The notes under the pieces: model-generated
Databases searched by the model: none
What the model saw: only the letters and a program-made list of their open reading frames with translations
What the model was told of the DNA's origin: nothing
Position numbers and translations under genes: made by a program
Assembly: GCA_003971905.1 (NCBI GenBank)
Contig: RSEE01000003.1
Span: 930,001-994,000, forward strand
Source: Moniliella sp. 'wahieum'
Taxonomy: Eukaryota
Reading direction: 5' to 3'
Length of the DNA: 64,000 nt
In this document: piece after piece, positions 1 through 64,000 of the stretch
Layout of the letters: every line of letters starts with the position of its first letter
Numbering within the stretch: position 1 is the stretch's first letter

Positions 1-1362
1 GACCGTGCACCGAGCTGGCTGGCCAGGCGGGGCCGCCCTTCCCAAGTGGGAGCAGATGGACCAGCTGCTTCAGATCTACTGGGACCAAGTGGCCGTTGTT
101 TCCCATGGTACGACGCGGCGCAGGTACGGGGCAAGGCAGAGAGCACTGTACGGTTGCCCGACAAGCCACTCAACAGCCAGCAGGGCGGGATGCTGCCTTT
201 GCTCGCCTTCCTCTGTGCCGTGGCAGCCAAAGTGTACAATCTGTCACCCTCCTCGCGCCTGCTTGAGTGGGAGTAGACACGGACGCGCCGGCCCGCCTCT
301 CGGGGCTGGGAAGGCAGTGTTTCCACCAAGGTTTTCTCCAGGTAGAACAGAACGCGGTCCGATGCGCGGCTGTCCCATCGTCCAGCTTCTCATCACGGCC
401 GGGATTGGGCTCAGCCTCGTGGCTGAGGTGGTTGTGTACTAGACACGTGTTTACGCGCTGCACGGCAGTCGCACATGGACGGACGGTTGGGCCCGGTGCA
501 GAGGATGAACCGGAAGGAGGACATTGTCCAGGCTGCTTGCTTTCCATGCTGGTCTACCTAGACTGGTGGGTGTCGCTATCACAGGGATGCCATATGGTCT
601 ATGAAAACACCTTCACCAGTCGTGGGAGGACGCACGTGTCCCAGAGCATATGGAGGCATTTTGCAGTGTGGGAGACCAACTGCGCATTGCCCGTCTCGCC
701 CTTTGGCTCGAGGACGGGGAAGCGACGGGGCAGGCCGTGGCCAAGGAGGCGAGGGCGGTGCTGGACGGGCTGCCACTCGGGCTGAGAGGGACAAGTGTGC
801 AAGCTGTGCAAGCTGTGCATGTGAAGAGCACACTCCACTTCTGCTGTTGGGGGTGCACATGCCCTTGTTTCCGGATGGTCGGGACCAAGCACGGGAGCAT
901 GCGATGGCACTGGTCGACTTGGCGCAGGAAGCACGGCAGAGGAGGTACTGCTGCTGCGTAGCAAGCGTGCGGCGCGTCATGCACTGGTCAATGCGGGGCT
1001 GGTTCTGCTTGCGGATGCTGTGCGTGCGAGGGCGCGAAAGCACGCGCGAGAGAGGAGGCAAGGCGATGCTGGAGGCGGCGGAGAACCTGGCGGAGGCGAC
1101 CCTGGAGCGCGAGCCGGCGACGCGGGCTCTACCGGAGGGGCTGGAGGGGCTGCTGCGGATGGGCTGCTGCAGCTGGCCAGCGGGGAGGGCGATGATGCGG
1201 CGGCGGTGGCGGCGGGCAGGCGGTGCGGACGAGATGGGGGTAGGTGTGGGCGCCGTTCTGTCCGACCCGTCCTGCAGCGGGGGGGGTGCCGGCAGGGCCG
1301 TCGTAGCCGCGAAGGAGGGCTTTGTACATTTTACTCCAGGCGACGAGATAGGGTTACTCTAG
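1..1362 (+). CDS. Fungal-specific transcription factor (Fungal_trans/middle homology region), 3' part; 5' end outside window
   Basis: Frame-shifted segments LPKWEQMDQLLQIYWDQV, LPLLAFLCAVAA and LLSMLVYLDWWVSLSQG resemble the middle homology region of Zn2Cys6 factors. The zinc cluster itself is not in the window. Stop taken from ORF 601..1362. Confidence 0.5.
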
Positions 1363-1582
1363 CAGGTGTGGGTTGTGTTGCTGGACAGCCAGGCGGAACG
1401 CGGCGCCAAATGCAAACCCGCGCCGCATTCCGCCCCGGTGGGGCAGGCGGGGCATCCAAGCGCATCCAGCCTCCAGCGGGGCACAGCAGCACACAGCAGC
1501 CGCCGCAGCCGACCAGCCCCACGTGGAGGCCGCTGCCCCACCCCACCCTCCCCCCGAGCCCCACCGTCGCTGCGTCGCCGCC

Positions 1583-4500
1583 ATGTCCATGCGCGAGCGC
1601 CACAGCCGCCGCCCCAGCAAGGCCTCCCGCCCCCCGCCGAGCACACCCCCCCCACCGGCGCCGCCGCCCCCGTCCCCCCGCGCTCATCACCTACGCCGGC
1701 AGCGAGCCCCTGCTCGCCAGCCCCTTCTGCGCCCATGTCCTCTCCAGCATCTCCACCCAGCTGCCCATCACCGGCATCGCCCCGCCCGCCGTCGCCCGCA
1801 CCGCGCCACCGCCCCCTGCCGCCGGCGTCTGGAGCCCCGCCCCCGCGGCCAGCGAGCTCCCGCCTCTCCACACCGAGCTCGTCGAGCTCGGCACCCACCT
1901 GACCCGCGTCCAAGCCAGCAGGATGCCTTCATCTCTCCTTCCACGCCCTCTCCTTCCCGCTCGCCCACCTCTACCTGCTGGTCTGTGACGATGCCGAGCA
2001 CTACCGCACCTCGGTCCGCGACGATATCAACCGCTGGCACAACGTCCTCCGCCACACCCATGGCCTCCGCCTCCAGCCCGCCGAGATCCCGCACAACGGA
2101 CTCCGGCTGCGCCTCCGGCCAAACGCCCTCGGCTGCTGCGGCGGCGGCGGCCACCGCCGCTGCTGCGGACGTCGATGCCTCCAGCCCATCCTGGATGGAC
2201 AGGAGGAGCCCGATGGCTCATTGTGCTCATCGCTCCGGCTGACAGCGGCACGGCCGATGCCACCTCCTCTGGCGCCAAGCGTCTCTACACCTCCTTCCAA
2301 AAGGGCTCAGTCGCTGACAAACTCAAGTCGGATTTTGGCGCGGGCCATATCGTGCAGCTGACGCGCCTCCACCCTTGTTCCCGCCTGCGGCTATGGGGCG
2401 CTCGGGCCCTGCGCCTGGCGTTGACCCTGGCATGTTTGCCGATCTCATGGCAGCACTGCGACGATCGTGTGCGTTTCTCTGCAAACGATGGTGCGCGCAC
2501 AGGAAAGCATCCTTGCGCGCGCCGAGGCGGTGCACAATACGCTGTTGCTGCATGCCACCGGCGACGGGCTGGACCGGTTCGGTGCACGCAAGATGTGGGA
2601 CTTTAGTTCGTGGATGTTGGCCAAGGACTACCTTGCCCGCACGCTGGAGGCTTTGGGTATGTTGGACGATGCATACTTGCCTACGATGATATCGACACGA
2701 CCATCCTCGCTGGCTCGCATGACCGTCTCTCGGCGGAGTTGGGGGCCATCCCTACTTTTTTGCCTTGGGCGGCCTGAAGCAGGGAAACGACACGGAACCC
2801 ATCATTGACCCTCGCAGGAAACCGTACCGCGAGATGCTGCAGCGGGAACGAATGACTCTCTTTGATGCACGCGTGTTTGTGTTTGCGGCGCGCACGCGCC
2901 TGTTGGCCCAGCTGGGTGGCGCCGCACTCGTTCGTCTCCTCGCGACGCAGAACACGTTCCTTCCGGCCTCGTGCGCAGCCTGACCGCACGCCAGGTACGT
3001 TGCTGCCTTCCTCCGGCCTATTGTGCTCTCCCCTAACCTCCCCGTAATCCCTCCTCCAGACTATGCCCCGTGCCTACTGGCTTCATGGCAGTACACCAAC
3101 AGCCTTGACATTGCTCAGCATGCGTCGAATGGTGGGGTGAACACGAAGCGAAGAAGATGGAAAAGCCACCTCCGCCTCCTTCTGTCTCAGCCGACTCGAC
3201 CGCGCCTCGGACGGGACAGCGTTCCTGCAACACCGAAGGTGAGGACAGCTTACGGCGTCAGCGTTCCAGGCGGCCAAGGCCATTCTGCTTGGTCGGGCGC
3301 GGGCGCAGCTAGAAGTGCTCGGGGGTGGAGCACAAGTTCTTGCCTGCCCTGGCCCCGTTTGCACGGTAGGGGTCTATGCCTTCCCCAATTCGAATGGGGA
3401 GGAGCAAGCGGTAACGACGAGCAAGACCAAAGGTCGAAGTGACCAATGAGGATCTCCTTGCTGCTTTGGTAGGAGAAAATGCGTTTGACCTCCGCTACGG
3501 CGCAGCGGTAGAGACGGAGATGGCGGCGTGGATGCAAGCTCGCAAGACCGCCGGTCTGATGGGGTTACGCTACCGCGTAGGATGCCTCGCATTTTAGCGG
3601 GCTGGTACCAGGAATCGCTGGAGACGTTCGCTGCCCTCGCCGATTCGTATGCGGAAGAAGGTATGAATGCGCTGGTGGAGGAACAGCTGGTCTTGTGGTT
3701 GACCGCATTTGATCGTCTGGAAACAAAGGGGGACAGCTCAGGGGATTGGATTCCGATGGCGGTACGGCTGTGAATGCACGCTCGCTCTTGAAGGAGCGGG
3801 TGCGGATGTTGCCCGTTCCCAAGACGGGCATCAGCTCTGCCAGCCCGTGGCGTAGGACGATACGGTGGGAGCGGCTACGCTCCGTCGAGCCCCCTGAGGA
3901 GGAAGGAGAGCACCATGTGATCAAGGGTTTGTTGCATTTTCGCTACGGGCTGCGACCAATGCGGCGACGACATGCAAAGAAGAAGACGGGGCTGTGCTCC
4001 GTGTGGAACTGCTTGCGCGTCTCGCGGCAGAGCTCAAGGTGGACGGGATTCGACTAAGGGTGCGCAACTCGCATCGTCCCGCCGTCTGGTTCGGATCGGA
4101 CGCGCCATCGCGCGATGGTGCTCAAGTGCTTCTCCGTCCCGGCGTGAACCAACTGGACCTCTTTGCCCCGGCGCCGCCCACGGGACGCTATGTGGTGGAC
4201 CGGGCCCAAGTCCTGGTAGGGCCCTTTGCCTTTGAGTACAGTTTGCCTGTGGGGCCGTTGGACCCCGTGGCGGGACCCACCCTCTCCCCGGGCCAGGGCA
4301 CCGGGTGCGAAACGGCGCAGCTGATCAACATTCCTGAAGATGGTGATGCGTTGTATGCAACGCTGTCCCTTCCCGAGGACATTGTGCTGGATGCGGAGCG
4401 CATGGTAGAGATCACGCTCCATGCCGGGCGGAACCATGTGCAGACCGCTGAGCTCGCCCTTTTGACTCTGGCGGGAGACAGCGTGCCCATCCCAGACGCC

Positions 4501-6205
4501 CGTCTGGCCGGGGAGAAGGCGACGTTGGATGAAGATGCGCCGTCGGCGGGCGTCAGCGAGGTTGGCGCTACCCGTTTGACCGCGGTGGAGAATGCACCCC
4601 GGGTACAAGTACACGACCTGGCTCCGCGCACCGTCGCACGCGTCCTGGTCCCGCTCGATCCCATCTTGGATGCCTCGCCGGCCCAGGGCGGAGGGGGCAT
4701 GGTGCACCTGCATTTGCAAGTGGACTATGTGACCAAGGTACGGCCCGAGGTGGCACGCGTGCTACGCCGCAGGGTGGATCTCAGGACGGCTCTGCCCATC
4801 GGAGTAAGTGTCCAGGACTTTTTCCTGCTCACCCACTTGTTCTCCAAGTTTGCCGTTCTGGCCGGCGGCAACGACGCGCTGCGTGTGCGCTCGGCCCAAC
4901 TCGAGTCGCCCAACGGCCAGTTGACGGTGCATGCACCCCCAGCGGATCAACCAACGGTCGTGACCCCCCCCAACCTGCCTCTTTTGTCTTCCGCTTGGAC
5001 CCGGCCGGAAAGCCTGGGCCCGATTCGGATACCAGTGCCAATACCGATGCCAATACCCTTGCCAATACCGATGCGAATACTGATGCCAATGCCGATGCCG
5101 GTGCCGATGCTGGTGCCGATGCCGATGCCAATGGCGACGCCGACGCCGAGCCGAAAGCAGCCAAGACGATACGAGTCAAACGGGAAGCGCACTCCAGTTG
5201 ACCCTCTTCTTCCGCTCTCTCGCCGAGGAAGCTCGCCTGACCACCCTAGCCCATCTAGAGCAGCGCATTGACGAGGCCGACCCGACGGGCAAGCTGCTCT
5301 CCCCTGCCCGACGAACGTGTCTCCGCCGCGCGCTGGGGCGGCTCGTGGAGGACCGTTTGGACTCGTCCCGCTACGCCTTGACAGGCGAGATTCTGCTTGG
5401 CCAGTTCTCCCTACGGGCATGGGAGGTAACGTGTGATCGATGGGGCGTGGCCGCCGCTACGGGAGGCGAGGAAGAGACGGAACGAGATGCAATCTTGTCG
5501 GTGGTGCAGCGGGCGTTGGAGGATGCTGCGTCAGGCTCGTCGGCGGGAGAAAAGGGGACGTGGCACCGTTTGATCTTGTCTGTCGATCCACCTCGTACCT
5601 CGGTAGTGGCCGCCGTGGAGATCAAGTTGGGTCCTGGGCCCGTTCCGCTGTTGGTGGGCCAGCCACGGAAGGCCGAGGTGACGATCCGCACCTGGACCGG
5701 CTGGAAGGGCAATGCGTTGCTCCCTCCCAAAGGCGAGGAAGTGGCGGCACTGCCGGCGACAGTGGGCGAGGAAGACCCGCATTGGGAATTGACGTACGAA
5801 GTGTTGGGCGGGTACGATACCTGGCTTATGGCCGGCAAGGCGAGGGGCACGTTACCGCTCCCGCACCTCGGCCACCTGCATGGAGGCAACCAAGTCCTGG
5901 TTCATACCATCCCCTTGACCTTGGTCCCTGTCAAGCACGGTGCGCTCCTCTTCCCTGGCGTGAGCGTGAGCGTGACGCCGAAACCGATGGGGGGCGACGT
6001 GGAGCATGCGGAACAGGCGGCGCTTGCCTCGGCCTCGGCCGCCTTGGGCGCACGCTCCGACGTGCCCACGTGCGAGACGTGGCAGTCCAACGGCGCTGAA
6101 CGCGCCGAGGTCGTGCCCCGCAGGTCCCGAGCCACCTTTTGGGTCGACCTGCCCAACGGCTCCCACTGGTCGTCCCAGCCTGGCACGCGCTTCGTGCCTA
6201 CCTGA
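1583..6205 (+). CDS. TRS130: TRAPP II-specific subunit Trs130/TRAPPC10
   Basis: Motifs LITYAGSEPLL, HLYLLVCDDAEHYRTSVRDDINRW, WLIVLIAP, GSVADKLKSDFG, LPIGVSVQDFF and C-terminal WLMAGKARG...LTLVPVKHGALLFPGVSV across frame-shifted ORFs; probable intron near 2995. Confidence 0.85.
5028..5150 (+). repeat. Imperfect hexamer repeat (GCCGAT/GCCAAT) inside TRS130 encoding a D-A-N-T low-complexity insert
   Basis: gataccagtgccaataccgatgccaat...gccgatgccgatgcc; translates to DTSANTDANTLANTDANTDANADAGADAGADAD. Confidence 0.8.
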
Positions 6206-6385
6206 TTGCAGTGTCTCCCCCAACGCTAACGCCCACTCTGGACTCTGCTCCCAGCGCACAGCGCACAGCTCACAGCGCACACCAATCCAATGCCATTTCT
6301 ATGTTTTTGCGAGACGAAAGGTGGGCTACATATGGATAGAGATGCATACATACAGCCGGGCACATTGCTCTGTGGCACCCATCGC

Positions 6386-9257
6386 TCAGTTGCGCGTCGA
6401 CGGCGGCGGGGCGGCGGTCGTCGCCGCGGGGCGAGGAGGGACGTGTCGGATCCGACGCGGTACACCATGGGTTCCAAGCCAGGCGAGGTGCCAGCAGATA
6501 CGGGGGGGGACTGCCGGGCGTCGAGCGGGGGGCAGGGGGGAGCTCCTGCGTGGTGGCGTAGGCGACGGCGGAACGGAAGGGGCGGTGGTAAAGGAGCCTG
6601 AGGTTAACGAGCCATTGGAAGTTACCGACGCCACCGAGGCAGCCGAGAGAGAGTTGCGTGTACCTGTGCCCCACGCCAAGCCCACGGCGTCCTGACCAGC
6701 AGACAGTGGTTCCTCCTCCTCGGGGTTGGACAAGGCGACGGTAGGAGGTGCAGGAGGCGGGCGGTGCGGCTTGTGTTTCGCAGGTTTGGGAGGGCGAGGC
6801 GGAGGACGAAGTGGGCCGGGGGGCAGGACCGAGGGGATGCACCCGCCCGAAGGGGAGCGGGACGGTTTGTTGCTCCGATTGATGGGGGGAGGGAAAGCTT
6901 TAGCGAGATTGACTTGGCCGCTTGTCCGCCGGTCGCTGGGCGGGGGCGGCGGGCCCCGGCGCCGCGCACCGCTCGTGCGTCCATAGGTGGTGTGGGGGGG
7001 AAGAAGACAGAGGGGGGAAAGGGAGAGGCGGTACGATCGACACTCTGCTCTGCAAGCAGGAACGCAGCAGCCGAACGAGGAGCGTCGGTCACGTCCTTTT
7101 CTGTGTTTTCCTCCTCGGGATCCAGAGGCGTAGCAGGCCGGGTGGTGGCTTGTCTCCGCTCTTTCCCGTCCTTTACCATGGGCGGAAGAGCAGAACGGGA
7201 AGAACGGCGCACTACCCCGGGTCGGTCTTCCGCGACCGAAGAAACAGAGGCCCGACGACGCCGGGTCGATGCCTGTCGCGCCAGTACGCTCGCCCGCCGT
7301 CCCAAGTTGGCAGGGGCCGGGGCCACTTGGCTCATCAGATCTTCCTCATTGGGAGCAAGGGCCGTGGAATCATCAGCATCACTAGGCCGCAGGCCCGAAG
7401 TCGACACAGCACGTGGCCGACCCTCAGTCGCCGCCTCTTGTTGGTCCTCCGTTGCTTGCAAGTTGGCATTGGCGATCTTTTGTGTCGCTGCATCGGCCTG
7501 GGCATGCGCCTGGGCCAACGGATCGTCCTCGCGTAGCTCGCCCTTGGAATCAGCTCGTTCGCGAACCACCTGAACCAGTTCCTGCACCCGATGCATCGTC
7601 TGGTCTAGCGTCACCTCTTCTGGCAGCGGAGGGCAGAAAGAAGGGTTAGGCGTTGATCCAGTACGGGTGGCTGGCTTAGGGGACAAAGCCGGAAGGGGCA
7701 GTGTTGCTTCGGACATTGACCTTTTCGGGTGTGGGGACACTCTGGGCCAGGAGGAGACACCACTCGGACGAAAGACAACGGTTGCACAGCCTGATCGTGG
7801 CCGGGTCCATCTCGCGAAACTGCTGTTGGGCTAGAATGCGGAGAAGCAGAGCACGGATTTCGGGCTGTTTGTATGAGTTGGCTCGGAGCTGAGTGTTGAG
7901 CATGAGCGGGTGGAGGACGCGAAGATAAGTGTGACGTAGGGTATCCCGTTCGTCCGGCAAGTCCTGGATTTCGCGAATGAAAATGTCAAGCAGGACCTTG
8001 AGGTCGTTGGTGTAAAAGAAGAGAGCAAGATCGGGGGTGGTAAAGAGGACATAGAGAAGCTTGAGAATCAAAAGCTGGATGCACATGTCCTCCTCCACGT
8101 CGTGGGAGGTGCGGTTGAGCAAAGATAATGTTCTCGCTAAATGTTTTGCTGGCGTGCAGGCGTAGGCGAAGCACATTCACCACCAGGTTGGCCCTGGGAC
8201 GGTGCTGATCCGACTTGGTGCGCTTCTGTTGCGACACGCCACTGAGGCCACTGGCGATGGACCCGTTCGACTTGGTAGGGGGGTCAGCCAAAGAGGCAAC
8301 CATGAATTGCTCGTTCAGCGCAAGCTGTGATACAGAAGGGTCAGAAGGTGCCGCCTACAATAAAAGCAAGGAGAGACGCACAATGAGAAGAATGACATGG
8401 TAGTTGAAGAACTCGTCTTGCTGGTCCCGGGTCTCCTCGACCAGGTCAAACAAATGGTTGATGAACGAGGCCGAGATGCATGCCAGCTGGGACGGGTGCA
8501 GAAGTTGAACCTTGCAAAGAAGATAAAACAGCTGGACTGCCTTGACGCGCAAGTCAGCCTGAAGTGTTGCAACGTGTGCAGGGAGCACTTCCGGATGTGG
8601 GTCAGAACCGGCTGGGTCCTCACTGTTTTGCGATGGTAGTGAGGCGTGTGGCCAAGCAGGGAGAGTGTCCAGAGGTTGTTCTGAGGGGGCAGTTGAGGAG
8701 AGCGAGTCAAGGTCCCCGAGTCCCTGGTCACACGGGTTGGGGGCATGCGCAAGGGGCTGAGATGGGCCAGATGGAAGCGCCCAAGGAGCGAATAAGTTGA
8801 GGATCGGGGCATTTGCTTATCCTTCGGTACACGCTGTGGTCCATAGCAGCGAGATGAAGGATGGAGGTGACGGCCATTAGCAACAAGGGCCCTGGAGTTC
8901 CCTCTTTGCGCAGAAGATCGACAAGCACATCGGCAACGCGGTGCCAGCGCAACTGGCAATAATACGAGCTGCCGATCCGCTCAGCTAGCAGGTCGGCCGC
9001 AGCTGGTGTGGGCAGTGTATCCTCGATCCTTTGGTCGAGCAACTCATACAGCACGTCAAAGGTGGCGGCAATATTGCGGCGCGAAACTGGATCACGGTCG
9101 TCCTCGTCGTCAGGATCGGGCATGGGCGGGGAGAGGGGGAAAAGGTCGTCCACTTGGGCCCAAAAGAGCGGCTGGTCGAAAGGGGCAACGGGGACGCTGG
9201 TATCATCGAGAGCGCTCACGTGGACAGGGGAGGAGGGTCGTTGTGTGCCGTGTGCAT
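6386..9257 (-). CDS. LDB17: Ldb17/SPIN90 (DUF2013) Arp2/3-activating endocytic protein with Pro-rich C-terminal tail
   Basis: CIQLLILKLLYVLFTTPDLALFFYTNDLKVLLDIFIREIQDLPDERDTLRHTYLRVLHPL and FINHLFDLVEETRDQQDEFFNYHVILLIV; start and end approximate. Confidence 0.8.
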
Positions 9258-9315
9258 GGCGAGCGCGGGGGGGAGGGGGGAGGAGGGGCGGCAGGCGGAC
9301 GGAGCAAGGGGGAGC

Positions 9316-9385
9316 GATGGCGATGGAGATGGCAATGGCGATGGCGACGGCGATGGAGACGGAGATGGAGGTGAGATGGCGACGC
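9316..9385. repeat. (GATGGM)n hexamer microsatellite in the LDB17 5' leader
   Basis: gatggcgatggagatggcaatggcgatggcgacggcgatggagacggagatggaggtgagatggcgacg. Confidence 0.8.
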
Positions 9386-9846
9386 AGAGCGATCGCCGCC
9401 CGCCCCACCGTTGTGAACGTCTACGCCGCTGCCAACGCCGCATCCACGCGGTGAGTGAGCAGAGCGCTGATTGATGGCTGATTGCGCTGATTGAATACTG
9501 AGGAGGCCACCGATCAGCGGCTGTGTGACCGCTGATCATCCACCACTCCGCTGCCCCGCCGCTCTCTCTCCGCGCCGGCCAGGGCGAAAGTTTGAAATGT
9601 GACAGGCAGGTGGGCTTATCTAATCGCATGCACAGCCCAGGCTGAGTCTCAGCGCGCTGAGCTGATCGCTGATCAGCGATCACCCCACTTCACGCGAATG
9701 CTGAGCCCTGGCATGGCACATGGCATGCCGCCCCCTCCTTGCACCGATGTTCCCCCACGAGTGTATGCGGGTTACTCTGATGCGCTCGTCCAGGTCACCC
9801 GCGCTGCCCTCAGGCCTCACATGTCACAGCCCTCGCCGCCGCCGCC

Positions 9847-12800
9847 ATGCCCCTCCTCCAGCACATCGAGCGGCAGCAGACGACGCGTGGGTGGGATCTG
9901 CTCAAGTTCTGCGCCGCCACCGACGTGTGTGCTGGCCAGCGCGGTGAGATGGCCGTCTACCGCCGCCCACGGCTGGTGGTGCGCGTCCGCACCGGCACCT
10001 GCACCCAACCGTCGGCGTTTGGCGTCGTCCGCGGCCGCGCCTGCGGTGGGAACCAGCCTGGGAGCTGGCTGGACCGAGTGCGAATCGCTGGTGGTGGATG
10101 TGCACTGGATTGTGGATGAGTCTCGGGTGGACGCTGTGCCTGCGCAGCTTGTGCGTCCCCCCCCCCCCGCCGTGTTACCAGACGCGGGCCCCTGCCCAGG
10201 CTGATGGCTGACCCTCCAGAGCCACAGGAGCACGTAGACCTCCAGCTGCTATTGCGCGAATCGCAGCCCCGGCTATCGGTGGAGATGTCTGCCTCACAAC
10301 CAACCACGTCTCTTGCGCGCCGCGCATCACCGGCTGTGGTCAAGATCTGTGCGCATGTCGTCTCCCTCCGCTACACCCAGCACGACGGCCAGCAGCGCCG
10401 GACCGAGTTGCACTTTGGCAGTCCCCAGGACGCAGATCAGTTTCTGGCCAGCATCCAGGTAGGTCCTGTTTCCAATGCGCTGTCACGGCGCTGCAGATGC
10501 AAGCCATGGCATGCGACAGGAGGCCTGGTCGCAGTGGCGGATGCGGTTGCGGCCTCTGGACGGTGAGAGCCGAGCACTGACGGATTGGCTTGTGCTTGCT
10601 CTGCATGACACCAGGACGCATGTGCGGTGACGCGGGTGCCGTCGTGGCGGTACGATCAGCTGAGGGCACAGCAGGCCCGCCGTGTCCGCTCCCGTAGCGC
10701 CGCCCCGGTGCGTCCGCAGTCGGCATTCACCCCGCGCCCGCACCGCCCACCCCGACCGCCACCCTGGCCCAGCGGCCAGCAGCCTCGGCCTCTCTTCTTC
10801 GCAGCCGGCCGGCCTGCCGTACCCGCGAGCCACGCAGAGCGCCCATGTCCCCCGCTCGGCCGCCTGGGGAAGCCAGGAGCCCTGGGGCGCAGGCGACCTC
10901 TTTGCCCAGTCGCGCGCCAGCCCGCCAGTGCCGCCGCCCGGCCGGTCTCTGTCGCATGGAACGGTCCACCCCGACCGCCGAACGCCGCCGCTGTTGATGC
11001 TGGACGTGGAAAGCTGCCCTCTCATGCCCCATCCCTCCTCGCCCCAGCAACCGCAGGCAGGCATCCGCCCCCTCTTGCCCAGCAGCCGAAGCGCGCAACA
11101 ACACAGGTCCCCGCCTCACCCGCCCCTCTCCCCCACCGTCCTCAGCAGCGTTCATCTCGCATCATGCTGCGCCCCCCGCGCCCCCGCACTCCCCGCACCG
11201 ACCGCGCCTTCCCCCCAGACCAAACACAACTCTTCAGCGCTATGGAACGTAGCCCTGGATCTGCACCGCGCCGGATCCAAAGCAGAACCCAGCGGCTCAC
11301 AACTTGGTCACCTTCCCACCCCGACTCAGGCCGCAGTACACACACCTCAGCATGCCAAACCTTGTCACTTGGCTTCACCGAATGCATCAGACTCAACCTC
11401 AACCTCCGCCCTCGGCCCAACCGCTTTTCCCTCAATCACGGGACAAGATTGCGCCCGCCATTGCGAGACCTGTGCCTCCCCTTCTGCGGGTTTCTGCTAC
11501 GACGAATGTAAAGACCCTTGAACAGAGACAAGAGACACGACCGAAGGTTGAGATCGTCCCTAAAGTGTCGGCGCCAGTGTCTTCTGCGCTTCCTCTGCCT
11601 CCTGCTTCCCAAACCGCTAAAAGACCGCAAAACAGGCTGGGAAACAGACCGCAAACAGGCTGGGAAACAGACCGTGAAACAGACCATTCCAATGCCTCCG
11701 ACACATCATAAGCCTTCCACATTTCGACCTCCTATTTTCGTGACGGATCGTGGCTCTTCAGAGACCCCTATGCCAGAACGGCACGGAGGTTGTGCTACCC
11801 ATGCGTTATCGGCACAATCCGGGTTTCCACAGCCTGCCTCCCAGGAAGGACGCCCATTAAACCCTGAACCCAGCACCGATATTGGGCACGGGTGCGAACC
11901 CTCCCCAAGCAGACTGTGGGGCAGTCAATGTAGAGCCTGTACCCGCACACGACGGTCCTGCAGCGACCCCCAGGGCGTGCAAAACAGTGCCCAACTCCTC
12001 TGGTCCAACTGCGGCCTGCTCGTCCGGGTCAAGCCTGCTCTTGCCCCACCGCGTACCAGTTGCAACTCCCGTTCGTGCACCAAGCACTCTAGGGTCTCCG
12101 GCTCTGCCTCTCAATACGGGCATGACACATCTCCCAGTTCAACGGCCTCGTCCACCTTCGGCGGAAAGAGCAGGGGTTTCTGTGGTGCATGATCCCAACA
12201 CAGTGGGAGAAGCCATCGTCGCGCCGTCATCCCAAAAGAGGCCCCTTGCGGCCCACCTAACGCACTGCGGCCCTCATCTCTTGGAGAAACCGGGACAGAC
12301 CTGCGCGATTCGCGTTCGACGAGCTCCACCCTTCCAACCCTTCCAATCGCTCCCACTGTTCCAACCGCTCCCACTGTTCCAACCGCTCCCACTGTTCCAA
12401 CCGCTCCCACTGTTCCAACCGCTCCCACCGCCCCCACAGCTCCCACAGCTCCCACCGCTCCACCGCTCCACCGCTCCCACCGCTCCCACCGCTCCCACCC
12501 CTCTTACTGCTTCCACCACCGCTCTTACCGCTCCCACCCTTCCCACCGTACCCAGCCTTCCCACCGCTCCCACCGCTCCCACTGCTCCACCGCTCCGATC
12601 GTTCCCATCGCACCCATCGTTGCTCCCAACGCTCCCATCGGTCCCCCCTCTGCTGCTCCATGTCCAGCACCGCTGCCCGTGGGCACATCGTCACAAACAC
12701 TAGGCACCTCTCAACGAAGCGCTGATCTAGTCCCACAACCAACGGGAGCCAGAAGCGCCCGTCGCCCGTACCGGACACTACTGCATCCGGGCAAGAAAAC

Positions 12801-13810
12801 AACAAGCGCGCGTGTCCTTCCCCTTCCCCTCGTTGACTGTACCAACCAGTGCCCCCCGCTCTGCCCCTAGCGGACCAGGGACAAGGGATGAACGCCCAGC
12901 AACCTCGCCGCCTCCCCCCTCAGCGGGACCTACCCCCACGTGCGTGGCCCCTTCCCACTCTTGCCTCTGCTCCCTCCGCTCCCATTCTTCCCCCCGCTCG
13001 ATCGTTCCCGTCGCTCCGATTGTTGCTCCCTGCGCTACCTCCTCTCCCATCGCTCCCACTGCTCCTACTGCTCCTACCGCTCCCACCTCTGCTGTACCAT
13101 GTCTAGCACCGCTGCCCGTGGGCACATCGTCCCAAACCTAGGCACCTCTCAACGAAGCGCTGATCTAGTCCGAGCAACCAACGGGAGCCAGAAACGCCCG
13201 TCGCCCATACCGGACACTACTGCCTCCGGGCAAGAAACAACAAGCGCGGCGTGTCCTTCCTCTTCCCGTTCTTTGACTGTACCGGCCAGTGCGCCCCCTC
13301 TGCCTCTGGCGGGTCTGTGGTAAGAGACGAACGCGCCGGCACCCTCGCCGCCTGCCCCTCAGTGGGACCTACGCCCACGTGTGTGCCTCCTCTGCCGACA
13401 TCCTCAGTCCAACCCACGTCGCACAGCGTACCGCAGCACAGGCACACTGCGAGCCGAGGCTGGACGATGCAACGGTGCTGCGGGCACTGTTGCTAGCGTT
13501 GGGCTGGGACCCGAGCATGGATCCGTGGCCGTATGTGCCCGAGTTATGTGCTGGCCGGGGTGGAGGAAGAGAGGAGCGAGCTGGTTCCGCCAACTGTGCT
13601 ACCAGCCCGGTCGTCACCAAGGCCGTCGAGCCAACCTTCGCCTGTGCCGTCCGTGGTGGCTGTAGTGCCTACGGGGGTTACTGGGACTACCGAGAGACTG
13701 TGGCGACGGTAGCGAGTCCCGGGGCAACCGGGACAACACTCCGCGCCACTGAGCAAGGCCAGATGACGGTTGACCAGGCGCAGCACACTGTGGGTATGCT
13801 ACTTTTGTGA
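9847..13810 (+). CDS. Putative Rec114/Rec7-like meiotic double-strand-break protein (N-terminal PH-like domain, long repetitive linker, C-terminal helix)
   Basis: Ordered motifs GWDLLKF, ESLVVDVHW, EHVDLQLL, VVSLRY, RRTELHFGSPQDADQFLASIQ, then intron 10459-10614; C-terminal LDDATVLRALLLALGWDP...PELC..RVEEE. Recognised by eye only. Confidence 0.55.
11620..11685 (+). repeat. ~22-23-bp tandem repeat (AGACCGCAAACAGGCTGGGAAAC), ~2.5 copies
   Basis: agaccgcaaaacaggctgggaaacagaccgcaaacaggctgggaaacagaccgtgaaacagacc. Confidence 0.8.
12340..12610 (+). repeat. 18-bp/9-bp tandem repeat (CCGCTCCCACTGTTCCAA; CCGCTCCCA) encoding T-A-P-T-V-P repeats
   Basis: About four near-perfect 18-mers at 12347-12428, followed by degenerate 9-mers. 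Confidence 0.9.
12647..13385 (+). repeat. Intragenic direct duplication, ~300 bp alignable, offset ~439 bp (12647-12945 / 13086-13385)
   Basis: Both copies share agcaccgctgcccgtgggcacatcgtc, taggcacctctcaacgaagcgctgatctagtcc, ccggacactactgc and gggacctac.cccacgtg. Confidence 0.9.
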
Positions 13811-14992
13811 TTCTGCTGCGCTCAGCGATCGAGGGGGACTGGCGGCCGTTGGTAGGTATGGGGTGGGGGTACCGGGAACAGGTGCCGTGGATCTTATTGG
13901 ACGTGTTGGGAAGCGAGTTTGAGTACTTGGTACGTTGGTCCCTTGTGCCCCGATTGGTTCCCAAGCGCATGAGGACGGAGAGTGGGTGTGTGCGTGTGGT
14001 AACGAGGGCAGGGGTAACGCACTAACAAGGCATGTTTGAATGCTGTGCTTCTTTGTGGAGATGTAGGTCGAACGGTTTGCGGTTAGGTTGGCGCAGGCCA
14101 TCACCGAGGCTCACACCTAACGCAGAACCCCCTCCCCCGCCTTCTCTCTCTCGCCTTCCCGACCGCTGTCGGCGTACTAGGGCGGCAGGTGAAGAAGGGA
14201 GAGGGCGCCACGGCCCATCGCCAAGCTACTTTCCTATAGCACCCTTCCGCTTTGGAGGGCCGAGGCAGGCGATAGGATGCGGATTGGATCGACTCCCTAC
14301 TGTGTTGTACCAGGATTGGACTCTGTACTACAATCCCTCGAATGTTGAACGGGTTGAGAAAGCGTGAATGAGCCGTTTGCCGTGTTGGTGCCTGTGCCGG
14401 GTCGGGGTAGCGAGAGTAGACGAACGGAGTGGGAGCATGGGGAGAAACCCTGATGATCGATGGCATGATGACACCTCGAAACAAAGCAAGCAACGCCCAA
14501 CAACCCAACCTACCCTCTACGTTCCTGCCAATCCAGATTCTACGGCAGTGACTACAGATAACTAAAAGGGCTACTATACAGCTGCGACACGAAAGCTAGG
14601 TTTTCGGATTATACACACCACCTCGCGGACCCATGCCGCTATCATCTACCCAGCCAAGCGCTAAGGTACAGGCCCATACGATGTGTCCAGTGTAGAGAGC
14701 AGAAACCCATCTGGAACAGAAACGGACAGGCACAAAGAATGGGGGTGGAGACAAGGGGAGGAAGGTAGCGAGAAGCATGGGGGGCGAAGTGGGTGAAGGC
14801 GAAGAGGCGAAGGAGACGAAGAGACGAAGGAGAAGTTATAAGCGAAGTGAGGCAACGATTTGCGATGCATAGGGCAGGAGGAGAGTAAGGAAAGAGTGGA
14901 GGGTGTGAGGGGAGAAAAAAGAGTGAAGGGAAAGTGCATGGAGGGGGATTAAAAAGGGAAGGCAACAATGATGGTTGCTTGGTTGCTTCCCT

Positions 14993-17900
14993 TTAGCGGT
15001 TGGAGAAGCGGAGGTACTTGGTGCACAACATGCAGACAACAACGTTGAACACGATGAAGGCCGACTCGTCTGAAAGGGGGAGGCATAAGTCAGTGGCTGG
15101 TAGGTGGAGACAAGGAGTCAAAAAGGTAAGGGGGGTAGGGAAACGAAACGTACAGCCAAAGTATGCGGCACGGTTGCCGGCCGAGATGGTCAGGGGAATA
15201 AAGAACTCGTCGCCCACCTTGAGAGAACAGTATGGCAGTCCGAGGTGGCCAATGGTTTTCCAGGTACCCACCAACTTCTTTGATGTAGTTTCCCATCCAC
15301 ATGTCGCACGTCTGGTTGCTGGCGGCTGACACGGCAAATTCGCTCGCGCTGCAGTGGACAGGTTGGTTGTGGAACTGGTTCGAGATAAGCGAAGCAATGA
15401 GGAAGCTGTACAAACACAAAAAGGTCAGTCCCCAGCTCAATCCAAACCCCCACAAGAGCGCCAGGAAAAAACACGTACCGAATGGGATTAACATTGTAGA
15501 GGAACTTGGAGAAGATGCGGTTGGTCATCTGGGGCGGAGGCACCATGACACCGCAAGTGAGCGAGAGAATTAGAGTGAGGAAAGGCACAAAAGCTGAGCA
15601 ATGTACACCGAAGGGCAGAAGGAGGCAATCATGGCGCCCACAGTGACCGAGAAGGCTTCCGTCATAAGCGACATGACAAAGAAGAAGCCGGCACGGTTGC
15701 TGTTGGGGTCAAAGCCCACCATGTAGTAGAGAAGCAGGAAGAAGACCAGAGCGCAGGCAATGCCGTAGGGAATCTCCGAAATGAGTTGCGTGAGCGCAAA
15801 CACCGTCCCACTGAACGTCTTACTCTCTCTTCACGAATCCAGACGGAACGGTTGGTGATCCAGAAGGGCATGATTTGCGCAATGATAATGGCCGGAATGA
15901 CAGCAAGCATGAACAGAGCGAACACCATGTACTGCACCGCCTCGACCGTGTGCTTGAGGCGAAGCATAAGCAGACCAGTCAACAACGCAAACGCCATGTG
16001 CTGGATGATACGCGTGTACTGGTAACTGGGCTGGCGCCACGTCGAGCGCATGGTGCGCTGCAGAACAACCAGGAATTGGGTCTTGAACGAAGCCGCGTAC
16101 TCACGTGTCGCAACCGTCGGGGCAGGCTTGGCAGCGCCCTCAGCGTTGATCTCAGCAATTTGCCGCAGGTTGTCCTGGTAGAGGTCCGACTCCTTGTACC
16201 ACTCTGCCCAGTCCTTGGGGCCCATACGGGGCTGCGAACCAGCACCAATCGCGTCCAGCATAAACTCGGCCGGGTTGGCGTCGTGCGGGGCGGGAGCGCC
16301 ACGCTGAGCAAAGTAATCCAAAATGTCCTGGGCATCGTGACCAATGGGGCCGAAGTAGACCACCTGGCCACCGCGCTGCAACAGCAAAAGACGGTCAAAC
16401 TGCTCAAACAGCAGAGCCGAAGGTTGGTGGATCGTGCAGAGAATCGTCATACCGTTGTCGGCCAGCTTGCGCAAGAGACGGCAAATCGTGTAGGCCGACT
16501 GACCATCCAGACCCGAGGTAGGCTCATCCAAGAAGCACAGCATCGAAGGCTTAGCCGCCAACTCAACGCCAATCGTCACACGCTTGCGGTCACCAACACC
16601 AAGACCAAAGCCAGGGAAACCAATGATGGCATCGGCCAAGTCGTTGAGCTCAAGCATCTCGATAATGTCCTCGACGTATTGGTCCTTGGCTTCCTTGCTG
16701 ACATCCGACGATTGACGCAGGTACGCCGAAAACCGGAACGCCTCCCGAACACTGCACATGGGCTCGTGAATGTCTTGCTGCTCGGCGTACCCACACTGGC
16801 GCTGGAACGAAAGATCAATGGGCTTGCCCTCATCAACCGGTCGCCCTCAATCACACCAATAGTCTTCCGGTCGGCCAAAACATCCAGTAAAGTCGTCTTA
16901 CCCGCACCCGAAGAACCCATCAGGGCCGTCATGGTACCACTTGACAAATCCATCGACCGAATCCAGCAAAAGCCGGTGGCCACCCTTGACAGGCACCGTG
17001 TACTTGAGGTTGGACCAGGTAAAGGCTTGACCCTCCACATCCAGAACCAAGTCGTCCTGTTCCTCCTTGCTCTCCATACGGGCTTCCTTACGCGTCTTCA
17101 AGCGCTCGTCACGGGCCTTCTCGTCCTTCGAAGGGGGCTTGGTAACGGTCAACGCAGCAGCAAACGAACCTTGAGTTTGCACCTCCACGGCCAGACATCC
17201 CATTGCGACGAACCCAACCAAAAAGGCGAAAAGGATACCAATGTTGCGCCACATCTGCCCCTCCTTGTACTGGAACTGGGCAGTGAGGTAGGTCATGCCG
17301 TCCACGATCGGGTTGCCAGGAGCAGCACCCGCCACATTGCAGATTTGGTTGGACGTGAGCTGGTGGGGTAGCCACGGCCACTAGGGACCAAGGACGAGCC
17401 AGCGCAAGTGAATTTCTTACGGCGGAACTCATTGATCATCAGAGCGCTAAAGGCGTAGTACACGGCTGAGAGAAAGTAGAAAATGCAAGGTTAGTAGGTG
17501 AAAGTAAGACACGACGAGAGAAGGGAACGTACGGTTCAAGTAACTGATCCAGTAATTCCACCGTGGCATCTTGTTCTGGGGCATCACATATCCAGCCCAA
17601 AGGACGAGCATGGAGATGATGACAGCTGCCAGACGGGCGGCACCGAAGAAGTTACGGCTCACAACCCCAAAGAAGGAGAAGAGAGCGCGGAATGCGTAGT
17701 AACTGACAACAACTGTCAACCACGCCGTCCAGAAAGCCGCAGCATTCAAACCTAGAATCAGACCAAAAACGTCAGTAGATGGTCGACACAAAAAGCAAAA
17801 CAGAGAAAAGACGTACGAAGACCAGCCATGAAGTAGATGATGATGATGAAGCGTCACACGCGGGATACCAAATGGCATGTCTGCACACAGACCGCCACGA

Positions 17901-19696
17901 ACGAAGCCGACGGACGGTAAAACGCAAAGGAAGTTTGACGAGCCAGGATTGGACGACCGAGCATTTGGACCGGAAGTTCCGAAAACGAAGTGAGAGAGTT
18001 GAACAGAAGCATCATGAACAGTGCACCGCCACGCGTGAAGATGCCCGAAGTGAGGTCCGGTTGCTTGAAGAACATACCACCGGCAATGAGAGCAATGATG
18101 GTCGAGGTAACGTACGACATGAAGATATCAAACGGATCACCGAGCTGCATCTGCATCTGACGAACAAAGATGGCATGCACTTGCAGCGGGTAAGAGACGA
18201 CATACTTAGACCGGGACGAGACACCGTGGTGCTTCTGATCCTTGACAGCAGCGCGAACTCGTCCTGGTTGACCTTGAGCTCAGCCTGAACCTGAGCATCA
18301 TAGTCATCCCGATCAGACAGGGTACGCTTGTAGATGTCGCTAGCTTCGAAAGCAGCCTCCATCGCCTCGGGCGTAGTGGGCACAGTGGCCGGGTCGACGC
18401 CCTTAGCAAAGGCGCGGGTCTGGGGGTCCGTGCAGGACGTGATCCAGTCGGCCGAAGTGGACCGCGGGCGGTCGAGGAAGCCCATGTTGACAAAGTACTG
18501 CCGGGCCTCGTCACGTGGGCCATAGTACATGCAACGGCCCTCGTCAATGACAAGCACCTTGTCACACTGGTTGAAGATGCCCTCGGAAGCCTGGTACACC
18601 GTTACAAACGACGTGGTTTGAGTCATGTCGGTCAAGATACGAATCGACTTGGCGTAGTCCAACGCCGTCGAAGCGTCGAGACCACGGGTGGAGTTGTCCC
18701 AAGCCATGACAGAGGCGCCGGCCGTCAACACCTCCAGAATCGACACACGCTTCCTCACCACCCGACACACCGCGGACAGTGGCAGAACCGACAAGGGTAT
18801 CCTTCGGTGCGAATGTTGACCATCTTGAGGAGCGTGTCGCGCATCATGGCGCGGAACTCAGCGCCTTGGTGTACCCAGGCAGGGGGGTGCGGTGGCTCTT
18901 GAGGCGCAGCGCAAAGTCAAGCGTGCGGCCGACAGTAAGGGTGGCAAGATGGTTGTCATCCTCCTCCGAGTACAGGACTTCACCTTGGTAGCGCTTGCCC
19001 ATTTCCTTGGCGGGAATGCACCATAGGAAACCTCACCGTCCACGGCAATAAAGCCTTCCCGACGGTTGGCAATCGACTGAAGGAATGTGGAGCAGCCAGC
19101 ACCGGGGCGACCAATGACAAGCACATCTCACCCGGCCGGGCACAGCCTTGGAAGTTCTGGAGAATGAAACGCTCCTTGGGAGCAAAAGGGTCGTAGCCAA
19201 ACCTTGCAGAGGTCGACAACGGGGCCAATAACCTCAAACAGAGCCATCGAAGGGATGGTGGGCACGTTCATGTCGGTACTGCTCGGAGCGCGGACAGCAA
19301 GATCATGCCAGCTGACACCAAGCGACTTGCGCTTCCACCCGACCGACTCGGCCTCGGGCTGGACGGTGCCGAGAAACTCGCGGAGGTCGAAGGGGACATA
19401 CTCGTCCGCATCGGCAGAGCCCCCCGCCGCCTTCTCCACATCGGTCGCCTTGACATTCTTCTCGCTCTCCTCGAGGGCGGTGGCATTACTGGAGCGACGA
19501 GTGCGGGTGGTGCGGCCGCCGGCCGAGGTGACGCGGGCAAGCTCGGCCTTGGCGGCGTCAACGTCGACATGTGTTCGTCGACGGGGGCGTTGTGGTCAAC
19601 GTAGGGGTGGGTGTGGCCATAGTCGCGGTCGCGGGCGGCGGCGTTGACCGACTCGGCGTGAATGCGCGACGAGACGGGCGCGAGATCGACACCCAT
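14993..19696 (-). CDS. Full-size pleiotropic drug resistance ABCG transporter (Snq2/Pdr5/Afr1-like), NBD-TMD-NBD-TMD
   Basis: Walker A1 [31 protein letters not shown], Walker A2 [57 protein letters not shown]; ends KYLRFSNR*. Introns near 17465-17532 and 17752-17815. Confidence 0.95.
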
Positions 19697-19793
19697 CGTG
19701 GCGGGTTGGGGCGGGGAGGGGCAAGGAGAGGCGGGGTGGGACGACGGGGGGGAAGGGGATCGGCGAGGGCCGGAGTGCGGGCGAGGGCGTGGG

Positions 19794-19800
19794 CTATATA
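19794..19800 (-). promoter_or_regulatory. TATA-like box of the ABC transporter
   Basis: TATATAG on the minus strand ~100 bp upstream of the ATG at 19696, in otherwise very GC-rich DNA. Confidence 0.55.
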
Positions 19801-21039
19801 CGGGAGCGGGCCGCCCGCAGAAGCGCGCATTCGGCAGCCAAAACACCCGCCGGGGCGTTGTGCTGCGGGCTGCGCTGTGCTGCGCTGTGCTGCCCGTGCT
19901 GCACGACGCGGCCGCGCCATGGACCGCCCGGGGCGACCCGCGCGCATCGGCTGCACAACACCTGCGCCCCCGTGCGGGCCCGGTCACGCGTCAGGCAGCC
20001 CGTGTGCCTCTGCGCTGCCACACCGCCGCCACAGCGCCCCGCCGCCGCCCCCGCGCAGCCGTCCGATTCGGTTGGGCAGCTGGCTGCCTCCATGCCGCCC
20101 GCCGACACCTGCCCCGTGGCGTGAAACCAACACGCAGCAGCTTCTACGTTCCACGCCTCTCACGCGTCCCCTGCACGTCACACGCTGCTCTGCAACGCTG
20201 CCTCTGCGCCTCCCCCGCCCGCGGGCATCCGCGGCCCGCCAATCCCGCGGCGCTGCGGATGCATTGCTTGGCACTGCCCCACTGCCCCGCAGGTTTTTTT
20301 CTCGCTGGCTCACGCTCCTCCCCGCTGAGCAGCACCCATTCAGTTCATATCTTCTTGCACCCGCCATACTCACTCAGTACTCAGTAGCAGTGCTCTGTGT
20401 ACTCGCCCTCCTCGCGCGTCACGCTTCCGCCTTCCGCTCGGCCTCACGCGCCTCACTGGCTCACTATCACTAGTCTCTCCTCTCCGCTCAGACGGAGCCC
20501 CTTTTCACCCCGACTCACGCGTCAGACCCGCACACGCCGCCTAATTTCAAACCTTACAATTGTCGCCCTCCCGCGCGCTGTCCTGCCTCTCGTGCCCCCC
20601 CTACGGCCGGGGAGTAGGTTGCCGAGTGTGGTGTGGCAGGGTGTGGCAAAAGCTCCCAAGTTGCTGTGGCCTGCCATGCCGCCTCTGCGGCCCCATCTGT
20701 TCCCCCTTTTCCAGGCACTCTTCAGACGGTAGTATCACGGCAGTCGCAATCGCAATCGACACATCACCGCCGTTGCGCATGGCCCTATCGGTCCACCATG
20801 CCGCAGCGGGCGGTTTGGCTGCTCCGTGGCACGGCAAACCGCTCTGAATCGGACGAGGCAACGAGGAACAGCCTGGAGCAGCGAGTACTACGCAGGGCAA
20901 AACCAAAAACAAAACCGAACCAACCAAGGCTCGTCCCGCTTCTTCGTGTTCTCCAAGCTTCAAGCTTCACGAGTCACTCTCACTAGGTTTTCGCCAACAG
21001 CAGGAAGAGTGCGTGGTGAGTAATTGAGTACCCAAATGA

Positions 21040-22830
21040 GTCGACCGAGTTCGATGACTCGATAAGGCCTAAGGCCTAAGGCCGAAAGGGGAACGGGGAA
21101 GCTTGGGAGTGTGACATGTGACATGTGACGCCACACTGGTGTAGTGGCGCCGATAGTCCCAGCGGGAACCTTCTTCCAGTTCATTCCTTGCATTCCTCGC
21201 AAGATTCCTTCCTGGAGGGCAGAAATATTCTCTAGCCTCTGGAGCTCCTGCATCACGTGCCATGCAATACACCATCAAGTGCCTGCTCCCTGGTCCTCTA
21301 CAGGGAGCTGGCGGCTACCTCTGCTTGCACCTGAGGACATCCTTAGAGGAAACCATGCAGGCGCTGTGCAAGCACACCTTATCACATGTTTACACCCCAA
21401 AGCCTGAGATCGTTACGTCGTTAGTTACCAAGTTACTGAACGAGTTCCGGTTGCCGGTTGCTGGTTACACGTTACGTGATACGGTTACAGGTTGCAGGTG
21501 GCCTGTGAGGCCACCGGTGACATGGTGACAGTACCCAGCCACTGGCTTCTTACCTAGTTGCAGTCACCGGTCACTAGCTAGTCAAGCTTCAAGCTTTCAA
21601 GCTTTTCAAGTTCCTACGTGGTTTGAAACCTCCGGAAGTTGCCGTTTAAATTTTAGCGTTTAGCGGTTTAACGAATTTAACGTTTACTAGGTTTAACGTT
21701 GAACGTTGAACGTTGAACGCTGAAACGTTGAACGTTGAACAAATGTGCGTGAGTGGTGATCGATGGATCGATGATCGGTACCGGTAATTGCCTCATGCAT
21801 CATGCATCATGCATCATGCATCATGGCCTCGTTCCGCATCCTGATCGAACGATCACCGATGATCGGCCCAATACTGAGGTTCCGTAGATGTCGGCCTGGG
21901 GGCCGGGGCAGCCTTGAAGCTTGAAGCTTGAAGCGCTTGAAGCTTGAGCTTGAAGCTAGCTTGCAGCTTGAGCATGAGTTGGGGCGGGCCTGGACGGCGT
22001 GTGTACTAGAAAGGGCAGGGACTAGGGACTAGGGAAGGATCTGATATTCTTTCTGAAAGGAGTGCTGCGCACTGCACAGCTCGAACGCCACCTTCGCTGT
22101 TCCCTCGTCAAATTTCAAATTAAAAGCGGATGCATATGTCGCATTCCCATCACATGTCGCACGTCACGCGTCGCACGTCACATGCACGTGTCACATGCAC
22201 CCTGCCACCGCGTCCTGCGTCACGCGTCACGCGTCAGTACTCACTGAGTACTTCGTACTTCGTATTCAATGTGGCTTTCGCGTGTCGCATGTCACATGTC
22301 ACCGATCTCATCACGGACATCACATACAAGCGCCACCTTGGCAAGCTTGAAGCTTGAAACTTGAAGCTTGAAGCTTGAAGCTTGAAGCGCGCGGCTGCGG
22401 CCACGCGGCCACGGGCCGTTCGCTGAGGGGCCGAGTCATCAAGCTCATCAAGCATGCCGATCTCGATGACCATCATGTCGATGACCACGATCATCTACTT
22501 CCTTGCTTCTACCCCCCCTTTTTGCCTGGCGTTCTTCCAGTCTCCGGCCACGCCGCGGAGGAGCGAACGCCAGACGCGACGGCAGAAGGCGCTCCCCAGG
22601 TCACAGGAACCGTGAGCATGCGCGTGAGGCAGCAGTGGCCAGGATTGCCTGAAGATCCATGAGCGAGCGCTGAGCATACCTGAGAGGCCTGAGGACCTGA
22701 GGCCGGCCTGAGGCCTGACCCGTGCTTTTGAAGCTTGAAGCTTAAGACTTGAGAACTTGAGCGCCCAGTGCCCAGTGAGGGCCTGAGCTGAGCCGCTTTA
22801 GCTGAGCGCTGACGCTCACCCTTCGGTCGT
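21040..22830. repeat. Mosaic of period-7 palindromic micro-arrays
   Basis: (AAGGCCT)n 21064-21083; (ACATGTG)n 21111-21129; (AACGTTG)n 21695-21740; (CATGCAT)4 21794-21825; (AAGCTTG)n 21914-21960 and 22343-22388; (CACGCGT)n then AGTACT 22221-22252; AGGCCTG/AGCGCTG 22680-22812. Confidence 0.9.
21130..21301 (-). pseudogene. Coding relic of unknown family, copy A (inverted homolog of 26390-26548)
   Basis: Minus-strand translation CIAWHVMQELQRLENISALQEGIL...YRRHYTSVA; nucleotide homology to copy B. Confidence 0.6.
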
Positions 22831-22849
22831 ATCGGCTGTACTAGCAGCA

Positions 22850-25800
22850 CTTCCTCTCAGGGGGTACCGATTAGTATAACAGGGCTATTAGCAGGGTTAG
22901 CATCTTACCAGCCGATGGCGAGATAAGCCCCTTGCAGTCGCCAATGGCACTGGCGTTGGGGTTACCGGTTACATGCATTACATGATCGCCATAGGTTCAC
23001 CTTTCATCACAAGGCAATAACCAGAACGTTGGACTGGTCTGTCTGGTCGAAGCCGGACCAGACAAAGAAGGCAACAGAGACGTGCTTGCCCTCTGTCTCA
23101 TTGTTTGTTGTTCTCACCACACCACAGCGTCTACTGTGGTGCATCAGCCAGAAGGTTGGCCATGATGCATGATCCATCATCGACATAATCATCGCCTACT
23201 GTACCAGGCGCCACAATCAACGTCAACCTGCAAAACACACGACGAATAAGTAACCCAGGGTGACGGAAGAGCGAAGGCGGTCCATACTCGGGAGTGGGGT
23301 CTGTGCTTCTGATGAGAGCCCGATCTCGTACCCCTCTTTGGTCACCCGGTCGGTGTCCGCTCGAAGATCTGAGATTGGAGATCCTTGGGGACGGACATAT
23401 AAACTAAAAGGGATAGGAAACGAGGTGTTGAGAACCCGGATTACTTGTTACTAGCGACGGGTCACACGCACATATCCACCAGCTGCGGTATGACCCTGTT
23501 CTAAAGATCTTCCTTGACCCTTTTGTGTCTCCTTCCCTCATCGCGCGTCGTTACCGTGTGGTTGCATCTCCTTTGCCTCTGGTATATAAGGCACCATTCC
23601 ATATGCAGCCTGCATGAATACCATGTGGGCATCCAAGGCAATCCCCTCCTGAACGGAGCTTATTCCCCACGAATTTCTCGCCGTGTGCACTCTGTAGGGA
23701 CCACGGACAAAAACGGGGGTGGGCGAGCCTGCCCGTCAGCCTGTAAGCACGCTTTGTCTCTCTCGCGTGCTATATGTTGTGTCCACGACGGTCTGAACGA
23801 TGAACTATACTCGTGTATTAATACTCTGTTGCGTAATGATGCGTCGAAAACGAAGGATCGCACCGTCGATTATGTGTGGTGCACAATGTAGGCGGGATCT
23901 GTTCGTACGGCTTAGGGCATATCCATGTGTTTTTGCTTTCTTTAAATCCTGCCTGTATCCTGCTTTGAATTGCTTTGAAGTTGGACTTGTACCCAAAAAG
24001 ATGTCTCGGTCGGAGGTGAACTTCCTAACCGATGCATCTCATTTTCCCTGTGGGTTCTTTCATGTGTATTTATCGTTTCCTGCGTGGCTCAGAGCGGAGA
24101 GCACCTGCCATTATTCTTTAGGCTTTCCTCTGACTTTCTTGTTCCGGTAGTGGTGGTATGTAGGGAAGAGTTCCTTTTTCCTCTTTTGGTGTTCGCTATT
24201 CCTGAATTGCTGAGAGGCCTGCGGAGGTGTCATCGTGTGCCCTATTACCTCCTTTCTTGGGTTGTCTATTTTGTTTTTTATCCTGCCCCTGCGTATTGTC
24301 CCTGTTACAGGACGCTCCGGTTTTCTCCGGACGCTGAGTCCCGCATGTCGTAGACATCTCAGCCCAACGCATCAGTCCTATTGGACTAGCGAGAGAGAGC
24401 CACACGACACCTTATCGATTATCCATGCTGCCGATATCGTCCGCGGCCCGCCATGGTCGCATGGGCTCATCGGTACGATGCTTTGTGCCCATTGTGCACA
24501 TTACACCAGTCTTGGCAGGACCCTTCTTGCTGCGCCCGACTACGCAGCGTCAGAGCCTTTGAGAGCATGGGCTGTGCATTAGTCTTTGCCTCTCTGGAAA
24601 GGGCCCCGCATCCTGTTTATATACCTGTCACGAGGCACTTGGGCCTGGTTTTTCTGTTGTAGAAAAGCAGCCATGTCGAAGGCTTGATAGCTGTGGTCCT
24701 GGTCGAGTCTTTGGTCTCCCCGACTACCTCTCGCCCTTCCACCTTCTACAACCCTTACGCTTCCAAATTTACGACTTACGTTGAGTACGCTGCAAGCTGC
24801 GGTTGCTCTCATCAGTAGCGCTTGCTCTTTTTTGGACTCTGTCTGTTTTCGCCTACTACAGTATAGCGTACTGAGTGTGGTGACGCTGCGAGGAACAGAG
24901 TAACTTCGGAGTTCCTGGACCCCTTCAACCGGTCTGACAACTTACGTACGCGGCTGAAACCTCGGAGGGTCTGAGCTGCGGCCTTTGCACGCAGCTACCC
25001 AAACTATAGGGTCTCTCCCTCGCCTCTATATACCCGCTCGGTTAAACCAGGATCTGAAGCAGGACCTAACGAACGAGATGCCGATTGGCTGTTCAAGGGT
25101 TTGTACGTTATACCCCTAAACTACAGGGGGGAGTCCCACCTCGGGAACCTCTCCATGACAGTCCTCTTCTTGGCCCGTAGTGCTCTTTCCTCTGCCGAAC
25201 GGGTCATTTTGTCGACACTTTTGGGTAAAAGATGAGTGTCCTTCCTTCGTCAGTCAGAAAAGCTACAGCCTTTTGAGACCCACAGGCACCGCCCCGTTCC
25301 TCTTCGTCCTTTATCCTGTATACCTTAGCTGTGTACCAGACCACATGTTCCAGTACCGACACAGCTCTCGTTGATCTTCGGCAGTTTTCTCTGCTGGTCT
25401 GCACATCCCCGTTTCCGTCAAAGTCCACAGTATCTACGATCCTCTCGGTACGGACCCTCTACCATAATCCTATGCAAGAGTTGAGTTGATCCGATGTCCT
25501 GCCAGGGGTGTGACCCTCTCTTCTCATGCCTGCCTACCTTGAAGTCAACCTTATAGGGAGTACTGAGATATATATATACTACACGCTAATAGTAATCACC
25601 TTCTTGCTTGACCGGGCGCATACAAAGCTAATACGTTTTGTCACCCTAAGCGGCGCCCCCGCCTCAAGTGGGCATATCCTCGTTTCCAGCTCTGTTCCGA
25701 TCCGACAATCCCGTTCTGGCTCAATAACCCGCATGAGTGGCCTTCCCTCATACTATTTGTATGGTTGGGCCTCATCCGTGGGTTCGCCCGTGACAGTGGG

Positions 25801-27230
25801 TGCTCAAAGTGAATGGATTTAGGCCTGCAATGTTTTTTGTGATGATATGTTGTTGGTGGTCACAGATAACAGTACAAGTCTTCAATTCCCGATCCATTGT
25901 GTTTCTTCTGCGGTATAGAGAGCAGTTCTCAGAGGTGACCGCCGGGTGAAAAGAAGCATTTTGCGGGGATACGATGCCGTTTTATATGTACCTTGAGACA
26001 CCTCCGTCTCCGTTAGTTTTGTCATAGGCGTCAACATCGCAACGTCTCACTGATGCAAATAACATTCCTTTCCGCTTTACCTCACTTGAAGGACTCCAAC
26101 AAAAGTCCAACCTTCATCTCCTCGTATCCAACTTGTCTCTCCGTACTGTATCTTCATCCTATACCTTAACGGTAACATCCAAGAACATGACCCACTTGAG
26201 GCACACTATATATTCTTCTTGTTTCCGTTTCCTCTATATATTATCTTTCCGTCGTAGGCATATCGCTCGTAGTCTCCGCTTGTAAGACCGTGGGGGGGAC
26301 GGGGGGTAGCTTTCCGACTGGAGATCGTCCCTGCCCATACGAGCGTGAGGATAATAACGTCTGTGGCCAACAACCCACAAGCGGGGATTGTACAGAACCG
26401 AGATCATGCAGTTGAGGGGTGTGTATCGCATCGCATAATATGAGCTACAGAGGCTAGAGAATATTCCTGCCCTACAGGATGGAATATTCGAAAGAATGAG
26501 CCGGAAGGTTTCGGGATTGGGCTACCGGTTCCACTACACCAGTGTGGCACCATAGGGATGCGTACATGGGGAGCAGACCAAAAGCTACCGTGAAGTCACA
26601 GTGTTAAAGTGACTTTTGACAACGAGTAGCACCGCCGCTGAGTAAGGCAAGGGCTTTGCCGGAGTAGAGGCGGCAGAGAGTTATAGGTAGGGCGAGGAAT
26701 AGGCCTGGATCAGAATGTAGCAGGCTAGAAGAGAAGGTTTGCTCACGAGTCCATGATGGGAATGGTTGGCGGCTTTTGGCCATCATCAATTATAGAATCA
26801 ACAACAGACACAATATTCACAGTATGGACAGGAGCGAGGAGATTGGTCACAAGCGGCGAGGAAAAGAGAAAATAGAGTATACATAGTCTGTACTACGCAT
26901 TGTCTTCCTCCAGACCCGTCTCGTCCCATCCTTTTCCTCTACAGTCGGCTCTCGTTTTATTGTGGATATAATATGGGTGTCGGGAATGGAGCGACTCCCG
27001 CACCGCTTCGTGCAATGTGCTAGAGCGGACTTGGTGCGGGTGCGAGCCATCCTGGGCCAAGCGAGGACATTAAACCACACTTGCATCATCCCATACGTAG
27101 GGTGGAATGGCACAAGGTCGTGGATGAGGAGGAGACCAATCTGAACCTGCTTTCATTTTGTCGACGAGCCGAAGGCACACAGCTGTGTGATATGGGATTG
27201 AGGAGAGCCAGGTGTGGTTGAGCGCATTGC
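22850..27230. other. Lower-GC, ORF-poor decayed island (possible transposon or pseudogene remnants)
   Basis: Spot-counted lines are ~38-48% GC, visibly lower than flanking genes; longest ORF only ~125 aa; purine skew switches strand near 26280. Confidence 0.6.
26390..26548 (+). pseudogene. Coding relic of unknown family, copy B
   Basis: Plus-strand translation ELQRLENIPALQDGIF...YRFHYTSVA; shares CCACTACACCAGTGTGGC and CAGAGGCTAGAGAATATT with the reverse complement of copy A. Confidence 0.6.
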
Positions 27231-27468
27231 TGTGCCTGAGTTAATTGCGACCGTTGGCATCTTTGAGCGTCGTAAACAGTTCCTGCCGGCTAGTTTTTCT
27301 CTCTCCCCTCCTATTTCCGTTTCGCTCGACCCCCGCCCTTTTTTTTAAAACACAAAGAAACAAAAGGTCGACCATCGCACACAATGGGCTCAAGCGGTTA
27401 ATATTATTTTGGAGTTCGCGATGGAGAAGTGGAAGGGGATTTGGGATCTGCTCTGCGCGCGGGATGAT

Positions 27469-29385
27469 ATGATGGCCACAGAGATTGGAGCTCCCTCCCG
27501 TCTCTCTCACTTGTCCGATTTTCTCGAGGTGAGCCTCACCGGCTCAGGCAATGTTCGGAAATGTTGCATCCGGCCCGGCCCACCGGTCGACTGAACATTG
27601 AAACATTTACGTTGAACAGTGGACGCCCGGTTGTCCCCACACCGCGACAACGCCAGAATGTGAAAGACCCCACATCCACACCCCCACCATCTCGCCGTCC
27701 CCGTCGCGTCTGGCCCCATCTCGCCATGCGCTCCTGGCGCAACCCCGAACGTCGCGACAGCGACGCATCCGTAGCCTCCCTCACCCCCTCTTCCACCACC
27801 GCTTCCACCACCGCTTCCACTGCCTCCCCTGCCCTCTCCCGCAAACTTCTCGGTTCGCTTGCGGCCATTCGGGCGGCCCCTGAAGCTCTGCCTGCGGCCG
27901 CTCACAAAGATCCTCTGAGCCTCATCATCACCACCAAGAACTTCCGCGCGTTTGTTCAGAAAGCCGGGCCTTCTTCTGGTTCCAAGACCACGTTGAGGCG
28001 ACGCTGCTGTGGGATGACTGGGCTTGGACGCTGATGTGGATGGCGCTCTGGGCTGCCATCGCGCTCCGGCCCAGCCTGTTGCTTGCGGCGCCCCCGCCAT
28101 CTTGACCATCATCCTCTACAAGACGCATCGCTCTCGCTTCCCCAACGCCTACCCACACACTGGCTCCTGGCATCTCTCGCCCCCGGCCAACGCACTGGCC
28201 TCGCTGCTTGCCCAGCCGACTCATATGGACGACCCTAACCCCCTGCCCCCGCTCACGCCCACCCCTGCCGCAGAGGGAAGCATGCAGTTCCTCCAGAACT
28301 TACGTGATATTCAGAACATGTACATATGTCTCCTTCTTTTTCTCTGCTCCCTTCCCTTGGTTGACTGATGTTTCCTTGCGCCCAGGATGAAGATGATTCC
28401 GGACGGATACGATGCCATTTCGCTTTTGGTGCCTTACTTGAATTGGTCGGACCCCACGACGTCCATGTTGCTACTGAGGATCAGCATTGTGGGGACGGTA
28501 GTGATGCTGATTTTCGGCCATCTGGTTCCGATCCGGATGTTGCTCCTTGTGGGCGGGGGGGTGGCATTGGCGGCGAACCATCCTTGGGTCAAGCCGTTCG
28601 CGCACGGCCTCACCCACCCTGACCAGGAAAAGGGAGAGACGGCTCTGACGCCCGCTGCGGCGCGCAAGGCTCGTGCTGCCCACCAAGTGTTGCGACAAAA
28701 GCGATCGGAAGCCGCGCATGTGGCCCGGACCTGGCTCGAGTTGGACCAGCTTCCGGACCAAGCTTGGTCCCATGGCTGGCGTGACGTGGAGATCTATGAG
28801 AACGAGCGGTTTGTTGCGCGCACCCCACGCAAGGGCGCCCAGCAGCCCGAAGAACGAGAATGGAGCGGCGAGTACCTGCTGAAGTCCGACCGGCGCGCCT
28901 GGACCCGCTCCCAAGACGGTTGGTCCCGCCGGGCCTCGACACGGTGGCTCCGGGGTCGGAGAGTATCAGCGCCTGGCACCTCGCTGCTGCCCTCCCGCAT
29001 GGCTGGGCCTGGCTCCCCGGCGAGGACTGGAGGGTGGATGAGGCAGGGTACCTGGTCCCCCGTCGGGGCGGACGAGCATGGCTGGGTGTACACCGACCGC
29101 GACTGGCATTGGCCTGCGCCATATGCGTATCGCCACACCGACCAGCCCAACGAAGCATTGGATCCCTCCGAGGCTCAGGCAACCTTGGACCTTGTCCAGG
29201 CCCAGGACCCGTCATTGGGTTCCGACGACGCAGCTACGTCCCCTCTGCCTGGGGCCAGTCTGCTTCTCGGGTCGATGGCTCGGACTTTCCGCTGGCGCGT
29301 GGACAAACATGGCGCAGCACTCACTCGCCGACGGCGCTGGCTGCGCCGTTGCGTGCGGGTAGAAGCGAATGAGGCTCCTTCGTGA
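27469..29385 (+). CDS. Pex24/Pex28/Pex29-family peroxin (reticulon-like plus dysferlin domain)
   Basis: DPLSLIITTKNFRAFVQKAGP, FLQNLRDIQNM, LNWSDP, VEIYENER, WSPVGADEHGWVYTD, LTRRRRWLR; introns near 27529 and 28320; start uncertain. Confidence 0.85.
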
Positions 29386-30706
29386 GTGCCGAGTATGGAG
29401 TCTCGGTACGGAGGTTTCATCCCTTGTATGATGCATGACTTCACTGGTGTGGGCTCATGACACTGCCTTTCCTTTGCTCATCCATATCATTGTGCCGATG
29501 CACCGGATGAGACAGTAGGGTAAAGATGTGTGCCTAGTAGTGCGTCATCCTGTGCTGGCATGGTTGCCCTCAGTCAGTTATGCTATTGGCGGAAGAGAAG
29601 GGCAGTAGTTGGGCTTGGAATGTGCCTAGCCACCCAGCCCGGGAGGGGGGATTGGTGAAACGGGGGTGTAGAATAGAGGCATGGAAGGCGAGGGCCACGT
29701 CGAAGAAGACCAAACTTGATCGGTAGGGCAAGTGGGACTAGAGCCGGAGCTACTCTCGCACATCATTCATTTCTTCCCATATGGGGTGCATGAGGCGACT
29801 GCAATGCAATACTTCCACTCGCATTCGGAGCGAGGGTGGGTGAACTGCAGTGGAGGTGGTGGACGCACTGTTTGGTCGGGATGGGGGGGAGAAGAAGGCA
29901 CCAAACGTTGTCCCCGACCGCATGCCTTCAATCCTATTGTCCCCACCTGTTCCATTTGGCTTTGGATATGGATTTCGTGCGACAGCCTTCTCATTCTCCT
30001 TTGCGATCCACCGCACACATAGACCGACTGGCATGCTCATCTACCCCCTCTTTTCTCACGTTCCAGTGGGCCTGCCAAGTATACTTTTCCCCCTCCGACC
30101 CAACTCGGTAAGGATCCTCCTTAGGTGCGGCCAGCAATTCTCCCACCCTGGTTTCCAACCTAGCCCTCCTTCCCTTTTGATTCCATCAATTTTGCGCGAA
30201 TGATCGATCTGACATCTTGCAGTGCCGCTCTGTATTGCCAGCATCAATGGTGGGATGGGGATTGGAGCAGATGCGGATTGGCCATGTCATGTTCCTTGTA
30301 TATGCGGGGAACAATAGGGCTATAGGAGGCTGAAGCATGTCTCTCCCCATGGGGGCATTCACCAACCCTTCCTTCGGCTCAGGTCTCCTGGCACTGGCCC
30401 CTTTCCGTCTTTGTCGCGATGCAGCCTCCCGCCTGAGCCCACCTGATGTGAGATGAGAGAGGGTCTGCGGTCCATCGAATGTGGGGGATGCAATCCAACT
30501 AACTCGTGCCATTGGTCTCGTGATGGCGGTGGTGGCGACCCAGGAGCAGTTGTAGCAGCAGCATCCGGCCAGACATCGCCACACCAGACGGGAGCAGGGG
30601 TACGAAAGGACGAAGAAAAGAAGGGGGAACAAGGTCCGAGCAATAGGGGGGGGGGGGGCAGAGCGACGGGGGGACCCCAGAGCGAGACGGGGGCAGGTAA
30701 CTATGC

Positions 30707-31163
30707 TTAATGCACGCCATAGTCCTGCGCCGTCTCGACATGCTGGCCCATAAAGGTATTGCCTTGGTTGTCGTGGCCGGCGGGGCCTTTAGGATCGGTG
30801 GAGGCCACGGGCGCGGTAGCTGGCACCACCACCACAGAAGACGGGGGATCGGAACATACAATGACCATCGCATGGATCATCGCAAAGAACCACAACAGAA
30901 TCTGTGCTCCAACCAAGCATTGCGCGCGCGGGGGTACAAAAAAGGGGGGTAAACATGGGGTCAGTTCAACCAGCGCCGTCTTCGGTGTACGAGGGGGGAG
31001 GGGGGAAAGAGGCGACGAACAAAGAGCACGAGGTTGATCCAAAAGTCGCGACCGCAGCCGCGGGCCAGACCGACAGCCAAGGGCGGCAAGAAGAAGGCCA
31101 GCACGCCGAGCAGGCAGCAGCGTGAGTTACCGGTCGATACGACAGTCGGGGTTGGGACGCCAT
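30707..31163 (-). CDS. Pmp3/UPF0057 plasma-membrane proteolipid
   Basis: CCLLGVLAFFLPPLAVGLARGCGRDFWINLVLF | intron 30902-31020 | ILLWFFAMIHAMVIV; TATAAA on the minus strand at 31259-31264. Confidence 0.85.
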
Positions 31164-31765
31164 GGTAATGGGGTGTGGATGGCGGGGGGAGACAAAGACG
31201 GGGTTGGGTTCCACAACCACACACCGTCCTTGTCCATGGCGATCATCAGATCACGTCCTTTATACTTAGTTTCAATAAGCTTTCTCGCACCCTCGACCTC
31301 TCCTCGGCCCCACTTTTTCTGTCACTTGGAGCGCGAGCACTCGGTAAAGCGACGACTCCACCGCGAGCACTCGGAGGAGAGACGACCATAAGCCACGGCC
31401 GCCACGGCCTCCGCACTTGCTCGCGCGTCATCGACGTCATCGAGCTGTCAAACCCACAGCGCCCCCCGGCCATGTTAATCTTTGGCGCTGTGCCACCGTG
31501 GATCGGATTATACGCCACAGGAGAGCTACACACCATAACCACTACGCGTGTTGGGGCCAGCAGTCCCACCATACATGCCAAGGTAGCGCCTTATTGATGA
31601 TCACACATCACCATTTGCCCCCTACTTAAAACTTGACTGATTTGACCTCGAAAGCCTCGACGTGCACACTCCGGCTTGTTCCACAACTCGGTCTCTTCCA
31701 GGGGTTGCCGGTTGTGGCAGAAAGCAGGATGTGGAGTCGCCACGCGCGCAACGTCTCGGTGTGTG

Positions 31766-32416
31766 GGCCAACGTCCCTTCAGTCCCTCCGCAGGCTTAGG
31801 AGTTCCGTTGCTTTGTCGCATCTGCTTTCCTTGCTCCCCAGCCTTAGATATACTTTGTTGGCGCGACTGTTGGCTGCTTGATGTTCCTCATCTGTAAGTA
31901 GGCGGTACTGACTTGCTTAGTACGTCTTAGTCCACGGCACTATTGCGATTGTGTCATCGATGTCATCCTCGAGGTCCATCATGCCTGTATCAGGCTCAGG
32001 GTCTCATCGACCATCATGCATCAGGTTAAGACCGCAACCATCACCAACGCGTTAGGCTTATAGATTTCCAGAGGTTCAGTACATGATGTGCATGATGCAT
32101 GATGCATGACCACCCAAATCGGTTGGGTTCCTCGGGTCTTACAAAACGCGGGGGCGGGGAGACAAAAAAGAGGCGTATAGAGAGTTGTGTTGATGAGCTA
32201 GGTGGCTCATGCTTTGGCCAATGTTCCTTCAGGTCCTCCTCAGGCCTAGGAGTTCCGCTGTTTTCCCTCTCCTGTTTTCCTCCTCGTCCCGCAGCTTAGC
32301 CCCCGATGGCGACTCGCTGCTTGATGTTCCTCTGTAGACATTGCTGGTTGCCACACCATCACCACCACCATGCGATTGCATCACCCTCGAGGACCATCAG
32401 GACTCCAGGTCTCATC
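31766..32416. repeat. Diverged intergenic direct repeat (31766-32008 / 32216-32416)
   Basis: Collinear shared blocks ggccaa.gt.ccttcag, taggagttccg, gctgcttgatgttcctc, tgcgattg, cctcgagg.ccatca, ggtctcatc. Confidence 0.8.
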
Positions 32417-33153
32417 AAGCTGTACTATTGCAAGAGAGGAGCCCGTCAGGCGCGTCAGGACAGGGGCAGAACATAGGGGAGAGAGTCGGAGATAAGACCA
32501 GCATCGAAGATGGTGCGTGATCACCTACTAGCTACGTGCGTGACGCGTGATGGCGCTGCCGGGGCAGACAAAAATGAATTCATCCAGCTTTGGCTTGGCA
32601 CAACGCCGCGAAGGACAACGAACGACGTCCAAACGAGCGAACAAGACAGAACAAACCGAGCAAGACGGGTAGGGTGCAACCCAAGCAGGCAGGAACAAAC
32701 ACGCAAAAACGAGGGGGAAACGGCAAAAACGGCAAACGGCAAACGTCAAACATCAAACGTCAAACGTCAAAAAGAAGAATGTTAATGAAGCTTGAAGAGA
32801 GACAGAGCTCTAGAGGCACAATGCACGAGGAGATGGCGCAGTTACAGACACCAGGGCCAGTAGCATGCCTCTTCCGCAGAAAAACGTGGGGGAGGTCTGG
32901 GACGCCCATCCGATGCGATGCACGAAGCAGCCGCACGTGCGAGAACACAGCCAAGGCATCAACCAAGCGGAACGGCGGCCCAAAGGGGAGAAAAGGGAAA
33001 ACGGGACGACAGGGAACGATCGGCAGTGGGCAGTGGACAGCAGCGGGTACGTGTAGCCAGCTAGCTCACGGCATCCAAAGCCACTGACAGGCAACGCGAG
33101 CCTCAGGGCTCAGGGCTCAGGCTCAAGACTGAGCCCCGCCTGTTGTAATTGGC

Positions 33154-36100
33154 CTACTTGCGCGGCGCAAACAGCCCACTCAGATCCGACACGGGCTCGT
33201 CCCTGGGCGCACGCGCACGCGGGGGCGGGTACCCTCGAGCGTCGCGTGCCTCAGCGCCCCAGCCGGCTCGCGCCAATCGCCGCGCCCCGGCGGACCCGGT
33301 GGCGCGCGTCGCGGTCGTCGCCGGGGTACCGACGCTCGCGAGGCGGCGGCAGGCGCCCCTCGCCCCTCCCCATGGGGAATCCGGGCGGACGCGCACGGCC
33401 ATCGTCCCGACTCGGCGGGTCGTCGCGGTACGGGTACGGGTCCCGCAACCCGCCCATCCGAGGCGGGGGCACGCGGTACGCCTTGTCGCCTGGGTACGAA
33501 GGCGCCCGTCCCCTCTGACCCGCGTGCTCCGTCCCACCCATTTTCGCGCCGGGCCGAGTGGGTTGAATGGACCGAATGGGCCGACGAGGGCGCCAAAGAG
33601 AAGCTGCGTGCCAAAGACGACGTCCATTCGCCCCACTTCTTGCCCGGCTTGCTCGGGGCGTCCCGGTCCGTCGGAAGCGGATGTGCAAAGCTAGACCGAT
33701 CCGGGGACATCCAGGCGCCGCGCCCGGCGCCCATCCCTCTCCCATCCCCATTTTCTGACATGGGGCGACGAGGGGGGGGCAGGTAACGGTCTCCTGGGGC
33801 AGCCTCGCTGTGGGTCGACAGCGTCCGGGTCGCCCTGGGACGCGGGCCCGAGGGAGGGCCGAGGGGGTAGGGGGCCGACCCGGGTCGGAGCGCGGATGAT
33901 GTGGGCGGTAGGACTGGGACCGGGGACGATCATTGGCCTTGGCCACGTCTTCTTGTTCGCGACGCGGCACCGACCAGTCAGGGAGGACGTTGGTCAGTTG
34001 CTGTCGGAAGGCAGGGAGCAGCCGACGGGTGTGCAGCATGAACGGCGGCGGATAGTCCGTGCGCAAGGGCACGTAGCGTAACTCCTTAACCTGTTCTTCG
34101 GCCATCATTTGTTGGCCCGTCGGGTCCAACTCGTCGTACCACAGGTTCGGGTAGACTTGCGCCTCGGTCCCGCGCGCTTCGCTCCGGCACAGACCGTCGT
34201 CGGCACGTACCCCGTGCATACGCATCAAGCGATACAGAAGCCGGTCCACGTCGCTGGCCGCATTGGTAAACGCTGGATCGGGCGGTAGGTTCTCCACCCC
34301 CAATGCAGCCATTTCTTCGTCGGGGGAGTAGGCACGTTTTTTTCCTTTGCCCCCCACGGCGCTCCGCCCACCATTCTCCGCCTCCTCATCGGCGTCAGGC
34401 GCAAGGCCAAAGAGAGTTCCCGCCTCGCCTCCAACTCCTCGCGCACTTTTTGCCACATGGTCCAGGAGGCAAGAGAGTCCACTTCTTGGAGGATACGCTT
34501 GCGGTCCTCAGGCTTGATCCGCTCGTCGGACAAGAGGGTGTCGACGTTGATCTCAATGTTGGTTCGGGTGCGATCGGCGGGGTGCATCGGGTCCGAAGTG
34601 GCGAGGGCAAGGTAATCGGTGCCCAGCTGGACCCACTCCAACAACGGTTCGGCCACGGGAGCCAGGTCGTGCATGAATTCCAGCAAGTGGTCTTCGTGCC
34701 GCATCAGCAGCGCCACCCACTCACCTGGCCCCGCCTCATCGGGATTGGAAACCGAACGTTGTCGCACCGCGAGCAAGTCGTCAATGAAGTCCTTCACATC
34801 CCCCACCGCACGGGAAAGATCCACCTTGGCCGACGTGGCAGCGCGCAAGCCATCATAAAAGACGTATTCCAGCAGGTCCTTCACCATCGTCGGCAGCAAA
34901 GGACCCAGCGCAACATCCAACAACTCTTCCCTGTCGCGCGCACGACGCGCCTCGCGGAGCAACAGTTTCAGTTGGGCAAAGTCGTATGCCATATCCTCTT
35001 CCTCCTCCGTCAGCGTCCAACTTTCGTCCTCTGCATCGTCCGCCGTAGCGGGCGGACGTGCCTCCCGGAACGCATCCTCCGCATCTTCCACGATCACCTC
35101 ATCGTATCGGCTCGATTCGGGGGGTACGCAGCATCCACGTGGCCCCGCCAGGGGCTGAGAGAAAACGCGCGCTGCATATCCAGTACCAAGTCGCTGTCGA
35201 CAGGCTTGAGCAGCGTGCGTGCTGCCTCCTCGTCGGCCCATGACCCAGCGGAGGCGAGTCGAGCAGAATGACGGTCACCACATCGTCGCCCGACTCGAGC
35301 GTCTTGCGTTCGACCGCAGCCCGCTCCACACGATCGGCAAAGGTGACATAGTCCATCAAACGGTTGGCCAACGGGCCTTGACCGGCCTCGGCCAAGGAAG
35401 TGCGAAGCGGACGAACCAGTGTGGTTTTGATTTGGTCCATCTCGCGCGTGAGCATGAAACCGAGGATGCGTTGCAGCAAGCTCTGGGCCTTGTCCCTTCT
35501 TCTTTCTCGGACGCCGAGGGGCGCGCTAAGAGCAAGCTCAGCAGACTCTGCACCATCACATGGGGAGGGTGGACATTGGAACGAAGAAGCTGCTTAGCGC
35601 CCCAGTAAGGAACAGGGCATGAACCGACTTGAGCTTTTTCACCCAATTGGTCCGCCTCGGGTGAGAGAATGAACAAGTCGTACAGTGCCGTGGCCAAGGA
35701 GTGGCGAAAGTGCGCCCAGGCACGCTGGAGACGCGGTGGCAAATCCTGCACCCGCGTCACACCCAGAAACACATCCCACATGGACTCCAGGCCATCCTCT
35801 TGCTCAATCAATTTCTCCTTTAGGGCAGCGGCGTCCTTGGCCTCTTGCCGCGCGCGCTCGCCTGCCAAGCGCCATTGCCGATCACTGCGTCTTCCAGATC
35901 CGCATCGCCCGAAGAGTTGGACTTGGTGCCGGGCGCAAAGAGGGCATCTATGTCCTCCAGCAGTTCGGGGAGAGCGATGGGTTTGGCCAAGCCACGCTTC
36001 ACCGTTCCCTTGCCCCATTGCTTTCCCACACCCCACTCTTCCGTCCCCTTGAGTCCGGGGCCGGGACCGCGCAATTCGCCTTCTCCGCGGATCCCAATGC

Positions 36101-37809
36101 CACGGGCAAAGAATTTGCCCAAACCATCCCATCGTGAGAGCCCAGATACGACGTTGTCAACTCGCTGCGTTCGAGCGACGTGCTCAAGTTGCGTGCGGCC
36201 AGCTCATCCAGCAGCACTTGGACGCGTTGTTGCCAAAACTTGCTAGGTGCCGTGTCAAGGCCGGGGAAGGTGCGCAGATGAGTGTGGAACAAATGACGGA
36301 GGATGACCGGCTGGGTCACCCGCTCCGTTCGACGCACCACCGCATCGTCGCCCCTGCTTCCCGCAGCCAGGCCATCGGTCGCATACGGGTCTTCGGCCGC
36401 AGGAACCCGGGGGAGATCTTTCGTGTATTCGTTAATCAGGTCTTTGCCCACTTTGCCCAGTGCGGGTCGCAGGGAGCTAAAGGGGGGACCATATACAGTT
36501 AAGGCACTCAGCTTCTCCAATTGACTCGCTTCATGGCCCAGTTGAAGCGCGACCAGGGCGCGCACGAGATAATGCCGCTGCTGTGGAGTGAGCTCGATAT
36601 CTTCGGGCTCCTCATCGAGAGCAAGATCGTCCATCTGGCGAGTGGGCACTGCAGAAGAAATATCTTCTTGACTGAATCGATCGCCAGCGGGGGCTGAGAC
36701 CCACCGTTTTTTGACGAGGGGCTAATCGGGTAGTCGCGGGAGGGAATGGAAACTCATCGTCCAGCTGTGTGCTTGGAGTAGTTGATGTTTCATCGATCAA
36801 GTCCGGGTCTTGATCATCTTCGGGACTTCGGCGACCTCTTCCACGAGATGCAGTGGGCACACCAGGTGAAGAGCCTCTTCGAACGAGGGTGGAAGAGGGG
36901 CGGCGGATCTTTTGGTAGAGCCGGGAATAGGGGCGCGAACATCCTGCCACGGAAAAAACAAATAAACAAACAGACAAATATGATTAGCCAATCCATACCA
37001 AGCGGAAACCATACATACATCCTCCTCCTCTTCCTCCTCTTCCTCCTCGGTCAGGGGCTCATCAGCGTAGTGAGGCATGGGCTCCCTCATGGTCGGGAGA
37101 GGGATCCCACCTGGGCGGGTTGGCGTCGCGCTCGTCATAGTCGTCATCGTCGAGGTACGCATCAGAGCGCATGTTGGACGCAGTACGAACGGGTTCCGGC
37201 GAAGGGGAGCGGCGGGGCCAGGTGGAGAGGCTGTGAAGGAGGTGTCGTCATCGTAGGCGTCCTGGTGCCTGCCTGGGGCCGATGTGATGGGCTGGGCAGC
37301 AAGAGCGGAGGCGTGGCGGGCTGCGCGCCGGGCAATGACGGAGTTGGAGCGCGAGGGGATCGGGGGACGGGTGCACCGAGCCTGCTGTTGCTCATGCGGC
37401 GGGCAGTGCGGGACGGGAGGGAGTCTTGGTCGTCGTCGCGGCTGCTTGCGTTGGCGTTGCATGCGGAGGAGGGGTCGAGGGGGCGGGGCGGTGGTGGGAG
37501 AAGGAGCGGGGGCGCGGGCGGAGTCGGATGGGTAACCCGAGGCGTCGACCATGTCGAGGGGAGCGAGGGCGGCCTGGTAGGGGTTGGGGGCGCTGGGCTG
37601 CGAGCGCTGGGCAGAGGCGGTGCTGTCGTCGTCGCCAAAGTCGATGAGGCGGGCGGAGTGGGCGGGCGACGAAGGCTGGCGGGGCGGGGCGGACGAGGCG
37701 GGTGGGGACGTGGGCGGGGCTGCGGGGTGCGGGTGTGTGTGTTGCCGTGGCCATGGCCAGAGGCGCGCGGGGCGGCGCGGCGGTAGTACCCGTCGTGGCC
37801 GATGGGCAT
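33154..37809 (-). CDS. PXB + DUF3818 (Ypr097w/Lec1-family) protein with long disordered termini
   Basis: LTPQQRHYLVRALV...YGPPF, ILRHLFHTHLRTFPGL...FWQQRVQ, PYWGAKQLLR, LLLARP, LLMRHEDHLLEFMH, TRRLLPAFRQQL; intron near 36947-37020; ends approximate. Confidence 0.75.
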
Positions 37810-38692
37810 GGCGGGCAGGGAGGTGGTGGGGGCGAGGAGCGAGAAGGAAGAATGCCGGCGCCTCCTGGCTGTGCTTCGCCCCGCACGCGCTGCTGCGGCC
37901 GCCTGCCCGCAGCCGCCCTCCCCACACGCCCCGCCCCACACAGCCCCGTGCCGCCCCCCGGGTGTGTCACGTGCGGGTGCTGCCGCTGATGCACGTGGGA
38001 TGCGTGATGGTCGCGTGTCCCCAGCAAGCAAATCCAAACACCGCACCGCCGCTGTTTCTTTCAATCCAGCATTCTGCCCTCGCCGACGTGTTCATTTCCC
38101 GCCTGCGCCACGCGGCCACGCAGCACAAATTACCCACTGTTTCTCCTTCGCTCGCCCCCCTCCATTGCCATTCGTCCTCTCCCTTGCCTCCTCTGCCCTC
38201 CCGACGCTCCTCAGCTCCATCGAGCCGCATTTCTTCTGCCCCATCGGCTGCAGCGACGGGCCGGGGGGCGAGCAGTGCTGTCTATTATTCCTTTTGCTTG
38301 ACTGTTTTTTGACTCTCATGCCAGCCCCGCCTGGGGCATACGTTTTGCAACGGGAGCCATTGATACAGTAGCCTGCCAAGCAAGCTGCTGGCATGCACGC
38401 ACACAGGCAAAGTACCCTCTTATCATAGCTCACTGCTTCCTCTCAAATCCCCTCGCTCGTTCGCTCGGCCGCATGGATCCTTTTGTAGTCATCCTCATCA
38501 CGTACTAGGTTGCTCTCGGCCCCTGTCACTGACAGTCGCGTCTCACTGCACCAAAGCAACAGGGAAACCCGAGGGGCGTTCCATACTATTTCCAAGCACA
38601 AGTGAGAAGAAAAAAAAGTACTTTGGACGGTTATGGAATCTGACGGTCGACGTTAGCAACAACGATACGTTCCCGCTTGACCAAAACATAGG

Positions 38693-39740
38693 TTAAAGAG
38701 TAGCCGTGTCAAACACAAAGCGGTACTTGACGTCGCTCTTGTACAGCCGGTCCCACACGTGGTTGATGTCCTTAAAGCTGACCAGCTCGTAGGTGGCCAC
38801 AATGTTGTGCTCCCCGCAAAAGTCGAGCATTTCTTGCGTCTCCTTGATTCCGCCAATGGCCGAGCCGGCCAGGATGCGGTTGCCAAAGACGAGCGGGGCG
38901 GTGTTGAGGTTGGTAGGGCCAATGTGGCCCACCACGGCCATCACACCGTAAGGCTTCAGCAACGACAGGTACGGCCCAAAGTCGTGGTCGACACTGATCG
39001 TGTCAATCACAATGTCGTAAGAAGAGGCGGCGGCTTGGAATTGCGCGGCATCGGTGGTGATCAAGAACTTGTCCACACCCAGCTCCTTGGCCTCTTGCGC
39101 CTTGCTCATCGAACGCGAGGAGAGAAACTTCAGCGCCCATGGCCTTAGCCAACTTGATCGCCATGTGGCCCAGGCCACCCAGCCCGGCCACCAATACCTT
39201 CTTGCCCGGACCGGCACCGAAGCGCTTCAAGGGTGAGTAGGTGGTGATACCAGCGCAAAGCAGAGGCGCTGCCCCAGCAGGGTCAAGGTTCTCAGGCACC
39301 TTGAGCACAAACTTGCCGTCGACCACGATGCTCTTGGAGTACCCGCCAAACGTCAGAGATCCATCAATCTTGTCGTGGCTAGCGTAGGTGAGCACGGGGC
39401 CCTTGACGCAATGAATTTCGTCCCCTTCTTGGCAAAACGCACAGAGCTCGCTATCCGTTACACAGCCCGATTGGACCATGCATCCAACACCGACCAACTC
39501 GCCCGCCTTGAACTTGGGGTCCTTCGACTCGGTCACCCGCCCAATAATCTCGTGCCCTGGCACCAGAGGGAACGGAGTAGGACCCCAGTCGCAGTCGCGC
39601 GAGTGCGTGTCCGACATGCAGTACCCACAGTGAGAAATGGCAATCGATACGTCCCGTCCCGAAGGTCGCGGCGCTCAATCTTGCCGGGGCCAAGGGGCCC
39701 TTGGGCTCCATGCTTGGTACACGTCGACAGTGGTAGGCAT
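38693..39740 (-). CDS. NADP-dependent zinc alcohol dehydrogenase, cinnamyl-ADH/YahK/AdhC type
   Basis: CGYCMSDTH, PLVPGHEIIG, GGYS, APLLCAGITTYSPL, GLGGLGHMA, GSAIGGIKETQEMLDFCGEHNI, KSDVKYRFV; no intron seen in the CDS. Confidence 0.92.
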
Positions 39741-39748
39741 AATAGAAT

Positions 39749-39875
39749 CTGAAGAGACGGGGCCCAGTCAGTCGCTGGAGCAAACAGTGGATGCGACCGT
39801 TGTGTACACACAGATAGGAAGGAGCGGTGGAGAGAGATGGGGAGCAAGGCTGTTGGTCCATGGTGGGCTATATAA
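39749..39875 (-). promoter_or_regulatory. TATA box (39868-39875) and putative 63-nt 5'-UTR intron (39749-39811) of the ADH gene
   Basis: Minus strand TTATATAG; GTGTGT...CTGAC...CTCTTCAG ending 8 nt before the ATG. Confidence 0.5.
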
Positions 39876-40004
39876 GGCGGCGCATTGGGGGGTGCCAGCA
39901 GGATTGATTGAGATAGTATAGCAGCGAACCGAAGGGACGGAAATCTGGTTCAGATCGTCAGCCTAGAAACGACCCACACACTCCCCTCCTGCCGCAACAC
40001 CTCC

Positions 40005-41865
40005 AGCCAGCGCTCAGCGACTGAGGGCCTCAGCGCTGAGTCTCGGCGCTCAGCCCACCCACCAATTGGCAACCCACATCACGCGCACGCGGGATGCATC
40101 ACTAGTGCATCAGGCATCGTGCACATGCATCGGTCACCGAGCGGCCCCGCCATTCATCGATCAATCGATCATTCTGCTTTGCTCTTGCCCGGAAGGTCAA
40201 GCTCAAGGGCTTCGAAGCGGTGTCACACAAACTTGAAGCGACTCGCCCCTGTCGGGGCGTTCCAACGGGCCCCGCGCAACACCGCGGCACCAATTTGTCT
40301 GAACGCGCGAACCCTGCCAACCCCCTCCCACAGCGCACTGGCTCTTGCCATAGCAGGTCGTTAGTAGCTCTCGTCACGCGTTCGACGCCTCTGGACTGAA
40401 GCCACGGCTAGTAGCTGGCGTAGCTTGGCGTAGCAGCTGCTCGCCGTACTGGGGCATACTGGGCCGAACGACAGACTCCATGGAAATGATGGCGTTTGGC
40501 GCTGACGCGGATGTTTAACGTTGGAGGCGGCGCCTGTGGGGCCTGCGGCCTGAGGCCTGTCTGATGCCTGAGGTCAGGGCCTTGCGGCACACGACACCCC
40601 TCTCGACGATCAATTGGGCACATGCGACCCACGACACACACGGGGGGCAAGTACTGCAAGGTACGGTCTGATGGATCTGATGGATGATGGATGATCGATG
40701 ATGGGCTGATTCAGGGTCTATTTGTATATGAGCGCTGGCTGAGCCGCTGAGCGCTGAGCGTATGTGCATGACGCGCATGACGCATGTGCATGACCGAGTA
40801 CCCAGACTCAGTACTCACTCAGTGCGGAGTGTATTCCTGTGCTGGCAAGGTGTCGTCGTCCGCAAGGTTTTGCTTCGGCTTCCACAGCCGCCGAGCGCCT
40901 ATCACACGTATCACGAGCCTCCCGAGAACACCCTTGAAGCTTGAAGCTTGACCTTCGCTCCGCCCTTTTCAAATACCTAGTATCTCTCGGCGTCATCGGT
41001 TCGACTCGTCTCTGCGCCACAGCTTAGTGAGGCTCAGCGGTTGAGACGTTCCCAATATCTCTACGCCCGCCGCCAGCGCGTCCGCCAGCACGAGGAGCCT
41101 TCAGGAAGCGCCGACAGCTTGAAGCTTGAGAAGGACGCTAGAAGGACTCGCTCCAGGTCGCGGCCTCTTCGGCGCCTAAGCATAAAACGTCCACAAATCT
41201 AAGATCTGTTTTTCCGTCGGGGACGGTTGGCCGGTGCACCGAGGGTGAGCCTCAGCCTGATCGCTGAGGTTGAAAACCCGGAACGGGGAACGTGATGCAT
41301 GATGAGCGATAGATGATGCCCATGGGTGGATGATGCATTGGTGGGCAGGCCCAAGAAGAACACGGGGGTAACGGCGACATGGACCCCGAATAACGGCGAT
41401 AGCTGGGGATAAGCGATAAGCGCCATAAGCCATAAGCCAGACGCCTATGGGTGGCCGAGCCAGGCTCAGCGGCTGACTCGGATTCCAAATCAGCGCTGAC
41501 GCTGACGTGTGACGCTTCTGGCGCTGAGCTCAGCCGGCAACCAGAAACCCTCCGCGGCGCTGACACATATCACGTGACACACATGACATGTGACATGTCA
41601 CATGCATCACATGTGACACGTGATGTGCATATGACACGATGACGAAAGACGAGACCCGGGAGCACCATCTCGATCAAAGCTTCAAGCATCGAGAGGATCG
41701 ATCAGGATCTGGATCGACCTCTTGAACGTAGCCCACGTTCATCTCCAACACGCTCAACGGTTCAGCAGCTGTCTTGACCAGCTTCAAGCGATCCTCTTCC
41801 CTCATCGTCAACGTCTTGATCCCTCCATGATGCATGATGCATGGTACGCATGAGGCCTGAGGGAG
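40005..41865. repeat. Second mosaic of palindromic micro-arrays (upstream of the ADH gene)
   Basis: ctcagcgctgag ~40029; tgagcgctgagcg ~40749; ttgaagcttgaagcttga ~40934; acatgtgacatgtcacatgcatcacatgtgac ~41586; catgatgcatgatgcatg ~41826. Confidence 0.8.
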
Positions 41866-42148
41866 ATGAGCACAAAAGCAATAGTAATTCGAAGACGTGT
41901 GGCCCGTGCTGGCGATGATGAGGGAGGGGGGCTGAGAGTATACTATACGAATGCTAATAAGCGCTTAATCTCCAGGCAATGTAAGTCCAAGCAGACGTTG
42001 GCAGGTCGGGCATGATGGCTATGCGGAAGACTATATGAGCGCGGGGCGACCGGGTGGGAACCACGGACGCAGAGGCCCTCGAATCCGTGCACACACTCTT
42101 TGTGGCAAGCTTGGTAGCTAGTCACCATCCATTGCAATGCAATCCTAG

Positions 42149-45100
42149 TTACTTCGCGGATTCGCGGAATTGCTCGAAGGAAGCCTTGGCATCCAACAGC
42201 GCCTGCCGCTCCGACTCGTAGTTCTTCAAGCTAGTCTCCACCTGCTGCTTGATCTGGTCTGGAGTTTTTTCCCACTGGGCCGTGCGCTCCCGCTGCTTGG
42301 TGAGACGGTCAATGTTGCTCTCAGCGAGGGTGAGCTTCTTGTCCAGCTTGGCCACCTCGGCCGAAACGTTGATCCGGCCGCGCACGAGCACATGTGCACG
42401 CAGCCCGGCCTGGATCGACGCTACGGCGCACCGCCCGGGATCGCCTTGCCTGTTTGCTCGGGCGGACCAATCAGGACCTCGACGCCCTTGGCGCCCTTGA
42501 TCAGCGTCTCAATTACCGACTTTTGCTCGTGCAGCACCGCGCCTAGGCTGGGCGACTCGGCCTCGAGGTACATTTCCAGCTGCTTGATCACCCCATACTG
42601 CATCGCCACCCCACGCAGCGTCTTGACCGACTCGAACAGCAGGTCAAAGTCGCGCCTGCTCGCGCCGTCCTTCCATTCGGGGTGGGCGGCCTGGGCCGGG
42701 TAGGCCGTCAGCGCAATCGTCGCTGCCGTCTCGCCTTGGCGGCGCGGCAGACGCTGCCACAGCTCCTCTGTCACAAACGGCATAAATGGGTGCAGCAACT
42801 TCAATCCCTGGTCCAGCACCGTGTACAAACGTTTCTTGCGCCGAAGCTTTCGCCTGGGCTTCGGCCGAGCCAGCCACCGTCGCACCCGGGTGGTCAGTGA
42901 TGGGCTTGATGGCCTCAATGTACACATCGCAAAAGTCATACAGCCAGAACTGGTACGCGGCATGGACCGCCTCCATAAATGTCGCTGGGCCAACGCCTTG
43001 TTCAGTTTGCCAATCGTCTCGTGCAGCGAGGCCAGGATCCAGCGCTCGACCAGGCTCTGGCGCTCTTGTTGCCCGGCTGCGCCGCGGCGGTGACCGAGGC
43101 AGGGGTAAACCCATCGAGCTTGAGCAGCGCAAACTTGGTTGCGTTCCACATCTTGTTGCAAAACTTGCGGTAGCCTTCCACGCGCAAAATGTCCAAGTTA
43201 ATGTCCGCGTTGGGCGTGGTGTAGGCGACCAGAGCCAGGCGGAGGGCATCGGTGCCACATTGAGGAATGCCCTTGGGGAAATCCTTGGTCTGCCCTGCCC
43301 GGGCCTTGGCCACCTCCTTGGGATCCAAATTCCCATTTTCCAACTTGGCATGCAATGCGGCCAGGTCAATGCCCTCAATCACGTCAATCGGATCAATCAC
43401 GTTGCCGAGCGACTTGGACATTTTGCGGCCGTGGGCGTCGCGCACCATACCATGACAGAAAATCTCGTGAAAGGGCAACGTGTGGGTCAAGTGCGCTCCA
43501 AGCATCACCATTCGTGCCACCCAAAAGTAGATAATGTCCCGCCCCGTCTCGAGAAGCGAATTGGGGTAAAAGTGGGCCAGATCGGGCGTCTGGTCCGGCC
43601 AACCCATCAAGCTAAACGGCCACAGACCCGAGGAGAACCACGTGTCCAGTACATCCTCGTCTTGTCGAAGCGTAAACTTCTTGCCGCCCGCACGTTTCTC
43701 CGCCTCGGCCTGGGCCTCTTCAGGCGAGCGAGCAACAATCCAGCTGGCACTGTCCAGTTCATCCACTTCCTCGCCCTCCACCTCGAGAAAGTAGGCAGGA
43801 ATCCGATGGCCCCACCACAGTTGGCGACTGATGCACCAGTCGAGAATGTGGTCGAGCCATTGGTAAAACTCATTTTTGCTTGTGTCAGGGCGGATGGTCA
43901 GCCCTTGTTGGCGGGCTAGCGCCACCGCCTCGTCAGCCAGCACCTTGGACTTGACCCACCACTGTGGTTTCAGCACCGGTTCCACCACGTCGCCCGAGCG
44001 AGAGCAGATGGGCACGCTCATCGGGTTGGGTTGTTCTTCAATGTACAACTTTTTCCTTGAGCGCTTCGACCACCGCCTTACGTGCCGACAGCCGTTTCAT
44101 GCCTTGGAACGGACCTGCCTCTTCGTTCAACGTACCATCGTCATTGAGAATGTTGACAAACGGCAGCTGGTGGCGCACGCCCACATTAAATCGTTTGGGT
44201 CGTGCGCCGGGGTGATCTTGACGGCACCCGTACCAAACTCCATGTCGACCGCCTCGGCATCCAACACGATCGGTAACTTGCGGTCGGGGAAAAAGGGATG
44301 CTGGACAAACTTGCCGTGCAGATGCTTGTGGCGCGGATCGTCAGGATGGATGGCAACGGCCGTGTCGCCCAGGATTGTCTCGGGACGCGTGGTGGCGATC
44401 CGGAGCAACCGCTGCTCCACCGGCGCGTCGGCGGGGGCATCGGCAATGGGATAGTAAAAGTGGAAGAGCACACCAAACTGAATCTTCTCATTGCCGTACC
44501 CAGGTAAGGGAGAGGAAGGTGGGGCCAGCCAGTTCCTTCTGTTCCACCTCGAGGTTGGACAGGACGTGGTGAGGTAGGAAGACCAATTGACGATGCGGTT
44601 GGCGCGATAAATGATGCGTCGTTAAACAGACGGACAAAGGCCTCGGTCACCGCACGCGAACGCGTGTCGTCCATGGTGAATGCCTCACGCGACCAGTCGT
44701 AGGAGGAGCCGAGGCGGCGCAGCTGCGTGCCGATCGTCGCCGCATACTCGTCCTTCCAGGCAAACACGCGCTCTAGAACTTGGACCGCCCCAAGTCGTGC
44801 CGGGTAAGGTGCTCAAACTTGAGCAGCCGCTTCTCCACCACGGCCTGAGTTGCGATCCCGGCATGGTCAAAGCCGGGAACATAGGACGCGTTTGCCCTGC
44901 ATGCGGTACCAGCGACAGAGAGCGTGTCTTGGATGCTCATGGTCAGCGCATGCCAATGTGCAGACTGCCAGTGACGTTGGGCGGCGGGATGGGGATGACA
45001 AACGTCTCCTTTTGTACGGGTCCTGCTCGGTGATTGGGCGCGGAGCAAAGAAGCCGCTCTTCTCCCACCAGGCGTACCAATACGACTCGACCTTGAGGGG

Positions 45101-45461
45101 GTCGTACGCACTGTCCATCGGCGCCGATAAATCCTTCTTCTCCCCCGTGCCCTGTACCCAGACGGACTTTGGCCCGACGAGCTTGGGCTTGGGCTCCTTG
45201 CTGGTTTCTTGGCGGATGCATTGGCCGGCGTGGGCTGGGCGGCGGCTACCTGGCGGCCTTTTGGCAGCGAGCTGCTCGGCCTTGGCCGCCTTCTTGGCAC
45301 CCTTTTGGAGAGGGCGGCAGCGTCGGGAGCGGGGTGAGGGGGGTGCGTGACTGCTGCTCAGGAGGGGGGGTGGGCGGGGGGTGGCGACGAGGGCGGGGAG
45401 GGGGGGGGGCAGGGGCGGGAGGGGGGGGCAGGAGACGCGGCAGGGGACGAGGCAGCCGCAT
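42149..45461 (-). CDS. VAS1: Valyl-tRNA synthetase
   Basis: [12 protein letters not shown] (HIGH), [97 protein letters not shown] and C-terminal coiled-coil arm. Confidence 0.97.
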
Positions 45462-45671
45462 CCCCTTGTTGGCTGGTCGCGCGTGCGAGGCCCAGATGGG
45501 GGCTGAGCACTTGCGATCGACTTGTGCTCTGTGACTCAACCAGGCTTCGCGCTGTGCCATATATGTTCCGGCGGAATGATTACGAGGTTAAACGAGATGT
45601 GCTGGAGGGCTGAATACGAGGCAATGCCAGTACTATTATGGGTATCGTCGGATCGGACCAATGGGCCATCC

Positions 45672-46622
45672 TCACAGCGCCACCTGCGCAGCTGCCACCC
45701 GCCGCACCTTGACCTCCACCGCCCCCGCCGCGTCCCAGCTGCCCAGACGCGCCGCGTAGCGCCCCCGCAGCCGCTCCGTCACCCCGCCTCCATCACCCCC
45801 AGCAATGCCTCGGCACGCTGAACGCCATCACCTCCTGCGTCTGCCGCTGCGCCTGCTCCCCGCGCCGACACCAGCCGCACCTCATGCACCACCAGCACCT
45901 CGTCCCCGAGCGTGTTGCCCCGCCTGTCCGCCGCCCCCGGCGCACTGTCTGCGGCGCCGTGCAGTCGGAGGGGCAGGCCGGACAATGGGTGCAGCTGCCA
46001 CGGCGTGGATTCGGTGGTTCGGCCTTCTTTTTTTTCAATGGCTGCTGGCGGCCCTGCTTGCCCTACTTCTTTCTTCGTGGAGACAGCGAGTAGAGCACCT
46101 CGTATTCCAGCAGCCATCCAGCCAAGGCCACCAGTCGCCCTGCCCCGTCAGCACCCAGTCGCCCCCCCTCTGCACGGCGAGCTGGACCTGCCGCACCAAC
46201 TGCGCTAGGCGCTGCACCGCCCAATCCTCCGGCGCGGCGCACAGCGGACGCGCGCCCCTGCCCACCAAAATCACCGGCGGTAGTGCCGCATCGAGCGGGG
46301 GCAGCAGCTGCCGATTGACTATGATGACTTGTTCTTCCTGTTGCTGTTGCTGATCACCCCCTGCCCTTGCCCTGGGCGGAGGAGGAGAAGGGAGACGGGA
46401 TGTTGGTGCGTGTTGGCCAAGGCGCGGGAGAGGCGTGCCTCGCTCCCCGGCTTCAAAGGGTAGTCGAGCAAATAACCTCGTCGCACGCCCGTCAGGACCA
46501 GTGCGAGCTGCATAGAACCGAGCGCGGGGTGCGCGCGGGACCGGCACGTCGGCCGTGTGCGATGGCGAGCAGGGGGCGACTTCCCCCCAAAGGGTCAGCC
46601 AAGGCGCGTCTTGCTTCGGCAT
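45672..46622 (-). CDS. DUF4504/UPF0739 (C1orf74-like) protein
   Basis: LALVLTGVRRGYLLDY, LVALAGWLLEYEVLY, GNTL, MAFSVP and terminal QVAL*; frame-shifted. Confidence 0.6.
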
Positions 46623-46985
46623 CGGCCAGGCCAATTAATGGTGGATTGAAGAGACAATAAAAAAAATCGACGATTTGGATCGTGGTTCGGCCTCCCCCGC
46701 CGGGTCCCATCTATTCAGGTGCGGGATTCTTCATCCCCCCTTTGGTGATGGTACTCGATTCGTCGATTATCGATCGATTCACCTGGAAAACAAGCTATGG
46801 TGCGTGCACGTCCGCCGCCTAAGCTCCAAGCGGGGTCGCTCAGTGATATACAATACAGGTGCCAAGAGCAAGCAGGACACAGCCAACATATAGGAACAGA
46901 AAGCTATAGCTAGCCTAGGCTGCGACACATCCGGGAATGGTCCACATAAGGGGGGAGACCTGAGGGTGAGGAGGGGGGGGAGGGG

Positions 46986-49900
46986 TCAATACCTCAACCT
47001 CAGCGAGCATAAGGTGCGGGTCACATCGCCAGGGATTGGTGACGAGTGACGGGACAGGCGAGACCAAGCCCGCGCACATGGGTGCGCAGAGAGGAGCGAA
47101 AGGTTGCTCAGGGGGGGGGGGCAGCGGTGGCTTGGTCGGAGCACACGGGAGCGGGAGCGGGAGCGTGCTCGGTGGGAAAAGGCGGGCTGGGCTCGTCGAT
47201 GGGCGGGAGAGGAGGAGGCTGGGTAAGGTCTCCAGGACCTGCTTGGACAGTGGCGACGCAGCCGATTCCGCTTTTTCGTCGGTTGCGGCCCATCAGGGAG
47301 GGACGATGTAAGTTTCTGACGCCAGGAAGCCCTCTTCCCCACCTTCGTTATCGTCGTCTCCGTCTGCATCGTCTTCGTCTTCATCATCGTCGTCATCGTC
47401 GTCGTCGTACGGGACAAGAGTCCGCTTGGACGACTGTGATGGCGACCGCATGTGGCCTCGCTTAGCCAGCTGGGTGGGGCGAACTGGTGGTCAACCGTTT
47501 TCTCTTACGCGGCGGTGGCGTCGCACTTTCGTCGTCGGACCAATCGTCGGCATCCTCCTCCCTCGCGCGGAGCGGGCGAGGCCAAGACGCATAGGAACGT
47601 CGGCATGCTGGGTGCGCTCCAGCGGGGCGCGACCAGCGTGAGCTCAGTCAGTTCGGCAAAGACACGACCCACTTTAGCATCGATGGCCAAGCGGCGCACC
47701 TTGCCTTCGTAGCGCGTTAGCACGTGAGCGCCACGTAGCGCAACCGGTCTTCAGACACACAAGATACGGAACAAGCTCAGCGCCGTACTGGTCACCACGC
47801 CCGTGCGGCCCGAAGCGAGCTCAGTCTCAACCAAGTTGAGCAACGGGTCCATCAGTCGCACGTCAATAGGTACTCATGCAGCTGCCGATTGTCCCGTTGT
47901 GCACAACTTTGATGCATCGCATGCATTGGCCGCGACCAAGGGCCGGTTTTTTGGCCAAGAGCAGCGCACCCAGTTTCCCGCCAGCTCGGCAGCGAAAAGA
48001 ACTGCTCGGCTCGGTCGGGGGTGCGATAGAGCAGATAGGTAAACAAGTCGCACAGGTGGGCCAGCAGGACACTGTTCCAGTCCCAGTGACGGCAAGGCGC
48101 GGTGGGTGGAGCCGGCCGGGCCGGACGCTCCCTCCGCCTCCATGCGACGCAACGACGAGAGCGAGGGAACCCCCTCCAGCGAGCCAAACAGGCCCCTGAC
48201 ATCATCCCGGTAAAATACGGTGAGCAGCGACGCTTTCTCACCCGTCGCTGCGCCCTCTGCAACGGGATCCAACAAGGAGCGCAGCACGTCCATCATTTGC
48301 GACTGGATTCCCATTCCCTCACCGGTACGCAGAAGGGTACAGATGACCTGGAGCAGATCATTGCCCCGAGGCAGCTCGACAGGTTCCTCTCTTGTTTGTG
48401 GGATCACCTTGCGAGGCTTACCATACGTGTGTTTGGGCTGGGATCGCACCCGCGTCTCGGTCGCAGCAGCGGCGGTGGCCTTGGTCGCTAAGGCCAAGGA
48501 AAGCAGGTGCCTTCGATGCACAATGTACTGCCGCACCGCGAGGGGGTCCAAGTCGAGAAGCATCAACAGCATGTCCGCCGCCGCGTTGCGCACTTTGGCC
48601 GCCATCTCTGGATCCACCTCGCTCCCTTGTTCCCCTTGTCCCGCATGGAGCTCCGTATGAGCCGCGGTAGGGGACACAGTAGGCGAGAAGGGCATCGAGG
48701 CTCGAGCAGCGACCGATTCAGGCACAGTGGAGCTCGAGTCGCTTTCCGGGGCTGAGCAAGGGTCCGGGTCCGGGTTCGGATCGGAGTGAGAGGCCACGGG
48801 AGACGGAGAGAGAGAAAGAGGAAGGCCGGGTACGGTACGCGTCCGATCCTGCTGCCCCGTACCCAGCTCCAACCCCACCCCGAGCCCAAACGCAATCACG
48901 TCCAGCAACCCACGCTGGACCAGCTGGAACACATTTGTGCCCGGTTGCCCGCTGCATCGTCTTGCCAATCGCACAGAGCGCCTGGAGAAACAGAACCGCA
49001 TCGATCCGTTTCGTCTCACTCGTCTCGTCGGCGCGCGGGCCGAGGCGGACGGGGCAAAGAGCCCAAACAGGTCCGGCAGGAAGGAAGGGTGGTTCAAGCA
49101 CCAAGACACAATGTCCAGTTGCCAGATAAAGATGATGGACTGAAGCAGGCTGAGAAGCGGGTCGGGCAAAATACGATTCAAGACCACGTCGCGCAAAAAG
49201 GTGAGGCGGTACGTGTGCTGAATTTTGGCCCGGACCACGGGATTGGAAATGGGCACCACCTCTTTAAACTCGGTCGAGTGGGCCATGTACGCTCGATAGG
49301 AAGCCTTGCTTCGAGGGAAGGCCGGGTCGTACTCTAGCATGCCCACCAGGGTAGAATAGATCTCGTCCTGCACCACATGCTCGTACAGATGTGCGTCCCC
49401 GAGAAGTAAAATGTGCTGAGAAATGGTACAGATCGAATGGAGACCAGACAGGTCTTCTTGCCTTTCGGCCAGGGCAAAGATGGGTCCCAACGAGGTAAGA
49501 TACCCAGACTGCACCATCGCATCGGAAAACCGTTCGCGAAACACGGATGCGATCCGTGCGCCTTGGCTCGGACCCAAGATCGCCCCATGCCACCAGGGGC
49601 GAGCTCATGCACTTGCCCCAGCCCTCGTCTGTACCACACGCGCGATCCGATCGGCAACAGTCTTGATCGTCTGTTCAATGCTGGCCAGGTTCTCCAATCG
49701 TGGTTCGGGGAGCAACTGGTGGTTCGTCAGATCCGCTAGACCCGGAAGGCCCGCCACCCGCTCCACGAGCGTCAGCAGTTGTGCGTCTCGAAAATCCTGT
49801 CTTCGTCCACGGCGGCCTCCAAGCGGGGGGAAGAGGACGAGTCGATGGGATCGGCATCGGGATCTGTAACATGGACAGCACGCTCAGCACAGTGCTCAAA

Positions 49901-51083
49901 GATAAGAAGGAGAACGTACCTGACGACCGCATCTGTCTCTGCACCTCGGCAAGAAAGTCCCAGATTTCATGGCAGCCCGACCGCTCCTGAAACGAAAGAG
50001 CCATTTCCGCTCCCGAAGACTCGGTCCAAACAATCAGCGTATCTGGCAGGCTGGTCAGCAGGTCCGTGGTCAACGCATTCAGCAAGGGGCGCAGAGACAT
50101 ACCCTGCTGTTGTCGGTACACATCCTCCTTGAGCAACGTAGAAAAGAGCAGCATATCGTTCTGGTCAAACTCGGGAGAGACAAGAATGATGTACTGGTTT
50201 TCCCAGTCCTCCGGGCTGCCCGGCTCGACAGGCGCAGGATGCGGGAGGGGCTGACAGCGGGTCTGACCTGGCCGTTCTGTCTGATCCCCCTTGTCGGCGA
50301 GGTTGTCTTGGAACCCATATTGATCCGAGGCATGATAGGAAGGGTGGAACAGGCAGCCTCATGCTTGGCAACCAACAGTGCACGGTCCGATTCCTCGTCA
50401 TAGACTCCGGCGCAGTACCCGGTACCCAAATCGACCCATGCGCCGGCCACCATTTCGTACACCTTGACCCGCCGAGCTGAACCACACTGGTGGAACGAGC
50501 CACAGCTAAAGGTCGTTTGGTGGCTCAGGCGATTAGGGGCGTTGTCCCCGCCGACCTCTGCCCCGTCCGGTTCGCGGTCCGGCAGCGGGGGTTCGGCCAA
50601 GGTAGGGACGAGGTCCGAGCTATTGGGTACGGCTTGGGTATCCGTGAAAATCAAAGATGTAGGAGACCCGTGGGCAGGCACGTCGGAGCAAGTTAGCTCT
50701 GAGGCGGAAGGCGCGTCGAGCGAGGGCCCAGCCGAATCCGAAGCAGGACTAGGCTCGGGCTCGGGCCCCGCAGGGTGTCCCATGTGTTTCGAGGGCCCCG
50801 CAGTCTCACAAGACCCAGGCGGTGGATTGGACTGCAAGAGAGCAGCAGCAGGCAAGGCAGGCTCTGGGGTGGGCGAGCACTCGTCGGGTGCGTCGAGCTC
50901 AGGGGGGCCCGGCCCGCCTTCGGCCGGCTCGGCAGCGGGGCCCACGAGCAGCTGCGGCTCCGAAGGAGGGGCCGGGAGCGCGATTGGTGGGGCAACGGCG
51001 AGAGGGGTGGCGATGATGGCTTGAGCGTAGGGGAAAGGGAGCCAGGCGAGAGTAACGGAGCGGGGAGAGGGGCTGGAGGGCAT
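46986..51083 (-). CDS. PSY2: Protein phosphatase 4 regulatory subunit 3 (Psy2/SMEK)
   Basis: EVH1-like RRVKVYEMVAGAWVDLGTGYC...DTLIVWTE...MALSFQERSGCHEIWDF; SMK-1 domain GMLEYDPAFP...FKEVVPISNPVVRAKIQHTYRLTFLRDVVL; acidic tail; ends approximate. Confidence 0.9.
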
Positions 51084-52407
51084 CAAGACGCGCACCCACT
51101 TCCAGCACGCGTGGGGACAGGGAGGGCGAGGAGAGGGGGTTGGGCGGGACGCGGGCGCGGCGCACTGCTGGTGCTCAGGCTGAGCACACGGCAGGAAACG
51201 AGGAAGGCAGGAAGGGAGGAAGGAGAGGAGGGGCGAAGGAGGAGAGGAGGAGGAGGAAACAGAAGAAAAGGCGGTGGTGGTGGAGAGACGGGTGACGGTG
51301 TCCGTCGTAGGCTTACTCCCAACGCGTCTGCTGGGCGTCCTGCGCCTTCAAGCTTCAATTGAAGCGTCAACGGGCCGGCAGCGTCACTTATTGGTCACGA
51401 GCCATCACGCTGTCGACATCACCCGTGGCCCCTCGCCCGTCCGAATCACACCCATCATGCATCACACTCCCCCGACACTGCGGCCGCGCCGGGGCTCCAG
51501 CTGCCCCAGCCACAGTCGCCCCGTGCGGACACGGGGCAACCCTACCCCGCCCCGACCCAACGGATCCCCCGCATGCAGCGGGGCCAGTGTGTGCGTCGCC
51601 TCGCCTCCGCCCTCTGCCCGCGTGCGCGTGCCTGGCATGCAGGCTGACGTCACGGCCCCCTGCAGCCAGCACCCCCTCGCAGTGGCCCAGTGTGCGGCGC
51701 CCCCCTGCAGCTCGGGCGGACGCATGACGTGGGGCATGACGTAGGGCCCGCATGGCGCCACCCACGCCCAGCCCAGCCCTGGTGCTTAGGCGCCCGGCTG
51801 AGCTGTCAGGCTGACACCTACGTAAGCCGCGTCATTAAATGGCCGCCGTGTCATTAGCCTTTTCCCTATTACCGGTTACCGGGTACCGGTTAATACCCCC
51901 CGACGGCTGACCTGCCAGCCACACCAGGCCCACCGACGCGCAACGCCTTCAATGTGGTTTTCGGCGATGTTCTTACTCAGCCTCCGACCTATACGTCCTG
52001 TCTACCTCCTTCGTTTCCTTCCCCGCCGCCCCCACACTCCGATTCTACGTCCCAAGACGAGTAGGGGGTCGGTCGCACTGGTAAAGCGGTACGAATGGAA
52101 TCGAATCGGTGTGAATAGCTAGCTCGCTTCGATCGCTTCGCACGTCTCGGGGAGGGAAGGATATACGGATACGGGTGCGGACGGTATGGACAGTGGTGTC
52201 CCAGTCCCAAGTCGAAATGGATGTAGGCGCGTGGATATGGTACAGTTCACAAGGCGGAGGATAGTCACAGAACAAAAACAAAACAAAGGCAAAACTCAGA
52301 GCGTCGATCACAGGAGCAGGGAGACGCGATCAAGAAACGTGGCCGTTCTCACGCCCCACTGCGCTGTATACTACAGCGAAGGGGGGGGGAAGGCGCAGGG
52401 AGGCGCA

Positions 52408-52475
52408 TGGGCGAATGGGCGAATGGGTGAATGGGTGAATGGGTGAATGGGCGAATGGGCGAATGGGGAATGGGG
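52408..52475. repeat. (GAATGGGY)n 8-bp tandem repeat, ~7 copies
   Basis: gggcgaatgggcgaatgggtgaatgggtgaatgggtgaatgggcgaatgggcgaatggggaatgggg. Confidence 0.9.
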
Positions 52476-52562
52476 TCCGTCGAGTCGAGGACCAAGTACC
52501 CAGTAAGAACAAACCCACCAACAAGGGGCCAGGACAAAGTTCCATGGGGGAGAGGAGAGCGT

Positions 52563-53993
52563 CTACTTGTCCTCGGTCACCCTCGTTTCCGACTCAGTGT
52601 CCGAGACGAACGTGTGCCGCAACACGGCGTACCCGCCCTCGAGCGCAGAAGAGTCGGCCGATTCCGGCACCTCCACCTCCTCGACCTCGGCCTGCGCGTC
52701 CATCTCGGTCTCGGACGCTGCGGATGACGCGGGCGCTGGCGATGGCTCCGAAACCGTCTCCTCCGCCTCGGGGGAGAGCGAGAGAACCACCGGGACAAAA
52801 GGGAAGCCCGTCGGGGGTGGGGTGGGGGGGGGTAGGGGATGGCTTGCGGGTCCGAGGGGGGCGCATCCATGGGAACAAAGGGGGCTGCGTCTCTTGGGTC
52901 AACTGGGCATCCAGCTCAGCCAATTCGCGCTGCAGCGCCCCACGACGTTCTTGAGCGGCGGAGCGAGTGAGCGGGGTGAGGGGTGCCGAACCGGAGCTCT
53001 CGCCCGATGCGGTGATGGGTGGAGCGGGAGCAGCGGCAAGGATGCTAGGTAAGGAAGCCGATGCCGTAGCTGCTGGGCTCGGTCCTGCACGTGCCGCCGG
53101 TGCGGTGGGGGCCGTCATGCCACCGAGCGCGGAGCGGGCTTGTTCGGCCATCGAGCTGACCCCGGCCGCGCCGAGCATCGTGCTGGCCTTGTCCATGGCC
53201 GAGGGTGCGTAGGCCCGGACAGCATTCATAAGGGAGGAGCTGGTGCCCAAGAAAGAGGGCTGAGGTTTCCTGCGCAGGCGGGGGGGCTACAAGACAGGTC
53301 AGTCTTCGTGCCGTTGGTTCGGAGGCAGGTTCGGGTTCGGGTTCGGGTCCCAAGGAGACGTACAATGTTCCACAGCGCCTCGCGCGCCTTGTAATACGCT
53401 CCCTGCCCGGCAGTGAGGACCGACTGCTTCAGAGTGGTTCGGGCCTCGACCACAGCTGCGTCAATTTCGCGCTCGTGGTCCGCCAGGAAGGGACCGAGGT
53501 AGGTGGTGTACAGGTAGGCCGCACCCTGGTACGGTACGCAGGCGTCGTCAGCACTTGACACAGAACAGCATGGCACATGGCATCGCCAGGAGGGTACAGA
53601 TACGTACTTGCGTCTGGGGCAAGATAAGCCAAAGGGTGAATGCAAGCTTGCTCTCCTCGTAAAAGGGCATCCTAGCCTAGTGGTCAGTGCCTAGAGTCGG
53701 ATGGGCTGCGCGCGCGGGAGGGGGGACATACCAGCTCCACGACCAGCCGAGGAACATCTCACATGTCTGCACCACTGCGATGACAGACCAGTACATGAGC
53801 CACATCTCGAGCTCAGCTACCTCGGTGGGGGCCTTGCTGGCCTGGACAGGGGTGCGGGGAATGCGCCAGGAGTACTGGGTGGCGGTGGATCCGGGGCGGG
53901 AGGGGCAGTGATGGCCTTGTAGGAGGCATAGAGCGGGTAGACGTAGGCCGCCACCGAGGTCGCGACCACAATGGGGAGGCGGAGCAGTAGCAT
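52563..53993 (-). CDS. REEP/DP1/HVA22-family ER-shaping protein
   Basis: AAYVYPLYASYKAI, ELEMWLMYWSVIA, GAAYLYTTYLGPFLADHEREID; several introns (e.g. 53674-53730). Confidence 0.88.
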
Positions 53994-54705
53994 CGTCGGG
54001 CAGAGCAGCGGCTAGGAGGGGGGGATGTGGTGGGGCAGAGGGGAGAGGGAGAGGAGGGGGGATGGGAGGTGGCAGCGATGCATTATTGACGAGCACTGAC
54101 TGCGTCTTGCCATCGCATCGCAGCAGGCGCAAGGGTGATGCATGATGGATGATAGCCAGCGCTGATGCTGATGCAGCGCTGCTATCTTTTTTGGGGGAGA
54201 CGGCTGGCCAGCCCCCTGTGTGGTCGAAATATTTCAACCCCGCCTGCCCCGCCAGCCCAGAGAAGCACGGGGCCAGTGGTTGAGTGCCCCCTAACCCACC
54301 CCCATCCCTCTTTGTATCATGCCGAGGCCCACCGCATGACCCCAGTCCGATGACCATCACCTACAGGCATCATACACAGGTGGGCGGCATTATCATCATT
54401 CCCCAGAAGGGCAAGTCCCACTGACAGGGCGGCTGTTTACAGCGCATGAGTCAGGACACGACTGTCATGCGGGGGGGTGCGCACCGCCCTGGATCCTTCC
54501 TGTGGGTCTCCAGGTCACCGCAGCGTCGGCCAACCCCTCTTCCCCACCAACGCAGTACCTCGGCTTTCCAAACCAACACACACAACACACACCCCAGGAG
54601 AGACATTACGGTGCAGGCAGAGGGGAGAGAGGCTCTGCTACGCACCAAGCAATTGAAGAAAAACAAACGAACCACACGCTGGAAACGCATATGCTCTAGG
54701 AGAGT

Positions 54706-56079
<1,374 letters not shown>

Positions 56080-56484
56080 TCAGCCGAGGGTCGGAGGTGC
56101 GGCTGGTGGCAAAAAAACCCCGGGGGTGGTGCGAGTGCTGAGAGGGAGTATATAATTGGGGCGCAGCACATGCAGCCCAGAGGGGCAGTGGGCCACCGCC
56201 TGCCCCAGCCACCCGACCCACTTGGTCGCGTGGCCCTCCGCTCGCGGGGCTAGGGTTGCGTGCACGTCCCCTTGGCCGGAAGCATGGTGGTAGCACCTGA
56301 TTTAGCTGGCTGGTCGGCAGCCTGTGGTTGTGTTGGTTTCAAAAAGGAGTCCATCGCCAATCTCGTGACCAATGGCCGGTGATCATGACCGGTGACTGCA
56401 TCGACCAACGGGGTTAATGAGGATGACTATCCCTAGCTACAGAGCGTCGCCCCTCCTTTTCTCCGCTCCTCCCCCCCCGCGCCC

Positions 56485-57298
56485 ATGTCGTCCACCCACA
56501 CGCCCGACTCGGTGCGCGGCCAAGTGTGGCGCCTATCGGCGCCCGCACCCAAGTCGGTGTTGGTAGTCAACCCCAACTCGTCGACGCTCATGACCGAGGG
56601 CATGCGAGCCCTCGCCCCGCCCGGGCAGAGCTTTGTGTACTACACTGCTCCTCCCGACGTGCCGCCGTCGATTGACAATGAGGCGCAGGAGCACCTGTCG
56701 GCCAAAGTGTGCTTTGCCGATCTCACGTCCCAGCCGGGAGCCGGTCTGCTGGCCGAGTCCCAAGCGGTCTTGGTCGCGTGCTTTTCGAATCACCCCCTGG
56801 CGCCCATGCTGCAGGGCGAGGGCCACAGGGCGATCACCATCCTTGACGCCGCTGTCTTGGATGCACTGGAACGCCACGCGCCCTTTGCTGTCATCACTAC
56901 CACCCCCGACTTGGTCGAAGACATTGATGCGGGTGTGAACACGATCCTGAAAAAGTATACCGATACGGCATCGGCTCCGTTTGTCGGCACCCTGCCTACG
57001 GGGCTACGGGCGATTGAACTCAAGACCTTCCCCCGCGACCAGGTTCAGGCCAAGATCAAGCAGGCCGCACACGAGTTGCTGGATCGCGGAGCCAGGTCCT
57101 TGATCCTAGGGTGCAGTGGTACGTATTCGCGCTTCGCGCTTCGTGCTGCACACTTAGGGAAGTGCGAACTGACCTCTCCTCCGTACAGGCATGTCGGGTG
57201 CCGACGAGGCGGTGCAGGCGGCGGCGCGCGAGGCAGAGGTGGATAATGTTGTGGTGGTGGATGGGGTGCGGGCGGGGATGGAGAGGTTGTCCAAGTAA
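56485..57298 (+). CDS. Asp/Glu/hydantoin racemase family (Dcg1/allantoin racemase-like)
   Basis: VLVVNPNSS, VACFSNHPL, LILGCS|GMSG across intron 57119-57188, VVDGVRAG; both catalytic Cys present. Confidence 0.88.
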
Positions 57299-58120
57299 TA
57301 AAGACGGTGATGCGGTGCTTTCATGTGGCTCCTTCTTATCATCTCGGACCCTGGCCTAGATGCTGAGGAGTAGAGCTATTATCTAGGGTGGATGCTGCGT
57401 TTCGCATGGTATGTGGCTTGCATGTCCCTCTGCCCTCTCATTCTGTTGTAGGTAAGAAGAGAGATGCAAGCAAGGGTGTACCGATCCGTTTTGGTAGGAT
57501 CCAGTACATGAGCCGTGCGACCCACACTGAACATGACCGGGGCCCAAAGCAGAGGCACTGGCAGGAGGGGATACAAACAAATGTAAGGGAAGTCTGACAA
57601 TGGTTAGGATGCTGATCTAGCCGTCCTGGTGCCAGGCATCTGGTCCGCAACCCCTTCGGACTCTTTCTCGACCAGTATCTGATTACGTTGATTGCGGTTG
57701 GACGGCACCCTTCTCTGGCACTTGCCCACTTCGCCTCTCAGGCGTCATCTTGCGCCATCCCCCCCAATGTTGACCCGCTGCGGCTTGCAGCTGTGGGGTT
57801 GCCGGTATGGAGCCTGGAGACTTGTGTTGGGCAGGGGTTGCGTACTGGCGCTGATGGCCTGAGGAGGCTCACTTGTGTGGGAGTACGTAGCATGTTCAAA
57901 CCCAACGTACCCAGCGTTGGAGCTGAAGTTGAACGTTCAGACTGGCCATTTGCGTGTTGCAATCCAATTCAGGCGCCCATTCAAGCTCCGCCCGCTTTCA
58001 CGCAGCCCTCTTTTTCATGTATCGCTCCATCCATCAGCTCACGCGCGGGGCACACACTCTCGACTGCGGCGCACACACACACTCGACTTGCCCCCCTCCC
58101 ACCAACACCTCCTCCCCAGC

Positions 58121-61073
58121 ATGTCCACACGGACTTTTCACTCCCTCTCTCAATCCCACCATCGCCTCTACCACCACCTCCTATCCCGACTCGTCCACCA
58201 CCACCACCGACTCGCTCTTGCGCGCTGACCCTCCCGAAGATGAGAGTGTGCCTGCGGCAGCCAACGCAGTCGTCGTAAGGGATGCAGGTGAAGCTGAAAC
58301 TGCAAATGAGAATGCGGTTACGCTGGCTCCGCGCCAAGGATGGACCATCGAGCGTGCGCATGGGTGGGCCGACAAGGCGTCCAAAGGCCTTACCGCCGCC
58401 ACACTTACCCACCAAGCTGGGTTTATCGCTGCCAAGGCCGGGACGAGACTGGGCTTGGAATTGCGCGCTTTGCGACCAAGGCATCGCTTACGCTGCCTGC
58501 CATGGCTGTTGATGCGGCCATGGGGACCGTTCCTGCCAATCCTTGGTCCAGCGATCCCTCCAGTCGTGGGCGGGTCTCCGTGTCAGGCGCTGCAGGGGCC
58601 AGTGTCGACGCTCTGTTCAACTTTGTGGATGCCATTACCCATGGCTCGATTGGCCTGGGGGAAAGCGTGTCTGATATGGGTCTGGCGGCGACCCAGCGCG
58701 GTGTGGAACAGATCAAAACCGCCTTGTCGAGCGATGTGGTGCGCTCCCTAGCCACCTTTCGATTGCTCAAGTGGGTACCCCCTCGCACCGTCCTGCCGCT
58801 TGTTCCCATACTTACTCTCTCCCCTACCTTGCAGATCCGAATGGAACGACACGACCGATGAGCGTCTCCCTCCTGGTGGGCTTCCCGCGTTTGACAATGT
58901 CACCATTGCGCGGGCGCGCGCTCTGTTGGATCTCCATCCAGACCGTCAACCGACCCCAAGTGGAACGTGACATTCTGGCCGAAATGACGTTGGTGCGGCA
59001 AAGCGATTTTAACCGCTCCTCCAGCTCTAAGTCAAGCGAGGAGGTGGAAACCGACATGTCGGAACACGACGTGCGGGCTCTCAGTGCGGCGCACCGGGTT
59101 CAGCGGCTGGTCACGCATGCGCGCCTCATGTTAGCAGTGTACGGAGGCGCATTTATGCTCCTCCTCGACCAACATCCCGATGGGATCCGTACCCTTCCCG
59201 AACAAACCAACGAGGCCGTGTTGTTTGTTCGAGACTGCCTTACCCGTGGAAATGCAGTGTTGGGCCGGACCTACGAGTTGCCACGGTTGCCCGCCGCTGC
59301 AGCCGAGGGGGAAAGCTACTACACTGACGAGCCCCACGTGACTTTTCTCACCCTTCTTCCTGGAACATGGACGGCATCCCGTACGCGCAACTCCTCCGTG
59401 GCGATTTGGACGACAGTCTTCTGCATGTCGCGGCGGGCGTGGAGGCGTCAAATGCGGTACGAGGGTCGTACGATACCTTGGACAACCCCATGGTGGAAAT
59501 TGCCCCGGAAGACTTGGACCAAGAAGCCGAGCTGGATGCAACCATGGGCGCCGATGGTGTGCCGACGACAACCAGTCGTCCACGGTACTATGTTATCACC
59601 AGCGACCATAGCCGCAAGATCACCCTTGTTCTTCGTGGCACCGTCACCGCGGGCGACGTGGCGACCGACTTGACCTGTTGTGCGGTACCGGCCTCCCGCT
59701 TGGGCTCTCACCTCCCGCCCAACTCGAAAGCGCACGAGGGCGTGCTCAATACGGCCTTGGCGCTCGGTCTGCCCGGACGGCCATTGCATGCAGCGGTGTG
59801 GAAACAGCTCCAAGCCCATCCCGACTACGACATTGAGTTGGTGGGCCACTCGCTCGGGGCAGCGGTGGTGGCGGCCCTGAGTGTTCTCTGGGGCGATCCA
59901 AGCACGGGCAAGACGCTGCTCTCGATCGAGCGGGCAGGGCGGCACGTGGTTGCTCCTATTCCCGGCGCAACCGAGGCGGCGATCCGTACGCGCTCGATCC
60001 ATGCGTTCGCCTACGCTTGCCCACCTACTTTTGATCCTGTCTTGGCCGAGTACTGCAAACCGATTGTTACGGCGTTTGTGTGCAACCACGACCTTGTGCC
60101 GCGCCTGAGCCACGAATCGGTTCTGAGCATTCGCAACGCCATTGCCTGGATCAGTTATTGGGACACGGAGGCTAACCGCCCGGCCCAACCGACATCTGTC
60201 CAACCCACCCCGGAACCCATCGTCACTGAGCCCGACGATGCCCAGTCGTTCGATGGTTCCATCGCATCGACAGTCTCTCCCTCGGTGGAGCAAGACGGAG
60301 GATGCTCCCACCTCGACGAGCGGAGCGACTCCTGCGGTAGCCACCTGTCCCGTGGCCAACTTTAGCACCCTGACCCTCCTGCGCCAAACGTTGGAACACC
60401 AAAGCGGCCGCCTTGGTGGCCCCCTTACCAAGGCACGAGTGGAATTTGAAAAGTCGACACGCACCCTCTACAATGCGCTGCGCACCAAGGCCCCCGTTCC
60501 TCAACTCGTCATTCCCGGCCGCGTGTTTGCTGCGTACGATCGAAACGCGCTGCTTATCCCGCCCGACAGCTTTGCTGCCTCGCCCACCGAAACCTTGCCG
60601 GCCACATCCGCCACCTCGGCCGCGTCCGCCACCCGCCCGCATCGGTGCAGGCTCGCATCTACGAAGTGACAGGCGATCGTTCCAACGCGTTTGGTCAAAT
60701 CCTCTTTGGCTCGGGCATGCTCGAAGCCCACTTTCCTCGGGTGTATGCACGTGTGCTGACGCAGCTGTTGGACGTGACGCGCACTGCTTCCCCTCCCGCT
60801 TCCGCCTCCGCTTCGGCTGCGGCCTCTTCATCCCCCTCCTTGGACCCTGCCCACGCCACGGCGATACCGGCCTCCGCCGCTGCTACAGCGCCAGAGCCCG
60901 ACCTCTCCTCGGCCCTGGAAACCGCGACGGCACTGGCTACTGCCGGTGCCGCCCAGGCCGATTGGGAACGGAAACGGGAACGGGAACGGGAACGGGATGC
61001 GAGTCCCGAGGACCAGTTCCATGACGCTGTGGCCGTGCTGGATTCCGAAGTGACGGTAAGCGGACTGGCGTGA
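58121..61073 (+). CDS. Class 3 lipase (alpha/beta hydrolase)
   Basis: ITLVLRGT...DVATDL, AHEGV, nucleophile elbow LVGHSLGA, AFAYACP, HDLVPRLS and late GMLEAHFP; intron ~58775-58834. Confidence 0.85.
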
Positions 61074-62194
61074 AGGGTGAAGGTTCAAGGTTCAAGGTTT
61101 ATGTTCATGGCTGAACCAACGTTGAACGGTTGATTGCCCTTTTAACCTTGAAGGTTGAAGCTCTTGAAGCTTGGCTAGGGACTTGGGCTCCCATTTTGTT
61201 TGTTTGTTTGTTTGTTTTATTGGGGGACAGGATCGCACTCCATTGCCCTGTCCCCCATGCTGCTCTGCTGGTTTGATACCTCCCTTTTTTGATGCGATAC
61301 CTCACCCTCTTTTTGTGACGAGTGAAGATGGAAATGATGTGCAGATGCACTGACTGGCGACGACCTGTTGGCTCGAGTCTGATCCTTATAAGACTCCATA
61401 GGGTACAGGGTACAAAAGAAAGCTGGGACAAAAACAGAAGTATAGTTGCGCGCGTTCAACAGAAAGGTGAGACGTACGGGGCAAGGCCACCCATATAAAC
61501 GACGCAGTCTTGGCCTGGGGAGAGGCTGTACGGCGTTGTGGAGGTTGTCGCTGCTCAGATTGGCCTCGGCATAGTGCTTGAGCACACAGAGGCTGTTTTA
61601 TTGAGCGGCGGCGCCAACACGTGGCTCTCGTCTTTTTCTGTGGGACGGGGGGGAAGCCTTTCTGCTTGGCGCTGGCGGCGAGGTTGGGCTTGAGATCGGG
61701 TCGCGCTGGATTCCAAAGAAAGAAGCCAGGATGATGGCGATAGTGATGGACATGGTTAGAATGGGCCGCTCAATGAACGTATTCTCAAGAGGGATATTCG
61801 GGTGCGATCGACTTGCACAACCCGAAGATCTCAGACCAGCAACACAACCAACACCTGGTCCTGAAATGTTCAACGGTGCGTTGCCCCCCGTTGCTGCTCT
61901 GTGCCTGGGTTCAACGTCAGCGAGTCAGCGTTCTTCCCGATTGAGTTTAACTCTCCTGTGGCGACCAGCAACCACGCAACCCCCCCAGAGACACCCCTTC
62001 ACTCCATGCTGGCATCTACGGCTGTCTAACCTTCGTCCCATAGTCCTACCTTTGCATGGTCTACAGCAAAAGTTGAGGTCGAGGCCGAGAAGAACGGGCG
62101 TGATTGGGGGGTGGCCCAAGATGCAAGTGCGAATGAAAGGTCGTAAGACAGGGACTGGTCCAAACAAAAACACCAACCAGGAGGCGCAGGCAAG

Positions 62195-64000
62195 TCAAAG
62201 GCCGTAGCGAGAAGCGAGCCGCTCGGCAATCAGGGGTGGGTACTGCTGCTTGCTGGCCTCCCAGTCAGCGGGACCAATCATCTGTTTGAATCCGTTGAGT
62301 ATCTGGAGCGAGACAAGAGAAGCAGAGTCAGTCGTCCGATCCTAGGACGCATCACTCAGGGAAACCAAAACCAAAAACAAAACAACAGCGCGGGAAGGAG
62401 AAATACGCACCCTGATGAAGTGGTCGTTAAGTTCCGTGCTGGGCGTTTGCCAACGCACAACGGCCATGCAAAAGTAGCCAAATGACTTGGAGATGGCATT
62501 GGGATTGAGCTCGACCATACGGCAAAAGCCACGGAAGGCCGAGTCCTTCTCTTCGTTGTCCCGAATATCCCATAACGAGGTGCACCACGCTTGGGCAAAC
62601 ATCTCGAGATGTGGCGCCACCACTTGGGGCGCCACTAAGCCCAACCGACCTAGCGTGACCGCCGCATTCTCTGTGAGAGACTTGCTGGTCCGGCCGAGCA
62701 GAAGCGGGACAAGCCGCTGGACCAGAGGTAAGATCCACGGCTTCAGCTTGTCCTCGCCTAGTTGAAGTGCGATTTCGCCTACGGCCCAGACGGCATTGTT
62801 GCACACTTGAACCGTCTCTTCTTGCGACGCCAGCTCGATTTGCCGCACCATCTCAGGCAAAATGTAGGGGAGGGAGGGCGCCAGCTGGGGGAAGGCAAAG
62901 ATGGCCAGGTCACCCAACAGCGCATACGCAGATTGACGAACGTTGCTTTCAGCCACTTGGAGACACCGCACCAGAAGCGGCATCAGGTTGTGCGATGGGT
63001 CTCCTACCAAGGGCTGCGCTTGCGCCTGCAGGCCTTGCAACAGACCCGACAACAGGTCGAGCGACGTGACGACCAAGTCGCGCTCATCCCATTCCAGTTC
63101 CACCTCCGCTCCCTCGTACCTCTGCAGCACGTCCGCCACCATCTTCACACAGCGAGCGTAGACGGTAGGAGCGTACTGGCCAAAGCCCGTTCCGGACGCG
63201 ATCGCCACCGACGACAAGCATTCCAGCAGGGGGATCAAGTCCAAGTCGTCGTCATCCAGTTGGGAATAGCGGTCCATCAGGACAGGCAAGAATGCCTGCA
63301 GATGCTCGGCACGGTTCAGCTCGGCACCAACCGCATCGGCCAGGACGCAGATGGCGTCATACAGGACCAACAGATTCTTCTGTTGGTACGTGCGAAAGGC
63401 TTGGGCCAAGGTGTGCAGGACGGGTTCGAGGTAAGGGACGATTGCTTGGCCTGCTTCCTCTACAAGGGTGGCAAAGGCACTGCAGCCAGCTTCTTGCACC
63501 CTCTTGACATTGTCCAGAGTCCGGCCCAGTAAGCCTTCCAACACGGGCGCAAAATACGCGGCCAAATGCTCGGGCGAAGCATCGATGACATACCACCGCG
63601 AGTACCGGCCAAGGGTCCAACAGGTAATGGAGCGGACCAACGACTTGCTGTCAGAGAGGGTAGTGAGGAGGAGTGGGACGAGGGCAGCAAGGTGCGGGAC
63701 CATCCCGCCGAAAGCGCCTTCGGCCACCGCGCCCAGCGCCAGCAACGCCACTTCCCTCTGCAGCCAGTCTTCACTAAACAGGCGTTCTTTCAACAGTGGT
63801 AAAAACGGTTCCAACAACGATTCTCCAAATCGGACCGCCAAAACGTCCAAGGTGGCCGCGCTGCATTTGCGCAGGTTCCACCGCTGGGCTTCTTCTTCAT
63901 CGAGATCCTCCAGATCATCTTCGTCCCATTGGTCGTCGTCGTCATCGTCATCGTCGTCATTAGCAAAGCGCGCATCGATGGCTGCGCGAGAGCGCGCTTG
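62195..64000 (-). CDS. KAP104: Karyopherin-beta2/transportin, 3' part; 5' end outside window
   Basis: Acidic loop then WNLRKCSAATLDVLA, VRSITCWTLGRYS, KRVQEAGCSAFATL, VRQSAYALLGDLA, NNAVWAVGEI, ENAAVTLGRLG, IRDNEEKDSAFRG; last exon ILNGFKQMIG...RYGL* after an intron near 62303-62411. Confidence 0.95.

Follow-up and report, generated by a model that had tools for sequence, protein, structure and literature searches.

Genomic setting of the 7-bp arrays

The question raised by this locus is how a series of short intergenic arrays can share one geometry, a 6-bp palindrome plus one spacer base repeated every 7 bp, when the palindromic core changes from array to array. The locus lies at 21040-22830 of the window, which is the whole stretch of 64,000 nucleotides analysed here. 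The arrays named in the original prediction were all found within a few bases of the positions given, although the examples at 22680-22812 are degenerate, single-unit cases. In 21040-22830 there are 30 ten-mers of the form TNA-(4-bp palindrome)-TNA, with N identical on both sides and with 10 different cores, as opposed to a mean of 0.08, 0.27 and 1.29 such units in Markov shuffles of the region of order 1, 2 and 3 (maximum 6 in 1000) and 0 units for each of the control triplets ANT, CNG and GNC.

The window is carried by contig C3 of an assembly of 69.5 Mb in 223 contigs, and its genes are fungal. Its valyl-tRNA synthetase is ~70% identical to smut and agaric counterparts and was placed among the Ustilaginomycotina, on a long branch, in a one-gene tree. 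The arrays sit between two recognised genes, in DNA that also contains solo LTRs:

15662..17878, minus strand: ABC (ABC2_membrane) transporter exons, nearest recognised gene on the left side
28387..29385, plus strand: Pex24p-like ORF, under the Pfam cut-off, nearest recognised gene on the right side

Contig C45 carries a second copy, 82-95% identical, of much of window 3326-42037, and more distant copies of window 34700-54000, about 70-85% identical, are present on C49 and C149. Several diverged copies of one gene block mark the assembly as hybrid, polyploid or mixed, and they make it possible to compare empty with filled sites. The arrays are common to the second, diverged contig, with unit-size differences, and to judge from these sequences their presence there argues against a basecalling artefact. 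C45:145001-153000 matches window 37689-40531, which includes the alcohol dehydrogenase region, twice in tandem, a local duplication. The reading frame appears to shift inside exons of the valyl-tRNA synthetase and Pex24-like genes (window 42170-44048 and 27700-28300), a sign that single-base indels may have gone uncorrected in the assembly.

The arrays of the region are listed below, where forward and mirror type denote the two products described in the next section and a strand is named only where one applies:

21040..22830: 7-bp scar hot spot, intergenic; 19 chains, 30 units, 10 cores, 134 TNA sites
21061..21083: TAA/GGCC chain, forward type; the left flank GA is not the core's mirror; one unit more than the C45 copy
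21580..21604: TCA/AGCT chain, degenerate in part; directly upstream, the C45 copy carries a TCA/CTAG chain
21661..22929: segment missing from the C45 copy, which has ~140 unrelated bases instead
21691..21740: TGA/ACGT chains, about 7 units, one interrupted
21791..21825: TCA/TGCA chain, four cores, forward type; left flank CC
21913..21957: TGA/AGCT chains
22218..22245: mixed chain, in register, with cores CGCG, CGCG and GTAC
22290..22303: TCA/CATG single scar, mirror type
22343..22388: TGA/AGCT chain, 6.6 units
22678..22814: degenerate TGA/GGCC, TGA/AGCT and TGA/GCGC units

Apart from the array at 21110-21130, most arrays of 21040-22830 fall in the segment missing from C45 and have no counterpart there, so that they could not be polarised. 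At the C45 site, a stretch that we take to be like a tRNA 3' end lies beside an apparent LTR end, which suggests a retroelement-linked deletion.

A rule of seven added bases

Comparison of the duplicated copies showed that a site ab-TNA-xy gains 7 bases, five as a direct copy and two inverted from the flank, which results in one of two products, ab-TNA-xy-y'x'-TNA-xy or ab-TNA-b'a'-ab-TNA-xy. The two bases adjoining TNA supply the sequence of the core, the duplicated block ends exactly 2 bp on each side of TNA, and a single site can extend leftwards by a mirror core and rightwards by a forward core. Since the cores vary and follow from the flank, the added bases are inverted flank and not element remnants. 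The statement in the original prediction that one transcription-factor motif does not explain the arrays holds. Its suggestion of a protein reading TNA triplets is not supported, as such a protein does not account for cores predicted by their flanks. Of the two symmetry axes, the informative one is the even axis in the middle of the 4-bp core and not the axis on T-N-A.

Single events are 12-mers rather than direct duplications of odd palindromes; in them, the period-7 flank extension was (0,2) in 54 and (2,0) in 48 cases, with (0,0) in 29 and (2,2) in 9. The single-core chains of the 710-kb sample described below match one flank only in 248 of 371 cases, and among 15 mixed-core chains both flanks match in 10, the left only in 3 and neither in 2. 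In the mixed chain at 22218..22245, the left core fits the left flank and the right core does not fit the right flank.

For a footprint spectrum, each case at non-palindromic TNA targets in 710 kb was modelled as a 7-bp target whose ends are either trimmed or extended by P nucleotides. The +7 products were by far the most frequent, with 161 cases of (+2,-2) and 154 of (-2,+2) as opposed to 2 and 2 at the ANT control, followed by +8 products with one base trimmed (31 and 35; ANT 5 and 1) and by +9 products, in which the whole 7-bp duplication is retained with two inverted bases between (20 and 19; ANT 1 and 3). Six control triplets gave 2-11 cases of +7 products each, compared with 161 and 154 at T-N-A; C-N-G and G-N-C triplets are twice as frequent as T-N-A, yet unused. 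Scars with the hAT-type offset at TNA numbered 0 in the same 710 kb.

In 47.9 kb of paired contigs, 26 indels of 7 nt were counted, together with 13 of 6 nt and 15 of 8 nt. The rule is overlapped by 15 of the 26 (one of them in a doubtful alignment) and by three of the four 14-nt indels, and the remaining 11 of the 26 do not fit it. An exact non-palindromic empty site was recovered in six cases, at window 24626, 32191, 32227, 40933 and 41851 and once on C49/C149. These empty alleles lack the inverted dinucleotide, so the units were not born by duplication of pre-existing sequence alone. The original prediction that plain slippage is insufficient is thereby borne out, as it is by the lack of CNG and GNC enrichment at period 7.

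The same events are seen in a dispersed repeat:

24303..25161: solo LTR, ~860 bp, at least 42 matches, with copy-specific 7- and 14-nt scars

Among 31 copies of this LTR, four of six distinct 7-nt insertions fit the rule exactly, one fits with a changed N and one does not fit, and the 14-nt insertions fit in three of three.

Birth of an array within a solo LTR

The order of events can be read at the array at 21110-21130, which lies at the left end of a solo LTR:

21105..21109, plus strand: left 5-bp target duplication GGGAG of the solo LTR, repeated at 21303-21307
21110..21302, plus strand: solo LTR, ~180 bp (TG...CA), added units included; family of at least 40 matches
21110..21130: TGA/CATG chain, mirror type, at the left end of the 180-bp solo LTR
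26389..26548, minus strand: second LTR copy of the 180-bp family, inverted; the two copies together resemble terminal inverted repeats

Six of the seven other LTR copies read start with a single TG-TGA-CG, and the seventh is altered there, so the array postdates the insertion of the LTR. At this place the window is longer by 14 bases, i.e., two extra units, and the C45 copy by 7, i.e., one. On the evidence of these copies, the array was born after LTR insertion from a non-palindromic seed through two mirror events.

The stretches 21130-21247 and 26442-26548 had been considered as the terminal inverted repeats of a 5.4-kb transposon; they belong to two opposite solo LTRs with 5-bp duplications. 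Another solo LTR of 210 bp and of a different family, also with a 5-bp duplication, occupies window 32190-32410, and its C45 copy carries a forward scar at the first TGA. In an all-versus-all comparison of the sample, LTR-type repeats with 5-bp duplications were among the matches listed.

Distribution in the genome

The region is a dense patch, or hot spot, of a genome-wide pattern. The predicted enrichment was recovered in 400 kb of spaced stretches, where 112 of 224 exact period-7 arrays are of the palindrome-plus-one kind compared with 2.6 in shuffles, and the triplet controls agree with it: a sample of 580 kb contained 315 exact period-7 arrays, of which 139 were odd palindromes centred on TNA, 7 on CNG, 3 on GNC and 1 on ANT, and periods 5, 9 and 11 gave one TNA case each. 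Ten large contigs, sampled over 710 kb, contain 438 chains, which by increasing length number 371, 55, 10, 1 and 1; extrapolated to the assembly, this would correspond to roughly 35,000-43,000 scar chains. One 20-mer from an AAGCTTG array alone has 1042 matches genome-wide (control 0). The units are clustered, with 46% of gaps below 200 bp compared with 10% expected (710-kb sample), and the window's 52 units all lie outside kilobases with Pfam-matched ORFs.

Some sequences are under-represented in the 710-kb sample. Cores of A and T only are rare among 443 scars (AATT 3, TATA 4, ATAT 8, TTAA 11), and at TGCA and AGCT cores an A/T spacer is nearly absent (1 of 48 and 3 of 39, respectively).

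In metagenome data, AAGCTTG runs occur in unrelated contigs. The 120 loci inspected, 40 of which are only about 600 bases long, show at most 2 other cores, and the multi-core rule was not seen at them.

A transposon family with a 7-bp TNA-centred duplication

On contig C11, two ends 4.85 kb apart have an inverted repeat and subterminal repeats in common. A search with the terminal pattern, in which the seven flanking bases were left free, yielded 17 ends, all of which were also obtained by DNA similarity, and two more were read directly, for a total of 19. The triplet T-(G/C)-A stands at -5 to -3 in 18 of them. In a separate set of 18 matches, six were not family ends by DNA similarity (control 9) and were excluded from the end counts; TNA stood at -5 to -3 in one of these six.

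An exact 7-bp nn-TNA-nn duplication flanks five of the six two-ended copies (on C20, C23, C29, C34 and C35), which measure 378 bp and 4.86-4.97 kb. In the sixth, C11:228241-233089, the flanks differ and represent two distinct nn-TNA-nn sites, possibly through recombination between copies or rearrangement. The exceptional end, C8:478682, belongs to the same insertion as C23:153491 and carries, in comparison with it, two additional bases where the duplication meets the element end; these are identical both to the inverted flank and to the first two bases of the element. They possibly are P nucleotides from an aborted excision, which is a suggestive reading only. The left flank on C8 also holds a mirror scar. 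Five long copies share 99% identity across the 1.8 kb compared, and the family moved recently.

With regard to the CACTA/EnSpm (CMCT) group, all 19 ends read CT before CACTG where termini of the CA..TG kind would be expected, and the duplication is 7 bp long rather than 2-5 bp; short units are repeated inside both ends, as is typical of subterminal repeats in this group. The interior, of which 1.8 of 4.9 kb was read in one copy, consists of short ORFs and a nested repeat, and this 1.8 kb gave no Pfam transposase hit and no intact transposase. One ORF relic leads to DUF4218-bearing clusters (score 0.93; the family is found on 12% of members) and weakly matches a Transposase_21 locus (E 7e-4), and it has neither a Pfam hit nor a protein homologue at E<=1. 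Going by these sequence features, the family may be described as CACTA-like, with a DUF4218-like gene relic.

Genes of the Transposase_21 (CACTA Tnp2) type are present at three loci, two of them found by Pfam and the third by protein search (C17, C62 and C34), and no element ends were found for these three. One of them has a 351-aa open frame, and C17 and C62 are copies of one locus. Genome searches with Pfam for hAT, MULE, KDZ and DDE_Tnp_4 returned none, with positive controls silent in three of five, including hAT, so that these negatives do not establish absence. No TIR element with a 7-bp TNA duplication was encountered in 988 kb of loci, which gave array self-matches only.

At window 32191, the scar is exactly as predicted from the target of the C29, C34 and C35 copies. 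No pair with the element in one copy and the scar in the other was present in the 47.9 kb of paired copies, a sample far too small for this purpose. The family targets nWTSAWn at 10 of 12 independent sites, and this motif is found at only 43 of 315 scar targets, under the 18% background. Because the scar targets are without this preference, the visible family alone does not account for the scars, and about 12 insertion sites are seen compared with the extrapolated tens of thousands of scar chains. Other or extinct families, or survival bias among copies, are needed to explain them.

Proposed origin of the arrays

We consider it likely that the 7-base arrays are repeated excision footprints of a cut-and-paste transposon at ab-TNA-xy, formed via flush flank hairpins; the transposon behind the scars probably belongs to the CACTA/EnSpm-Transib (CMCT) group. 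Two features of such footprints of DDE transposases are found here, namely a direct duplication, as the scar variants end at the same 7-bp block as the element's duplication, and added bases inverted from the flank. Insertion would first generate ab-TNA-xy [element] ab-TNA-xy, as observed in one family. On excision, each flank would be sealed into a flush hairpin, as by RAG and Transib; the flush form is suggested by P nucleotides with an even centre, together with the lack of any hAT-type offset scar. A host nuclease of the Pso2/Artemis type, for which a DRMBL match is present in the genome, may then open the hairpin ~2 nt from its tip, to go by the published behaviour of such enzymes. Of the two resulting 4-nt overhangs, end joining would keep one and trim the other, which gives either of the two +7 products observed, and the dominance of +7 may perhaps be due to a 1-nt T:A microhomology within the symmetric TNA.

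The scar would be a new target, and repeated visits in the same open intergenic patch would result in arrays of the observed pattern, with up to two cores in register. At a palindromic site, cohesive overhangs would give +7 directly and thus extend the array. Growth by re-hit rather than slippage would be in keeping with the rates: the step from one to two cores occurs in 55/371 (15%), close to the hit rate of the hot spot (19 chains at 134 TNA sites), so that re-hits could suffice. Slippage probably adds to the longest arrays. Most likely, thousands of short repeats in this genome were thus written by a transposon and not mainly by copying slips.

A related possibility is a domesticated or free transposase-like nuclease that makes a 7-bp staggered cut and hairpins and leaves no lasting cargo, the elements merely sharing its target. 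The scars exceed the elements thousands to one, the W-flank preference of the visible family is absent from the scar targets, and the repeats seen in the sample are of the LTR type, all of which would suit a cargo-free enzyme. However, elements with exactly this duplication exist and were recently mobile, and few mobile copies together with extinct families could leave many scars over time, so we regard such a nuclease as unlikely. There is a small but appreciable chance that the scars were largely written by a CMCT/RAG-like enzyme, possibly domesticated, that makes 7-bp staggered cuts, forms hairpins and rejoins at TNA all over open intergenic DNA. Tens of thousands of self-extending microsatellites would then have an enzymatic origin not described before, and the elements would be relatives or passengers of that enzyme.

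The original prediction suggested a structure-driven generator; a hairpin-type generator is supported, but fold-back at TNA is not. In replication template switching at T-N-A mini-hairpins, two bases would be copied backwards and synthesis would restart five bases upstream; a single +7 product can formally be written in this way, and inverted bases templated by the flank do occur. If structure alone drove the fold-back, any X-N-X' centre would serve, whereas only T-N-A is used, even though C-N-G and G-N-C are twice as common. Inversion through both axes would give complementary spacers, yet the region has 30 units with the same N and 0 with complementary ones. The inverted part is constant at 1-2 nt, the products that keep the 7-bp duplication entire and add P bases (20 and 19 as opposed to 1 and 3) require a 7-bp block, and an element with the identical 7-bp target exists; fold-back is improbable in general and, as the only source, largely refuted. 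Slippage on odd palindromes already present, whether ordinary or hairpin-stabilised, would fit the unit-size length differences at arrays that are already palindromic and the AAGCTTG runs in unrelated metagenome contigs, but not the non-palindromic empty sites, the one-flank-only match of most single-core chains, the lack of CNG/GNC enrichment at period 7 or the restriction to two other cores at most across the 120 metagenome loci. As an origin it is refuted, with very little probability left to it, and it is possible as an extender of long arrays. That the units are binding sites for a protein reading TNA triplets at 7-bp spacing would be in line with their clustering (46% compared with 10%) and their position away from the window's recognised coding ORFs. 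Selection for binding, however, would not turn a core into a copy of its flank, and the units arise copy-specifically in dead LTRs and differ between paired contigs, which makes this reading extremely improbable.

If repeated excision is the correct explanation, tandem repeats arise by a route besides slippage or selection, namely through repeated transposon visits, each of which leaves a constant 7-base scar that is itself the next target. The scars would then record cut-and-paste activity, which usually escapes notice, densely and in datable form, and would serve as a natural read-out of how hairpins are opened and ends joined in a fungus. A CACTA/Transib-like lineage would also be indicated, whose 7-bp duplication lies beyond the published range of 2-5 bp.

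Comparison with known systems

The fungal CACTA/EnSpm and CMCT elements (EnSpm, ESTA, Plavaka, CNEST) resemble the present family in their TIRs with CACTG near the end, their subterminal short repeats and the DUF4218-like relic, DUF4218 being a domain that occurs in CACTA ORF1 (PMC8978399). CMCT elements also have motifs in common with Transib and RAG1, and those described mostly have CA..TG ends and duplications of 2-5 bp (PMC12730594), with 2 bp in CNEST (PMC12810828). In contrast, the family described here ends in CT-CACTG and duplicates 7 bp.

Flank hairpins are formed by hAT, Transib, MULE and RAG (PMC5499845), and footprints with P nucleotides made via such hairpins are known from the hAT element Ac/Ds, in which the complement of the neighbouring base forms the centre of the scar (PMC5873905). 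By length of duplication, the rust-fungus hAT7, with 7-bp duplications in basidiomycetes, is also comparable (PMC12730594). The hAT pattern differs from the one found here in its complement-centred P nucleotides, as there are 0 such scars at TNA.

PIF/Harbinger elements prefer targets with a central TNA-like motif. Their 3-bp duplication (PMC12730594) cannot supply two flanking bases that are both duplicated and inverted. The Pfam search of the genome gave no DDE_Tnp_4 match. The scars are not a hAT footprint, a Harbinger footprint or, by origin, a slippage microsatellite. P-nucleotide footprints as such are known. In the literature searched, which leaves most subscription journals outside, no description was found of a CACTA-like family that duplicates 7 bp around TNA, of its scars as genome-wide arrays or of 7-bp EnSpm duplications.

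Transib elements duplicate 5 bp. In V(D)J coding joints and Transib excision, the flank hairpin is opened off its tip and filled in to give P additions of 1-2 nt (PMC2715118; PMC5499845), which the present scars resemble; normal V(D)J P additions comprise at most 2 nt in one study (PMC2715118), and the hairpin cut made by yeast Pso2 lies 2 nt 3' of the apex (PMC3299998). By analogy, the scars would work like RAG/Transib coding-end repair, from which they differ in their highly stereotyped product (+7), in the 7-bp duplication that underlies it and in their repetition as arrays throughout the genome of a fungus.
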